From assembly GCA_050506795.1 (NCBI GenBank), contig JBJHCF010000017.1, positions 1-64,000 of the forward strand: 64,000 nucleotides of DNA, given 5' to 3'. This DNA comes from Opitutia bacterium (GTDB lineage: Bacteria; Verrucomicrobiota; Verrucomicrobiia; Opitutales; T3Sed10-336). The notes beneath the pieces were generated by a model that searched no databases, was not told the origin of the DNA, and saw nothing but the letters and a program-made list of their open reading frames with translations. A program made the translations under genes and the position numbers. Of this stretch, positions 1 to 64,000 are shown in pieces (position 1 is the first letter of the stretch; each line of letters begins with the position of its first letter).

Positions 1-193
1 GAACCGTCGTCCTTACGCCACACAAAACGCCGGCTGAAGCCTGGCGCTACAGGTTCCCGGGCACCCCGTAGCTCCGTGCTATTAGCCGGAGTGTCTTCTT
101 TCGCGGGAACCGTCGTCCTTACGCCACGCAAAACGCCGGCTGAAGCCTGGCGCTACTTGAGAATCCTGGTGTAGCGCCAAGCTTTCCAGCCGG
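1..193. repeat. GTAG-family REP cluster (BIME/REPIN-like), 106-bp period, probably truncated by the window start
   Basis: A 50-nt direct repeat at 1-50 and 107-156 (1 mismatch) ends in CGCCGGCTGAAGCCTGGCGCTAC (28-50, 134-156). Inverted degenerate copies starting GTAGC lie at 68-89 and 171-193. Confidence 0.8.
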
Positions 194-199
194 AGGTTT

Positions 200-1504
200 C
201 TAGAGGTTCAGCATCTGGTTCGCTTCCGGGGCGTCTTCGAATTCCTCGCTGGTGGCGTTCCAGGTGAGCTCTCTTCCGGGAGCGACCCGGCAGGCGGCGT
301 GGGCTGCGGCGCAGAGGGTGTTGGTGAAATGACCCTGTTCCACCGGGGCCACCGGGGTTTTCCGGGAGCGGATACATTCCAGCCAATTGGCGGTGTGGTC
401 GGTGCTGACTTCCAGGAGCCGGTCGGAGTCGTCCGGTTCGGCCAGCAGGGCCCGGTCGGAGGCATCGAAGAAACCGCGCTGGGCGTGCGCCCATGCCTCG
501 TCGCCTTCGAACCGCACGCTGGGAGGGTGTTCCTCGGTGGATTCGATCCGCATGACCAGACCACTGGGGAAGGTGACGTCGGCCACCAGGGTGGTGTGCA
601 CGTCGAAAATTCCCCGGTCGGGGAATTCGGCTTCACCCTTGACGGTGAACGGGCTGCGTTCGTCCAGGCCCATGCCCCAGATCGCGCTGTCGACCATGTG
701 GGTGCCCCAGCCGGTGATCATCCCCAGGCAATGCGCTGAAACCTGCAGGAATCCCGGCCGTCCGAAACCGTTGATGGGATGGACCCGGTCCTCGGTGTAC
801 GGAATATCGGTGTAGGGGCGGAGCCAGCCTTCGTAGTCGAAGTGTTCGGGAACGTCCATCGGGGCGGCGTTTCCTGTTCCCTGATCCACCGGGAGTCTGA
901 CGTGGATGAAGTTCACCTCACCGAGACGGCCGGCGCGAACCGCCTCGCAAACCCGTCGAAAATGAACGCTCGACCGTTGCTGGGAGCCGACCTGAAGCAC
1001 ACATCCGTTTCCGCGAACGGCTTCGACCAGGGCGCGCCCTTCGTTTACGCCGTAGGTCAGCGGTTTCTCAATGTAGATGTCTTTGCCGGCGCGCACGGCG
1101 TCCAGCGCGATAATACCGTGGGTGTGGTCCGGCGTGGAGATCAACACCGCGTCGATGTCCGGGCGCTCCAGCAACTCCCGGTAGTCGGAGTATTCGCCGA
1201 CCGGGTCGGAACCTTCCTGGCGCCGGTTGATCATGGCCGCCCGATTCCGCATACGGTTGCGGTCGACATCGCACACCGCCACAAACCGCGCGTTGAAGCG
1301 ACCCGCGTTCGCGAGCGTGTTGTTGATGTTCCCACCCGCCTGGCGTCCGCAACCGATGGCGCCGATGTTGATCCGTTCGTTCGCGCCGGAAGCTCCGAAT
1401 ATTCTGGAAGGCACTATGAGGGAGGCGGTTCCGGCAAGAAGCATCGAATGAAGAAACTGTCGGCGGTTGAGGTTGAATCGGGTGGTTGGTATTCTTCTTG
1501 GCAT
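200..1504 (-). CDS. Gfo/Idh/MocA-family oxidoreductase with Tat signal peptide
   Basis: NRRQFL twin-arginine motif, IGAIGCGRQA Rossmann motif, ISTPDHTH, YIEKP, QVGSQQRS, WGTHMVD. Confidence 0.92.
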   Translation of the reverse strand: MPRRIPTTRFNLNRRQFLHSMLLAGTASLIVPSRIFGASGANERINIGAIGCGRQAGGNINNTLANAGRFNARFVAVCDVDRNRMRNRAAMINRRQEGSDPVGEYSDYRELLERPDIDAVLISTPDHTHGIIALDAVRAGKDIYIEKPLTYGVNEGRALVEAVRGNGCVLQVGSQQRSSVHFRRVCEAVRAGRLGEVNFIHVRLPVDQGTGNAAPMDVPEHFDYEGWLRPYTDIPYTEDRVHPINGFGRPGFLQVSAHCLGMITGWGTHMVDSAIWGMGLDERSPFTVKGEAEFPDRGIFDVHTTLVADVTFPSGLVMRIESTEEHPPSVRFEGDEAWAHAQRGFFDASDRALLAEPDDSDRLLEVSTDHTANWLECIRSRKTPVAPVEQGHFTNTLCAAAHAACRVAPGRELTWNATSEEFEDAPEANQMLNL

Positions 1505-1604
1505 AGTTGTTCAGGTAGGGCGTTAAAAAAAATTAACAGAATGCTAAAAAGTCTGTCGAATTTTCCCGATTAGGACAAGCAATCCTTTTGTGAGAGCGCC
1601 TTGA

Positions 1605-1655
1605 TGCAACGATGTGCCGCGAATTCCGCAGTGCCGGGAAATCCAACGATGTGCA
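1605..1655. promoter_or_regulatory. Two putative LacI-type operator sites in the divergent promoter region
   Basis: TGCAACGATGTGCC (1605-1618) and TCCAACGATGTGCA (1642-1655); same core recurs at 7012, 15275 and, reversed and degenerate, 23013. Confidence 0.65.
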
Positions 1656-1701
1656 TCCGAATTTGATTGAAGCCGCACGGCGTTCTCCTTGGGGTTGGGG
1701 C

Positions 1702-2682
1702 ATGTGTCCTGGAACTGGTTTGCGAAGTGTGGCGTGGACGGGAGTGTTTGCGGCGGTCCTGATGGTTCATGTGGGTGGGCTACAGTCCGCTACCGCTGAG
1801 TTTTCCCTGCAGAAAACGGAGAACAAGGTGGTTTTGCTGGAGAACGGGGCGCCCGTTTTCGCGTTTAACCATGGTGAAATTCAGCCTCCGAACGGGGGTG
1901 TCGCCCGCAGCGGATATGTGCATCCGTTGTACGGGCCCGACGGTGATGTCCTCACCGACGACTTTCCCTCGGACCATCCGCACCACCGCGGCGTATTTTT
2001 CGGCTGGCCGCAAATGACTGTTCTGGGAAACAGTGTGGACGTTTGGCATCTCCGCGGGTTGCGGCCAAGGTTTCACGAATGGGGCGAACTTCTGGTGGAA
2101 GGGGAACCCGCCGGGCTGAAGGTGGTGAATTTCTGGCGACCTGAGGGAAGTGACGACCCGGCGGTTGAAGAACGGGTGCGATTCCGGGTCCATCCCTCGG
2201 ATGAGACCGGACGTATGATCGATATCCACGGCACGTTTTTGAATCTGAGCGATGAACCGATCGTACTCCGGGGGCAGGTGGGCGCCGGGTACGGAGGACT
2301 GAATGTGCGGATGGACGGCGGGCGGCCGGAGGTGGTCATCACCACCGCGAACGGCGTTTTAGAGGGCGACGCCAACGCGTTGGACCCAGCCAGTCCCTGG
2401 GCCGCGCACAGCAGCCGGGCCGGTCGGGATCGTCCACGCTCCGGGGTGGCAATTTTTCAGCATCCCGGGAACCCGGGTTATCCGGTCCGCAGTTGGACGC
2501 TTCGCTACTACGGCTTTCTCGGCGCGGCGTGGCCGGGTGAAACGAGCCACACCATCGAACCCGATGAGGCGCTGGATCTGCGGTATCGGCTGTATGTGTT
2601 TAGGGGCACGCCCGAGGAGGCGAAGGTGGCCGAGCGCTTCGCCGAGTTTGCGGATAAGAATTCGGACCAGGGCGGGAGGTAA
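1702..2682 (+). CDS. Secreted DUF6807 / PmoA-like family protein (not a true methane monooxygenase)
   Basis: Signal peptide from ATG 1702; RSGYVHPLYGPDG-x-LTDDFPSDHPHHRGVFFGW and GYGGL motifs typical of the family. Confidence 0.75.
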   Translation: MCPGTGLRSVAWTGVFAAVLMVHVGGLQSATAEFSLQKTENKVVLLENGAPVFAFNHGEIQPPNGGVARSGYVHPLYGPDGDVLTDDFPSDHPHHRGVFFGWPQMTVLGNSVDVWHLRGLRPRFHEWGELLVEGEPAGLKVVNFWRPEGSDDPAVEERVRFRVHPSDETGRMIDIHGTFLNLSDEPIVLRGQVGAGYGGLNVRMDGGRPEVVITTANGVLEGDANALDPASPWAAHSSRAGRDRPRSGVAIFQHPGNPGYPVRSWTLRYYGFLGAAWPGETSHTIEPDEALDLRYRLYVFRGTPEEAKVAERFAEFADKNSDQGGR

Positions 2683-2842
2683 TCTTGTCCGGACGGTCCA
2701 TTTGACGGGTAAAACGGCGCCTGGAAACGACAATTTAATCCATGACGCACTGAATGAATTGCGAAGCTGCGCCACCTGCAGGAAATGCGCCGGATAATCC
2801 GGACCCAGATGCCGCCGCCGGTTCTCAGTCTCTTCAACGTTT

Positions 2843-4027
2843 ATGAAAATCGCACAGATCCAGCTTTTTCCGGTTCGTTATCGAATGACGTCCTTTTTCA
2901 AGTTTTTCAGCGACGCCAGCGGGAACGCGGGCCGGCCTGCAATTATCGTCAAGGTCACAGCCGACGACGGCACGGTGGGCTGGGGACAATCGGTTCCGAT
3001 CGCCAAGTGGAGTTATGAGACTTTCGAGACGGCGCTGGTATTGCTTAGCGATTACTATGGGCCGGCGCTTGTCGGGCACGACCCCACGGATATCGAAGGC
3101 GCTCATGCCCGGATGAGCGAGGCGGTGGCCAACGGTTTCTCCACCGGAAACCCGATCACTCGCAGCGGCATCGACATTGCTCTGCACGACCTGGCCGGTA
3201 AGATCACCGGGAAATCCCTGGCGCAGATGTGGGAGATGCCGGCCGGGGAGCCTGTGGAGCTTAGCTGGACGGTGAACGTGGTCGACTTGGATCAGATCGA
3301 CGGGTTGCTGGAGGAGGGGCGACAAGCCGGATTCCGGAACTTCAATATCAAGGTCGGGCCAGACCCGGAGTTTGACCGGGAACTGGCTCGCCGGGTGCGT
3401 GCGGCTGCGCCCGAATCGTTCCTTTGGGCTGATGCCAACACCGGTTATGGGGTCGAAGCTGCCCTGCGGGCGGCGCCGATTCTGGCCGATGAGGGAGTGG
3501 ACGTGTTGGAGGCGCCACTTCCTCCGAATCGGATTGAAGGTTATCGGAAACTGATAAGACAGGGGGCCCTACCGATCCTCATGGACGAGGGTTTGGTCAG
3601 TCCGGTCGAGGTGGGGGAGTTTGCGGATCTCGGCATGATCGACGGTGTGGCCATGAAACCGGCGCGCACCGGCGGCCTCTGGTCGTGCAGCCGTCAGATC
3701 GAGATCTGTCGTGAGCGGGACATGATGTGGCTGGGGAGTGGACTGACCGACCCCGACATCTCTTTTGCCGCTTCGGTAGGGCTCTACTCCGCCTACGGCC
3801 TGAAAAAACCGGCGGCCTTAAACGGGGCGCCTCAATTTTTATGTGAAAGTGTATTGATCAAAGACCTCGTAATCGAAGACGGAATGGTCCGTCCGCCCAC
3901 CGGTTTTGGATTGGGGATCGAGGTGGATGAGGACAAGGTGATTGACCTGATGCGAAGAAGCGGTGGAGATAGGCTTGTCGAACGGATGTGCCCCGGCGCC
4001 GGCGGAGTGGCGGCGATCGGAGCCTGA
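2843..4027 (+). CDS. Enolase superfamily, mandelate racemase/muconate lactonizing enzyme-like protein
   Basis: Capping domain (DGTVGWGQ, IDIALHDLAGK); metal ligands in WADAN, LEAP, MDEG; AMKPARTGG. Confidence 0.9.
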   Translation: MKIAQIQLFPVRYRMTSFFKFFSDASGNAGRPAIIVKVTADDGTVGWGQSVPIAKWSYETFETALVLLSDYYGPALVGHDPTDIEGAHARMSEAVANGFSTGNPITRSGIDIALHDLAGKITGKSLAQMWEMPAGEPVELSWTVNVVDLDQIDGLLEEGRQAGFRNFNIKVGPDPEFDRELARRVRAAAPESFLWADANTGYGVEAALRAAPILADEGVDVLEAPLPPNRIEGYRKLIRQGALPILMDEGLVSPVEVGEFADLGMIDGVAMKPARTGGLWSCSRQIEICRERDMMWLGSGLTDPDISFAASVGLYSAYGLKKPAALNGAPQFLCESVLIKDLVIEDGMVRPPTGFGLGIEVDEDKVIDLMRRSGGDRLVERMCPGAGGVAAIGA

Positions 4028-4049
4028 ATCGGTTGGAGATGCCTAGACT

Positions 4050-5849
4050 ATGAATGAATCGGATCCCCTGAAACCGGCTGCGCCAGCAGTCGAGGACACT
4101 GATCGCATCCGCTTGGACGCCGCCAACAAAGCGGGCGGTTTGACCAAACTCAGGACCTACGTCTCCCTGTCCGGTCCGGGTTATCTACAGAGCGCCATCA
4201 CGCTGGGCGGGGGGTCGCTGGCCGGGAGTCTTTACCTGGGGGTTCTCGCCGGTCCCGGAATGTTGTGGGTGCAGCCGCTGGCCATGCTGCTGGGCATTAT
4301 CATGCTCTCGGCCATCGCCTATGTCACCCTTTCCACCGGGCGGCGTCCGTTCGAGGCGATCAATTCCGAGGTCAATCCCGTCTTTGGCTGGGGTTGGGCG
4401 CTGGCAGCGTTCGTCGCCAACATGGTTTGGGTGATGCCTCAGTACGCCCTGGCGGTGGGGGTGTTTCAGCAAAACCTGTTGCCCGGAGTTTTCGGAGCGG
4501 AAGGCCCTTTGCCGCCCTTTTACAGCACGCTCATTCTGGTTACAGCGATCTTCGCCCTCGCGCTCTGGGTCACCTGGAGTTACGGAAAGCCGGGTCTCGG
4601 GGTAAAGCTCTTCGAGTTTGTGTTGAAGCTGATGGTCGCATTCATCGTGCTGGCATTCATCGGGGTGGTGGTTCGCCTGTCGTTCGAGCCGGGCGCATTG
4701 AACTGGGGAGAGATTCTGCGGGGGTTCATCCCCAACCCGGGAATGCTGACCCGGCCCGCAGAGGGTTTTGAGGATCTACTGGTGTACCTCTCGCCTGAAA
4801 TCGCCGGGTACTGGAGGGAAATTATCGTCGGCGACCAGCGCGGGGTGATTGTGACCACGGCAGCCACCGCGGTCGGGATCAACATGACTTTCATTTTCGG
4901 GTATTCCCTTTTGCGGCGACGCTGGACCCGCGAGTTTCGCGGGTTCGTCAAGTTCGACCTCGCCACCGGGATGCTGATCCCGTTTCTGATCGCGACTTCC
5001 TGCGTCGTGATCGCGGCCGCCAGTCAGTTTCATGGCGTTCCGCAGCACGGTCTCATGGACGCGGAAGAGATGGCGGAAGTGCGGCGGGAAATCGGTGCGA
5101 CCGAGTTGACGGTTCCTCCCGAAATTCGTCAGCCGTCGTCCCAGCAACGGGCGCGGTACGAAGCACTGTTGTCCGAACTGGCCCTTCTCGCCCTGGATGC
5201 CGGCGAAGCGGATGCGATTCGCGAGGAGTTCGCGGGCCTTGGCCCTGAGGCGCATGCGGAGCGCACCGCCGATCTGATCGCCCAGACTACGAAATACGAC
5301 CGTTACCTGGCCGCTTCCATGGTTCGCCGGAACAACTTCGACTTGGCCAACGCGCTGGAGCCGCTTCTTGGTTGGGTGTTCGCGCAGATCGTTTTCGGAC
5401 TCGGTGTGTTGGGCATGACTTTTTCGAGTATCGTGATGCTGATGGTTATCTCGGGAATCGGCTTCTGTGAGTTTCTCAAAAAACCGCATGAGGGGGTATG
5501 GTTCCGAATTGGGTCTCTGTTTCCAGTGACCGGTTTGTTTGGGGCGTTTTTCTGGGCGGGACAGCCGTGGTTGGTAGTGCCGACTTCGGTGTTTGCTTTC
5601 CTCCTGATTCCGCTCGCCTACATTTCCTTTTTCGCGCTGATGAATCACCGAAGGTTGCTCGGCAAGGATATGCCGCAGGGCCGACAGCGCTTTGCCTGGA
5701 ACCTTCTTATGGGAATCGCCCTTTTGATTATCGTGCCATCGAGCCTGTATGTGCTTTTCGAGCGTTACAGTTGGGGCGGGATCATGGTCGCGCTGGCCCT
5801 GGTCGCCTTCGCTGGAATCGTCCATTGGCAACGGGCCGGACGGAGGTGA
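4050..5849 (+). CDS. NRAMP/APC-superfamily-like membrane transporter (PVC type)
   Basis: About 11-12 hydrophobic segments; SGPGYLQSAITLGGGSL, TAVGINMTF and large soluble loop typical of the PVC NRAMP-like family. Confidence 0.75.
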   Translation: MNESDPLKPAAPAVEDTDRIRLDAANKAGGLTKLRTYVSLSGPGYLQSAITLGGGSLAGSLYLGVLAGPGMLWVQPLAMLLGIIMLSAIAYVTLSTGRRPFEAINSEVNPVFGWGWALAAFVANMVWVMPQYALAVGVFQQNLLPGVFGAEGPLPPFYSTLILVTAIFALALWVTWSYGKPGLGVKLFEFVLKLMVAFIVLAFIGVVVRLSFEPGALNWGEILRGFIPNPGMLTRPAEGFEDLLVYLSPEIAGYWREIIVGDQRGVIVTTAATAVGINMTFIFGYSLLRRRWTREFRGFVKFDLATGMLIPFLIATSCVVIAAASQFHGVPQHGLMDAEEMAEVRREIGATELTVPPEIRQPSSQQRARYEALLSELALLALDAGEADAIREEFAGLGPEAHAERTADLIAQTTKYDRYLAASMVRRNNFDLANALEPLLGWVFAQIVFGLGVLGMTFSSIVMLMVISGIGFCEFLKKPHEGVWFRIGSLFPVTGLFGAFFWAGQPWLVVPTSVFAFLLIPLAYISFFALMNHRRLLGKDMPQGRQRFAWNLLMGIALLIIVPSSLYVLFERYSWGGIMVALALVAFAGIVHWQRAGRR

Positions 5850-5927
5850 ACGGTGACCGATTCCCCAACCTGAATTCGTGGTGAGAGCGGAGAACGATTC
5901 GAGGCCGGAGCGGGCATTCTGAAAGGT

Positions 5928-6968
5928 ATGGAAATCCTGCCGACAATGAAGGATGTCGCCGATCGGGCCGGAGTGCATCCCTCCACGGTCTCCCGGGTTT
6001 TGAGCAACAGTCCGCGGGTGACCGCCAAGACGAGGGAGAAAGTGAGGGCGGCGGTACAATCCCTTGGTTACCGGCCGAACCCTTACATCAGTATCCTGAT
6101 GCGCAACCGGCGTCAAAGGAAGACTCCGGAGGCCAAGGCAACCCTGGCCCTGCTGACGACCTTTCCATCCCGTGATGGCACGATCAAGGAGTTTCCTTTG
6201 CTCGAATCGGCCTTCGAGGCGGCTCGACGGCAGGCCCGGGTTCGAGGTTTCAATCTGGAGGAACTGTGGGCGCCATTGGACCGGATGTCCAGTGACCGCC
6301 TGAACCAGATTTTGCACACGCGGAGTATCAGCGGAATTCTGCTGGCTCCTTTTCCCCGCCCGATGGAAACTTTTGGATTGAACTGGGATCGGGTCGCGGT
6401 GGTGGCCTGGGGTTTGAGTTTGCTCGACCCCAGGGTGCACCGGGTGCGAAGCAACCACTTCGGCAGTTTGGCTATGGCGATGGACGAGTGTCACCGGCTG
6501 GGGTACCGCCGCGTCGGATTGGCTCTTCGCCAGGAGACCAATGTTCGGGCCGGAAAACGTTGGGAGGCGGCTTATTATTTAAAGCAACGCGAACTCGGCA
6601 TCGAAAACCCTCCGGCGGCTTATCTGGCTTCAAACTGGACTAAGGAACCCTTTCTCCGCTGGCTCGACCGGGAACGGCCGGATGCCATTCTTTGCTACAC
6701 CCGGTACGGCATGCCGTTCGAGTGGCTGGAATCCGAGGGGATCAAGGTGCCGAAAGAAGTCGGAGTGGCCAGCCTGGCCTGCTCTCAAGGGGGACAGGTT
6801 TCCGGGGTGCTCGAAAGCTGGGAGCTGCAGGCGGTCCGAGGGATCAATCTGGTCATCGACCTGCTGGCCGATAATGCCTTCGGGTTGCACGACTGTCCCA
6901 ATGTATCCGTCGTGGACGCCGGCTGGAATCCGGGAGAGACCTTGCTGCAGGTACCTGGCCGGGCTTGA
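5928..6968 (+). CDS. LacI-family transcriptional regulator (Opitutae type)
   Basis: [30 protein letters not shown] hinge, periplasmic-binding-protein-like C-terminus ([17 protein letters not shown]). Confidence 0.95.
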
Positions 6969-7011
6969 TAGGCCCTTCGCTCGAACCGTAAACACCGCGA
7001 CACCCTTTCGG

Positions 7012-7025
7012 TGCAACGATGTGAA
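7012..7025 (+). promoter_or_regulatory. Putative LacI-type operator upstream of secreted protein A
   Basis: TGCAACGATGTGAA in the AT-rich intergenic region after lacI. Confidence 0.6.
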
Positions 7026-7309
7026 TAGGAAATGCATTGAGGCCGTTCTTTAGAGGGTGTTTGCTTCAGTTCTGTCTTAGACCGGAATAACTCAAGAATT
7101 ATCCTCAATTTTTTGCGACTTTGAATGCAAAGATTCGGCATCCGCGTTATAGGGGCGGGAATTCGAATTTGGTTTCAAACAGGTCGCATTTTCCAAAACC
7201 AACCACCGATTCACCTCTTTGATGGAACACAGTGTCCGGCTGTCCTGGCGAGGAGCCGGGGCTCCCTGCTGCCAGACCTGATTCAATGAACTGCAACTTG
7301 CGCCTACAT

Positions 7310-10300
7310 ATGACTAAACGAACGAAATTCACAAACCCTAGTCCAAGCCTCCGGTTGGCAAGCATCGTTCTGGTGCTGTCATCATTGCTGTTGGCGATAC
7401 AGTCCCCTCTCGACGCCCAGCACAACGGCATAGAACCCGCGTTGGAGTTCAACAATCCGGGAGATCAGATTTTGATCCCGGGCGGGATCACGGTTCCGGC
7501 GGGAAGTGACTTCGAGTTTTCGGTATGGCTTTTCCCCAGATCCTGGGAGGGGAATAATCCGGGGTTGTGGCGCGCCGTTGGTAACGGAGACTTCTTCAAT
7601 ATTTTCCAGGGCGCCACGGGAAGACCGTGGATTCGATGGGGTCCCGGCAACAACATCCTGCAGCCTGCCGACGGATACAGTGTTCCGCTCAACGAGTGGA
7701 CCCAGGTGAGGTATGTCATCACTTCCGGCGAATCCGCTCAATTTTACACCCGCGGCCCGGGTGAAGAGAATTGGACATTGCGCCATTCGGCGAACCACTC
7801 TGTCGAGACCCCGGAGTTCACTTTTACGACCTACGGGTGGCAGTCGTCGCAGGCCGAACGGGTCGTGGGCATTCACAACCGGATTGAGTTTCGGATCGAT
7901 GGGGAGCCTATCATTCAGTGGGACCTGAACGAGGGTCTTGGCGCGTCGATCGCGGGTGACAGCTCCGGTAGTGGAAATGACGGAACGATTGAGGGAGCAC
8001 GCTGGGTCGATACCACCGGCGCCTCGTTGAGATTGGTCAGTGAGATGCCCTTTGATTTCCGTTTTGGCTCCGTGCGGCTGGTCAATGTCCGGGACGATAT
8101 CGGCTCGGGTCGGATCGAAGTTGGAGTGGCGGCGGCAGGGGAACTTCCGTTTACCGACGCGGACATCGCCATCACTTCGCTTCCGGCTGAGCTCGATGGC
8201 AAGGTTGCCTTGAGAACCGCGAACTCCGAGGCGAGCTGGCTCTTCGACGGAGCGGCGACCCCGATTACGGAGATCGAGTGGACTTATATAGACGCGGTTC
8301 CGGATTTGGACGCCGAGGGCAATCCCATACCGGGAGCGAATACCACTCTGGCCGATGGTTCGGGACAGTTTCAACCCGATTATGAGGCGGGGCCTCCGGG
8401 GGGCGATGGCTGGGGGCTCAGGGCTTTCGCCAATAATGGCACGATTCTCCAGGCGTTTGGAGGGGTTCTGGATAGCCGACCGGAGTTAAAAACCACCATC
8501 CGCGACCTCGAACCCGGTAAGGTCTACCCGGTGACGGCGACGTTTTGGCGGGATCCCTCCCTCTGGACGATTCGGGCCGGTTTGCGTTACGGCAACGACC
8601 TTTATGAGAACGAGTTGTTCAATCCGAATCACGGTTCGGCGTATGACGCCAACACGTTCGAGTGGACCGACAGCGTGTTGACGCTGGAAGGCAACCGTAC
8701 GATGTACGTTGCCTTCCTCGGCAACGCGGTCGCCGACGAGAACGGGGAAATCGATGTTTTCATACACGATGTTCCAACCGGCGATCAGGCCCAACGCACC
8801 TGGTACGACGGGGTTGCCGTCGGTTCCGCTCCGTTTATCAGGAGCGGTACCTACCTCGCGTTTGAGGTCGATCGGGATACGACCGTTTATGTGATCAACC
8901 ATCCTTCGTCGGAGCCGGCCTGGCTGACATCAAGTTTCTCCGCGACCGGCATGACCGTCGAAACCACCGCCGGGACGTTTGATGTCTGGGAGCGCGCGGT
9001 TAGCGCCCGCGATTTGATTGTCCTTCCGGGGAACGGCGGCGAGGTGACGGACCCGAATTACTGGGTGGTACTCGGCGAAGGGCAGGATGCCATTACAGAT
9101 GGGTTGGAGAACAACTTTATTGCCGCACCCGATGCGGACTGGAACATCGGAAGCTTTTCCTGGGGAGCGACAAGTGACCCGGAGGCGGAACCGCACACGG
9201 CCTCCTTGTCCGCCGAGGTCGGCGGCTTTAATCCCGAGAGCGGATTTCGCCTGACCTCGACCCTGCGGGTTCCCCGTTTGCAGCAGGAGGGTGCCAACTC
9301 CGTCGGGTTTCTCCTATTGGGCGACGAGGAGGGTGACGCCGCGGTTCGAGCGGAGTGGCTTCCCCGCATGAGCGGCGGAGGTTCCGTGATCCGGTTTGTC
9401 GACCCGGGCAGCAGCGCCGTTCTCGCGGAGGAATCCTGGACCGGCCTGGTGCCGACCGCTACCGACAATGATGTGGGTGTTTCCGCCGGCGCAAGTGAAG
9501 TCGTATTTTCCGCGGGCAGCCCGGTTTTCGCCGAGGACGAGGCAACCGTGGTATTCTCGGAGGACTTCGAAACCGGAGGAGCCGGTTGGACGACCGGAGC
9601 CAACAACGCGGCGGTTGATCAATGGGAGATCGGTGTGCCAACCAGCGGCCCCGGTAGTGCCTTCAGCGGAAGCAATGTGGCGGCGACGAATCTGGATGGT
9701 GTTTACACAACCGGGGGAGTCTTTGACACGATTGCATGGCTTCGTACTCCCGAGATCGATCTCCGGGAGTTCGGTTCGGCCACGCTGCGCTTTCACGAAT
9801 TCCTGGATGTCGACCAGTTTGAACTGGAGGTGGATGGGGAAATTCAAATCTTTCACTTCGCCACCGTGACGGTGTTGGAAGCCGGCACATTGAATGTGCT
9901 GGGGGAAGTGGCGATGTACAATGACGAGATATTCTCCTGGACCGAACGGGTTCTGGACCTGTCCGTTGGGGCGGGCAACCAGATCATTATCGAGTTCGGA
10001 TTGAACACTGACGAGATCGAGGACGATGTAGGCGACGGGTGGTATATCGACGCCGTCGAAGTGACGGCGACCGGAATCCAGATCCAAAGTTTGCCGGTTG
10101 AATTGGCTTCCGACGGAGTCCTCAATGGAGTTTCCACCACAAGTGCCGGAGTCGATGATAGCAGCGACAATTATCTCCAGTTCACCGTCGAAGATCGGGG
10201 CGTATCCGGCAACGAGGGTGTAAGTGTGTACGTCGCCTGGGACGTGCGCGCCTCAGGATTGGAGCCCGATTGGCTGACGCAAAACTTTCAACGTACGGAC

Positions 10301-11143
10301 CATTATGTCGGGGTCAGCGGTCCCGCAGTCTTTCATCGACTCTGGGCTCGCGAATACGCCAATGGAGCCGAGGTAACACTCGGAGGCGCTTCCGCCGCCG
10401 GACCCGGAGCGGCGTGGTTGCCCCCGGGCACCAACAATTACTTTGTATTGCTGGGTGATGCCCGGACGGGTTTGGATACGTTCTACACCATGGAAGCAAC
10501 CGGAGCCTGGAATGGCGCGGACGCGACGCTGTCATTTACGCTTACCGATGCCAACGGGTTCAGCCGAACGGTTCAGACGACCGTTTCCGGCGACTTTGAA
10601 GGACGGAGTGAATTCGGCTTGGCGGTGCGTCATCCGGACCCGTCCGGTGAAACCGCCGAATTCGCACCGATCTGGGAGATAGTCGGTCTGGCCATGGAGC
10701 CGTTCGAAGAGGTCATCATCGATTTCACCAACTTCCAGGAATGGCGTGAGGAACATTTCGAGGGACAACTTGATAACCTCGAAGTGAGCGGACCCAACGC
10801 GAATCCCGTCGGAGACGGAGTGCCCAATCTCTTGAAGTACGCCCTGGGCCTGTCGCCGTGGGTTCCGGCCGCTTCCGGGGATCTGCCGCGGATCGTTCCC
10901 GACGGAAACAACATCCTCATCCTGATTTACCAGGAGCGGACCGATATCGAGGATATCGCGTACGTGCCCCAGGTGTCGGAAGATCTTGGCGGCGGCGCCT
11001 GGAACGAAGGTGCGCCGCATGTGGTGGAGATATTCCGCGGCCCTGGTGATTCGGCGAACACACAGGAGGTCCGGGTTCGGGGAGAGGTTTCGCAGGGTGC
11101 GCAACGCGGCTTCCTGCGGTTGGAGGTAAGGTTGGTGGAATAG
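7310..11143 (+). CDS. Large acidic secreted multidomain protein A (LamG-like, unnamed beta modules, MAM/immune-inhibitor-A-like domain, C-terminal sorting-like domain)
   Basis: Signal peptide from ATG 7310; LamG-like signature (WDLNEGLG...GDSSGSGNDGTIEGARW); FSEDFETG...GWYIDAV domain; C-terminal GDGVPNLLKYALG...RGFLRLEV. Confidence 0.85.
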   Translation: MTKRTKFTNPSPSLRLASIVLVLSSLLLAIQSPLDAQHNGIEPALEFNNPGDQILIPGGITVPAGSDFEFSVWLFPRSWEGNNPGLWRAVGNGDFFNIFQGATGRPWIRWGPGNNILQPADGYSVPLNEWTQVRYVITSGESAQFYTRGPGEENWTLRHSANHSVETPEFTFTTYGWQSSQAERVVGIHNRIEFRIDGEPIIQWDLNEGLGASIAGDSSGSGNDGTIEGARWVDTTGASLRLVSEMPFDFRFGSVRLVNVRDDIGSGRIEVGVAAAGELPFTDADIAITSLPAELDGKVALRTANSEASWLFDGAATPITEIEWTYIDAVPDLDAEGNPIPGANTTLADGSGQFQPDYEAGPPGGDGWGLRAFANNGTILQAFGGVLDSRPELKTTIRDLEPGKVYPVTATFWRDPSLWTIRAGLRYGNDLYENELFNPNHGSAYDANTFEWTDSVLTLEGNRTMYVAFLGNAVADENGEIDVFIHDVPTGDQAQRTWYDGVAVGSAPFIRSGTYLAFEVDRDTTVYVINHPSSEPAWLTSSFSATGMTVETTAGTFDVWERAVSARDLIVLPGNGGEVTDPNYWVVLGEGQDAITDGLENNFIAAPDADWNIGSFSWGATSDPEAEPHTASLSAEVGGFNPESGFRLTSTLRVPRLQQEGANSVGFLLLGDEEGDAAVRAEWLPRMSGGGSVIRFVDPGSSAVLAEESWTGLVPTATDNDVGVSAGASEVVFSAGSPVFAEDEATVVFSEDFETGGAGWTTGANNAAVDQWEIGVPTSGPGSAFSGSNVAATNLDGVYTTGGVFDTIAWLRTPEIDLREFGSATLRFHEFLDVDQFELEVDGEIQIFHFATVTVLEAGTLNVLGEVAMYNDEIFSWTERVLDLSVGAGNQIIIEFGLNTDEIEDDVGDGWYIDAVEVTATGIQIQSLPVELASDGVLNGVSTTSAGVDDSSDNYLQFTVEDRGVSGNEGVSVYVAWDVRASGLEPDWLTQNFQRTDHYVGVSGPAVFHRLWAREYANGAEVTLGGASAAGPGAAWLPPGTNNYFVLLGDARTGLDTFYTMEATGAWNGADATLSFTLTDANGFSRTVQTTVSGDFEGRSEFGLAVRHPDPSGETAEFAPIWEIVGLAMEPFEEVIIDFTNFQEWREEHFEGQLDNLEVSGPNANPVGDGVPNLLKYALGLSPWVPAASGDLPRIVPDGNNILILIYQERTDIEDIAYVPQVSEDLGGGAWNEGAPHVVEIFRGPGDSANTQEVRVRGEVSQGAQRGFLRLEVRLVE

Positions 11144-11170
11144 CTATCAAGGTGATGTTTCACAGTAAAT

Positions 11171-11202
11171 GCCGGGGTTGTCTTGGGTAAGGTGGCCCCG
11201 GC
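11171..11202 (+). terminator. Stem-loop after gene A (no U-tract; terminator or mRNA stabiliser)
   Basis: GCCGGGGTTGTCTT-GGGT-AAGGTGGCCCCGGC pairs with G-U wobble. Confidence 0.45.
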
Positions 11203-11365
11203 CCATTACATCGGTATCTCCCGAAACACTATTCACGCGGCCTTTATACGGCAGATGAAAGACTTGATCCGTTTGTTAGTCATGAGCGTTTTTTATTGGT
11301 TTTTTAAGAGAAACTCCTAACCTGATTCCACTGGAACCCAAAAACCAAAGAACCAAAGGAAAAAT

Positions 11366-14300
11366 ATGAAAGACCTCACTGCACACACATTGGCAGGATT
11401 GCTGTTGGCGGCTTTGCTGGTGTTTGCTTCCGCGTTGTCAGCCCAGGAACCGATTACCTACGTTGACGCGACCCATGGGCCGGATGGAAACACGACGATG
11501 CTCGACGGCAGCGTATGGAACCCGCTGGAAGGCGATAGTGCGGAGGGTTTTTGGACAACTCGTCCCGGATTTGGCAACAACGGCCTCGTTTATCAGAATG
11601 CCGGCGGCGCCTTCATTCAGTCCAACGACGCCCATCCGATCGTCACCTCGGTAACCGGCCTTCCGGAAGGTCGGTATGATGTGTTCGTGTACTTCTGGGC
11701 GGACCCAAGTGCATGGCGGATCCGGGCCGCGCTGGCCGAAGGCGACGGCGATTGGCCGCTGTTTATCGCCCGAAGCGAAGGAGTTACTCAGTTTTACTTC
11801 GGCGATGATGCGACGGTCTTCAGTCCCTCCCTGGAAGACGACCCGTTTGCCGCGAGCGCTGACAATGATGGCCAGGGCATCATGATCGGGGAAGGCAACC
11901 GCCGCCTGTTCCAGGCGTATGTGGGGACGGTCTCCGGTACGGAGATCAATGTGTTTATTGATGATGGTCCGGCGCCCGGCCAGGCGCAACGTACGTGGTA
12001 TGATGGTATCGGATACGCGCCGGCGGCGCCGCGGGAGATGGACCTGCCCTTTGTCGCGGATTTCGGTTCGGTGAGGTTCATTGATATTATCGATCAGGTG
12101 ACCGAGGAGCCGTTTCAGCTCGAGCCCGTCACGGAGGGCGGTACGATGTTCGCGGGCAACGACAATACGGTAACCTCCCTTCCCGCCGAACTGGCGGGCA
12201 ACCTCGCGTTCAAGACCCTGAACCTGGACCAGGAAGTCGTTTTGCGATTCGGCGGCCCGGAAATCACCCGGGTGGAAACCAACGTACCGACCAATGACCT
12301 CGAGTATCCATTGTCGTTCGGGATCTGGGTCAACCGGTTCGATGAGCCGTTCGCCGGCAGAAACAAGTTATTCGGTTGGTTTGAGCCCGGTGCCACCAAC
12401 CGCGGGGAAGTGGAGATCGTGCCCGGTGAAAACCTGCTGAGGCTGGTTTGGTGGGGAGGAGGCCCCAACATCACCGTTTCTCCTCCGCCATCCACGAATG
12501 CCTGGGTGCATATCGGTGTGGTGATTACCCCCGAAACCGCCCGGATGTACGTGGACGGTGTTGAAGTCGGCGCGTTGGGCGAAGGGGTGGAGCCCTGGGG
12601 ACTGACCGCTGACACACACCTCTGGATCGGCGCCAGGAACGACGGGTCGGAAACCAGCCATACGGGGTGGATGAAGGACTGGGTCCTCTACGACGAGGAT
12701 ATCGGAGCCGAAGGCATGCAGCAGCTTGCCGACGGAGAAATTCCCGCGGGAGCGTTGCTGCAACACTTTCCCATGAACGAAGCCGAGGGAACCGTCGTTT
12801 TCGATCAGTCGGGCAACGACGTCCATGGCGACCTTATTGGACCCTTCGTCTGGGAAGATACGGTACCGGTCAGTGACGATCTGGAATTGGGGATCGGCTT
12901 TGTCACGGATCGCGACATCACCGTTTATCTGGCGATGGACGAAAACATGGATATCCCCCTCTGGATGCAGAATAGCTATACCAACAGCGGCCTCAAGGTC
13001 GAGACGACCGCCGGAGATTTCGACCTGTGGCAACGCGATTTCGGCGCCCGTGAGCAAGTATCGTTGCCGGCGGTCGTGAGAGGAGCGGGTGAGAATAACC
13101 GTTGGGTGATCCTGAGCGAGGGTCCGGACGCCATCACCGGAGATCCGGAGGGTAGCTTCCTGTCATTGCCGACGGGCGACTGGAGCACCGGGAGCTTTTT
13201 CCGGCAAGCGAGCAGTTTTCCTGATGATGAACTCCATGCCGCTTCCATGACCGCCGAGATGCGCAATTTTCTTCCCGAAAGCGGATTTCGCCTGAGTTCG
13301 ACCGTTCGCGTTCCCCGCTTGCAGGACGAGGGCGACAATGCCATCGGGTTTCACTTGCTGGGCGGGAACGGTCACGCGATTCGCGCGGAATGGCTTCCCC
13401 GTTTGAGCGGTGGGGATTCCGTAATTCGGTTTGTCGACATGAGCAACGACGAGGTTCTCGCACAGGAATCCTGGACCGGCCTGGCGCCGACCAGGACCGA
13501 CAATGAGGTCGGCGTCTCCGACGGGGCGTTTGAAACCGTCTATTCGGTAGGCACCCCGGTCTTCGTGGAGGATATGGAAAGTGTCGTCTTCTCGGAAGAC
13601 TTCGAAACCGGAGGAGCGGGATGGACGATGGGAAGCGACGCCCCGGCGGTCGATCAGTGGGAAATCGGAGTACCGACCAGCGGCCCCGGCAGTGCGTTTA
13701 GCGGCAACAACGTGGCCGCGACGAATCTCGATGGCGTTTACACGACCGGAGGGATTCAAAACACCATTGCCTGGCTGCGTTCTCCCGAGATCGATCTGCG
13801 TAACAACAGCGGTGCGACGCTTCGATTCCATGAGTATCTGGACGTGGACGAGCTTGAGATCAACGAAGAGCTCTTTCACTTCGTCACAGTGAGGGTGCTG
13901 GAAGCGGACAGCCTGAACCAGCTGGCGCAATTGGCGGTGTACAACACCGGAATTTCCTCGTGGACCGAACGCGTACTGGACCTTTCCGTTGCCGCGGGCA
14001 ACCGGGTCGTCCTTCAATTCGGGTTGCATACCGACGAGGTCGACGACGATGTCGGGGACGGATGGTACATCGACGCCGTCGAAGTGACCGCGACCGGAAA
14101 TCAAGTGGTGCGCATGCCGGAGAATCTGGCGCTTGACGGAACCCTGAATGGGATCTCCACCGAACGTGCCGGAGTTGACGACGACAGCGACAACCACCTC
14201 CAATTCACCGTGGAGGACCGCGGGGTATCCGGTAACGAAGGGGTTACCGTTTATGTCGCCTGGGATATTCGTGCCTCGAGTATGGAGCCTGACTGGCTGA

Positions 14301-15166
14301 CGCAGAACTTTACCCGCACCGACCATTTTGTGGGGGTCAGTAGTGCCGCGGGCTTCCATCGCCTCTGGGCGCGTGAGTACGCGGATGGCGAACAGGTGAC
14401 CCTTGGCGGCGCCTCCGCCGCCGGCCCCGGGTCGGCAGGACTGCCGGCCGGCACCAGTAACTACTTCGTGCTCTTGGGGGACGCCCGTTCGGGGCTGGAA
14501 ACGCTCTACACCCTGGAAGCGACGGGGAGTTGGGAGGACGACGAAGGGACGCTCACCTTTACGGTGACCGATGCCAATGGGGTGAGCCAATCCGTTCAGA
14601 CGATGGTCACCGGCGATATGGTGGGCCGAAACGAATTCGGTGTGGCGGTACGCCATCCCGACGCCAATGGTGGAACGGTCGAGTTTGCGCCGATCTGGGA
14701 TATCTTCAGTCTGGCCATGGAGGCCTACGAGGAGGTCATCATAGATCTTACCAACTTCCAGGAATGGCGTGAGGAACACTTCGAGGGACAACTCGATAAC
14801 CCGGAAGTGAGCGGACCCAACGCGGATCCGGCCGGAGACGGAGTGCCGAACCTGCTGAAATACGCGCTGGGCCTGTCGCCGTGGGTTCCCGCGGCTGCCG
14901 GGGATCTGCCCCGGATCGTTCCCGACGGAGATAACATCCTCATCCTGGTGTACCAGGAACGGATCGACATCGACGACATCGCTTACGTGCCACAGGTAGC
15001 GGAAGATCTTGACGGAGACGCCTGGAACGAAGGTACCCCGCACGTGGTGGAAATATTCCGCGGCCCGGGTGATTCGGCGAACACACAGGAGGTCCGGGTT
15101 CGGGGTCAGGTTTCGCAGGGTGCGCCACGCGGCTTCCTGCGGTTGGAAGTGAGGTTGGTGGAGTAA
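11366..15166 (+). CDS. Large acidic secreted multidomain protein B, paralogue of A
   Basis: Signal peptide (ALSA-QE); LamG signature (WVHIGVV...MYVDGVEV...HFPMNEAEGTVVFDQSGN); C-terminal ~680 aa collinear with A. Confidence 0.88.
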   Translation: MKDLTAHTLAGLLLAALLVFASALSAQEPITYVDATHGPDGNTTMLDGSVWNPLEGDSAEGFWTTRPGFGNNGLVYQNAGGAFIQSNDAHPIVTSVTGLPEGRYDVFVYFWADPSAWRIRAALAEGDGDWPLFIARSEGVTQFYFGDDATVFSPSLEDDPFAASADNDGQGIMIGEGNRRLFQAYVGTVSGTEINVFIDDGPAPGQAQRTWYDGIGYAPAAPREMDLPFVADFGSVRFIDIIDQVTEEPFQLEPVTEGGTMFAGNDNTVTSLPAELAGNLAFKTLNLDQEVVLRFGGPEITRVETNVPTNDLEYPLSFGIWVNRFDEPFAGRNKLFGWFEPGATNRGEVEIVPGENLLRLVWWGGGPNITVSPPPSTNAWVHIGVVITPETARMYVDGVEVGALGEGVEPWGLTADTHLWIGARNDGSETSHTGWMKDWVLYDEDIGAEGMQQLADGEIPAGALLQHFPMNEAEGTVVFDQSGNDVHGDLIGPFVWEDTVPVSDDLELGIGFVTDRDITVYLAMDENMDIPLWMQNSYTNSGLKVETTAGDFDLWQRDFGAREQVSLPAVVRGAGENNRWVILSEGPDAITGDPEGSFLSLPTGDWSTGSFFRQASSFPDDELHAASMTAEMRNFLPESGFRLSSTVRVPRLQDEGDNAIGFHLLGGNGHAIRAEWLPRLSGGDSVIRFVDMSNDEVLAQESWTGLAPTRTDNEVGVSDGAFETVYSVGTPVFVEDMESVVFSEDFETGGAGWTMGSDAPAVDQWEIGVPTSGPGSAFSGNNVAATNLDGVYTTGGIQNTIAWLRSPEIDLRNNSGATLRFHEYLDVDELEINEELFHFVTVRVLEADSLNQLAQLAVYNTGISSWTERVLDLSVAAGNRVVLQFGLHTDEVDDDVGDGWYIDAVEVTATGNQVVRMPENLALDGTLNGISTERAGVDDDSDNHLQFTVEDRGVSGNEGVTVYVAWDIRASSMEPDWLTQNFTRTDHFVGVSSAAGFHRLWAREYADGEQVTLGGASAAGPGSAGLPAGTSNYFVLLGDARSGLETLYTLEATGSWEDDEGTLTFTVTDANGVSQSVQTMVTGDMVGRNEFGVAVRHPDANGGTVEFAPIWDIFSLAMEAYEEVIIDLTNFQEWREEHFEGQLDNPEVSGPNADPAGDGVPNLLKYALGLSPWVPAAAGDLPRIVPDGDNILILVYQERIDIDDIAYVPQVAEDLDGDAWNEGTPHVVEIFRGPGDSANTQEVRVRGQVSQGAPRGFLRLEVRLVE

Positions 15167-15274
15167 ATCAGGTTTAGACCGCTCCTTTCATTCGGCGCCC
15201 GGGTCCCCGTCAGGAGGCCCGGGCGTTGCTGCGTTGCGAGCAGTGCCAATGATCGCCCGGACCTTTTTGATTTT

Positions 15275-15288
15275 GGCAACGATGTGCC
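15275..15288 (+). promoter_or_regulatory. Putative LacI-type operator upstream of PEP-CTERM gene
   Basis: GGCAACGATGTGCC; weaker ACCAACGATCAGTG at 15319-15332. Confidence 0.6.
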
Positions 15289-15496
15289 GGATTGATATGT
15301 CGACTTTTGGTTTTGAATACCAACGATCAGTGGTACTGCGAATTCACTAGGAGAGATTTCGATGCCCCATTGGGTAACCGCTGGAATCAGCAAACTCCCA
15401 GTTAAACATCGGTCCTCTGCGAAAGCTCAATCTGCATCGGCAGATCAAAAAAACGGTTCAGGTATCCATAAAAACAAAAAATCAGGCTTAAATTCT

Positions 15497-16222
15497 ATGA
15501 ATAGAATCAAACTAACAGGTTTGGGTGGGTGTTTGGCGGCATTGACGATTTTCGCTTATACCGCCTCGGCCCAGACATTCCTCCCCATCACCTATGTCGA
15601 CGCCACCCATGGCGCTGGCGGGAACACGACGATGATTGACGGCAGCGTGTGGAATGCGGCTACCAGTGCTACGGCAGGAGAATGGCTCGTTCGTGGCTTC
15701 GGCAATAACACGACCATCTATGAGAACGGCGGCAACGAAGTGGCAGAGACTGGGGACAACGCCCACCCTTTGCGGACCAATGTAAGCGGACTGAACGCGG
15801 ACACGTATGACGTATTCGTGTATTTCTGGTCGGATGTTCCCAATAATGGGTGGAGGATTCGGGCGTCGTTGACCGAGGGGGATGGCGATTGGCCGCTTTA
15901 CACTCCTGCGACTGAAGGGGTGGTGCAGTTCTACGATGGAGGGGATGCAACGATCTTCAGTTCTTCCCTGGCTGAAAACCCGTTTACCGGTGACGTTATG
16001 GTAGCGGAAGGCAATCGTCGTTTGTTCCAGGCCCATGTCGGAACGTTCACCGGCACCGAGTTCAGCGTCTTTATTAACGACGGTCCGTCTACCACCAACA
16101 ATGATCGCACATGGTACGACGGTGTAGGTTACTCGGTGGTTCCCGAGCCGAGCACGTATGCCTTGTTTGCAGGCTTGGGGGTCTTTGCCCTCATCGTACT
16201 TCGCAGACGGCTGCGCCGGTAG
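15497..16222 (+). CDS. PEP-CTERM (exosortase-sorted) surface protein
   Basis: Signal peptide from ATG 15497 (ASA-QT); C-terminal VPEPSTYA + TM helix + RRRLRR. Confidence 0.93.
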   Translation: MNRIKLTGLGGCLAALTIFAYTASAQTFLPITYVDATHGAGGNTTMIDGSVWNAATSATAGEWLVRGFGNNTTIYENGGNEVAETGDNAHPLRTNVSGLNADTYDVFVYFWSDVPNNGWRIRASLTEGDGDWPLYTPATEGVVQFYDGGDATIFSSSLAENPFTGDVMVAEGNRRLFQAHVGTFTGTEFSVFINDGPSTTNNDRTWYDGVGYSVVPEPSTYALFAGLGVFALIVLRRRLRR

Positions 16223-16245
16223 GTTGTAAAGCCGGTTGGTTTTTT

Positions 16246-16280
16246 CAGAGAGCCGTCGCCATTAAGGTGACGGCTCTCTG
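16246..16280. terminator. Strong hairpin downstream of PEP-CTERM gene
   Basis: CAGAGAGCCGTCGCC-ATTAA-GGTGACGGCTCTCTG. Confidence 0.7.
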
Positions 16281-16459
16281 CGTTTGCGCGGGGATGACAA
16301 ACGCCCTGGGATAGTTTGAGAGCCGGAATCGAAGTTGGGAATGCGTTTCTGCTCCCTGGAGGTCGGCGCTCCCGCACTGGCGGCCAGGCCCTCCAGGGGA
16401 ATGGCAGATGCGATTTGGCGATGCGCTTTGAATTCATCGCCTTAACCGTCCCGTCCGGG

Positions 16460-17380
16460 CTACGCGGGATTGGGTAACGCGGTTGGCCGTCGCGCGTCCC
16501 GGATCTGGGTGGCGGTGTAAAGGATTAAGCCGGCCCAGATGAGAGCGAAGGTGATGGCGTGGGTTGTTGTGAAGGTCTCTTTGAACCAGAAGACCCCGAT
16601 CAGGAGTTTGATCGTCGGGGCGCAGTACTGCAGAAACCCGATCATGGACAGGGGAATCCGTTTGGTGGCCAGAGCGAAAAGGAGCAGAGGAAGGATGGTG
16701 GCCAGTCCGCCCCCGATGAGGAGGAGGCCGGTTCGGTCCGCGGAAAACGAGCCGGCGCCGGATTGGTGAATCCAGGCCAGGTAGACGCCGGCGATGGGCA
16801 GAACCAGGAGCGTTTCCAGGGTCAGACCCACCACCGGGCCGAGACGGCTGATTTTCTTGAAAAGACCATAGGCACCGAACGAAAAAGCGAGGCTCAGGGC
16901 GATCCAGGGAACCGACCCGAAATTGACGGCCATGTAGGCGACGCCGGAACAGGCGAATGCGATGGCCAACCACTGAACCCTGGAAAAACGCTCCTGCAGA
17001 AAGATCATACCGAGCAGGATGCTCAGCAGCGGATTGATATAATACCCCAGGCTCGCCTCGACGATGTGTTCGTTGGTGACCGCCCAAATGTAGACTCCCC
17101 AATTGACCGAAACCGCGATGCCGGCCGCGAATACTCCCAACGCTTTGCGGTAATCCCGCGCGAGAGACCGAAACTCCTGGAAAAAGTGCCCGTAACCGTT
17201 TAAAAAACCGAGCAACACTCCCAGCAACACCGCGGACCAAACGATTCGATGGGCGAGTACTTCCCATGCGGGAACACCTTCGATCGTTTTCCAGTACAAC
17301 GGCAGAAAGCCCCACAGCATATACGCCAGCGTGGCAAAGACGATCCCGGTCCTTTTCTGGTTAACGATAACGCCCGACAC
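16460..17380 (-). CDS. rarD: EamA/DMT transporter RarD
   Basis: LWGFLPLYWK, EVLAHRIVWS, EASLGYYINPL, IGFLQYCAPT motifs. Confidence 0.92.
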   Translation of the reverse strand: MSGVIVNQKRTGIVFATLAYMLWGFLPLYWKTIEGVPAWEVLAHRIVWSAVLLGVLLGFLNGYGHFFQEFRSLARDYRKALGVFAAGIAVSVNWGVYIWAVTNEHIVEASLGYYINPLLSILLGMIFLQERFSRVQWLAIAFACSGVAYMAVNFGSVPWIALSLAFSFGAYGLFKKISRLGPVVGLTLETLLVLPIAGVYLAWIHQSGAGSFSADRTGLLLIGGGLATILPLLLFALATKRIPLSMIGFLQYCAPTIKLLIGVFWFKETFTTTHAITFALIWAGLILYTATQIRDARRPTALPNPA

Positions 17381-17474
17381 GGTACCGGTTAAATCAGACC
17401 TATCCCGGCGGCGCGAGGATCTTGAGGGATTAAATCCAACGACGCTCGCGCTGGCCGAATTCTCTGCCTAACCC

Positions 17475-17577
17475 GAATGGCATTCGGTTAAGCGAAAAGT
17501 AGAACACGCTTCCAGCGTGTTGCCTCAGGCTGGAAGCCTAAGCTACTTTAACCGACCGCCTTAACTGAGCGCCATTC
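17475..17577. mobile_element. ~103-bp MITE with IS4-like terminal inverted repeats and an internal REP doublet
   Basis: TIRs GAATGGCATTCGGTTAAG (17475-17492) and CTTAACTGAGCGCCATTC (17560-17577); flanking direct repeats TGCCTAACCC / CGCCTAACCC; internal GTAG...CTAC element 17499-17546. Confidence 0.75.
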
Positions 17578-17587
17578 CGCCTAACCC

Positions 17588-20500
17588 TTAATCAACTTTC
17601 ACAATTCGCAACCGCAGGAAGCGCCGCGCTGCGGATTCGGAGAAGGGGACGGAATCGGCGATCCTCATCCAGTCGCCGTCGGTGTTTTCATCCAGGTGGA
17701 TGCGTGAATCGTAGAGAACGTCATTCCACTCATCGAGATCCGCCGAGGCTTCCACAATGTACGCGATATCCGTCTTGGCCGGATCGCGCCGGAAGCGTAG
17801 CGCGGCAGTTTCGCCATCAGTCTCGAAAGCCGGGAGTTGAACTTCTCCCGTCGGGTTGTCGCTTGCGTCGAGTGCGTAGCGCAGGAGAAGCGGAAGGCCC
17901 TCGCCGTGCGGATCCTGGTAAGGATCGGCCTCTTCCGGCGACAAATCCGGGTATTTCCGGCTCAGCCATAGGCTGAAGGACTCGGGCGGATGCGCTCCGC
18001 TGGCGATGAGGACATCGTCCAGGCGAATCTCAGCCCGCGGGCCGCTGGTTACGGATTGATGGTAGTAACGCCATTGCAGTTGGAGGTCCGGTTGGTCCTC
18101 CAGCTCGGACGGGAGCCGCACCGGACCGAAAGCGACCTCGTGACCCGCGACCTCGTTCCTCACGTACTCGATCGGGTCCATTGCCGGCAGATCGTCCCAT
18201 TCGGCGTCGGAACCAACCCGGTACTGAAGGCGCAACGCATAGACCCGGCTGTTGGGCGTAACGGTACCGGCCACCCAGGACACGTCGATATCGCTGACGC
18301 CGGTGGTGTCCAGCGCGAGCAACGCCGAGCCGACATCACGGCCGCGTCCGGTATTGATGAAACTGATACCGGCTTCGCCGAGCCCGTTGATTCGCGTGCG
18401 GCTGCTCGCGGCGTAGGGAAAGGCAACATTCCCGGGTTCAGCCGCGTCTTCCTCGGGTATGTGATAGGCGTAAAGGAGTTCCGTTTCCAGGTCGGGATCG
18501 TCGGTATCGCTTTGCAGAAACAGCATGTGTCCCGGATAGGTTCCCGCGGGTTCGTCCGGAGACCAGAAGTTGAAGGAAAAATTACCCTCTGTCAGGGAAA
18601 ACGGTTCCGGGTACACCAGGATGTTGAATGATGCCGTTACCGCCGGATTCACTTCGTCGTCCGCCTGCACCGTTACGGTTACTCCGCCGGCGCGTAGGCC
18701 CGACAGGGTCAGGAAAGCACCGTCCAGGGTAGGCGAAAGCACCGTCAGGTCGGTGGATGTTGCCTGGAAATTCAAGGTCGCTTCATTCGGATGGGTAAAC
18801 CAATCCTCCAGGTTGAGAATCGTCGAATCCCCGGCGGCAGTCAGCGCGATCCGTTCTGGAATCGCTTCTTCATTGACCACCGGCGGCAGCACGGTGCCCG
18901 GAAGCCCGACTCCGGACAAGGTCACATCATCGAAGCGATTATTTCCTAAAGTGCCGCCCTCTCCCTGCTCGAAGGTGATGCGCACCGCGAAATCCGGGTT
19001 GTCGGCCACTCCGGAAGTTTCAGTGAAATCGAACCTTCGGAACTGGGGCGCCAAATCGAAAACGGTGTAGGTGTCGTATTCATTCCAGGTTTGGCCATCG
19101 AGGGTGTACGACAGCTTTTGCAGGCCGGCGCCTTGTCCGGAGCGCCGGGTCAGAAACTCGAGCACGATCTCATCGTACCCGGTGGTGGGAAGGGAAAACG
19201 TGAGCTCGGAGCCCAGGGGATAGTTCACTCGCAGATGTCGCGTTTCGAAATCACCCCCGGTGTTGGAAATCGCCTCTGTCGTCGGCCCGGGCTGCAGACT
19301 CAGCATTCCGCCTCCCAAGGTGAACGATGGGTCGAACACGGTCGCGGCGTCCTCAAAATCCCACTCGTGTAAGGCGATGGGAAGCTCGGCCAGCGGGATC
19401 GGCTCGAACACGGCCGTCACCTGCGTGTTCTGGGTCATCGTCAATGAGACAACGGGATCGGTGGAGAAGAAGTCATGCTCCGGGATTTCACCCAGGACCA
19501 CCCAGTAGTTCAAGTCGTTGAAATCACCCCCATTCCCGGGCAGAACGATCAACTCGCCGGCATTAACCGCTTGTTCCCAGACGTCGAACGTTCCCGCGGT
19601 GGTTTCCACGGTCATGGTCGTGGGGGAAAAATCGGAGGTCAACCAGTCGGGCTCGGAGGAGGGATGGTTGATGACGTAGACTGTCGTATTCGCGTCCACC
19701 TCAAAGGCGAGGTAAGGACCGCTTTGTTTGATGGGTTCGGATCCCACGGCGACCCCGTCATACCATGTGCGCCTGCTTTGGCTGCTGGTCGGGACGTCAT
19801 GAATAAAGACGTCGATTTCACCGTTTTCATCGGCGACGGCATTGCCCAGGAAAGCCGCCAGCATGATCCGATTGCCTTCCGCCGTCAGAATCGAGGTGGT
19901 CCAATTGAGCGTGTCGGCCTCGACCACATCGTTGTGATTTGGGTCGTACAGTTCGTTCTCGCGCTGGTCGTTGCCGTAGCTCAATCCGGCCCGAAGCGTC
20001 CAGGGGTTTCCATCGCGCCAGAACAGGGCGGTGACCGGATAGGCTGTGCCGGCCTCGAGATCGCGAATGGTCGTTTTCAGTTCCCGGGTGTTCTCCGGTC
20101 CATTCGATCCCCCTCCGAAGGCCTGAAGGATCGAACCACCATTGCCAAAGGTCGCTCTGACGACCCACTCATCGGCTCCAGAAGGCGACCCCGCAGGGGG
20201 TTGAAACTCCCCGGAGCCGTCAGCCAGCGTCGTGTTCGCTCCGGGCAAAGGGATGCCGGAGGTATCGCGATCGGGAACGGCGTCGGTATAACTCCATTCG
20301 ATCTCCGCAGTCGGTGTCGCCTCTCCTTCGTCGAGCCAGGTGGCGTCCGAATTGGCGGTTCTGAGGACAATTCTCCCCGCCAATTCCGGCGGAAGCGAGG
20401 TGATCGTGATTTCCTCGTCGGTGAACGGCCGCTCGCCTACCTCTGCCAAACCGATTTCGAATTGGCCTTGCCCGATATCGTCACGGATGCTCACCTGCCC

Positions 20501-22960
20501 GGCCCCGATCAAACCGTCCACGCTCCAACCCGCCAGCCGGTAGCCTGCCCGCGGGATGGCCTCGAGCTCGATCGGGACTCCACTGAAATACAGGCCCGTC
20601 CAGGGGTAGGGATCGCTTGCCACACCCGGCGTGCCTTCGTGGATTTCCATTGTGTTGACACGAACATGGCCCCGTGCGGAATCCGATACGTTCACCGTCA
20701 CCTCGGCGTCTCCGGAAAGCCCGAACCGGCTCCGAATGCGCTGCCGCTGGCGCGTGGGCTGATCGTAGGCGTAGTTGATCATATCGCTCAGGTTGCGGGT
20801 GTGCCGGGAATCGTGCGGCTCCCACGGGTAGGCATGGAGGAAGTAATCAATGCTCCACCGGTGTTGGTGATCGGCGAGGTCGGGCCCAAGCCTCGCGTAC
20901 TCGTTCAGAACCAGGGACTCCACCCGTTCCGGAGCGAACGTGATGTTGATGAGATCGGCGAAGCGATTGATGAAGCGGTTTCTGAATTCGTGATTATCCA
21001 GGAGGTTGCGGAAAATATGTACATTGTTGAAGGCGGTGCCCAGGTAGTCGCTCGTGTTCAGGCTGTATTCGAAATCCTGGGTGAAGATCCGCCACCTTCC
21101 GTCCCCGAATTTATCATCCACCGGTTCCCGTGCCCGCCAGAAGCCGTTTTCAAAGTGGGTGTTACCGAAGTAGATGTTCGGAATGAGGTGGTCGATGTAG
21201 CTGCGGATGCACAGCATTTCCTCCGCCTGGCGGTAGAGGTTGTCGTTGGCCATGTCCTGGTTGAGGATAAACGACCGCATGGAATTGAAAACGTTCATGT
21301 CGCCCGATACCCCCGTCTCCAGGCTGTGATTGTCGTTCCATCCGGTGGACCAGGTGATGATGACGTTGTCGGGATCGAGATGGAAATGGTTCGCCAGGTG
21401 ATGTTGATCGAAACGGTCGCGCACGGCCGTCAGCCCCCAGTATTCGCCGTTGATGAACTGCACCACGTTCCGTAGGCGAGAGACGCCCTCAAACACCTCC
21501 CCCATCAATTTATGCACGGTCCATTCATTCATATAGGGCCCCCCCGATCCGGGGCCGCGAACGTGAATCCGTTTGAACACATCGTTCTCTGGATTGGTGG
21601 CGAACGGCAGATCCCAGGGATAAATCCGGTGCTGGAATACATTGACGCTGTCGTAGCGACTGCGGGCGTAGAGGCGCAGGCTTTTGGAACGCATTCCCCG
21701 GCTGGCGTTGCCATGAATCCGGAATCCCATTCCCTGGTTGATGGCGGCCCCGTCGCCGTCGGGCTCGAAGAACTCGAGCCGCGCCGGGTATTCCCATTGA
21801 TCTCCTCGACGCTGCCAGTTGTAGGGCGCTTGCCAGTGTTCCGTACCGCCGGCGTTAGCGTCCGGGTTGTTCGTGCGCCAGGTATCAAAATCGCTTCCCG
21901 CTGTGTAGAGACCCGTTTCGTAGCCAAAGAGCAGATCCTCCTGAACCTGGAGGCTCATGATGGGATGATCGAACGGGTTTCCGTCCGGATCGACAAAGTA
22001 GGTGTTGCCCCTTGCATACGACGGCAAGTTCCCCGGCTTGTAGGCGCGGGCCTGCACCACCGTCCCTTTGTACACCGGGGAATCGGGTAAATAGTAAGGG
22101 TCCGGGTGCCAGGTCGAAGAAATCTGCGCTAGCTTGTCGGGTTCCCCCGACCGGTCGACGACCGGGATGGGGCCGCTGTACAGGTGACTTCGGTAGGAAT
22201 GCTCCAGGAACTCGCCGAACGGGTCCCCCGGCCGGTGAGGCCAGTTGTTTTTGTATTGATAGGTGGTGCCTTCGAGATTGTCGATGTCGGGCGTCGAACC
22301 GTCCAGAGTATAGATAATGATGGCGTCCGGATCGGGATGCGACAGCGTCAGCTCGAAATTCGCATCGTGGAATCCCCCCTGATGGGAAAACGTGACCGGC
22401 TCCAGTACGGAGGCGTAGGTCGTTGTGTTGTTGGGACCACCGGGGGTGGGCTCATCGAAGAAAAACCAGGTATCACCCGCGCCGGGCGCCCGGCCGATGG
22501 AAATGTCGTTTGGCACCAGGGTCGACGGGAGGTAATCGACCAGGACTCCCTGGGGATCGGTCAACAGAACGTGCTCCCCGGTCAGACTGATGCGGAAATC
22601 GGTGTGGAGCGTTCCGTCCCCTTCGCCCCCGGTCCCCGGGCGGTCCTTCCCTGACGCCCAAATCAGCAGGTATTCCCCGGCTCCCAGGGTGGTTCCGGCC
22701 GGCAGGGTCCAGCGAAAGGGGTGTTGCGGATCATTCGAAAGCCCCCAGCCGGACAGATCAACTTCGGAGGCCCCGTGGTTGTAAAGTTCGATCCAATCCT
22801 CGTAATCGCCGTCCTCGTCCGCGATCGTCGTGCTGTTCGCAGCCATGATCTCGTTTAAACTGACGGTGCCGTCGGCGGGGGAGATCCAGAAAAGCAGCAG
22901 GAGGCAGGTCGTTATAACGCGCGCGGATACGACCCGGTAGGCGAGGGTGTTCATCTTCAA
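17588..22960 (-). CDS. CotH-kinase-family multidomain secreted protein (lamin-tail domain, Fn3/chitobiase-like domain, CotH, inserted cassette, beta-sandwich domains, C-terminal sorting-like domain)
   Basis: Signal peptide; LTD (LNEIMAAN...DWIELYN...PTPGGPN); IIYTLDGSTP; GFRIHGNASR...KSLRLYAR, FINGEYWGL, DGRWR; C-terminal RRFLRLRIV. Confidence 0.88.
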   Translation of the reverse strand: MKMNTLAYRVVSARVITTCLLLLFWISPADGTVSLNEIMAANSTTIADEDGDYEDWIELYNHGASEVDLSGWGLSNDPQHPFRWTLPAGTTLGAGEYLLIWASGKDRPGTGGEGDGTLHTDFRISLTGEHVLLTDPQGVLVDYLPSTLVPNDISIGRAPGAGDTWFFFDEPTPGGPNNTTTYASVLEPVTFSHQGGFHDANFELTLSHPDPDAIIIYTLDGSTPDIDNLEGTTYQYKNNWPHRPGDPFGEFLEHSYRSHLYSGPIPVVDRSGEPDKLAQISSTWHPDPYYLPDSPVYKGTVVQARAYKPGNLPSYARGNTYFVDPDGNPFDHPIMSLQVQEDLLFGYETGLYTAGSDFDTWRTNNPDANAGGTEHWQAPYNWQRRGDQWEYPARLEFFEPDGDGAAINQGMGFRIHGNASRGMRSKSLRLYARSRYDSVNVFQHRIYPWDLPFATNPENDVFKRIHVRGPGSGGPYMNEWTVHKLMGEVFEGVSRLRNVVQFINGEYWGLTAVRDRFDQHHLANHFHLDPDNVIITWSTGWNDNHSLETGVSGDMNVFNSMRSFILNQDMANDNLYRQAEEMLCIRSYIDHLIPNIYFGNTHFENGFWRAREPVDDKFGDGRWRIFTQDFEYSLNTSDYLGTAFNNVHIFRNLLDNHEFRNRFINRFADLINITFAPERVESLVLNEYARLGPDLADHQHRWSIDYFLHAYPWEPHDSRHTRNLSDMINYAYDQPTRQRQRIRSRFGLSGDAEVTVNVSDSARGHVRVNTMEIHEGTPGVASDPYPWTGLYFSGVPIELEAIPRAGYRLAGWSVDGLIGAGQVSIRDDIGQGQFEIGLAEVGERPFTDEEITITSLPPELAGRIVLRTANSDATWLDEGEATPTAEIEWSYTDAVPDRDTSGIPLPGANTTLADGSGEFQPPAGSPSGADEWVVRATFGNGGSILQAFGGGSNGPENTRELKTTIRDLEAGTAYPVTALFWRDGNPWTLRAGLSYGNDQRENELYDPNHNDVVEADTLNWTTSILTAEGNRIMLAAFLGNAVADENGEIDVFIHDVPTSSQSRRTWYDGVAVGSEPIKQSGPYLAFEVDANTTVYVINHPSSEPDWLTSDFSPTTMTVETTAGTFDVWEQAVNAGELIVLPGNGGDFNDLNYWVVLGEIPEHDFFSTDPVVSLTMTQNTQVTAVFEPIPLAELPIALHEWDFEDAATVFDPSFTLGGGMLSLQPGPTTEAISNTGGDFETRHLRVNYPLGSELTFSLPTTGYDEIVLEFLTRRSGQGAGLQKLSYTLDGQTWNEYDTYTVFDLAPQFRRFDFTETSGVADNPDFAVRITFEQGEGGTLGNNRFDDVTLSGVGLPGTVLPPVVNEEAIPERIALTAAGDSTILNLEDWFTHPNEATLNFQATSTDLTVLSPTLDGAFLTLSGLRAGGVTVTVQADDEVNPAVTASFNILVYPEPFSLTEGNFSFNFWSPDEPAGTYPGHMLFLQSDTDDPDLETELLYAYHIPEEDAAEPGNVAFPYAASSRTRINGLGEAGISFINTGRGRDVGSALLALDTTGVSDIDVSWVAGTVTPNSRVYALRLQYRVGSDAEWDDLPAMDPIEYVRNEVAGHEVAFGPVRLPSELEDQPDLQLQWRYYHQSVTSGPRAEIRLDDVLIASGAHPPESFSLWLSRKYPDLSPEEADPYQDPHGEGLPLLLRYALDASDNPTGEVQLPAFETDGETAALRFRRDPAKTDIAYIVEASADLDEWNDVLYDSRIHLDENTDGDWMRIADSVPFSESAARRFLRLRIVKVD

Positions 22961-23012
22961 ACGTATTGCAAATCATTGCGATCTCGGCAAGCCCGCCGCC
23001 GCAATAAATCCA

Positions 23013-23026
23013 TGAATATCGTTGCA
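23013..23026 (-). promoter_or_regulatory. Putative degenerate LacI-type operator upstream of CotH gene
   Basis: Minus strand reads TGCAACGATATTCA, about 50 nt before the start codon. Confidence 0.5.
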
Positions 23027-23068
23027 CACCCGGCCCGGAAACGGGGTGGGATTTTGGGAGGATACCCT

Positions 23069-25018
23069 TCAGGAGTGCGCCAAAGAGGATCTTTCCGCGG
23101 CTGGGGTTTGCCGGCCGCGCCAGCGGTCGAGGACGCGGCGGTGAAGGTCGTCCGGTGCCAGTCCGTGAGCGGCGCGGAGTTCGTCCACGCCGGATCCGTG
23201 TTCTATGAACCGGTCGGGCCAGCCGATGCGTTCCAGCGGGATCAGGCATTCCGCGTCGGCGAGAGCCTCCATTACCGCCGATCCGAATCCGCCGGTGACG
23301 ACGTGGTCTTCCATGGTGACCAGCATTCGGAAGGCGGCGGCGTGTTCCCGGAGGAGGCCGTCGTCGATCGGTTTGGCAAAGCGGGCGTTGACCACGCAGA
23401 CCGAAAGGCCTTCCTCGGACTCGAGCCGTTCGGCCAGGGCGAGGGCGTCCTGAATCATGGGACCGAGAGCCCAGATGGCGAGATCGGAGCCTTCGCGCAA
23501 TATTTCCGCTTTACCCAGGGAAAGGCGGCCGGGCACCTTTTTGATGGGCACGCCGAGCCCGGCGCCGCGCGGATAGCGGATAAACGTGGGGGAGGGGGTT
23601 TGAATGGAGGTGTGCAGCATGTCCACCAGTTCGTCTTCGTCTTTCGGTTGCATCACAATGGCGTTGGGAATGCAGCGCAGGTAGGCGATGTCGAACAGCC
23701 CGTGGTGGGTGGGACCGTCGTTGGGCGAGAGGCCGGCCCGGTCGAGGGCGAAGGAAACTGGGAGGTTTTGCAGGCAGATGTCGTGCACGATCGGGTCGAA
23801 GCCGCGCTGGAGGAAAGTGGAGTAGATTGCGCAAACCGGGTGCAGGCCGCACGCGGCCAAACCTCCGGCGAAGAGAACGGCGTGTTCTTCGGCGATGCCG
23901 ACATCGAAATACTGTTCGGGAATCGCATCCCGCAGCAGGTTGAGACCGGTGCCGCTGGGCATCGCGCCGGTGATGCCCACCAGGTTCGGGTTGTCCTGGG
24001 CAAACCGTACCATGGCTTCGCCGAATACGTCCTGGTAATTGGGAGGAGCGGACTTTTTCCCGGGTTTGCTTTCGCCGGTGGCCAGGTCGAACGCGCTGGT
24101 GCCATGGAAACGTTCCGGGTGGCCGATGGCGGCGTCGTAACCTTTTCCCTTCTTGGTGAGAATGTGCACCACGATCGGCTGGTCGGACTGGCGGGCGAAA
24201 TCGAGGTTCTTGTGCAGCAGTTCGAGGTCGTGCCCGTCGAAGGGCCCCAGGTAGCGCAGGCCGTATTTTTCGAAAATGCAGGAAGGGACGAAGATGTTTT
24301 TGGCGCTCTGTTTGGTGCGCGAACCCATTCGGCGGAGGGATTCGCCGCCGGGAATGTGTTTCAGGAAGGATTCCAGGTCGTGGTGCACCCGGTTGTAGAT
24401 GGGGTTGGTGATCAGTTCGTTGAGATAAGTGGCCAGGGCGCCCACGTTTTTGTCGATCGACCACTCGTTGTCGTTGAGCACCACAATCAGCCGGCTGGTG
24501 TGGGCCACGATGTTGTTGAGCGCCTCCATGGTGATGCCGCAGGTGAGCGCGGCGTCGCCGATAACGGCCACCACGTGTTCGTCTCCGCCCCGCCGGTCGC
24601 GGGCGGCCGCCATTCCCAGGGCGGCGGAAAGGGCCGTTCCGGCGTGCCCGGCGCCCCAGATGTCGTGTTGGCTTTCCTCGCGCGTGAGGAAACCGCTGTA
24701 GCCGTTGGTCCGGCGAATGCGGTCGAATTTCCCGTCCTGCCGCCCGGTCAGGAGCTTGTGCACATAGCCCTGATGGGAAACATCGAAAACAAATTTGTCC
24801 TTGGGGGAGGAAAAGGTGCGGTGCAGGGCCAGGGTCAGTTCCACCACACCCAGGTTCGGACCGACGTGACCGCCGTTCGCCGAGGTGACCTCGAGAATGC
24901 GGCGGCGGATTTCGTCGGCGAGACGGGGCAGCTGATCGAAAGGAATCCTTTTCAGGTCTTCCGGAGAGGCGATTTGAGGAAGAAGTGGTTCGCCGGGTTT
25001 ATCGGATGGTTTTGCCAT
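23069..25018 (-). CDS. dxs: 1-deoxy-D-xylulose-5-phosphate synthase
   Basis: GGHVGPNLGVVELT, FDVSHQGYVHK, GDAALTCG...LNDN, FDVGIAEEH, IYSTFLQR, DGPTHHG. Confidence 0.97.
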   Translation of the reverse strand: MAKPSDKPGEPLLPQIASPEDLKRIPFDQLPRLADEIRRRILEVTSANGGHVGPNLGVVELTLALHRTFSSPKDKFVFDVSHQGYVHKLLTGRQDGKFDRIRRTNGYSGFLTREESQHDIWGAGHAGTALSAALGMAAARDRRGGDEHVVAVIGDAALTCGITMEALNNIVAHTSRLIVVLNDNEWSIDKNVGALATYLNELITNPIYNRVHHDLESFLKHIPGGESLRRMGSRTKQSAKNIFVPSCIFEKYGLRYLGPFDGHDLELLHKNLDFARQSDQPIVVHILTKKGKGYDAAIGHPERFHGTSAFDLATGESKPGKKSAPPNYQDVFGEAMVRFAQDNPNLVGITGAMPSGTGLNLLRDAIPEQYFDVGIAEEHAVLFAGGLAACGLHPVCAIYSTFLQRGFDPIVHDICLQNLPVSFALDRAGLSPNDGPTHHGLFDIAYLRCIPNAIVMQPKDEDELVDMLHTSIQTPSPTFIRYPRGAGLGVPIKKVPGRLSLGKAEILREGSDLAIWALGPMIQDALALAERLESEEGLSVCVVNARFAKPIDDGLLREHAAAFRMLVTMEDHVVTGGFGSAVMEALADAECLIPLERIGWPDRFIEHGSGVDELRAAHGLAPDDLHRRVLDRWRGRQTPAAERSSLAHS

Positions 25019-25039
25019 GTTTTTAAGGGCGCAAGGCGT

Positions 25040-25306
25040 TTACTGTTCCCGGTCGGGATCGAAGTCTTCGAATGCCGGTGGCTCGTCCGGATCGCCTGAT
25101 CCTCGCTTCAGCAATTGGATCTTCAATTCCGCATCGTGCAGACGTTTTTCACAAAGTTTGAGGAGTTTCCCCCCTTCCTCGTAACGCGCGATCAGCTCTG
25201 CCAGAGGCACATCGCCGCTTTCCATTCGCCCGATAATCGCCTCCAGTTTTTCCAGGGCGGTCTCGAAGCTCAGATCACTGTTGTTTTTTTCTTTGGCCTT
25301 GGACAC
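25040..25306 (-). CDS. xseB: Exodeoxyribonuclease VII small subunit
   Basis: SFETALEKLEAII-x-MESGDVPL...YEEG...L..AE; adjacent to dxs. Confidence 0.93.
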   Translation of the reverse strand: MSKAKEKNNSDLSFETALEKLEAIIGRMESGDVPLAELIARYEEGGKLLKLCEKRLHDAELKIQLLKRGSGDPDEPPAFEDFDPDREQ

Positions 25307-25392
25307 ACTGGAACGATGGCGGTAATTGTGTCGTTTTCAACCCATTCCTGCAATCGCGCGGCGGCGCAACCCTGGACACCGGAAAAGAAAGC

Positions 25393-25968
25393 ATGGCCTA
25401 CGCGGACGAACCCAATGTAATCAGTGAACGTGGCGGCAAAAAGCGATACCTGTTCGTCGCCCTGGGGGTGGCGGCTTTTTTGCTGATTGTTTTCAGTTCG
25501 GTGCTGGAGCCCTGGTTCCGGGAATTTCAGCGCCGGCAGACTCCTTCCGGGCCGCATGGCGGCGATCTGTACTTCATCACCCTGGAGGATCAGCGGGTTT
25601 CGCTGGAGCTCGCCCGGATTGCCCCGGCCAACTGGCTTACGATTTTTATGCGTCCCGCCCGGCCCTATCCTGGATGGGATCCGGCTAACTACCGGATTTC
25701 CTACTTTATTTCCGGCATGCGCGAACCCGATTTCCTGGAGTGGCACGAAGGGGATATGGCGCTGTTTCCGCCGGATGCTCCGCCGGAATTCGACCCCCTT
25801 GATCCGGACGTGGGACGGGTTCCCCGGATTGAAGGTTTTTACGGCCCCTCCTCATTCACCTTTCCCGCCGCGGTCGATTACCGCTTGCAGATCCGCATCT
25901 ACCGAGGCGACGAACTGGTTTGGGAGGGCGAGCGCTGGTCGTACGGACCGACCGCCCACCGGCATTGA
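25393..25968 (+). CDS. Hypothetical membrane-anchored protein with GPHGG motif
   Basis: Single N-terminal TM helix; GPHGG; C-terminal HRH; fills the gap between recognisable genes. Confidence 0.7.
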   Translation: MAYADEPNVISERGGKKRYLFVALGVAAFLLIVFSSVLEPWFREFQRRQTPSGPHGGDLYFITLEDQRVSLELARIAPANWLTIFMRPARPYPGWDPANYRISYFISGMREPDFLEWHEGDMALFPPDAPPEFDPLDPDVGRVPRIEGFYGPSSFTFPAAVDYRLQIRIYRGDELVWEGERWSYGPTAHRH

Positions 25969-25993
25969 GGGACGAGGTGCGTGGGGCGAGGGG

Positions 25994-26024
25994 TTTTAGA
26001 TTTCAAATTTCAAATTTGAGATTC
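25994..26024. repeat. Heptamer tandem repeat (TTTCAAA/TTTGAGA)
   Basis: TTTTAGA TTTCAAA TTTCAAA TTTGAGA in intergenic DNA; related sequence at 35327-35355. Confidence 0.55.
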
Positions 26025-26065
26025 GGTTTGCGGCTGGATCGGCCGGTTCTCATGGTGGAGGGCTT

Positions 26066-27316
26066 ATGGTCAATGAGGTCACCGTCGTATTCCTGATTCT
26101 CCTGTTCGCCAAAACCGGAGTCGAACTCTGGTTGGACGGACTCAATCGCGCCCAGGTACGGCGGTATGCGGACGCGCCACCCGAGGCGCTCAAGGAGGTC
26201 ATGCCGGAGGCCGCCTACCGTCGTTCAGTGGACTACACGCTGGCCCGCAATCGATTCGGGGTGGCGGAAACCATCTGGTCGGCGATCGTGCTGGCGGCGG
26301 TGATATTCAGCGGCGTGCTGCCCTGGTTCTATAATCTGGTTGTGGGTTCCGGGGCGATTTCCGTATGGCGCGAGGGGCTCTTTTTTGTGGCGATCCTGAT
26401 CCTGCTCAGCCTGCCGGGCCTGCCCTTTGAATGGTGGAGCCAATTCCGGCTGGAGGAGCGTTTCGGATTCAACAAAACGACCCTCAAACTCTGGATCACC
26501 GACCGGATCAAGGGGCTGGCGGTCGGTATTCTGATCGGTTATCCTCTGATCTGCCTGCTCCTGGCCCTGGTCGGATGGGGAGGCGATTACTGGTGGGTTT
26601 GGGCTTTTTTGGTTTTCTTCGTCTTTCAACTGGTCATGATGGTGTTGTATCCCATGTTGATTATGCCCCTGTTCAACAAGTTTTCCCCCTTGCCCGAGGG
26701 CGAGTTGCGGCAGCGTCTGATGGACCTGGCGGATCGGACCGGTTTTAAGGCGAAGACCATCCAGGTTATGGACGGCAGTCGTCGATCCACCCATTCGAAC
26801 GCCTTTTTCACCGGCTTCGGCCGGTTTCGGCGCATCGTGCTTTTTGATACCCTGATCGAGCAATTGGACAAACCCGAGTTGGAGGCGGTGCTGGCGCACG
26901 AAATCGGTCACTATAAAAAGGGACACATTCCAAGGATGCTGGCACTGTCGGCGGTGATGGTGCTGATCGGGTTCTGGGCGATCGCCTGGCTGGCGGACAG
27001 CGCCTGGTTCTACCAGGGATTCGGCTTCGATCCCGAAGCCTCCGGATTGGCGCCGGCGTTCCTGCTCTTCGCCCTTCTCAGCGGTCTGGTCACCTTTTGG
27101 CTGTCCCCGCTGTTCAACCTAATGTCGAGGAAACACGAGTACGAGGCGGACGCATTTGCCAGGGACGCCGTGGGTGATGCCGCCCCGTTGATCGGAGCGT
27201 TGCGTAAACTGTCGGAGAAGAACCTCAGCAACCTGACGCCGCATCCGCTTTTCAGCGCCGTGCATTATTCGCACCCGACGCTGGTCGAACGGGAGACTTC
27301 GTTGCGTCAGGCCTGA
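26066..27316 (+). CDS. M48 family zinc metallopeptidase (Ste24-like)
   Basis: Multiple TMs; MDGSRRSTHSNAFFTG; VLAHEIGH; HEYEAD; YSHP. Confidence 0.95.
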   Translation: MVNEVTVVFLILLFAKTGVELWLDGLNRAQVRRYADAPPEALKEVMPEAAYRRSVDYTLARNRFGVAETIWSAIVLAAVIFSGVLPWFYNLVVGSGAISVWREGLFFVAILILLSLPGLPFEWWSQFRLEERFGFNKTTLKLWITDRIKGLAVGILIGYPLICLLLALVGWGGDYWWVWAFLVFFVFQLVMMVLYPMLIMPLFNKFSPLPEGELRQRLMDLADRTGFKAKTIQVMDGSRRSTHSNAFFTGFGRFRRIVLFDTLIEQLDKPELEAVLAHEIGHYKKGHIPRMLALSAVMVLIGFWAIAWLADSAWFYQGFGFDPEASGLAPAFLLFALLSGLVTFWLSPLFNLMSRKHEYEADAFARDAVGDAAPLIGALRKLSEKNLSNLTPHPLFSAVHYSHPTLVERETSLRQA

Positions 27317-28272
27317 TGGGGTGCCGAAGTTCCAGTCGGCCAAATCGAACCTGGTTCGCGGCCGCGGTTGCCTGCGCGGTGGGCCTGGCGGTTCTGCTGG
27401 CGGGATCGCTTTCCGCGGCGGAAACGATCCGGGTGGCGACTTACAACGTCGAGAATTACCTGGTAATGGACCGGTGGGTGGACGAGCAGGACCGCTGGCG
27501 GCCGGCTTATCCCAAGCCGGAATCCGAGAAGGCGGCGTTGCGCGCGGTGATCCTTGAGGTGGCTCCCGATGTCCTGGCGCTGCAGGAGATGGGTTCCCCG
27601 CCGTTCCTGGAGGAGTTGCGGCGCGACCTTCGACGGGAGGGATTGGATTTTCCCTATGCCCACGTTTTGCAGGCTGAGGATGAGGTGCGCCACGTTGCGG
27701 TTTTGTCGCGGCTGCCGTTTCAGGAGGTGGTGGATCATGTCGATGCCGACTTCCCGTACTTCGGCGAACGGGAGCGAATCAAACGCGGTCTGCTGGAGGT
27801 CCGGTTTGAGACCGCCGGCTTGCCCTGGACTCTGTTCACTCTGCACCTGAAAAGCAAATGGACCGAGCGGGAGGACGATCCTCAAGCGACGGCGAAACGA
27901 ACGGGCGAGGCGACCGCGGCGCGCAACCGTATCCTGGAACGGGTCGATCCGGCGGCCGAAGATCTTTTTCTCATCGCCGGAGATTTCAACGATACCCGGG
28001 ACACGCCCCCGCTGCGCCGGTTTCTCCAGCGCGGAGATCTGACTCTGTCCGTGCCGGTGGAGGCGGCCGATTCGCGCGGCCACACCTGGACGCAGCACTG
28101 GGAACGCCAGGACCTGTACAGCCGCATCGATTTTATTTTGATGTCTCCCGCCCTGAGTAAGCGACTTGTACCCGGAGCCCACGGGGTGTATGATGGTCCG
28201 GGTTACCGCATCGCCAGCGACCACCGCATGGTGTGGGCGGATTTCCGGTTCGTGGCGGATGAAGAGTTATGA
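27316..28272 (+). CDS. Secreted endonuclease/exonuclease/phosphatase family protein
   Basis: ATYNVEN, LALQE, HLKSK, AGDFND, RIDFI, ASDH. Confidence 0.92.
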   Translation: MGCRSSSRPNRTWFAAAVACAVGLAVLLAGSLSAAETIRVATYNVENYLVMDRWVDEQDRWRPAYPKPESEKAALRAVILEVAPDVLALQEMGSPPFLEELRRDLRREGLDFPYAHVLQAEDEVRHVAVLSRLPFQEVVDHVDADFPYFGERERIKRGLLEVRFETAGLPWTLFTLHLKSKWTEREDDPQATAKRTGEATAARNRILERVDPAAEDLFLIAGDFNDTRDTPPLRRFLQRGDLTLSVPVEAADSRGHTWTQHWERQDLYSRIDFILMSPALSKRLVPGAHGVYDGPGYRIASDHRMVWADFRFVADEEL

Positions 28273-29477
28273 CCAGTCAGCGTGCCAGCGAGGGAGGGGG
28301 AATGAGCGCCGCGACGGCTTCGCCGTTGTTGCCCGCGGGAGCGTCCCTGCCGCTGGGACTCTACCTGCATGTGCCGTTTTGCGCGGTGACCTGTGATTTC
28401 TGTGCCTTTTACCAGAAACGTCCGGAGAAAGGCGATTTCCTCCGGTTTGTCGATGGCATCCGGCGCGAACTCGACCTCGCCGCTCCGGATCGGCCGGTGC
28501 AGACGGTTTTTTGGGGCGGCGGTACGCCGGGTCTGCTGCCGCCCGAGTACATTCTCGAACTCGGCAAGCTGATCCGGGAGCGCTGCGGCGACGGGCCGGT
28601 GGAATGGAGTGTGGAACTGACTCCCGAGGCCGCCCGCGATGCCAGGTTGGAGGCCCTGAGCGCTATCGGGGTCAATCGCATCTCCCTGGGCGTTCAGTCG
28701 TTTCAACCCCGCCTGCTGGAGGCGATGGGACGCCGCTCCTCGCGGGAAGCGGTGATGGAGGCGTTTGCCCGCATTCGTCGTCATGGGTTCGGCAATATCA
28801 ATCTCGATATGATCTTCGCGTTTCCGGGGCAGACCGAGACGGAGTGGGAGAACGACCTGCGCGAGGCGGCCGCTCTCGAACCCGAGCACCTCTCCACCTA
28901 TTGTCTGACCTTTGAGGAGGATACCGCCCTGTGGGTCAAACTCGCCCGCGGCGAGTTCGTGCGCGACGAAGAGCGGGAAGCGGTTTTTTTCGGCATGGCG
29001 GAGGAAATTCTTCCGCCTTACGGCCTGCATAAATACGAGACTTCGAACTATTCCCGGAGCGGGTACGAATGCCGGCACAATCTCAACACCTGGCGTATGG
29101 CGGAATGGATCGGTCTGGGACCGGCGGCGGCGTCGCAATTTCGTGGACGGCGCGGCGCCAATCCTCCTGACATCGAGAAATGGCTGTCCGACCTCGCCGC
29201 CGGCCGGCGAAGCGCCGAAGACAAGGTAGCTTTGAGCGATGGGCTTCTGGCGGCCGACCTGTTGATATTCGGCCTCCGTCTGACGCGTGGTGTGAGTCCG
29301 GCGGATCTGGAAGCCCGATTTCCGGGGGCGATAACGCATGAATTGCGGGCATTTCTCGACCGGTTGTGTGCGGAGGGATTGGCGCGGAAAGAGGACGAAG
29401 GTCGCCTTTGCCTCTCCGCGCGGGGGAGATTGGTGGTGGATCGAATCGGGGCTGAAATTCTGGAGCGAATGGAATGA
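28269..29477 (+). CDS. hemW: Radical SAM heme chaperone HemW (HemN-like)
   Basis: LYLHVPFCAVTCDFCAF, WGGGTP, RISLGVQSF, YETSNY, CRHN..W. Confidence 0.9.
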   Translation: MTSQRASEGGGMSAATASPLLPAGASLPLGLYLHVPFCAVTCDFCAFYQKRPEKGDFLRFVDGIRRELDLAAPDRPVQTVFWGGGTPGLLPPEYILELGKLIRERCGDGPVEWSVELTPEAARDARLEALSAIGVNRISLGVQSFQPRLLEAMGRRSSREAVMEAFARIRRHGFGNINLDMIFAFPGQTETEWENDLREAAALEPEHLSTYCLTFEEDTALWVKLARGEFVRDEEREAVFFGMAEEILPPYGLHKYETSNYSRSGYECRHNLNTWRMAEWIGLGPAAASQFRGRRGANPPDIEKWLSDLAAGRRSAEDKVALSDGLLAADLLIFGLRLTRGVSPADLEARFPGAITHELRAFLDRLCAEGLARKEDEGRLCLSARGRLVVDRIGAEILERME

Positions 29478-29623
29478 GCGCTTGACGGGGCGTCGTTCCG
29501 GCTTTCGAGATGTTGGCTTTCGGGGGAAGGCCCGGTCGGATCGGGGTCACCGGAAGAAACTCAAAAACGCGGGGCACGTGCGCTCCCGTTGACACTGAAT
29601 ACAGAAGCCAAATCAAAGTTTTT

Positions 29624-30463
29624 ATGAGTAAGGAAAAGGACCAGTCCAACCCGGTGGAACGCGCCCGGGCCTACTACAACAGCGAAGACGCCGATACTTT
29701 CTATCATACGGTGTGGGGCGGAGAGGATCTTCACATCGGGATCTATGAGTCGGATGACGACTCGATTTTTGACGCCAGCCGCCGGACGGTCGAGCGCATC
29801 GCAGGAAAGATCCGCAATCCGGGAAAGGAAATGCGCGTTCTGGATCTAGGCGCGGGTTACGGAGGGTCTATGCGTTACCTGGCGCGTCATTACGGATGTC
29901 GCGCGGTGGCCTTGAATTTGAGCGAGGTGGAAAACGAGCGCAACCGGAGGATGAACAAGGAGCAAGGCCTGGACGAACTGATTGAAGTCGTCGACGGCAG
30001 TTTTGAGCGACTGGATTTCAAGGACAATACCTTCAATGTCGTCTGGTCTCAGGATTCGTTTTTGCACAGTGCCGAGCGCGATCAGGTTCTGACCGAAGCC
30101 GCCCGGGTTCTTAAACCGGGCGGCGATTTTGTTTTTACCGATCCCATGAAATCAGACGATTGCCCGGAGGAGGTGCTGCAACCGATACTGGATCGCCTGC
30201 ATCTGGAGGATTTGGGTTCGCCGGCGTTTTATCAAAACTCGGGCGAAAAGCACGGGTTGCGGCTGCTGGAGCTCGAGGAGTTGCAGGACCAGCTTCCCCG
30301 GCACTACGCCCGGGTGCTGGCCGAACTGGAGCAACGGGAAGAGGAACTGCGGAAGCAAATCAGCGGGGATTACCTCGATCGCATGAAAACCGGACTGCGA
30401 CATTGGATAGAAGGGGGACGGAAAGGGCGCCTCACCTGGGGGATTTTTCATTTCAGCAAATAA
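29624..30463 (+). CDS. Sarcosine/dimethylglycine N-methyltransferase (glycine betaine synthesis)
   Basis: YYNSEDADTFY-x-VWGGEDLHIGIY, VLDLGAGYGG, LNLSEVEN, VWSQDSFLH, FTDPM, MKTGL.HW...LTWG match SDMT enzymes. Confidence 0.85.
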   Translation: MSKEKDQSNPVERARAYYNSEDADTFYHTVWGGEDLHIGIYESDDDSIFDASRRTVERIAGKIRNPGKEMRVLDLGAGYGGSMRYLARHYGCRAVALNLSEVENERNRRMNKEQGLDELIEVVDGSFERLDFKDNTFNVVWSQDSFLHSAERDQVLTEAARVLKPGGDFVFTDPMKSDDCPEEVLQPILDRLHLEDLGSPAFYQNSGEKHGLRLLELEELQDQLPRHYARVLAELEQREEELRKQISGDYLDRMKTGLRHWIEGGRKGRLTWGIFHFSK

Positions 30464-30489
30464 AATCGTCCGCCGGTTCCGGTTGAGCT

Positions 30490-31122
30490 ATGGTTCCTTA
30501 CTCCTCACGACTGAAACGGATCGCCAGCATTCCGCCTTATTGGTTGTCCCGTTGTGTTTACCGTATCCAGCTCTCCGGTGCGGAGCACCTCCCGGCCTCC
30601 GGTGGGGTGGTGTTGGTTGGCAATCACGTGTCCTTTGTTGACGTCGTGGTTTTGCAGGCGGCCTTGCCCCGGGCCATTCGTTACCTGGGCGCCACCTGGC
30701 TCTTCGACCGCTGGTGGTTGCGGCCGTTGATGCGCTGGTTCGAGGTGGTGCCGGTTTCCTCGCTTCGTCCCCGTGAAGCGATCCGGCGTGCCACCGAGTG
30801 TCTGCGCGAAGGCGAGGTGGTGTGTCTTTTCCCTGAAGGCGGCATCAGTAAGGATGGCAGCCTGAAATCATTTCGCCCGGGGTTTGCCCTGATGGCCCGT
30901 CAGGCGGACGCGCCGGTGGTGCCGTTCTACCTCGACGGCCTTTGGGGGTCGATCTTTTCTTTCCACGGCGGGAGATTCTTTTGGAAACTCCCGCGGTCGC
31001 TCCGCCCGACAGTGCGCATCAGGGTCGGACCTCCCTTGGGTCCGGATGAAATGGATACGGAATCGGCGTACCGCCGAGTGCTCGCACTCAAGGCGGAACT
31101 GGAGTCGGACGAATCGGTCTGA
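30490..31122 (+). CDS. 1-acyl-sn-glycerol-3-phosphate acyltransferase (PlsC/Aas-like domain)
   Basis: NHVSFVD, FPEG, GLWGSIFS. Confidence 0.9.
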   Translation: MVPYSSRLKRIASIPPYWLSRCVYRIQLSGAEHLPASGGVVLVGNHVSFVDVVVLQAALPRAIRYLGATWLFDRWWLRPLMRWFEVVPVSSLRPREAIRRATECLREGEVVCLFPEGGISKDGSLKSFRPGFALMARQADAPVVPFYLDGLWGSIFSFHGGRFFWKLPRSLRPTVRIRVGPPLGPDEMDTESAYRRVLALKAELESDESV

Positions 31123-31148
31123 TCGGACGGATCAGACAGATTCGTCCG
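31106..31148. terminator. Hairpin between convergent genes, built from 9-mer repeat units
   Basis: CGGACGAATCGGTCTGATC-GGACG-GATCAGACAGATTCGTCCG, 18 of 19 positions pair. Confidence 0.65.
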
Positions 31149-31149
31149 G

Positions 31150-32682
31150 TCAGTCCGATAAAGTCGGTGTGTGCAGGCTGACGTAGCGTTCCTTGAGGTA
31201 GCGAAGCAGCGGTTCAGCCGAGATTCCCTGGCCGGTGGCCAGCGTTACCAGCTCTTCGGTGTCGAAACGGCGTCCGTGGCGGTGAATGGTGTTCCTCAAC
31301 CATTTGAGAAGCGGGCTGAAGTCTCCTTTCGCCAGCGACTCTTCCAGGCCCGGCAGGATTTCCAGCGCTTTGTACCAGAGTTGGGCTGCGATCAGGTTGC
31401 CGAGTGTGTAGCTGGGAAAATACCCGAAGGCGCCGCCGGACCAGTGGATATCCTGCAGTACGCCTTCGGCGTCGTTGGCGGGTTGGAGCCCTATCAGATC
31501 GAGGGACAGGCGGTTCCATTCCGCGGGAAGCGCTTCCACCTCCAGGTCGCCGGAGAACAGCGCCTGTTCCAGCTCGAAACGAAGCATGATGTGAAGGTTG
31601 TAGGTGACCTCGTCGGAATCAACTCGTATCGGGTTGAGCGATACGCGGTTGACGGCGCGGAGGAGTTCGTCGTCGCTGACGTCCCGCAGCTGTTCGGGGA
31701 AGTGCCTGCGGTAGATCGGCGCGAAATGAGTCCAGAACGCCCGGCTGCGTCCGACCTGGTTCTCCCAAAGGCGGCTCTGCGATTCGTGAATGGCCATTCC
31801 CACCGCTTCGCCGAGCGGTGTGGCGACTTCTTCCACCGGGAGGCCCTGGCAATAGAGGCCATGACCGGCCTCATGCAGCGAGCTGAAAAGGGAGTCGAGC
31901 GGATTGTCCGGGTGGAAGCGGGTGGTCAAACGGGTGTCCTGGCCGTCGCCGGAACAGAAAGGGTGCAGGGAGCGGTCGAGCCGGCCGCGGCGATAATCGA
32001 AACCGATGGCCTCGGTGGCCAGACGCGCGCACCGTTCCTGAGCGGATTCGGAAAATCCTTCAAACAGGCTGGAAGTCGGAGGAGGCGAAGCCTCCAGAAT
32101 TCGCCCGACCAGTTCCAGCAGCGGTTCCTTCAATTGCTGAAAAAGGGACTCCACCTTTTTGGCGGTTACCCCGGGATCGTGCAGGTCGATGTGATAATCG
32201 TAGGGATTGGATTCCCAGCCCTGCAGTGAGGCCTCTTCACGGGCGAGTTCCAGGTTCTTTTTCAGGAAGGGGGCGAATTGGGCGAAGTCGTCGTTCGCCC
32301 GGGACCGGGACCAGGCGTGGTAGGCTCGATTCAGGTGCTCGGTTTTTTCCCGCACAAATCGCGTCGGCAAACGGGTGGCGCGGTCGTAATCGCGACGAAT
32401 CAGCCGGGCCACCATGGCGGAATCGTCGGTGGGCGAAGGGTCGGAAGCCTCCAGGGCCTCGAGGGCGGCGCGCGTCTCGTCGGAAGTGAACGCTTCGTGC
32501 GCCAGTTCCGCCAAGAGCGAACTTTGCTCCGAGCGCAGTTCCGCCGCCTCCGGGGGCAGGCCGGTTTGCTGGTCCCACTCCAACAGGCCCAGCGTGCTCC
32601 GCAGCAGGTAGGTCCGGTGGAGTTCCCGGCGCAGGGCCGTGTAGGGATCATTGGTTGGTTCGTGCGGGCTTGAAGTGCTCAT
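31150..32682 (-). CDS. Carboxypeptidase M32 (Taq-like)
   Basis: LLEWDQQT, HPF, RLTTRF, HEAGH, HESQSRLWEN, IRVDSDE, QDIHW, GYFPSY; start placed at ATG 32682. Confidence 0.95.
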   Translation of the reverse strand: MSTSSPHEPTNDPYTALRRELHRTYLLRSTLGLLEWDQQTGLPPEAAELRSEQSSLLAELAHEAFTSDETRAALEALEASDPSPTDDSAMVARLIRRDYDRATRLPTRFVREKTEHLNRAYHAWSRSRANDDFAQFAPFLKKNLELAREEASLQGWESNPYDYHIDLHDPGVTAKKVESLFQQLKEPLLELVGRILEASPPPTSSLFEGFSESAQERCARLATEAIGFDYRRGRLDRSLHPFCSGDGQDTRLTTRFHPDNPLDSLFSSLHEAGHGLYCQGLPVEEVATPLGEAVGMAIHESQSRLWENQVGRSRAFWTHFAPIYRRHFPEQLRDVSDDELLRAVNRVSLNPIRVDSDEVTYNLHIMLRFELEQALFSGDLEVEALPAEWNRLSLDLIGLQPANDAEGVLQDIHWSGGAFGYFPSYTLGNLIAAQLWYKALEILPGLEESLAKGDFSPLLKWLRNTIHRHGRRFDTEELVTLATGQGISAEPLLRYLKERYVSLHTPTLSD

Positions 32683-32835
32683 CTCGATGTGGTTTCCGGC
32701 GGACCGGGAAATCCTTGAACGATTGTCCCCGGAGGGCCGTGAACATGCGATAAAAAAATCGTTATGTTGCCCTTGATGATTGATTTGCCGCCGTACATGG
32801 GTATCAGTGTTCCTGTCAACAGGCTGAATTTTCCC

Positions 32836-33525
32836 ATGCACGTCATCGGTCCCAAATGTCGCCCAGGTTTCATACCGGCGGATTATGCGTTTGTGGTCGA
32901 GGTGTTGGGGCGCGGTAAGCGGGAGCGCGAGGCTTTGTACCGGCTTCTGGCCGATGATCGCGAACGTGATCGAGTGCTGGATGACGAAGCCCTGTTCCAT
33001 GCCCTCCTGGAGGAGCAACGGCTGCTGTCCGTTTCCGCCGGGTTTTATTTCTACATCATGGTGCGCCGGGTGTTTATCAAGTCAGGCCTCACCGATCGGG
33101 GCATGGCGGACTACGTCGCGTCGGTGTTGACGGAGTTCAGTCGAATGGATCGGGTGCGCCGTCCTGCCGGAGACCGTTTTCCGGTATTGGATTACCTGGT
33201 GGACATGGCGGCGGCCATGGCGGAAGCATCGGAGGAACTGCGTTTCTTTATGGCGTTGCACATCGGTAACGTCGCTCTTTTCCTGGCGGGGGTATTCCCG
33301 GACTACATCCGATATCGGGAGCAACGTCGGGCGGCTCCCGGCCTGCGGTATTACGAATCGATGGGCGAAAGCCATTTGCGAGCGGCCGGGGATCACCACC
33401 TGGCGGACCGGTACGAATTGATGCCGGTGGTGCGGGACCTGGCGGAGGCGTTTCGGCCCGCCCGGCGTGCCTTGAACGATCTGGCGGATCGATTTCTCGG
33501 ATTGGACGAAACCTGGACGCTCTGA
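32836..33525 (+). CDS. Conserved hypothetical protein
   Basis: Coding-like ORF with DYVASVL, YLVDM, HIGNVALFLAGVFP, YYESMG motifs; start placed at ATG 32836. Confidence 0.7.
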   Translation: MHVIGPKCRPGFIPADYAFVVEVLGRGKREREALYRLLADDRERDRVLDDEALFHALLEEQRLLSVSAGFYFYIMVRRVFIKSGLTDRGMADYVASVLTEFSRMDRVRRPAGDRFPVLDYLVDMAAAMAEASEELRFFMALHIGNVALFLAGVFPDYIRYREQRRAAPGLRYYESMGESHLRAAGDHHLADRYELMPVVRDLAEAFRPARRALNDLADRFLGLDETWTL

Positions 33526-33608
33526 ACGGTAAAAGCCGTTTCTTTGCCAGCGGCGGTCTGCTATGAATAATTCCGGCTAAAAGGTTGCGTCCGGATCACC
33601 GGGGCTGA

Positions 33609-35318
33609 ATGATAACCGGTCAGAGCACGCCGATCGGTTTGGTGTCTGGATCGGCCGCTGTTTGTCTGGATGTCATGTTGAAAGATTCTCCGGAGTCATT
33701 GCTGGCCCGTTCTCTCGGTAATAGCCTGGCCCCTTTTTTGGCTTCGCTTCCCGATGGCGTCGTGGTGTTGGACCGCAACGGCGGTCTCATGGGAAGCAAC
33801 GCACTGGGACAGAGACTCATGGGTTTGCATTCGGTGGCTCCGGGGGTTTCCTGGCGGGAGGCATTACTGGCGCCGCCGCCACCACCAGCCCTGGGGTCGT
33901 TTATTGAGGATGCCCTGGGCGGCGGCGCCGGGGAGGAATGGATGGAGTTTGGGCTGGGGCCGGGAGTGGGCGCCGCCGAACGTCGGGCGCGAGTCCGGGT
34001 GGCGCTGCTTCCCGGAGGTGAAGCCAAAGACGAATTGGTGGTGTTTTTCCTTCGCGAGATCGATCACCCGGAGTTGGCGAAATCCCAGCGTCAAGTGCTC
34101 CGCAGGCACCCGCGCGAGGAACGGGTGGAGGAGGAGTTGCTTCTTGAGCGCTCCATGTTCGAACAGCTGATGGATACGGTTCCGGACAAGATTTTTTTCA
34201 AGGACCTGGAGGGACGTTTTTTGCGCATCGGCCGGGCGCATGTCTCCCAGTTCGGGCTCAAGAGCGCTTCCGAGGCGGTGGGTCGAACCGATTTCGACTT
34301 TTTCGCCGAATCGTACGCGCGGGAAACGCAGCGTGGGGAACAGGAGGTCATTCGCACCGGGAAACCGATGATCGGCAAGGAGCACAAGCTGGCCCTTGCG
34401 GATGGCACCGCCTTCTGGGTGAGCGTGACCAAAGTGCCGTTGCGCGATCCGCGAGGTAAGGTCATCGGTATTATCGGAGTGGCTCATGATATTACCGAGC
34501 GCAAGATGGCCGAGAAGAAACTGCGGCAAAAGAACGAAGAAATGCAGGCGGATCTGAAGATGGCTTACGAAGTCCAACAGTCCCTGCTTACGCTGCAGTA
34601 CCCGGATTTCTCAAAAACCTCCGGGCCTTCCGGAATGGGATTGCGTTTTGAACATTGTTACCTGCCGGTTTCGACCCTGGCGGGCGATTTTTTCGAGATA
34701 TTTCGGATCTCCGACTCCCAAGCCGGCATCCTGATTTGTGACGTGGTGGGGCACGGCGTGCGAGCCGCCCTGGTAACCGCATATCTGCGAGGACTGGTGG
34801 GTGAGATCATGCCATCGGCGGTGGATCCGGGTGCGTTTCTTTCCGGTATTAACGAGGGGCTTTTGCCGGTTTTGCGACAGGCGGACTCCCCGATGTTTGT
34901 CACGGCTTTTTTCGGAGTGGCGGATATTGCCCGCGGCGAATTCCGGTACTCCAATGCCGGGCATCCCCTGCCTTACCTTCAGCACGCGGGAGGTGAGGTG
35001 GTTCGCCTGAATCCTTCCGCCGGCGACCCGGAGCCCGCCCTGGGTCTTATCGATGGTTTTTCCTACACGGCCGTCAGTGAGGCCCTCAAGGCGGGAGATC
35101 GGCTGGTTCTTTTCACCGACGGCTTATTCGAGGTGGAAAGCGCTCGCGGGCAGTGCTTCGGAGAGCACCGGATCGAGGAGCAGTTGCGCCGGAATCCCGG
35201 AGTCGCGGCGTCGGACCTTCTCGATCTCCTGACCGGCGCGGCCTGCAGTCACGCCGACTCGGATACCTTTGCCGACGATGTCTGTATCGTGGTGGTGGAT
35301 GCGGTGGAAGGCCGGTGA
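33609..35318 (+). CDS. PAS-domain SpoIIE/RsbU-type Ser/Thr phosphatase
   Basis: PAS (PDKIFFKDLEGRF...GRTDFDFF...HDITERK); PP2C (AGDFF, ICDVVGHGV, NAGHP, LFTDGL, DDVC). Confidence 0.92.
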   Translation: MITGQSTPIGLVSGSAAVCLDVMLKDSPESLLARSLGNSLAPFLASLPDGVVVLDRNGGLMGSNALGQRLMGLHSVAPGVSWREALLAPPPPPALGSFIEDALGGGAGEEWMEFGLGPGVGAAERRARVRVALLPGGEAKDELVVFFLREIDHPELAKSQRQVLRRHPREERVEEELLLERSMFEQLMDTVPDKIFFKDLEGRFLRIGRAHVSQFGLKSASEAVGRTDFDFFAESYARETQRGEQEVIRTGKPMIGKEHKLALADGTAFWVSVTKVPLRDPRGKVIGIIGVAHDITERKMAEKKLRQKNEEMQADLKMAYEVQQSLLTLQYPDFSKTSGPSGMGLRFEHCYLPVSTLAGDFFEIFRISDSQAGILICDVVGHGVRAALVTAYLRGLVGEIMPSAVDPGAFLSGINEGLLPVLRQADSPMFVTAFFGVADIARGEFRYSNAGHPLPYLQHAGGEVVRLNPSAGDPEPALGLIDGFSYTAVSEALKAGDRLVLFTDGLFEVESARGQCFGEHRIEEQLRRNPGVAASDLLDLLTGAACSHADSDTFADDVCIVVVDAVEGR

Positions 35319-35326
35319 ACGACCGA

Positions 35327-35355
35327 ATCTCAATTTTCAGTTTGAAATTTGAGAT
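35327..35355. terminator. AT-rich hairpin between convergent genes
   Basis: ATCTCAATTTTCA-GTT-TGAAATTTGAGAT, 12 of 13 positions pair. Confidence 0.5.
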
Positions 35356-35365
35356 CTTCAGGGCG

Positions 35366-36496
35366 TCACAGGCGTTCGATACGCAGGAACATCCAGATTC
35401 CGACGGCCTGGAACAGGAGATTGGGGAACCACACCAGAATGTCGGGGCGCAGGCTGGGACGGGTCTCGAACCAACCCACTGCGATGACGAGAAAATAGAA
35501 GACCATGGCCAGACAGAGGGCGATTACCAGATTGGATGAAGTTTCTTTTCGCTGAATGCGGATGCCCAGAGGCACGGCCAGCAAGGCGAGCGACAGAACC
35601 GAGAACGCCATGGCGAACCGTTCCTGGATGCTGAGTTGAATACGGATCAGCTGTGCGAAATGGTCTGCTCCGGGCTCGGTTGCCTGGTGTTCGCGTCGAG
35701 CGGTGACGATTTCGTTGAATGTCATATCCCCCAACCGTTTGGATCGCGCGCGTCCTCCCAGAATGTCACGCAGGGGCAGGCGTATCGCGGTTTGCTGGAT
35801 CGACGGCGCCGGGCGCCCCTCTCGTAAATCCTCCAGGTCGCTGTCGCTGCGGATTTCGGCGTACACCTCCCTAAGGATGAGGAGGATTGACTCGGTGGCT
35901 TCCTCGTAGTCGAGGACCGCTTCCTCGGCGTGCAGGAAACGGGAAACCATGCGGCCTTCACCAAGTTCCCAAAGCCACAGATCCCGCAACTCGTTTTCCC
36001 GTTTCTCCCCCACGTAAATCACGTATCCGGGAAAGTCCCTGACGAAACGGCCTTGCACGAGGTAATTGAGCGGGTTCTCGCGGATGGATTGGCTGAGGTC
36101 TTCGCGGTATTGGGCGCGGGCGTTGGGAGCGTAGTAGAAGTTGATGGTGACTGAGAAAGCGACCCCCAATACGGCAAGGAAGAACACCGGAGCGGATATC
36201 TGAAGGAGGCTGATTCCGGCCGAACGCATGGCCGTGATTTCGCGCTGGGCGGAAAGGCGTCCCAGCACCAGCAATACTCCGGTGAGAATGCCCAGGGGGA
36301 GCGCATAGGCGATCACGTAGGGAACGAGCAGGGAAAGCAGACGGAAAAACAGGGGGAAGCTGAGCTGGCCGTCGGTGAGCAACCCGATGACATCCTTCAG
36401 CACGTTGCCCACGATCAGCAGGAAGGCGAAAATACCGACGGCGAGCAGGCTGGCCGCCAGGAGGCTTTTGAAGATATAGCGATGGAGGAGGTTCAT
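35366..36496 (-). CDS. lptF: LptF/LptG family permease (LPS export)
   Basis: LLHRYI; LP...L..GRLSAQREITAMRSAGIS; LAVPLGI; VWFPNLL. Confidence 0.85.
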   Translation of the reverse strand: MNLLHRYIFKSLLAASLLAVGIFAFLLIVGNVLKDVIGLLTDGQLSFPLFFRLLSLLVPYVIAYALPLGILTGVLLVLGRLSAQREITAMRSAGISLLQISAPVFFLAVLGVAFSVTINFYYAPNARAQYREDLSQSIRENPLNYLVQGRFVRDFPGYVIYVGEKRENELRDLWLWELGEGRMVSRFLHAEEAVLDYEEATESILLILREVYAEIRSDSDLEDLREGRPAPSIQQTAIRLPLRDILGGRARSKRLGDMTFNEIVTARREHQATEPGADHFAQLIRIQLSIQERFAMAFSVLSLALLAVPLGIRIQRKETSSNLVIALCLAMVFYFLVIAVGWFETRPSLRPDILVWFPNLLFQAVGIWMFLRIERL

Positions 36497-36499
36497 CGA

Positions 36500-38194
36500 T
36501 CAGAATCGGAAGATGGCGCCGAAACGTTTGCCCAGCAGGGTGTTGGCGGCCACAATGGTGACGGCGAGGAAAAGCATCGCCCACACGCCCAGGGCCGAAG
36601 CCAGGAAACGGCCGTCGCCCATCAGTTGGAACAGTTCGTAGATCGCCTTGGTGATCGGGTAAAAGCCCTGTTGTTGCGCGAGTATCAGAGAGTCGGATAC
36701 TTCGAGCATGGCGAAGGAGAAACAGAGCAACGCTCCCGCCAGGATGTTGGCGCTAATGAGAGGAAGGGTGATCTTGAGAACCGCTTTCGCCGGCGGGCAG
36801 CCGAGATTGCGCGCGGCCTCCTCGTATTCCTCGCTGGTTTGCTGAAACCCGGCCGCGGCCGCACGTACCATGAAGGGAAGACGGCGCACCGCGTAGGCGA
36901 TCACCAGCAGAATAGTGGGGTCTTCCAGGGGGTTGAGAAAGCTGAAGAACTTGCCCTCGCGACTCATGGCCAGGTAACCGAAGGCGATGACAATGCCCGG
37001 GACAGCGAGAGGCAGCATGGCGACCGAGTCGAGAATGTGACGTCCGGGCAGCCGGGTGCGCACCACCACGTAGGCGATGCAAACGCCCAGGACGATGTCG
37101 ACGATGGCCGAAAGGCTGGCGTATTTGAGGCTGTTTCCGATAGAGGAAACGGTGAGGGAGTGTCCCAGGGCCAGTTGGTAGTTTTCCAGCGTCCAGGAGT
37201 CGGGCAGGACCGAAGCGTACCAGTCCTGCGAGAAAGAAATAAAAAGGACCCCAAGGTGAGGAAGAATGGCGATCAGGGTCACCCCGAGAAAAATCGCGCT
37301 GCACGCCCATGACGCCGTTCGCGAGAGGCGACGGGGCGGGCGCGCCACCGTCGCCCGGGCCATCATGGCGTGATGGGCCTTGCCGAAGAATCCTTTACCC
37401 AGGGCGTAAAAGAGAAGTGTGAAAAGCAGAATGACGATGACCAACGCGAAGGGGAACGGGTTGGCGCCGATGTCGCGAATCCCGGCGAAGATCTGCACCG
37501 AGGTCACACGGGTGTAATCGAAGATCAGGGGCACGCCCAGTTCGGTGAAAGACCAGATGAAAACGATGGTGCCGCCGGCGAAGATTCCCGGTCGGATCAG
37601 CGGGTAGGTCACCCGGCGAAATCTCCGGAAACCGCGGCAGCCGAGATTCTCCGCCGCTTCCTCCATGGCCGGATCGACGTTGGCCAGGGCCGCCACCAGG
37701 TTGAGGAAAAAAATGGGATAGAGGTGAAGGGCGTTCATGATCACCACCCCCCAGAAACGCCCGCGGCCCAGCCAGTCGATGGTGGCTCCGTCGGTCAGCA
37801 GGCCGGCGTGGGTCAACAGGGCGTTGACCGCGCCGTATTGGCCGAGCATCTGTTTGATTCCCATGGCGCCGACGAACGGAGGCAGGATAATGGGAATCAG
37901 AACGAGCGCGGTCAGCAGGGCTTTGCCGGGAAAGGCGTAGCGGTCGGCCAGGAAGGCCAGGGGCATGGCGATGAGAAACGAGAGCAGGGTGGAGAATACA
38001 CCCATCATGAAGGCGTTGCGGAGACCCTCCAGATAGATGGGGTTGGCGAACACCTCGAAAATATAGGCCAGGGTGATCCTGCCGTCGGCATCAATGACCG
38101 CACCCTGCAAAATTTGCCAGATGGGCCAGACGAAAAAGGCGGCGAAGAACGTCCCGGTGAAGGCGAAAATGGCAATGGAAAAGGATCGCGACAT
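36500..38194 (-). CDS. Iron(III)/thiamine-type ABC transporter permease (FbpB-like, duplicated domain)
   Basis: Two EAA loops (MEEAAENLG, YEEAARNLG), PPFVGA, PLAVPGIVIAFG. Confidence 0.9.
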   Translation of the reverse strand: MSRSFSIAIFAFTGTFFAAFFVWPIWQILQGAVIDADGRITLAYIFEVFANPIYLEGLRNAFMMGVFSTLLSFLIAMPLAFLADRYAFPGKALLTALVLIPIILPPFVGAMGIKQMLGQYGAVNALLTHAGLLTDGATIDWLGRGRFWGVVIMNALHLYPIFFLNLVAALANVDPAMEEAAENLGCRGFRRFRRVTYPLIRPGIFAGGTIVFIWSFTELGVPLIFDYTRVTSVQIFAGIRDIGANPFPFALVIVILLFTLLFYALGKGFFGKAHHAMMARATVARPPRRLSRTASWACSAIFLGVTLIAILPHLGVLFISFSQDWYASVLPDSWTLENYQLALGHSLTVSSIGNSLKYASLSAIVDIVLGVCIAYVVVRTRLPGRHILDSVAMLPLAVPGIVIAFGYLAMSREGKFFSFLNPLEDPTILLVIAYAVRRLPFMVRAAAAGFQQTSEEYEEAARNLGCPPAKAVLKITLPLISANILAGALLCFSFAMLEVSDSLILAQQQGFYPITKAIYELFQLMGDGRFLASALGVWAMLFLAVTIVAANTLLGKRFGAIFRF

Positions 38195-40042
38195 TTATTC
38201 GTGGATCTCGCTGGCGAGGTGCCATACTTCAGGTGAGCGCCAGAGACGGGAGATCAGGAGTTCGCGCTCGCTGGTGAATTCCTTTGGCAGGCGGTCGTAA
38301 AGACGAAGAAAGAAACTCTCGTGCTGGTGCACCTCCTCCATCCAGAGTTTGCGGTCGACCGACATCAATGCTTCGAACCGTGCGAAAGGAAAGTCGTCCA
38401 TGCCGGTCCAGTCGAGGTCCTTGTAGCGGGGGATCCATCCGAGGGGGCACTCCAGCGCGTAGGCTCGGCCGTGGGCGCGCTGCACGATCCACTTCAGCAC
38501 CCGCATGTTTTCGCCGAACCCGGGCCAAAGGAATTTCCCGTCACTCCCCTTGCGAAACCAGTTGACCATGAAGATACGGGGTGGGTTGGGCAGGTTGCGT
38601 CCCACGTTGAGCCAGTGATTGAAATAGTCGCCCATGTGATAGCCGCAGAACGGCAGCATGGCCATGGGGTCGTTGCGAACATCGCCTACGGAGCCGGCGG
38701 CCGCGGCGGTTTTCTCGGAGCCCATGGTGGCGCCCAGATACACGCCGTGAGACCAGTTGAAGGCCTGCGAGACGAGGGGAACGGTGACCGAGCGCCGGCC
38801 GCCGAAAATAAGGGCGCTGATGGGCACGCCGTTAGGGTTCTCCCATTGCGGGTCGATACAGGGGCACTGCGAGGCGGGCGCGGTGAAACGGGCATTGGGG
38901 TGGGCTGCCGGGCGACCGCAGTCGCGGGTCCAGGGTTCGCCTCTCCAGTCGATGAGTTCGGGCGGCGGTTCGTCGGTCATCCCCTCCCACCAGACATCCC
39001 CGTCGGGCGTCAGCGCGACGTTGGTGAAGATGGTGTTCGCTTTGATGGATGCCATGGCGTTGGGATTTGATTTCACCGAGGTTCCAGGAGCCACGCCGAA
39101 AAAACCGGCTTCCGGATTGATGGCGTGCAGGCGTCCGTCCTTGCCGGTCTTGATCCAGGCGATGTCGTCTCCCACAGTGGTGATTTTCCAGCCATTGAGG
39201 GGCTCGGGCGGGATCAGCATCGCGAAATTGGTTTTGCCGCAGGCGCTGGGAAAGGCCGCCGCGACGTAGGTCTTTTTTCCTTCCGGTGACTCCACTCCGA
39301 GAATGAGCATGTGTTCCGCCAGCCAGCCCTCCTCGCGTGCTATAACCGAGGCGATGCGCAGGGCCAGGCACTTTTTTCCCAGCAACGCGTTGCCCCCATA
39401 GCCGCTGCCGTAGGACCAAATGGAGCGTTCCTCCGGGAAGTGAACGATGTATTTGGTTTGTTTGTTGCAGGGCCACGGGACGTCCGTCTCCCCGGGCTGG
39501 ATTGGAGCGCCCACCGAGTGCAGGCAGGGAACGAAGGGGCCTTTGCCCAGTCTTCCCAGCACCGCCTTACCGATTCGCGTCATAAGCCGCATATTGACCA
39601 CGACATAGGGGGAATCGGTGACCTGTACCCCGATTTGCGCCATGGGCGAGCCGATCGGACCCATGCTGAAGGGAATGACATAGAGGGTGCGGCCGCGCAT
39701 GCAGCCATCGAAAAGACCCATCAGTTCCCGTTTCATGGCGCGGGGTTCGCGCCAGTTGTTGGTGGGTCCGGCATCCCCTTTGCGCAAGCTGCATATATAG
39801 GTGCGATCTTCCACCCGGGCCACGTCGTCCGGGTCGGAGCGGCAGCAGAAGCTGTTGGGCCGCTTTTCAGGATTGAGCCGGATAAAGGTGCCGGATTCCA
39901 CCATCTGCCCGCAGAGGCGCTCGTTCTCCTCAATGGAGCCATCGCACCAGTGGACTTCGTCCGGCTGGCACAGGGCGGCGACGCGGTTGACCCACTCGTT
40001 GACGTTCTTTTGGCCCGGTGCGGTTATGGCGGAGATCTTCAT
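38195..40042 (-). CDS. pckG: Phosphoenolpyruvate carboxykinase (GTP)
   Basis: [59 protein letters not shown]. Confidence 0.97.
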
Positions 40043-40074
40043 TTGATCGAACGTGTCGTGACGGGATGAAATCG

Positions 40075-41772
40075 CTACATTTTTCCGTGTCGAATGATGG
40101 AAACGAGCAGTCCAAAGCCCATCACCGCCGCCAGCAGGAAGCCGACCAGTCCGATGATGGGGATATCGTTCCAGGTGGGCGGCAACCGGGCGTGGACCAT
40201 GAGTGAGGAGCCCACGATCAGGGCCGCCAGCACGATGGCGAATGCGATTCGATTGCTGATGCGTTCAAGCCCCTGAATAAGTGGGCCGAGGCCGTGGTGT
40301 TCGAAGGCGAGGCGGGCCTTGCCGAGCTCTACGGCACGCACCAGGGTTCGCAGGTCTTCCGGCAGGTCCTTGATGAACTCGAGGGCGCTCAGGCCGGAAT
40401 CCACCAGGTTGCGGGTGAGGCGCGACGGCCGGGTGCGATTCAGGCGCATCCGGCGGACGTAGGGTTTGGTTTCCTTGAGGATGTCGAATTGAGGGTCGAG
40501 TTTGCGAACGACGCTCTCGAAAGTGGCGACGGCTTTGATCAGCAGGAAAATGGCCATCGGGATGCGCAGGCCGTGCCGGGTGGTCTTGTGCAATAATTCC
40601 TGCAGCAGGCGACCGAAGCTCATTTCACCGATCGGCTTGTAGAAGTGCAGCGTCATGAATTCGGCCACGTCGGCTTCCAGGGGAGCGCGCTCGGGTGGAC
40701 GTTGGGACGAAGTCAACTTGAGCAGGGAATCGGTGGCGGCGGATTCATCGTGACGCGAGATATGGTAAAGGAGATCGGCAAACTGCTCCCGCAAAGTGAG
40801 ATTCATCCGGCCCATCATGCCGAAATCGATGAAAGCGATTCTCTGGCTGGGCAGGACGAAAAGGTTTCCCGCGTGCGGATCGGCGTGGAAAAAACCGTGC
40901 TCGAAGATTTGTTTCATCATCAGTTCTGCAGTTTCATGGGCGATGCGGCGCAGGTCGTAGCCCTTTTCCCGCAACAGCTCCAATTTGGTGGCCTTGATGC
41001 CGTCCAGGAATTCCATGGTGAGCACCTTTTCGCTTGAAAGCGGGGTGAAAACCTGAGGCACGTGCACGGTGGAATTACCGTGGAATTGATGACGAAACCG
41101 CTGGATGTGGGAAGCTTCGATGTGGAAATCGAGTTCCTTGCGCAGCATGTGTGACATTTGCCGAATGATCCGGGTCGGCTGGTGGACGCTCCAGCCCTCC
41201 ACATGCTTCTCCATCAGACCGGCGAGGGTTTCCATGATCTCCAGGTCGGTTTCGATCTGTTGGCGCAGGCCAGGTCGCTGGACTTTGACCACCACCCGTT
41301 CGCCCGAAGCCAGACGGGCTTTGTGGATCTGGGCGATGGATGCGGCGGCCAGGGGTTCCTTGTCGAATTCGGTAAAGAGGGTGTTCAGCCGGGCGCCCAA
41401 TTCCTGCTCGATCCGATCTTTGATCTCGGAATACGGCACTGCCGGCACCTCGTCCTCCAGTTTGTGCAGTTCGTTGAGGTACTCCTCGGGGATGAGATCC
41501 GCCCTTGTGGCCAGAATCTGGCCCATCTTGACGAATGTCGGTCCCAGGTCCTGCAAGGCCAGGCGCAACCGCACCGGGCGGGAGCGTTCAGCTACCTCCT
41601 TCCCCCTTGTTCGGCGTCGGTTCAGACGCAGGGCCGAGCCGAGGTAGCGATTGGCCTGCACCAGTTGCCGAAACTCGTCGAAGCCGTACTTGAGGAAAAT
41701 AGTGATGACCTCGCGGTAACGTTGGACGTGATGGTAGGTGCGGCTGAGGGCTCCATAAGAATAGAAAGACAT
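40075..41772 (-). CDS. ABC1/AarF/UbiB family protein kinase
   Basis: [51 protein letters not shown]-terminal TM pair. Confidence 0.93.
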
Positions 41773-41926
41773 AACGATTTTCGTTGATTATGGCATAAGT
41801 TAGCCAAACTGGCGGGCGGGCGGCAATGGGAATCGCAGCGACGGTTGCCGGGATCGGCCGCAAATTACGTTTCCCCTTGAAACCCGTGGCCGGATGCGTT
41901 GAGGTGATCTTTTTCCAGCAACGCCT

Positions 41927-42883
41927 ATGAAAATTGATTTACCAGATGGACGCCAGATCGACCTTCCGCTCGCGAAGCTGGTCTGGATACCGGTGGCCGC
42001 TTTGATCGTGGTAGCCGCCCTGACCGTGTTTTATCAGGTCGATACCGATGAGCAGGGCGTCGTCCTGCGTTTCGGCCGGCACCTGCAAACCACCGGTCCC
42101 GGCCTGCACTTCAAGCTCCCTTATCCGATCGATCAGGTCTACAAGGTTCGCACCCAGACGGTCGATGTGCAGGAGTTTGGTTACCGCACCCAGAGCCGAG
42201 CCGGAATTGTCACCCGGGGATATGAAGAGGAAAGCTCCATGCTGACCGGGGACTTGAACATCGTGCGGGCCAGTTGGGCCGTGCAGTTCAGCCGCCGCTA
42301 TCCGGAGGAATTCCTTTTTAACGTCAAGGATCCCGAGGACACACTCCGCGATATCGCGCAGTCGGTGATGCGGGAAGTGATGGGTGACCGCGCCAGTATT
42401 CCGATCCTGACCGTTGGCCGGGCCGAGATTCAGGTTCGCGCCCGAGAGTTGATCCAGGAATATGTCGACCAGTTTGAAATGGGAATCCATGTCAGCGCCG
42501 TCAACCTGACCCAGGTCGAGCCTCCCGTGCCGGTGATCGATGCCTTCAACGACCTGAACCGAGCCGAACAGGACGCGCAGCGTTTCTTTGAGGAAGCGTC
42601 CCGCGAGTACGAAGAACGCGTTCCCCGGGCTCGAGGGGAGGCGGAACGTTTGGTTCTAGAGGCGGAGGGTTTTCTTCAGAGACGAACCAACGTCGCCCGA
42701 GGGGAGGCTCAGCGTTTCATCGATACGGTTGAGGCTTACGAACTGGCGCCGAACGTAACCCGTCGCCGTTTATATTTGGAGACTATGGAACAGCTCGTGC
42801 CCGAGTTACGCGAGGTCATTGTCATCGACCAGGAAATGCAGTCTCTTCTGCCTCACATCAACCTGCGGGAGGCCAACCGATGA
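41927..42883 (+). CDS. hflK: FtsH protease modulator HflK
   Basis: N-terminal TM, GVVLRFG..GPGLHFK, MLTGDLNI, AF.D, A.GEA.RF, RRLYLETM. Confidence 0.92.
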   Translation: MKIDLPDGRQIDLPLAKLVWIPVAALIVVAALTVFYQVDTDEQGVVLRFGRHLQTTGPGLHFKLPYPIDQVYKVRTQTVDVQEFGYRTQSRAGIVTRGYEEESSMLTGDLNIVRASWAVQFSRRYPEEFLFNVKDPEDTLRDIAQSVMREVMGDRASIPILTVGRAEIQVRARELIQEYVDQFEMGIHVSAVNLTQVEPPVPVIDAFNDLNRAEQDAQRFFEEASREYEERVPRARGEAERLVLEAEGFLQRRTNVARGEAQRFIDTVEAYELAPNVTRRRLYLETMEQLVPELREVIVIDQEMQSLLPHINLREANR

Positions 42884-43974
42884 AAAACACATTTAATAGA
42901 TTTAGAGAAAAAGCGGGCCATGTCCCCACCGCGGTGGTTGCGGGGCTGGCGCTGGTCCTGGTCCTCGTGCTGCTGCTGGTCAATTCCCTTTTTATTGTCA
43001 ACGAATGGCAGCAGGCCGTGGTGACCCGTTTCGGTGAAGTGGTCTCCGAACCGGTGACCGACGCCGGACTGCATTTCAAGATGCCGTACTACCGGGTCCA
43101 GATTTACGACAAACGCTTGATGCGTCTTGACGGTTCTGCGACCTCGGCTATCACCCGCGACCGCAAGCGGGTGCAGATCGACGTGACCGCGCGCTGGCGC
43201 ATCGAGGATGCGCGACGTTTCCGCGAGACCATCAATACGGAAGCCAACGCCGACCAGCGTCTGTTCAGCATTATCGACGAAGCGGTTCGCAACCAGATCG
43301 GACAATTCGATCTTTATCAGGTTATTCGCAGCAGTAACCGAATCCTCGAAGTGGATGAGGGTTACGAGCTTGTCCTGGACGATGTTGATATTGAAGAGCT
43401 GGAAATGGAGGAACTCGCCACCCTTGGCGCGGAAGTGGAGGAGTTGGAGCGGGATGCCGAAGGCCAATTTCTGGCCGGTCGCCCCGTGGTCATCGAACAC
43501 ATCCTCGAGGCCGCACGTGAGCAACTTGAGCGCGTCGACCTTGGAATTCATCTGCAGGACATCCTCATCAAGCAGCTCAACTACACGACCGAGATCGAGG
43601 AAACGGTTTTCGCTCAGATGAACGCCGAGCTGAACAAGATTTCCGCCGGGATTCGTTCGCACGGTCAGCGCCGGGCGGAGGAGAGGCTGGGTGAGATGGA
43701 ACGCGAGTTGGCCACCATCAGCAGCCGCGCCCAGGAAAGGGCCGAGCGGATTCGGGGTCAGGCCGAAGCGGAGGCCACCCGGACCTATGCGGAAGCCTAC
43801 AACCGGGATCCTCACTTCTACCAGTTTCTGCGTACGCTGGAGAGTTACGAAACGATCCTGGGCGGCAACAGCACCCTGGTCATCGGCACCGACAGTCCAC
43901 TGTTCGGACTGTTCAAGGACCTGGCCACCATGGAGGTGGACGTGGAAGAACTCGGTTTGGGTGATTCAGAGTGA
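42880..43974 (+). CDS. hflC: FtsH protease modulator HflC
   Basis: AVVTRFG, AGLHFKMP, T.D.K...D...WRI.D, IRG.AEAEA...YA.AY..DP.FY.F.R.LE.Y; 4-nt overlap with hflK. Confidence 0.92.
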   Translation: MKNTFNRFREKAGHVPTAVVAGLALVLVLVLLLVNSLFIVNEWQQAVVTRFGEVVSEPVTDAGLHFKMPYYRVQIYDKRLMRLDGSATSAITRDRKRVQIDVTARWRIEDARRFRETINTEANADQRLFSIIDEAVRNQIGQFDLYQVIRSSNRILEVDEGYELVLDDVDIEELEMEELATLGAEVEELERDAEGQFLAGRPVVIEHILEAAREQLERVDLGIHLQDILIKQLNYTTEIEETVFAQMNAELNKISAGIRSHGQRRAEERLGEMERELATISSRAQERAERIRGQAEAEATRTYAEAYNRDPHFYQFLRTLESYETILGGNSTLVIGTDSPLFGLFKDLATMEVDVEELGLGDSE

Positions 43975-44004
43975 CCGCGCGTGGGCAGCCACCCGCGGCG
44001 GCGC

Positions 44005-45270
44005 ATGAAAAACGGGTTTTATAACGAATTCGATTACGAGACTCTCGAATTGAAAGGGATCGCGGATTACCGCGGTCCCTTTCAAATCGACCGGGATCGG
44101 GTGATTTATTCCCACGCTTTCCGACGCCTTCAGTCCAAGACCCAGGTCTTTCTCTCCGGGGAATACGATTTCTACCGAACCCGGCTGACTCACTCGCTGG
44201 AAGTCGCTCAGATAGGACGATCCATCTGCCGCTTCCTCCGCAGCCGGGGAGATCCTCTCTCGGACGGGTTTTTTATCGATGAGGATCTGGTGGAGGCCGT
44301 GTGTCTGTCGCACGATCTCGGGCACCCGCCCTTCGGGCATTCGGGAGAGCGCGCTTTGCATGAACTGATGCGTGCGGACGGGGGTTTTGAAGGAAACGCG
44401 CAGACCCTGCGGATTGTCACCGAGTGTATTTATCAGAACGCATCGGGCCACCGCGGCATGAAGCCGACCCGGGCGTTTTTGGATGGAATTCTCAAGTACA
44501 AGCGGTTGCACGAAGAGGGAAACGACCCGGACAACCATTTCATCTACGACGAACAAGCGGTCTACCGTGGATTTGTTTTTGGAGAACGGCCGGCGCCGCC
44601 GGAGTGGGGTGACGGGGAGAAGATCAACGGCCTGAAAAGCATCGAATGCCAGATTATGGATTGGGCCGACGACACCGCCTACTCACTGAACGATATCGTC
44701 GACGGTGTCCGGGCGGGATTCCTCAACTCCGAGAAGATTCGGGTTTGGCGTGAACGATCCGACCTTTCCGAGGTGGGAAGTGACGCGATCGAAACGCTGC
44801 TTCGGGCCATCGAAGAGGATCGGTTGGAGCCGGTTTTCAGCCGGAAAATCGGTCACTTTCTGCAGGCGGTGCGCCTGGAGCCGACGGTGAACTTCCTGTC
44901 CGACCTGAGCAATCGTCACTGTTTCTTTTTGGCTGTTGATCCGGCCATCCGGGAGGAAGCCGAGGTGTACAAATGTTTGGCGTACGAGGTGATATTTCGT
45001 TCCGCGCCCCTGCAGCAGATAGAATTCAAGGGAGCGATTATCCTGGAGAAACTGTTCCGGGCGCTGTGCGATCATTACCTCGATGGCGCTCGTCGCCGCA
45101 TCGATTTTCTGCCGGACCCCGCAGCATCCCTGTTGGAGGCCCAGCCGGATTGCCGGAAGAAGAAACGACTGCTGGCCGATTATCTGGCTTCCATGACCGA
45201 CAATGCGGCCATTCGAACCTACAAGCGCCTCTTCGATCCGGATTTCGGCTCGATCATGGAGATCCTCTGA
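44005..45270 (+). CDS. dgt: dGTP triphosphohydrolase (HD superfamily)
   Basis: DRDRVIYS.AFRRLQ.KTQV, RTRLTHSLEV, HDLGHPPFGH.GE, FEGNAQ, MDWADD.AY, MTD. Confidence 0.93.
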   Translation: MKNGFYNEFDYETLELKGIADYRGPFQIDRDRVIYSHAFRRLQSKTQVFLSGEYDFYRTRLTHSLEVAQIGRSICRFLRSRGDPLSDGFFIDEDLVEAVCLSHDLGHPPFGHSGERALHELMRADGGFEGNAQTLRIVTECIYQNASGHRGMKPTRAFLDGILKYKRLHEEGNDPDNHFIYDEQAVYRGFVFGERPAPPEWGDGEKINGLKSIECQIMDWADDTAYSLNDIVDGVRAGFLNSEKIRVWRERSDLSEVGSDAIETLLRAIEEDRLEPVFSRKIGHFLQAVRLEPTVNFLSDLSNRHCFFLAVDPAIREEAEVYKCLAYEVIFRSAPLQQIEFKGAIILEKLFRALCDHYLDGARRRIDFLPDPAASLLEAQPDCRKKKRLLADYLASMTDNAAIRTYKRLFDPDFGSIMEIL

Positions 45271-45324
45271 TCGCGCGGAAGTTTCGGGTTGTGGAACGTC
45301 GCCCGAGCTTCCATAAGGATATTT

Positions 45325-45768
45325 ATGCCCAAGATCGATACGGACCAGGTCGCGATGATCCTCAACCAAAATGAACTTCCGCCGCCGGTGGTGGAACGGA
45401 TAATGCGGGATATTTCCCGTCAGGTGGAGGAGGAACAGCGGGCGAAGGAAGAGGAGAAAGCGCCCAAGAAGAAGCGCCAGTATGTGATCCTGATCTCGGA
45501 TCCGGAATCCGAGTTGCCCAAGAAGGATCTGGTCGGTTGGGTGGTGCAGATTCCCGAGGAGGACAGTCCGCTCAGTGCCCAGGAAAGGATTCAGAAGGCA
45601 GCCTACGAATTCAATGCCAGCCCGCGCGGCCGTAAATTGCCCGCGCTGAGCATGGGGGAGGCGATCGAAAGCGTCAGTGCGAAGTTCTTCAAGGAACAGG
45701 AAGTCGCCATCAAGACCAAGGTGCCGGTGCTGGCGTTGAGGACCGACAACAAGCTGCCAACCGGGTAG
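45325..45768 (+). CDS. Conserved hypothetical protein
   Basis: Co-directional ORF after dgt, with AAGGA upstream of ATG 45325; charged, coding-like composition. Confidence 0.75.
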   Translation: MPKIDTDQVAMILNQNELPPPVVERIMRDISRQVEEEQRAKEEEKAPKKKRQYVILISDPESELPKKDLVGWVVQIPEEDSPLSAQERIQKAAYEFNASPRGRKLPALSMGEAIESVSAKFFKEQEVAIKTKVPVLALRTDNKLPTG

Positions 45769-45793
45769 CTTGTCGATCGGTCGAATCCGGCTA

Positions 45794-45847
45794 GATCAGA
45801 CTGATCCGTCCGATCCGTCTGGTCGGACCGATCGGACCGATCGAATA
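45794..45847. repeat. 9-bp tandem repeat (GATCGGACC-like), about 6 units
   Basis: GATCAGACT GATCCGTCC GATCCGTCT GGTCGGACC GATCGGACC GATCGAATA. Confidence 0.7.
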
Positions 45848-45854
45848 AATCACG

Positions 45855-46880
45855 ATGCAGCACGAACACAGTTTTACGGTACCGGAGGGGATTTTCCGGG
45901 TGCGGGCTGACAAGGTTCTGGCGGCTGGATTTCCCGCCTACAGTCGCACGGCTCTGCAGCGCGCTTTTGAGGAGGGGGGCGTGTTGCGAGAGGGAGTGGC
46001 GCTGGGGCAGCGCGATCCCGTATCCTCGGGAGAGGTGCTGGTTTTTTCTCTGCCGGAGGTCAGGCCTCTGGGGCTGAAGGCCATGCCGATTCCCTTGGAG
46101 GTGGTGTACGAGGACGAGGCCTTGGTCGCGGTCAACAAGCCCAGCGGTATGGTGGTGCACCCCGGCGCCGGCACCCGCGAGGACACGTTGGTGCATGCCC
46201 TGCTGGCGCATTGCGCGGGTCAATTGAGTGGCATCGGCGGGGTGGAGCGCCCGGGAATTGTCCACCGGCTGGACAAGGATACTTCGGGGTTGATTGTGGC
46301 TGCCAAAACCGATGAGGCCCACAGGGAGTTGGCCCGTCAGTTCGGCGAACGGGAAGTTCAGAAAGAGTACCTGGCCCTGGTCGGCGGTGTTCCCGAATTG
46401 CTTTCCGGGTCGATTGTTGACGCCATTGGGCGCCATCCCGTCCATCGTCACAAAATGGCCGTCGTCCCGGCGGAAAAGGGGCGTTCCGCCCATACCGACT
46501 GGGAACGGGTGGAGGTTTTTGGTTCCAGTGCCGCCCTGCTGAGGTGCCGTATCCACACCGGCCGTACGCACCAGATCCGGGTGCACCTGAGTTCGCGGCG
46601 CCACCCGCTTCTCGGCGACGCCGTGTACGGTTACCGGAATCCGGAGGCGATCGCCCAGGCCCCGCGGAGGGTCATGCTGCATGCCGAAACCCTAAGGTTC
46701 AGGCATCCGGTGACCGAGGAACCATTGCGCCTGGTGGCTCCGCTCGCGGCGGATTTTCAGGCGATGCTGGATTTATTGCGCGGGTTGCCTTCCCAGGGTA
46801 TCAGGCGTGAGAATTCTCGCACGGAGGCACGCCCTCGACGAGCTCGGGGCGGTGAGAGACACAGAGGGCAAGAAAAATGA
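45855..46880 (+). CDS. rluD: RluA/RluD family pseudouridine synthase
   Basis: S4-like N-terminus, VNKPSGMVVHPGAG, RPGIVHRLDKDTSG, TGRTHQIRVH, GD.VYG, MLHA. Confidence 0.9.
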   Translation: MQHEHSFTVPEGIFRVRADKVLAAGFPAYSRTALQRAFEEGGVLREGVALGQRDPVSSGEVLVFSLPEVRPLGLKAMPIPLEVVYEDEALVAVNKPSGMVVHPGAGTREDTLVHALLAHCAGQLSGIGGVERPGIVHRLDKDTSGLIVAAKTDEAHRELARQFGEREVQKEYLALVGGVPELLSGSIVDAIGRHPVHRHKMAVVPAEKGRSAHTDWERVEVFGSSAALLRCRIHTGRTHQIRVHLSSRRHPLLGDAVYGYRNPEAIAQAPRRVMLHAETLRFRHPVTEEPLRLVAPLAADFQAMLDLLRGLPSQGIRRENSRTEARPRRARGGERHRGQEK

Positions 46881-46981
46881 ATTAGGAATTCAGATACGGC
46901 AGCGTTAACCTCGGCGCGGCGATTCGCATTCCGACCGGCGTCGATCGCTCCACCCGGGAACCAGGAACAGGACTCAGCCCA

Positions 46982-47302
46982 TTATTCCTGGTTTACCTTT
47001 TTGGCGAGGTTGCCCAGCTTGACTTCGAGCGATTTGATCCGGCTCTCAAGCTTCTGTAATTCGGCTTCGCTGACCGGTTTCTCCCGTTTCCACCACTCGC
47101 GGACGGCCTGGTGGACTTCATTGGTGGTCGATTCGAATTCCCGGCGGCTTTCTTCGACGATTTTTTCCGCCATTTTTTCCGCTTCGGTACGGGTCATTTT
47201 GCCTTGCTCCACCATCTCGTGAAGGATCTTCTGCACTTGTTCCTTGGTGGTGACGGTTGCGCCGATTCCGGCATAGACGGTTTTCTTAAGTATATCGAGC
47301 AT
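46982..47302 (-). CDS. Phasin-like small coiled-coil protein
   Basis: KK..YAGIGA...TKE.....E.VE.G.MT..EA pattern; C-terminal ELQKLESRIKSLE; start placed at ATG 47302. Confidence 0.75.
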   Translation of the reverse strand: MLDILKKTVYAGIGATVTTKEQVQKILHEMVEQGKMTRTEAEKMAEKIVEESRREFESTTNEVHQAVREWWKREKPVSEAELQKLESRIKSLEVKLGNLAKKVNQE

Positions 47303-47418
47303 TTTTGCCTCCTTGGGGACTTTCGTTTGGATTGGATACACTGTCGCCTAAAACGGATCCGTTTTCAAGCAATTGCTGATGGCAGGCTTGCGATTCGGGC
47401 GATTGCCCCGGGAAACGG

Positions 47419-48711
47419 TCAACCGGTGCCCGACGAATTCGTCTCCAGAGGAAGGTAGAGGGTGAAGGTGGTGCCTTCGTTGATCCGGGTACGCATGTGA
47501 ACCGCGCCGCGGTTGCGCCTGATCAGCCGCGACACGATAGCCAAACCGAGGCCGGTGCCCTGGGAATCCCTTTTGGTGGTGAAATAGGGTTCGAAGATGT
47601 CGTTGATGATATCTGAAGGAATCCCCTTTCCAGTGTCGCTTATGGCGATGCCGATATAGGGACGGTCGGAAGACAGCACTTCGGCGTTAATGATGCGTTC
47701 TTCCGGGCCATCCTGGAAATGCGCGGCTTCGGGCAGGTCGTCGAGTTTGAATGCCGACACTGAAACATGCTGTTGATCGGGCGAGCTTTGCAGGGAGTTG
47801 GTGACCAGGTTCAACAGGATCTGCATCAGTTCGGAACTGTGGATGAAGACGGTGGCGTCTTCTTCGAGGCGGTTGACTTTGATGACCGCTTTTTTGACCG
47901 ACGGGTGAACTTTGATCAGTTCCTCCAGATCCTGCAGGATGAGGTTGACGGAGATGAGTTGCCCCTCGGGTTTTTCGCGACGCAGCATTTCCAGGTGACG
48001 GTTGGAAATGCTGCAGCAGACGTTTACCTGCTGGGCAACGGTACTCATGTTTTCCCTGAATTCGTTGATTTCCTTGTTGCCCATTCCCGATGCCTCGGTC
48101 AAACGGTGCATCAGGATATCGACGTAACCACGAATAATGGTCAGCGGGTTATTGATGTCGTGCAGCACGCCGGCGTAGACCTGCGTCGAGGTGCGGGCCA
48201 TTTCCTCGCGCATCATGACATTCTCAAGATCCGTTTGCAGGGTGTCGAGTTTGCGGACCGATTCGTTGTAGCTGAGCGCGATGCGGCGGTGTTCCATGGC
48301 GTTTTCCACCGCCGTTCTCATGGCTTTGACGTTAAAGGGTTTGCCGATGTAATCCCTCGCTCCCAGGCGCAGGGCCTGTCGCGCGGTTTCCAGGGTTTCG
48401 TACGCCGTCAGCATGATGACTTCGATGTTGCGGTCGATCGCCTTCAAGCCGCGCAGCACATCCACTCCGGACATTCCCGACATGCGTATGTCGAGCACCG
48501 CGGCGTTGACGGGAGTGGTTTTGGCGATGGTCAGGGCCTCCTCACCAGACCTGGCCAGCACCACGTTGTAGCGGGATTCGAAAACGATTTTAAGAGATTC
48601 ACGCGGACCCTCCTCGTCGTCGACTATCAGGAGGGTCTCTCGGTCGCAAACTGGGTCGGGCATGGCTCGCGTCCCTTCGGGTTGACTGATGAGTGATTCC
48701 GGAGCGTTCAT
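47419..48711 (-). CDS. Hybrid receiver / histidine kinase (REC-HisKA-HATPase)
   Basis: LIVDDE, LDIRMSGMSG, LTAY, KPF; H-box LHDINNPL; QILLNLVTNS, DTGKG, FEPYFTTK, GTGLGL. Confidence 0.93.
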   Translation of the reverse strand: MNAPESLISQPEGTRAMPDPVCDRETLLIVDDEEGPRESLKIVFESRYNVVLARSGEEALTIAKTTPVNAAVLDIRMSGMSGVDVLRGLKAIDRNIEVIMLTAYETLETARQALRLGARDYIGKPFNVKAMRTAVENAMEHRRIALSYNESVRKLDTLQTDLENVMMREEMARTSTQVYAGVLHDINNPLTIIRGYVDILMHRLTEASGMGNKEINEFRENMSTVAQQVNVCCSISNRHLEMLRREKPEGQLISVNLILQDLEELIKVHPSVKKAVIKVNRLEEDATVFIHSSELMQILLNLVTNSLQSSPDQQHVSVSAFKLDDLPEAAHFQDGPEERIINAEVLSSDRPYIGIAISDTGKGIPSDIINDIFEPYFTTKRDSQGTGLGLAIVSRLIRRNRGAVHMRTRINEGTTFTLYLPLETNSSGTG

Positions 48712-50723
48712 GATAATGGGAGACGTGTGCGTACGCCGTGAGCGCCGGCCTGTTCGTGGAGGATTTCCAGGCTGCCGCCGTGGGCGTGGATGATTTTTTC
48801 CGCGACGGTCAGGCCGAGGCCGATGCCGACATTGCGGGTGGTGAAGAAGGGCTTGACCGCATCCTGCGCCTCCTTCTCGGAAAACCCTTTGCCGCCGTCC
48901 AGAAAATCGATGGAAACGAATGTTTGCGAGCCGTTGACCTTCAGAAACTCGCTGGTGATGGTGATCTCCGCCCGATCTTCGCCCGACTGCAGCGCGTTGA
49001 GGAGGATTTCCATGTAGGCGTATTTCAGTGTGGAAAGGTCACCCCGGATTTCGCAGTCGTGGAACGGACTGCTCCAGTTGAGATCACCGGTGCGACCGCA
49101 GTAGGACCGGGCTTCTTCGAAAGCTTTGGCCAGCAGTGATTTAAGTGACGATGACGCATCCGTGCCATTACGGCTGCGCGAGAGCAGGAGCATTTGGTCG
49201 GCAAAGCGGGAAATCCGGTTGATCTGCCGGCCCATGGTTTTGTTCAGTGACGAGCGGAATCCGTCCTTGTCAAAATCACTGTCTAAAAGCTGATGGTGTG
49301 TGCTCAGAGGCACCAGGGCGTTGCGAATTTCATGGGCGAAGCGTTCGGCGATCAGGGCGATGGTTTGGGCGTTCTGGGTCTCCAGTTCCATCTGTTTGGC
49401 CTTCTCAACCTGGGTGAAGTCCTCCATCAACATCATGGTGGCCGTCTCGTTATGGCCGCGGCGCGTTTGCAGCGGGAAGATGGAAATGCGGAAGATCCGA
49501 TTATCTCCGGGAAAATCGCTGAACATGAACGGCTCCACACTCTTCCCGTGCTGAACAACGTCGTAGATCCGACTGGCGATTTTGGTCGGAAGGTCGGAAA
49601 ATTCCACCCGCCGCCCAGGCTTCTTTTGCAGATACTCGACCAGTGCGGGATTGGCATGCAGCACCATGAGTTCCTGTGAGATGACCAGACAGCCGCTCCT
49701 GAACTGGCTGATGACATCAGAGATCAGTTCGTGGTTGCTGGAGAGTTCTTCGTGCAGACGGTTGTTGCGCACCGCCAGCCCGAGTTCCTCCATCAGGTGG
49801 AAAAGCAGCTGCAGTTCCTCGTCGGTAAACTGCGCTCCGGTAAGGCGGCCGCCCAGCAAAGCCACGCCGAGGCAACGTTCCCGGTCGACAATGGGAATCG
49901 CCACCTGGCAGCCGAGAACTTCGAACTCATGTCTCGTTTCTTCATCCTGGCGGATGAGAAGGTTGTTGTCGAAATCGGCTTTGAGGATTTGGCCGCTGCG
50001 GGCCACCGTGCCGCCGATACCGCTGTTGAGGTTGAGTTGAAAATATTGAAACAGGTCGATCTCGATGCCGATTGAGCACACGCAATCCAGGCGGGTGTCC
50101 TCCTGCGCCGAAGTGATGCCGGAGAAAGGCGCGGCCGGTTTGCGCAGGAGAATGGCGATGCGATTGACGCTGATGATTTCCCGCAGCTTCAGGCTGAACT
50201 GGTGGACGAACGATTTCAGGTCCAGGGAGTAGGAAAGAATCCGCGAAAAATCCCGCATAATCTCGAGGGCGGAGGCGGGAAGGTTTTCCCCCCGAACGTT
50301 GGTCGGCCCCGGACGAAGGAAAATCGAACTTCCGCTTTCAATCGGCGGCGGAAGGGCCTTTTCCCTCCCGGAAAGTTGTCGTTCCAGAATCTTCTGCAGC
50401 AGAGCGCCGCGCAGCGGCTTACGCAGAATAAAGTCAGCCCCGCGAATGCAGGCATCCTCTTCCCATTGCCGGTCGTCGTTGTCGGAGCAGAGGAGGAGCG
50501 AAATCGATGGCGCCGCCTCGCGGATCTGTTTTACCGTATCGAGGGCTGAAACCGGGTCCGATCCGGCATCGACAATGCACACTTTTGGAATCGCCGCTTT
50601 TAGCAAAGTAAAAGCTTTCGACGGCTCCTGGCAGGGATACAGACGAAAGTTTTTCTCGGACAGTACCACCCGCAACGACTCTGTAAATTCATTGCTTTCG
50701 GTTATGACGAGAATGTGCACCAT
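48708..50723 (-). CDS. Cytoplasmic hybrid histidine kinase (REC-like, GAF, PAS-like, HisKA, HATPase)
   Basis: GADFILRKP; GAF (AIPIVDR..LGV...FTDEELQLL...LA..N.RL); FAHEIRNAL; EILLNA, DGGKG, PFFTTR, GIGLGL; 4-nt overlap with downstream kinase. Confidence 0.9.
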   Translation of the reverse strand: MVHILVITESNEFTESLRVVLSEKNFRLYPCQEPSKAFTLLKAAIPKVCIVDAGSDPVSALDTVKQIREAAPSISLLLCSDNDDRQWEEDACIRGADFILRKPLRGALLQKILERQLSGREKALPPPIESGSSIFLRPGPTNVRGENLPASALEIMRDFSRILSYSLDLKSFVHQFSLKLREIISVNRIAILLRKPAAPFSGITSAQEDTRLDCVCSIGIEIDLFQYFQLNLNSGIGGTVARSGQILKADFDNNLLIRQDEETRHEFEVLGCQVAIPIVDRERCLGVALLGGRLTGAQFTDEELQLLFHLMEELGLAVRNNRLHEELSSNHELISDVISQFRSGCLVISQELMVLHANPALVEYLQKKPGRRVEFSDLPTKIASRIYDVVQHGKSVEPFMFSDFPGDNRIFRISIFPLQTRRGHNETATMMLMEDFTQVEKAKQMELETQNAQTIALIAERFAHEIRNALVPLSTHHQLLDSDFDKDGFRSSLNKTMGRQINRISRFADQMLLLSRSRNGTDASSSLKSLLAKAFEEARSYCGRTGDLNWSSPFHDCEIRGDLSTLKYAYMEILLNALQSGEDRAEITITSEFLKVNGSQTFVSIDFLDGGKGFSEKEAQDAVKPFFTTRNVGIGLGLTVAEKIIHAHGGSLEILHEQAGAHGVRTRLPLS

Positions 50724-50807
50724 TTTGTTTAGCTACGATAACCCAAGTAAGGTTCTATAAGATATTCTAAGAGTGTGCAACCTTTGAGGCGCATGTTACA
50801 GGAAAGT

Positions 50808-52046
50808 TTATTTTACCGTTCGAAAGACGAGACATGACGTATGTTTGTCGAATCCGGCGTTGAGGCTTACCGCCACGTTGACGGGGAATGCGCGTCCGTT
50901 TCCGGTCACGTAATCGAGATCGCAGGACGGATCGGGCTCCTGCAGGTTGATGGTCGGAGGGACGCCATGTCGCTCGATTGCCAGGGCGCAGATCGCGGCC
51001 TCCAGGGAACCCGCGGCACCGGCCCAGTGGCCGGTGACGGGTTTGGTGGCGCTGATCTGGAGACGGTGGGCGTCTTCTCTGAAGCATCGTTTTAGGGCCG
51101 AAGTTTCCTCGATGTCGTCGTCGGCGGTGGCGATTCCGTTGGCGTTGAGATAATCGACCTCGTGTGGCGCCACGCCGGCCCGGCGCAGAGCGATATTCAA
51201 GGATTCGAATGGGGCGGGGGATCCGGCAGGCGCCGATCGGGAATCCATGCTATGCGCATATTCCAGAATCTCAGCGTAGATTCTTGCGCCGCGGGCGCGC
51301 GCGGCGGACAGTTCCTCGATCACCAGAAACGCGGCGCCTTCTCCCAGGATGAAGCCGTCGCGGTCCCGGGAAAATGGTTTCATTGCCCGCTCCGGATGCT
51401 CGGACTCCCGACTCATCAGACCGGAGGCGGAAAAGACGCCCCAGAAATCGGGAATGATCGGGGTGTCTGCTGCGCCGGCGAGGACCCAGTCGGCGTCGTC
51501 GTTGCGAATGAGATTGAGGGCTTGCCCCAGTGCTTCAGTCCCGTTCCCGCACCGGGAGGAGATTGTCATGGCCCGGGCGCGCAGGTTCATTTCCAGCGTG
51601 ATTGCCGCCGCACCTCCTTCCGCGCGGGCGTTAAGAAAGGCCAGTGGGTCTCGTTTGGGCGGGTGGGTTCCGTTAATGTGTTCCTTGGGCTGGGGCAATG
51701 GATTGGCATGGCCGGCGGGGGCACAAGCGATCACCGCCGGTCGAAGTGGGGCGATGGCGGCGGCGGTGCAACCGGAGTCCTCGGTCGCCAGTCGCGCTGC
51801 CGCCACCGCGTACTGGGCGGCGAGAGAGTAGCCGTTGGCGGAACAGGATGAAAGGAATTCGGCGGGTGCGAATCCTTGGACGGTACAGGCCACTTTCGAG
51901 GGAAGCCCTGTGGTGTCGATGCGATCCACCAGCGAGGCGCTGCTGCGGCCGACCATCAGGTTGTCCCAAAAAGTGTTCAAATCGAATCCGTTTCCGGAAA
52001 CCAGGCCTATTCCGGTGATAACGGCTCTACGCTGTGGGAATTGCAT
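50808..52046 (-). CDS. FabF-like beta-ketoacyl synthase family protein with atypical active site
   Basis: RRAVITGIG, PFSRDRDGFILGEGA, ARGARIYAE, SATK..TGH..GAAG, VPPTINL; Cys kept but NAHG motif reads NANG. Confidence 0.85.
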   Translation of the reverse strand: MQFPQRRAVITGIGLVSGNGFDLNTFWDNLMVGRSSASLVDRIDTTGLPSKVACTVQGFAPAEFLSSCSANGYSLAAQYAVAAARLATEDSGCTAAAIAPLRPAVIACAPAGHANPLPQPKEHINGTHPPKRDPLAFLNARAEGGAAAITLEMNLRARAMTISSRCGNGTEALGQALNLIRNDDADWVLAGAADTPIIPDFWGVFSASGLMSRESEHPERAMKPFSRDRDGFILGEGAAFLVIEELSAARARGARIYAEILEYAHSMDSRSAPAGSPAPFESLNIALRRAGVAPHEVDYLNANGIATADDDIEETSALKRCFREDAHRLQISATKPVTGHWAGAAGSLEAAICALAIERHGVPPTINLQEPDPSCDLDYVTGNGRAFPVNVAVSLNAGFDKHTSCLVFRTVK

Positions 52047-52216
52047 GTGTTCGATCGTCCAGGTTCAGTCTCCTCGTTCCTGGGGCCCGGTGCGCCGATT
52101 GACGTGAACCGTATGGCTTTAATCCCAGAACAGATTGTATTCGATAAAACGTGCCGGCGGAAAGGCCAGCCAATTCATTCCCGGAACGTAGGGTGGGGGA
52201 ATCCCTGATGTGCGGC

Positions 52217-52291
52217 CGCGATGGTGCCTCAAGCGGGCGCGATGGCGCCTCAAAAAAAACAGTTGCATGCGGGTGACTCCCTTTTATGCAA
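52217..52291. promoter_or_regulatory. Direct repeat plus inverted repeat upstream of gltB
   Basis: CGCGATGGTGCCTCAA (52217-52232) and CGCGATGGCGCCTCAA (52238-52253); TTGCAT-N17-ATGCAA (52263-52291). Confidence 0.45.
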
Positions 52292-52301
52292 TCTTATCCT
52301 T

Positions 52302-55300
52302 ATGCGTACGGAATCTCATACACGTCCCGGTTGGCCGGAACCGCAGGGCCTTTACGATCCTTCCCATGAGAAGGACGCTTGCGGCATTGGTTTTGTCTGT
52401 CACGTCAAGGGCGTTCCATCCCATGACCTGATCCAGCACGCTTTGAAAATCCTGGTCAATTTGGATCACCGGGGCGCTTGCGGTTGCGAACCGAATACCG
52501 GAGACGGCGCCGGCATCCTTATGCAGATGCCGCATGAGTTTTTCCAAAAGGTTCTTCCCGGTGCGCACATCGATAATCTCCCCGAAGCCGGGTGCTACGG
52601 GGCGGGCCTGGTTTTTCTGCCTCGCGATCCGGAGTTGAGGAGGCACTGCGAAAAGAAGGTCGAAGAAATCGTCGCCGCCTGCGGCCAGGAGTTCATCGGC
52701 TGGCGGACCGTGCCGACCCGTAATTTCGAACTGGGATCCACCGCGGTGTCCTATGAGCCGGTCATTCGGCAGATGTTTGTCGGTCGCAACCCGGATCTTG
52801 AAAACGACTGGGATTTCGAACGCAAGCTCTACGTTATCCGGCGCGTCTGCTCGGCGGCTTTGCGTTACGGCAACGAAAAGACGGGCGACTTTTTCTACAT
52901 TCCGAGCTTAAGCGCCCGGACTTTGATCTACAAGGGAATGCTCACCCCCATCCAGGTGGAGAGCTATTTCTCGGACTTGGGCGATCCGGCCATGAAAACG
53001 GCCCTGGCGCTCGTGCATTCGCGCTTTTCCACCAACACGTTTCCGAGTTGGGAACGCGCCCAGCCGTTCCGCTACGTCTCACACAACGGCGAGATCAACA
53101 CCTTGCGCGGAAACGAGAACTGGATGCTGGCCAACCAGTGCGTCCTCAACAGCGAGCTTTTCGGCGACGACCTGAAGCGACTGCTCCCCATCGTCCGCGA
53201 GGACGGTTCGGATTCCGCCAAGTTCGATAACGTGCTGGAGTTTCTCACTCTCGCCGGACGTCCCATTCACCATGCCATTCTCATGATGATTCCCGAGCCC
53301 TGGGCCAATCATGAGAGCATGAGTGATGAGTTGAAGGCATTTTACGAATACCACGCCTGTCTGATGGAGCCCTGGGATGGACCCGCTTCCATCGCCTTTA
53401 CCGACGGACTTCGCATCGGCGCCATTCTCGATCGCAACGGGTTGCGTCCCTCCCGCTATTACGTCACCCGTGACGATTTGGTTATCATGGCCTCGGAAGC
53501 CGGCGTTCTCGACCACATTCCGGCCGAGTCAGTCAAGGTCAAAGGCCGCCTTCAGCCGGGCCGTATGTTCTTCGTGGATATGGATCAGGGCCGGATTATC
53601 GAGGACGAGGAGATCAAGAATGAACTTGCATCGGCTCACCCTTACCGCGAGTGGCTGAGCAAGCATCTCGTCGATATCAAGAGCCTGCCCGCGCCGCAGG
53701 AGTTTTACGGGGTGGATCATTCAACGGTGGTGCGCCGGCAACGGGCATTCGGGTACACCTACGAGGAACTGCGCATGATCATCGGTCCCATGAGCAAGAC
53801 CGGTATCGAGCCGGTGGGGTCCATGGGGAACGACGCCGCGCTGGCGGTGCTCTCCGACCGGCCCCAGTTGCTCTACAATTATTTCAAGCAGCTCTTTGCC
53901 CAGGTCACCAACCCGCCTATCGACTCCATTCGCGAGGAAATCGTCACGTCCACCGTCACTTACCTCGGTTCGGAATCGAACCTGATCAACCCGACCGAAA
54001 CCAGTTGCCGTCAGATCAAGCTGGACAACCCGATCCTGGACAACGAGGACCTCGAACGTTTGCGCCGGGTCAGCCGGCCGGGTTTCCAGGCCGTTACGCT
54101 GCCGATTCTCTTCCCCGGGGATACCGGGGGCGTGGGATTGGAACGCGGGTTGAACAAGCTCTACCGCGCCGCGGACCAGGCGGTGGCCGACGGCGCCAAT
54201 ATTCTCATTCTATCCGATCGCGGGGTGGACGATGACTATGCGCCGATTCCCGCCCTGCTGGCGGTTTCCGGCCTGCACCATCATCTGATACGCAGGGGAA
54301 CGCGCACCCGTTGCGCACTGGTTCTCGAGTCCGGCGAGCCGCGCGAAGTGCATCACTTCGCCAGCCTCATCGGTTATGGCGCCAGCGCCATCAACCCGTA
54401 CCTGGCGTACGAGTCCCTCTACGACATGATCGAAGAGGGGATGATCGACAACGATTTCGAGACCGCGGTCAGGAATTTCAACAAGGCTGCGGTTAAAGGC
54501 GTGGTGAAAACCATGTCCAAGATGGGCATTTCCACCGTCCAAAGCTATTGCGGCGCGCAGATTTTCGAGGCCGTGGGATTAAAAAAGGCTTTTGTTGACC
54601 GCTACTTCACCCGGACCTCCACCAAAGTGGAAGGCATCGGTCTCGAAGAGGTGGCCAGGGAGGCATCGGCCCGGCACCGCAAAGCCTATCCGGACCGGGA
54701 CACCAAGGACGACGGTGCGCTCGATTCGGGCGGTCTTTACGCCTGGAGGTCCAACGGGGAGGCTCACCTTTTTAATCCCCGGACGATTCACCTGCTGCAG
54801 GCCTCCACCCGCGAAGGGGATTACGCCAAGTTCAAGGAGTATTCTCAGAGCATCAACGATCAGACTCGCGACCTCCTGACCCTGCGGGGTATGATGCGCT
54901 TCAAGTCCGATCCGTCGCGTGCGATTCCCATCGAGGAGGTCGAGTCAGTGGACGACATCGTCAAGCGTTTCAAGACCGGCGCAATGTCCTACGGCTCCAT
55001 TTCCAAGGAAGCCCATGAGGCGTTGGCGATCGCTATGAATCGCATCGGCGGCAAGAGCAATACCGGTGAGGGTGGCGAGGATCCGGACCGTTACGTGATC
55101 GAGGTCAACGGTGATTCCCGCAACAGCGCTATCAAGCAGGTGGCCAGCGGCCGTTTCGGGGTCAGTATCTATTACCTGAATCAGGCCCGGGAAATTCAGA
55201 TCAAAATCTCCCAGGGCGCCAAGCCGGGCGAAGGCGGTCAGCTGCCCGGACATAAGGTTTTTCCGGACATCGCCAAGGTTCGCGGGACCACCGCGGGGGT

Positions 55301-56930
55301 TGGCTTGATTTCGCCTCCGCCGCACCACGATATTTATTCCATCGAGGACCTTGCCGAGTTGATTCATGACCTGAAGAACGCCAATCGCGACGCCCGCATC
55401 ACCGTCAAGCTGGTCTCGCTCGCCGGAGTCGGCACCATCGCCGCCGGTGTGGCCAAGGCGCACGCCGACACCATTCTGATTTCCGGCTATGATGGCGGCA
55501 CAGGCGCGTCGCCGCTGTCCAGCCTGATCCACGCCGGAACCCCCTGGGAACTGGGCCTGGCCGAAACCAACCAGACCTTGTTGCTCAACGATCTACGCAG
55601 CCGGGTTTACCTGGAATGCGACGGGCAGTTGAAGACCGGACGCGACGTTGCGATCGCCTGTTTGTTGGGCGCGGAGGAGTTTGGATTCGCCACCGCTCCG
55701 CTGGTGACATTGGGGTGCATCATGATGCGCGCCTGCCACAAGAACACCTGCCCGGTCGGCATCGCGACTCAAAACCCCGTCCTGCGCAAGAAGTACATGG
55801 GCGACCCGAACAACGTGGTCAATTTCATGCGCTTCATCGCTCAGGAAATGCGCGAGATCATGGCGGAACTCGGATTCCGCACCATCAACGAAATGGTGGG
55901 ACGTTCCGATTTTCTGGAAATGACAAAGAGCGCCGAGCACCAGAAGGCCGGCCAGCTCGATTTCTCCCGGATCTTCGCCCGACCGAAAGTCAAGCCCGGC
56001 GTCGGCACCTATCGCCAGAAGGAGCAGGATCACGGTCTGGATCACTCGCTCGATATCACCAAACTTCTGGCCATCTGCAAGCCCGCTCTGGAAAAGGGCG
56101 AGCCGGTGCGGGAGACCCTGCCGATTCTCAATGTCAACCGTGTGGTCGGCACCATTCTGGGCAGCGAGGTCACCCGGCGCTATGGGATGGAGGGACTGCC
56201 GGAGGATACCATCCACCTGAAATTCGAGGGTTCCGCCGGTCAAAGTTTCGGCGCGTTCATTCCGCGGGGAATGACCCTGGAACTGGAAGGCGATGCCAAC
56301 GACTATGTGGGCAAGGGCCTTTCGGGCGGCAAGATCATTGTCTATCCCCCGCGCCAGGCCACCTTCCGGCCGGAGGAGAACATGATCGCCGGCAACGTCG
56401 CTTTCTACGGGGCCACCGAGGGGGAAGCATACCTGTATGGAATGGCCGGGGAGCGCTTCCTGGTACGGAATTCCGGTGTTCGTGCGGTCGTCGAGTCGAT
56501 CGGGGATCACGGCTGCGAATACATGACCGGCGGACGCGCGGTCATTCTGGGTCCGACCGGTCGCAACTTCGGCGCCGGGATGTCGGGCGGCATCGCCTAC
56601 GTGCTGGATCTGGACGGCGGTTTTGCCCGCCGCTGCAACACGCAAATGGCCAATGTCTACGAGTTGATCGAATCCGACGAGGAGGAGATCGCCGAGGTCA
56701 GGGGCATGATCGAGCGGTACGTGAAATACACCGGCTCGCGGCACGGTCAGGAGATTCTCGACAGTTGGAAATCCGTGTTACCGAAGTTCAAACGCTTCCT
56801 GCCCAAGGATTTCGAACGCATGCTCAATGCGTTTCAGGAAGTCTCCAAATCGGGCCTCTCCGGCGATGACGCCGTCATGGCCGCCTTTGAAGCCAATACG
56901 CAGGACGTGACGCGTGTGGGCGGCAACTAA
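52302..56930 (+). CDS. gltB: Glutamate synthase large subunit
   Basis: EKDACGIGF (Ntn Cys), [53 protein letters not shown]...CP.G, GxGxG repeats. Confidence 0.98.
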
Positions 56931-56987
56931 AGGCGCTCTGCCGAAACGTCGATTTATACAAGACCACCTTCAAGCTAAGCGATTGCT

Positions 56988-58481
56988 ATGGGAAAACTAA
57001 CCGGATTTCTGGAATACCAGCGCGAACTTCCGACCGACAGGGAACCAACGGAGCGGATCAAGGATTGGAAGGAATTCCACCACCCGATGCCGGAGGAGAA
57101 GCTGCGCGAACAGGGCGCCCGCTGCATGGATTGCGGCGTCCCTTTCTGCCATACGGGCACCACCATGAAGGGGCTCGCGGTCGGATGTCCGATCAACAAC
57201 CTGATCCCGGAGTGGAACGACCTGGTGTATAACAACCTCTGGGAGGAAGCTCTGGAGCGTCTGCACAAGACCAACAACTTCCCGGAATTCACCGGCCGCG
57301 TCTGTCCGGCGCCCTGCGAGAGTTCCTGTGTGTTGGGGATTACCGATCCGCCGGTCGCCATCAAGAGCATCGAGCAGGCTATTGTCGACCGGGGTTGGAG
57401 CGAGGGCTGGATCAAACCGACGCTGCCCGAGGAGCGGACGGGATACAAGATCGCCGTGGTCGGATCCGGTCCCGCGGGACTGGCGGCGGCCGATCAGCTG
57501 AATAAAGCCGGCCATAGCGTGACGGTTTACGAGCGAGCCGATCGCATCGGCGGTTTGCTCATGTACGGAATCCCCAACATGAAGCTCGACAAGGAAGAAG
57601 TGGTCCGGCGGCGGGTCGAGCTGATGGAGGCCGAAGGGGTCAAGTTCGTGACCAACTGCAATATCGGAGTCGACATTCCCGCACGTCAGTTGCGCAAGGA
57701 CAACGACGCCGTGCTCCTGTGCTGCGGGGCGACCAAGCCGAGGAACCTGGAGGTGCCGGGACGAAATCTCAAGGGCGTGCACTTCGCCATGGAATTTCTG
57801 CACGACAATACCAAGGCGCTTCTCGATCATGATTTCGAGGAAGGCCACCAGAGCATTTCCGCCACGGACAAGAATGTTATCGTTATCGGCGGCGGTGACA
57901 CCGGGACCGATTGCGTGGCCACTTCCATGCGCCAGGGCTGCAAGACCCTCCTGCAACTCGAGATTATGCCGCGTCCTCCGCAAGCGCGCGCCGACGACAA
58001 TCCGTGGCCGGAATGGGCCAAAGTCTACAAACTCGATTACGGTCAGGAGGAGGCCAAGGCCGTCTTCGGCGAGGATCCCCGCGAGTACCTGGTGACCGCC
58101 AAGCGGTTTGTCGGCGACGAAGACGGCAACCTTCAGGAAATCGAACTGGTCGGGGTCGAGTGGAAAAAGGACGAAAACGGCCGTATGAGCCTGCACGAAG
58201 TCAAAGGCAGCAACCGCACCATTCCGGCGCAACTGGTGCTTCTGGCGATGGGATTTCTCGGACCCGAGCAAATCATCATCGACCAGCTCGAACTCGAACA
58301 GGACGGTCGCAGCAACGTGAAGGCCGAGCACGGCAAATACGCCACCAACGCCGATGGGGTTTTCGCCGCCGGGGACATGCGCCGAGGGCAAAGCCTTGTC
58401 GTCTGGGCCATCAATGAAGGCCGTGGCGCCGCCCGCGAGATCGACCGTTTTCTCGTTGGCCGCACTCAGCTTCCGGGTTGA
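56988..58481 (+). CDS. gltD: Glutamate synthase small subunit
   Basis: [60 protein letters not shown]. Confidence 0.97.
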
Positions 58482-58513
58482 AACGGGAACTTTAAGGTTT
58501 CAGGTTGAAAAGC

Positions 58514-58554
58514 AAAAGGAGCTCCTGCCGAATCCGGTACGGGCTCCTTTTTTT
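58514..58554 (+). terminator. Rho-independent terminator after gltBD
   Basis: AAAAGGAGCTC...GGGCTCC followed by T7. Confidence 0.75.
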
Positions 58555-58711
58555 GGCTTTTCCTTATCGCCTCCGACCGTGCCGCGGGGAATGACATGTA
58601 ATTGTCTGACTGTAAGGTGGGGGAAGGTTTTACAGAAGCATACTTTTTGCCCATTCCTGAGGGGCAGAGTTCGAGTCAATCTCTTAAAAAAACCAAGAAA
58701 AAGGGAATGGT

Positions 58712-59485
58712 ATGGTTAAATCAAAGATGATCCGCCTTGTTTGCCTGGCCGCTGTCGCCGCCGGGGTTCCTTTCTCCCAAGTCGCTTTTGGACAGGGTCT
58801 TGTCTTTAATGGTGGCGCCACGCTGACCACCGAGTTCGGTGCGGGGGCGGATACATTCCTGTCCAACGATACCAACGCAGGTCCGACCGTGGTCCACGGA
58901 GGCGCGGGGGCGATGAATGTACGCGCTATCAATGATTCGCGAGCCCGGATCATCCTGGTCCGCTTTGACGTCTCCGAGTTGGTGCCTTCCACATTGACCA
59001 ACGCCACGTTAACGTTGAATCTTACGACGGCGACCAGGGCGCGCGATTGGAATGTATTCGGCTCCTCCGACCCCGTGGTGAATGCCTGGGACGAGTTGAC
59101 CACCAACTACGAGAATGCTCCGGGAATTCTTCCTGCGGATTTGGGCAATTACAATATCGACACCACGGTTTGGGAGAACCTCGGGACCTTTAATATCCAG
59201 GCCGCCACGGGACAGCAGACCAGCGACACCGGCAGCTTGAACCTGGATGACCTTCTCACCGGCAATACCGATGGCATGGTATCGCTCCTTCTGGCCTTTC
59301 CCAGTGGCACCGATACCAACCCGGACTGGTGGGTGACGAGCAAAGAGGGTGACCCCTTGCTGGCGCCGACTCTCAATCTCCCGGATGCCCAGGTCATTCC
59401 GGAACCGTCCACCTACGCCGCCATCTTTGGGGCGTTGGCGCTTCTCGGAGTGCTCTGTCTGCGTCGCTGGCGACGTTTGAGTTGA
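58712..59485 (+). CDS. PEP-CTERM surface protein with DNRLRE/CBM96-like domain
   Basis: Signal peptide; ADTFLSN, LVRFDVS, ATLTL, WDE.T.NY.NAPG, SKEG...P.L; IPEPSTYA + TM + RRWRR. Confidence 0.88.
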   Translation: MVKSKMIRLVCLAAVAAGVPFSQVAFGQGLVFNGGATLTTEFGAGADTFLSNDTNAGPTVVHGGAGAMNVRAINDSRARIILVRFDVSELVPSTLTNATLTLNLTTATRARDWNVFGSSDPVVNAWDELTTNYENAPGILPADLGNYNIDTTVWENLGTFNIQAATGQQTSDTGSLNLDDLLTGNTDGMVSLLLAFPSGTDTNPDWWVTSKEGDPLLAPTLNLPDAQVIPEPSTYAAIFGALALLGVLCLRRWRRLS

Positions 59486-59530
59486 TTGGTTTACCGGAAG
59501 CTACAGGCAGCTAACAGCGATTTGGTTTTT

Positions 59531-59571
59531 GACCGGGCCTCGGAGGTTTGACTTCGGGGCCTGGTCGTTTT
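59531..59571 (+). terminator. Terminator after second PEP-CTERM gene
   Basis: GACCGGGCCTCGGAG-GTTTGA-CTTCGGGGCCTGGTC followed by GTTTT. Confidence 0.7.
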
Positions 59572-59677
59572 ATCTCAGGGCGCGGAGTTGGATTGTTATT
59601 CCGTCCTTCTCTGCCTGGGGTCTTACTCGGACCTGCCGCCGTTTCGCGGTCTCCCAACCTGAGTTGTTTGTTCAAGA

Positions 59678-62600
59678 ATGAAAACTAAAAGGCTACTTCG
59701 CTGCGCCGCTCTCCTGGTCGCCGTTCTTTGTTCTCAGCTTCTTGCGGTGGAAGCTTCCGAGGTATCGGTCACCGTCCGGGATACCTTGATCCCAACCTAC
59801 GAGGTGATGGATCCCGATCCGAATCCGATTTTCTACAACGGCCGGCGCTACCAGGGAGCGCAGGGGCGGGTTTACCCCTACGCCCTGATTCACAACCTCA
59901 CGAACGATCGGGTCGATCACTCCTACCGCGAGATCCTTCTCGAAAACGAATACGTCGAAATCTCGTTTCTGCCGGAACTGGGAGGAAGAATCTACTACGC
60001 GCGCGACAAGCGCAACGGCTACGATTACCTCTACCACAATGAAGTCGTGAAGCCGGCGTTGATTGGCATGACCGGCGCCTGGATTTCCGGCGGGGTGGAG
60101 TGGAATATTCCCCATCACCACCGCGCGACTTCGTTCACGCCGGTCGATTACACCATCACCGAACAGGCGGATGGCTCCAAGACGGTCTGGGTTGGCGAAA
60201 CCGAGTGGCGGCACCGCACACGGTGGGTCGTCGGGATCACCTTGCGTCCGGGGTCAACTTTGTTCGAAACCACGATTCGCGTTTTCAACACCACGCCCGT
60301 CCAAAACACACTCCTGGTCTTCGCCAATGCCGCCGTTCACGCCAACGAGGATTACCAGGTTCTCTTCCCTCCCGAAACCCAGTGGACGACCTACCATCGC
60401 AAGAATCAATTCAGCCAGTGGCCGGTGAGCTACCAGGTTTTCGATGGGGCCGATTATCGCGAAGGGGTCGATGTCAGCCGTTGGCAAAATCACTCCAAGC
60501 CGACCTCCTTCTTCGAATGGGGCAATCGGGGCAACTTCATCGCCGGTATCGATCACGGGGCGAACGCCGGAACCGTTATATTCGGCGATAAACACGTCAA
60601 TCCCGGCAAGAAACTCTGGTCCTGGGGCAACAATCCCAGCGGCGCCATGTGGGATGGCCTGCTGACCGATGAAAACGGACCGTATATCGAGCTGATGTTT
60701 GGATCCTATTCGGATAACCAGCCGGACTACAGTTGGCTGCAGGCACGCGAGGTCAAGGAGGCCACGTACTGGTTCGCTCCCCTGAATGGGTTGAGCGACG
60801 TCAAACGGGTCAATGAAAACGCGGTGTTGGCTTTCGAAAATACTTCCGAGGGCGTGCGCCTGGGAGTCAACGCCCATCGGGCCTTTACCGGCGCCCGGGT
60901 TAGGGTTTCGGCCGGCGAAGAGGTGTTGTTTGAAGTCGAGCGCGATCTGAACCCGCACGAACCTTTCCTTGAATTTCTTGGCGATCCGGGCGCGCATGAG
61001 TTTCATGACCTCACGTTGTCGGTCCTGGATGCTTCCGGGGCGACGCTCATCACCTATTCCCCTGTCCGACTGGAAGAGGAACCCATCCCGGAGCCGGTGT
61101 CGCCTCTCCAGGACGTCGACGGTATCGACGACGCGGAGGAACTGTATTACCAGGGGCTCTACTACGAACAATTCCACGACGCATTCTATCAGCCGCGTGA
61201 CTTTTACCGGCGCGCCATTGAGCTCAATCCCCAGCACGTGTCCGCCTTGTTGCGCACCGGAATCCTCTACATCAAGGATGGAGATTACGAGACGGCCGTT
61301 CAGTACCTGGAACCGGCGGTGGAGCGGGTGGCCTGGGATTACGTGACTCCCGAGAGAGCCGACGCGCTCTATTACCTGGCGATGGCCTACGAGCAACTGG
61401 GTCGTGAAAGCGAGGCCTACGACCTGTATTACCGCGCCGCCTGGGACTATAATTTCACCAGCGCCGCCCATTTCCAGATGGCCCTGATGAAGGCGCGTGA
61501 GGGGGAGGAAGCCGCCGCGATGCGACACGTCGAAAACGCCGGGTTTACCAATGCCAGGAGTGTCGATGTTCTCGGCCTCAAAGTCACTCTCCTGCGCCGC
61601 GCCGGGAACGAGGAAGATGCCGAGCGAGTCGCGCGGCGTTTGCTGGAGATCGATCCGTTGAACTTTCGCGGGTATCACGAACTCTACCTGATCACCGGCG
61701 ACCGCGAGGTCCGCGGCAGACTGGCCGAACTCATGCGGAACAGCCGGGAAAACTACCTGGAACTTGCGGTCGCGTATGCCGCTGGTGGTTTTTATTCCGA
61801 GGCGATCGCGTTGCTGGAATACGGCGTGGAGCTCGACGATCCCTCGCTAAGCGAATATCCGATTATCCATTACCACATCGGTCTTTACCGTCACCTGCAG
61901 GGTGACGGCGCCGCGGCGGCCGCGGCCTTTACTCATGCCTCCAACCGGCCCCACGCCGGGGTGTTTCCCTTCCGGTTTGAAACGGTGACGGCGCTGGAGA
62001 CCGCCCTGAGCTATGACTCCCGTGACGGCCGGGCCTGGTATTATCTGGGCAATATTTACTACGACTTTCAACCCGAACGCGCCATTGATGCCTGGGAGCG
62101 GTCGGTCGACCTGGGGAGCGGCATTGCGGTTGCGCACCGCAATCTGGCGTTTGCCTACGCCAATGTGAAAAATGACTTCGATGCGACCCTGCACCATATC
62201 CGTCGCGCTCTGGAACTGAATCCGCACGATCCCCGCTACTATTACGAGCAGGACGCCTACCTGAAAACCATGCGGACCTCGGTCGAGGAACGGCTTGCGC
62301 CAATGGCGGCCAATGCCGAATTGATGGCCGCCGATCAAAATACCCGGGGTGTGTTTGCCGAACTGCTCACTCTGAACGGAGAATCCGAACGTGCCATCGA
62401 ATTGATGAAGGCGCACCAGTTCCGGCGTTGGGAGGGCGGCGGCGGTGTTTATCCGTTCTGGGTTTACGCCCACCTGAACAGGGGTCGGGCCGCCATGGGC
62501 GCCGACCAACCGGAAGCCGCACGGAGTTGGTTCGAGGCGGCGATTTCCTATCCGGAAAACCTGGAGACGGTCAGCAGCCCCCTGGAAACGATCGTGGTTT

Positions 62601-62998
62601 ACCACCAGGCGGTTCTGGCAGAGCGCGCGGGCGATCGCGAGGAGGCAGAGCGACTCTTACGGCGGGCCGCCGGTGGCAGCACCCGGGTGCCGGAATGCGC
62701 TTACTTTGTAGCCCGGGCTCACGAGCGACTCGGGGAAACCGACCGGGCAGAAGGGGTCTTCCGATCGCTCATTCAAAGCGGAGAGCGGGAGTTGGAACGC
62801 GAGACGACCGTCGATTTCTTCGATCCGTTCAGTCGTCAAAGGTCGGGCGCCGAACGGATGGCCGAGGGGTATTTTCGGTTGGCCCTGGGCAATCACGGTC
62901 TGGGGGAAAGCGATCGGGCGGCCCACTACTTTTCGCGTGCCTATGAATACGACCCGGCCCTCCTGTCGGTGGTGGCCTCGTATTATCGGGTTCCTTGA
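59678..62998 (+). CDS. Secreted DUF5107 domain + tetratricopeptide repeat protein
   Basis: Signal peptide; VYPY, LENEY...LPELGGRI, N.VVKPALIG..GAWISGGVEWN, PGKK.W.WG, YIELM.G.Y..NQPD; many TPRs. Confidence 0.88.
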   Translation: MKTKRLLRCAALLVAVLCSQLLAVEASEVSVTVRDTLIPTYEVMDPDPNPIFYNGRRYQGAQGRVYPYALIHNLTNDRVDHSYREILLENEYVEISFLPELGGRIYYARDKRNGYDYLYHNEVVKPALIGMTGAWISGGVEWNIPHHHRATSFTPVDYTITEQADGSKTVWVGETEWRHRTRWVVGITLRPGSTLFETTIRVFNTTPVQNTLLVFANAAVHANEDYQVLFPPETQWTTYHRKNQFSQWPVSYQVFDGADYREGVDVSRWQNHSKPTSFFEWGNRGNFIAGIDHGANAGTVIFGDKHVNPGKKLWSWGNNPSGAMWDGLLTDENGPYIELMFGSYSDNQPDYSWLQAREVKEATYWFAPLNGLSDVKRVNENAVLAFENTSEGVRLGVNAHRAFTGARVRVSAGEEVLFEVERDLNPHEPFLEFLGDPGAHEFHDLTLSVLDASGATLITYSPVRLEEEPIPEPVSPLQDVDGIDDAEELYYQGLYYEQFHDAFYQPRDFYRRAIELNPQHVSALLRTGILYIKDGDYETAVQYLEPAVERVAWDYVTPERADALYYLAMAYEQLGRESEAYDLYYRAAWDYNFTSAAHFQMALMKAREGEEAAAMRHVENAGFTNARSVDVLGLKVTLLRRAGNEEDAERVARRLLEIDPLNFRGYHELYLITGDREVRGRLAELMRNSRENYLELAVAYAAGGFYSEAIALLEYGVELDDPSLSEYPIIHYHIGLYRHLQGDGAAAAAAFTHASNRPHAGVFPFRFETVTALETALSYDSRDGRAWYYLGNIYYDFQPERAIDAWERSVDLGSGIAVAHRNLAFAYANVKNDFDATLHHIRRALELNPHDPRYYYEQDAYLKTMRTSVEERLAPMAANAELMAADQNTRGVFAELLTLNGESERAIELMKAHQFRRWEGGGGVYPFWVYAHLNRGRAAMGADQPEAARSWFEAAISYPENLETVSSPLETIVVYHQAVLAERAGDREEAERLLRRAAGGSTRVPECAYFVARAHERLGETDRAEGVFRSLIQSGERELERETTVDFFDPFSRQRSGAERMAEGYFRLALGNHGLGESDRAAHYFSRAYEYDPALLSVVASYYRVP

Positions 62999-64000
62999 AC
63001 CTGCGGGGTGTTCGTTCCGAAAAGGTCGTCCAGAGCCGTTTCGTCCAGAACGATCTTGCCGTTGGTCTGACCGGATAGAAGCGAGTCGACGAGAGCCTTC
63101 TTTTTCGCGTGCAGCTCGAGGATTTTGGTTTCCACCGTATCCGACGCGATAAGGCGGTGTACAAAAACCGGCTTGTCCTGGCCGATGCGGTGGGCGCGAT
63201 CCGTGGCCTGGGCTTCGACCGCGGGATTCCACCACGGATCGTAGTGAATGACGGTGTCGGCGGCGGTGAGATTGAGTCCCACGCCGCCGGCTTTCAGGCT
63301 GATAAGCAGCACCGGTGTGTCGCCGCGTTCGAACTCATCGACGATGGCGGAGCGATCGGTGGTTTCCCCGGTCAGCCGCAGGTACCGCCATCCGCGGCGT
63401 TCCATCGATTCAGCCGCCAGGTTCAGCATCTGCACGAATTGGGAAAAAACCAACACCCGGCGGCCTTCGGCGAGGAGTTCCTCCAGGAGTTCGAGCAGGC
63501 GCTGCAGCTTGGCGGAATCCTCGGCTTCGAAAGCGAAACCGCCCCGACGGGCCAAACGCGGGTCGCAGCAAATCAGGCGCAGCTGCAAGAGCGCGTCGAG
63601 CACAAAGATCTGCGACTGCTCCAGGCCCCGTTCCTCCAGGATTCTGCGAACGTCTTTTACCAGTCGCATACGGGTTGCTTCGTAGGCTTCGCTTTGTCGT
63701 GACGACAATTCGACGCTGTGGGTGATCTCGGTTTTTGGCGGAAGTTCCCGGGCGACGTCCTCCTTGCGGCGGCGTAGGATAAAAGGCGATACGCGGCTGG
63801 AAAGCAGCTTTGCCAGGCGGGTTCCTTCGTCGCCGGTTTCGGTCTCTATCGGCCGGCGAAACTGCTCCCGGAAAGCGTCCGCCGTGCCGAGGAATCCGGG
63901 CATCAGAAAATGGAACAGCGACCAGAGTTCTCCGAGGTGGTTTTCCATGGGTGTTCCGGAAAGGCAAAGGCGGCGCTTCGCCTTTAACGCGCCGGCGATT
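62983..64000 (-). CDS. SNF2-family helicase/ATPase, 3' part (5' end outside window)
   Basis: Frame open to window edge (RLCLSGTPMENHL.ELWSLF); LRR.K..V..ELP.K, LVFSQF, ISLKAGGVGLNLT.AD, DPWWNP.VE.QA.DRAHRIGQ; 3' end overlaps DUF5107 gene by 16 nt. Confidence 0.95.
   Translation of the reverse strand, partial: IAGALKAKRRLCLSGTPMENHLGELWSLFHFLMPGFLGTADAFREQFRRPIETETGDEGTRLAKLLSSRVSPFILRRRKEDVARELPPKTEITHSVELSSRQSEAYEATRMRLVKDVRRILEERGLEQSQIFVLDALLQLRLICCDPRLARRGGFAFEAEDSAKLQRLLELLEELLAEGRRVLVFSQFVQMLNLAAESMERRGWRYLRLTGETTDRSAIVDEFERGDTPVLLISLKAGGVGLNLTAADTVIHYDPWWNPAVEAQATDRAHRIGQDKPVFVHRLIASDTVETKILELHAKKKALVDSLLSGQTNGKIVLDETALDDLFGTNTPQVQGTR

Follow-up and report, generated by a model that had tools for sequence, protein, structure and literature searches.

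The tandem genes A and B of an Opitutia bacterium are likely to encode secreted proteins without catalytic function, built as arrays of beta-sandwich domains, in which a host domain, X, would form one piece around a guest domain lodged in one of its loops, and the layout of the two genes would have arisen by cassette replacement. We give this reading a probability of about 70%. Both genes lie in the window, a stretch of 64,000 nucleotides of contig JBJHCF010000017.1. Below, X[Y] denotes a host domain X interrupted by a guest domain Y, and X1 and X2 are the two copies of X in each protein.

5928..6968, forward strand: LacI-family regulator, upstream of A, after Gfo/Idh/MocA, DUF6807, enolase-superfamily and Nramp-like genes
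7310..11143, forward strand: gene A, 1277 aa from the ATG at 7310; order: signal-like N-terminus, LamG-A, X1[Y], Z[X2[M]], C-terminal tail domain
7421..8020, forward strand: A, LamG-like head (lineage LamG-A); PF13385 E 0.004, below the cut-off
8063..8233, forward strand: A, X1 N-half; X profile positions 13-53, block pLDDT 71-97
8234..8842 (core 8270-8830), forward strand: A, slot-2 guest, domain Y with linkers; predicted galactose-binding-like jelly roll
8843..9082, forward strand: A, X1 C-half; X profile 57-140, superposes with the N-half on 6HPD 848-990
9089..9466, forward strand: A, Z N-half; predicted legume-lectin/ConA-like fold
9467..9544, forward strand: A, probable first strands of X2, suggested by position; relatives lacking M have an equivalent stretch
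9545..10069, forward strand: A, domain M, MAM/cleaved-adhesin-like by structural matches of the model
10070..10462, forward strand: A, X2 core with slot 2 empty; X profile 30-140, E 4e-20
10463..10726, forward strand: A, Z C-half, from the model
10745..11140, forward strand: A, C-terminal tail domain, common to about 75 open frames of the genome; 89% identical to that of B
11366..15166, forward strand: gene B, 1266 aa, mosaic; order: signal-like N-terminus, Y, X1[LamG-B], Z[X2[M]], tail domain
11444..12025, forward strand: B, head, domain Y of the stand-alone lineage by tree; 57% identical to gene C, 58% to the head of P0160
12062..12232, forward strand: B, X1 N-half; the incoming cassette has its left border near aa 230
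12233..12880, forward strand: B, slot-2 guest LamG-B; PF13385 E 2.3e-11
12881..13123, forward strand: B, X1 C-half; right-hand cassette border near aa 590
13130..14749 (M 13580-14092, X2 core 14093-14485), forward strand: B, Z[X2[M]] block, 70% identical to the A block
14768..15163, forward strand: B, C-terminal tail domain of the shared type
15497..16222, forward strand: gene C, stand-alone Y with PEP-CTERM; likely start 15497, open frame from 15362
17588..22960, reverse strand: gene D; LTD, CotH kinase-like domain, Flg_new_2 repeat interrupted by X[Y], tail domain
19484..20509 (Y guest about 19724-20341), reverse strand: X[Y] cassette within gene D

The start of gene A agrees with that of the 1277-aa database protein P0158. 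As the preliminary description of this DNA had proposed, both A and B carry X split at one shared point, and the motifs on which that proposal was built were all located where they had been reported, in A (TSLPAEL at residue 315, TANSE at 329, TYIDA at 351, RTWYDG at 522 and FEVDRD at 544, counted from window position 7232) and in B (TYVDA at 31, RTWYDG at 209, TSLPAEL at 270, TLNLD at 284 and FVTDRD at 512, counted from 11366). Both proteins were compared with a profile of uninterrupted X, built from 172 rows of which 4 belong to the A/B family. Its matches cover model positions 13-53 (E 7e-5) and 57-140 (2e-15) in A, and 8-54 (8e-3) and 62-136 (1e-10) in B. Because the matches of both proteins break there, A and B are interrupted in the same loop, which consists of 10-13 variable residues, so that the exact junction residue is not placeable. 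Between the SLP motif and the C-half lie 226 aa in A and 239 in B; relatives in which the slot is empty have 22-34. Outside the family X is contiguous in 351 of 367 instances (136 non-family proteins); furthermore, the X1 of P0012 is A-like with both slots empty, and that of P0020 is likewise empty.

Structure prediction suggests that X folds as a single domain despite the interruption. In an AlphaFold2 model of A residues 268-622, residues 14..353 align with 6HPD 848-990 over 136 positions (Z 19.1, rmsd 1.9 Å); the same model aligns with 6HZE 733-872 at Z 11.4, and the next unrelated row scores 8.6. When the halves of X were predicted as two chains they scored 0.75, against 0.02 for the best control, with contact agreement between runs of at least 93% and partner pLDDT of at least 80; the mark applied was attained by 116 of 157 solved complexes and by 2 of 215 mismatched pairs. 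Both the model and the two-chain pass may reflect resemblance to the solved 6HPD domain, and the alignments included uninterrupted X rows. The alignment behind the X[Y] model held six Y rows, and distant stand-alone Y rows, which misaligned when mixed with uninterrupted X, were left out. A sequence profile matches 6HPD 896-978 at E 2.4e-4, and a Foldseek search with the X[Y] model ranked 6HPD second at rmsd 18.6, which is uninformative, as is to be expected because X is split. Together, the profile breaks, the structure predictions and the survey of slots given below bear out the earlier view of X as one domain with a permissive loop for different guests.

Pfam holds no credible family for X (best DUF2491, E 0.017), for Y or for the guest of C22, NCBIfam holds none for A or B, and in the ESM Atlas X and Y match only unnamed clusters (0.93-0.94). 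X is widespread, with 1443 representatives at E up to 0.001; no description of it or of the A/B family was found in the open-licence literature.

X has two slots. One is filled in 15 of 26 family proteins and the other in 9, two proteins fill neither and none fills both; duplicates (P0006, P0013, P0158, P0164, P0165 and L039), the truncated L038, the fragments P0054, P0080 and L043 and three CotH-type proteins are excluded from this count. The guests of X1 fall into 10 clusters and the heads into 17, in keeping with the combinatorial family that had been suggested. The slot idea had itself been understated: the second slot, the second copy of X, the nested tail and the X[Y] of gene D had all been missed. 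A metagenome scan yielded only one locus and a scan of named genomes only three.

LamG is carried in either slot by several relatives, and LamG guests comprise several lineages of mutual identity below 31%. LamG-B exceeds the Pfam gathering cut-off for the jelly roll Laminin_G_3 (PF13385; 44.5 bits against 27.6) and is 55-59% identical to the guests of C20 and P0005, whereas the head of A, at 17.7 bits, lies under the cut-off; that head is 54-60% identical to the heads of P0017 and P0161, and its sole match in its own genome is itself. Domain Y keeps invariant motifs across lineages and exists as an independent domain, alone in relatives and in gene C, whose PEP-CTERM motif is above cut-off (PF07589 24.5 against 20.7; TIGR02595 21.8 against 16). 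The model of Y is of moderate confidence, with many blocks at pLDDT 40-70. Its fold matches, to CBM35, Nictaba and Eph domains, reach Z 7-8.6 only and may mean a mere common arrangement; leads below 0.9 in the ESM Atlas point to galactose-binding-like and malectin domains, and comparison of Y with the sequences of solved structures gave no credible match.

Judged by sequence identity, guests often appear to be copies of the protein's own head or of a domain of a neighbouring gene. For 7 of 25 inserts no head is closer than that of the same protein (45-69% identical); for 15, A and B included, the own head does not match at all. Within the genome Y is restricted to four genes, all at the A/B locus; the guest of C22 occurs elsewhere only in C22's own head and in the adjacent BNR-repeat gene (52%), and the heads of C34 and L081 are 79% and 54% identical to an adjacent PEP-CTERM gene and an adjacent beta-helix gene, respectively. 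The insert of P0012 repeats the head of that protein in circular permutation, with residues 44-202 followed by 1-46 (69% and 65%), and the insert of G016c is probably of the same kind (weak, E 0.04). Guest and host also travel together: the X[Y] cassettes of A and D are 68.5% identical over 337 residues (70% in DNA; 66% between the Y guests), and the Flg_new_2 repeat that receives the cassette in gene D is contiguous in paralogues on C7, C8 and C26.

By its affinities B is a three-part mosaic, following P0160 up to aa 230 (58%), C20/P0005 over 231-590 and A/P0160 after 591; the similarity of its X[LamG] to the C20/P0005 lineage starts and stops sharply. The X1 C-half of B is 75% identical to that of P0005 and 39% to that of A, and DNA homology between A and B begins at 13178 in B and 9137 in A. 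In the X1 tree B groups with C20/P0005 (98/99), and a position inside A's clade is rejected (p-AU 1e-5); in the tail tree B groups with A, P0012, P0160 and P0162 (100/100), and grouping with C20/P0005 is rejected (7e-5). These p values are weakened, since the clades were chosen after the identity comparison was seen. Likely, a P0160-like Y-X[Y] ancestor of B acquired, in place of its X[Y], an X[LamG] cassette of a paralogous lineage, which gave the mirror layout.

The preliminary description had called that layout a reciprocal domain swap. Taken literally, A and B would have traded head and slot domains, for example through one crossover between Y-X[Y] and LamG-X[LamG] genes. The layouts do mirror each other by domain class (LamG and X[Y] in A, Y and X[LamG] in B), and genes of both parental kinds are known (P0160 and P0008), but the mirror fails for the individual domains: a sister relationship of the two Y domains, which share 32% identity, is rejected (p-AU 4e-14), and LamG-A and LamG-B share only a 24-bit match of 69 residues. 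A single crossover further predicts that an X1 C-half shares its ancestry with its own tail, whereas in B the former is P0005-like and the latter groups with A, so that two borders are needed; the layout of A, moreover, pre-exists in P0017, P0161 and P0162, whose X1 and tail trees agree. We therefore rejected the literal swap, which is very improbable. Still less probable is an assembly chimera between paralogues, which the division of the genome into 82 contigs, the 77% identity of the A and B tails over 2 kb and the fact that the exact layout of B was found in no other sequence searched might suggest. The longest exact DNA match between A and B is 38 bases and lies in the tail, and the cassette DNA of B is only 64% identical to C20, hence too distant for a mis-join. 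Single contigs of the sequencing run labelled X1 cover 7200-11074 and 11053-15097, and so span each head, but they do not count as independent evidence, because the source data may be that very run. Within the limits of these comparisons, the chimera was rejected.

Both proteins have a nested organization in the tail as well. Relatives carry Z uninterrupted, and the halves of Z are predicted to close as a single domain around X2 and M: range 5-545 of the tail model superposes on 1CIW (Z 16.2) and on the CBM66 domain 4B1M (Z 15.6). M, at 155-330 of the model, superposes on meprin MAM 4GWM (Z 18.8) and gingipain K1 4ITC (Z 14.7). From its position, M would lie inside X2 rather than before it; a profile test of the N-part of X2 gave the right register at a probability of only 0.5%, one control window scoring higher.

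Two steps may account for such proteins. In a rare one, a domain of the own head or of a neighbouring gene would be copied in frame by partial duplication and deletion, insertions surviving only in tolerant loops; in a commoner one, paralogues would exchange heads and whole X[guest] cassettes via recombination in conserved flanks. Because the halves of X and of Z are each predicted to close into one domain, guests would hang off as side branches. The insertion step has no surviving DNA trace, the copies being 45-69% identical, and gene conversion could stand in for de novo insertion in the LamG-LamG self-matches. We consider it unlikely that this Opitutales clade has a dedicated or strongly favoured copy-and-insert route, for instance via a circular DNA intermediate, which raises the rate at which domains of the same gene or locus, in some cases circularly permuted, enter loops of X, Z and M and so yields branched, locus-matched glycan-binding arrays and a natural domain-insertion library. 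Ten guest lineages at two loops, set against the near-absence of X splitting elsewhere, speak for such a route, as do the permuted insert of P0012, the probable one of G016c and the use of Z, M and a Flg_new_2 repeat as further hosts. However, the copies are old, tandem duplication gives permuted copies too, no recombinase or mobile-element family was found among 46 neighbouring proteins scanned, and no junction repeats or repeated recombination sites occur within 6900-23100. Promoter and terminator scans remained at chance level.

The A and B proteins are likely secreted and may be located at the surface. By analogy of fold and from gene context, which at family loci includes sulfatases, BNR repeats, NanM/SSF/DHDPS genes, UxaE and pectate-lyase-like helices, the guests are likely sugar-binding, and the arrays would capture, in multivalent fashion, the acidic or sulfated glycans on which each locus acts, with the variable domains setting specificity. 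Protein binding and spacer roles also occur among LamG, MAM and ConA-like folds. Structural or adhesive surface proteins (spacers, protein-binding adhesins or CotH-linked envelope components) whose guests are passengers lacking glycan specificity are an alternative that we hold to be rather unlikely, if less so than a dedicated insertion route. It would fit the resemblance of M to meprin MAM and gingipain adhesin domains, the same X[Y] in the CotH kinase-like gene D, and the fact that neither A nor B matches a catalytic or curated CBM family. Against it, the variable domains recur in neighbouring glycan-acting genes at those loci that allowed the comparison, the two solved relatives of X are appended to glycoside hydrolases, and the motifs of Y are invariant across lineages.

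As modelled, X shares its fold with C-terminal domains of the GH2 enzyme 6HPD (848-990) and of the GH138 enzyme BP0997 (6HZE, 733-872), in which the domain is whole and enzyme-appended, whereas in A and B it is split and present twice, with no catalytic domain detected. The modular adhesin arrays of gingipains and haemagglutinins are reshuffled between paralogues and strung end to end; M shares the fold of their cleaved-adhesin domains and of MAM domain arrays but, unlike them, is nested inside Z, with or without X2. Vibrio cholerae sialidase is an enzyme with an inserted lectin-type domain. In CE20 esterases, as in the A/B family, one domain carries a beta domain of the binding type within a loop (PMC12313940). 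These enzymes have one fixed guest in a catalytic host, whereas X is a non-catalytic host whose guest varies.

According to a survey, domain insertions occur in 20% of multidomain proteins, and nesting reaches six levels in cyanobacterial RNA polymerase (PMC13114784). The A/B family resembles the A1-B-A2 insertions of that survey in its discontinuous host and whole guest, and its A1-B1-C-B2-A2 nesting, with X both host and guest as in the survey's versatile families; the host is uninterrupted in homologues, its halves are predicted to be one domain and the guest is independent (Y in gene C; LamG as PF13385), as is required of a domain insertion. It departs from the trend given there towards smaller guests, since X (140 aa) takes guests of 175-270 aa, and from the insertions described there in having, within a single bacterial clade, ten guest lineages at two loops, many guests copied from the gene or locus in which they sit, and a host-plus-guest unit that moves as a cassette (PMC13114784). 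Domain insertion and nesting are thus already known; what is new is the density of independent guests in one host.

The origin of domain insertions is hard to study, most examples being single, ancient events. In the one small host X there are at least ten guest lineages, and the family includes proteins with no guest, with one guest and with nesting, as well as self-copies, a permuted copy and the sharp-border recombinant B. With this range, duplication and deletion as a route, and the rules that make a loop tolerant, can be tested both by comparison and at the bench. X is also a natural two-slot scaffold of interest to protein engineering and, if the guests match the substrates of their loci, they would point to new families of binding modules, Y and the guest of C22 among them.

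Four genes of the window are concerned here. X is a host domain lacking a Pfam family, Y a predicted galactose-binding-like domain and LamG a laminin G-like domain; the head is the N-terminal variable domain, and X[Y] denotes X interrupted at a slot (loop) by the guest Y.

7310-11143, gene A, in tandem with B; layout LamG, X[Y]
11366-15166, gene B, in tandem with A; layout Y, X[LamG]
after A and B, gene C, a stand-alone Y with PEP-CTERM
opposite strand to A and B, past an EamA gene, gene D, CotH-like

The sequence motifs that the preliminary description named in A and B are all present where it placed them. The proteins align at 70% identity from residue 542 of A through the C-terminal end; N-terminally the sole similarity is a weak one, crosswise between the heads and the guests (Y versus Y, 28%). 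The locus is conserved, since a same-genus genome (L040, 4250-12367) has D, EamA and C in this order, followed by a B-like tail where its contig stops, with the A/B heads unassembled. Both heads are spanned unbroken by contigs of a sequencing run that is possibly the source data, and not necessarily independent. Several other contigs of this run match a short multicopy repeat at 17502-17548, between the EamA gene and D. Loci of the family with titled records belong to Opitutales/Opitutia genome bins.

The X[guest] architecture of the A/B family, to which we give a probability of about 0.9, treats X as a single domain. A search with an X profile returned 1443 representatives (E up to 0.001), and among the best 150 matches 136 lay outside the A/B family, carrying 367 instances of X, of which 351 were whole, 9 cut by the protein end and 7 partial, in a list biased toward multi-copy proteins. 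Against the whole-X profile both halves in A and B match collinearly, with the break between positions 53-54 and 57-62, and the relative P0012 has a first X (X1) that lacks a guest and is 62-80% identical to that of A. In an AlphaFold2 model of A residues 268-622 (30 rows; pLDDT 75.9 on average, mostly 85-98 in X blocks and lower in Y) the halves on either side of the guest together superpose on the C-terminal domain of 6HPD, a GH2 structure (Z 19.1, rmsd 1.9 Å, 136 residues), which the X sequence profile matched independently (E 2.4e-4), and on that of GH138 6HZE (Z 11.4). Modelled as two chains, the halves scored 0.75 against 0.02 for the best control, a result that may owe something to the existence of a similar solved domain; contact agreement was at least 93% and partner pLDDT at least 80, and among reference pairs 116 of the 157 solved ones and 2 of the 215 mismatched ones attain the mark. 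On these profile and modelling results, the refutation check of the preliminary description (X halves folding independently, or insertion points of A and B out of register) does not refute it.

The preliminary description had a single shared slot. Slot 2, behind the T.N motif, does hold the guests of A and B, but X has another, slot 1, ahead of the SLP motif. Among 26 non-redundant family proteins (A, B, paralogues on contigs C20, C22 and C34 of the same genome, relatives and database proteins) X1 was filled at slot 2 in 15, at slot 1 in 9, at neither in 2 and at both in none, which could reflect steric or folding exclusion, or ancestry alone. Clustered at 40% identity, the 24 guests make 10 groups and the heads 17. 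In the sister proteins P0020 and P0022 (support 100/99-100) one LamG lineage (58% identical) serves as head in the former and as slot-1 guest in the latter; X1 of P0020 holds no guest and is shorter at slot 1.

The shared tail also appears nested in a second model (A residues 618-1173, 22 rows, pLDDT 82.5), where the halves of Z, a predicted ConA-like domain, close around 340 inserted residues (legume-lectin Z 16.2, CBM66-like Z 15.6) and would wrap the inserted domains, among them M, with a MAM/cleaved-adhesin fold. Relatives have Z empty or as Z[M], Z[X2] or Z[X2[M]], X2 being the second copy of X; M is tentatively placed inside X2 by its position; the profile test gave the right register but a probability of 0.5%, and one control window scored higher. 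D has its X[Y] set within a Flg_new_2 repeat, which three paralogues carry uninterrupted. Of the 301 genomes of the order, 14 contain the X core; split or nested X is confined to the window genome's own taxonomic family, where 4 of the 11 other genomes have it. Further arrangements were seen: a circularly permuted copy of its own head within M, a fourth nesting level, in P0012 (residues 646-862; pieces 69% and 65% identical; X1 empty); circularly permuted X, C-part then N-part, cut one strand past slot 2, in P0029 (202-342), P0026 (117-256) and P0141; X interrupted at a further site, near profile position 80 and distinct from both slots, by 140-185 residues in the unrelated 3888-residue P0044 (2319-2631 and 3261-3498); and tandem Z domains at loci L004, L005, L007 and L127, with M placed straight into Z without X and a later Z apparently holding LamG.

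A literal reciprocal swap between A and B, as originally proposed, is rejected, the exchanged domains not being sister copies. Y of A is 66% identical to that of D, and Y of B 57% to that of C, against 32% between A and B; in the Y tree slot copies stand apart from head and stand-alone copies, and sisterhood of the A and B copies is rejected (p-AU 4e-14). The two LamG domains match at 24 bits, relatives of the one in A being heads only (P0017, P0161, P0162) and of the one in B guests only (C20, P0005). B is moreover a mosaic, following P0160 up to residue 230, C20/P0005 at 231-590 and A/P0160 from 591, about where A-B DNA homology starts; P0160 combines B's head and tail type with A's X[Y]. 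X1 and tail trees conflict on B with strong support, and each constrained tree is rejected, the groupings having been named after the identity comparison had been seen. The simplest history, which we consider probable from these sequences, is that X[LamG] took the place of X[Y] in a single event with two borders, in an ancestor of B that resembled P0160. Host and guest would travel as a unit, and likewise X[Y] between the A and D lineages. At the DNA level A and B are ~75% identical along the body, a figure that climbs to 88-91% across the tail domain (10745-11140 and 14768-15163), where there is a 38-base exact match; recent gene conversion of the tails is possible on this sequence evidence.

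Duplication is a known route of domain insertion. An insert's best head match was its own protein's head in 7 of 25 cases (C22, P0008, G016a-c, P0163, P0012; about six lineages), the own head ranking second in 2 and fourth in 1, with no match in 15. Besides A and B, Y occurs in the window genome only in C and D; the guest of C22 recurs in an adjacent BNR-repeat gene, and the heads of C34 and L081 in their respective adjacent genes. No domain-sharing neighbour was seen for C20, P0005 or the three G016 proteins. These patterns are consistent with local partial duplication and deletion that would copy a domain into the slot, with foldability as the filter. A dedicated insertion mechanism may exist but is unsupported, since no recombinase was seen among the 46 neighbouring proteins scanned and no junction repeat within 6900-23100.

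Domain insertion affects 20% of multidomain proteins, with nesting to six levels, according to PMC13114784. The observation on A and B is well supported as real, as is its reading as a variant of this established phenomenon; no description of the family or of X was found in the open-licence literature. Haloalkaliphilic Opitutales degrading acidic polysaccharides provide context, A/B-type proteins being unmentioned in the covered parts of PMC13274419. The paralogue on C22 belongs to what looks like a sialic-acid locus (L002, 1-13500) with a NanM-SSF fusion, a DHDPS-family lyase and two BNR-repeat proteins; its domain, repeated three times, matches no Pfam family and could represent a novel binding module. 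Family-profile searches matched no catalytic family in A or B. Read directly from sequence, both N-termini are hydrophobic, and both proteins terminate in a tail domain present in ~75 frames of the genome. The predicted folds (ConA-like, galactose-binding-like, MAM), the solved relatives of X and the gene neighbourhoods somewhat favour a role for A and B in glycan capture at the cell surface.
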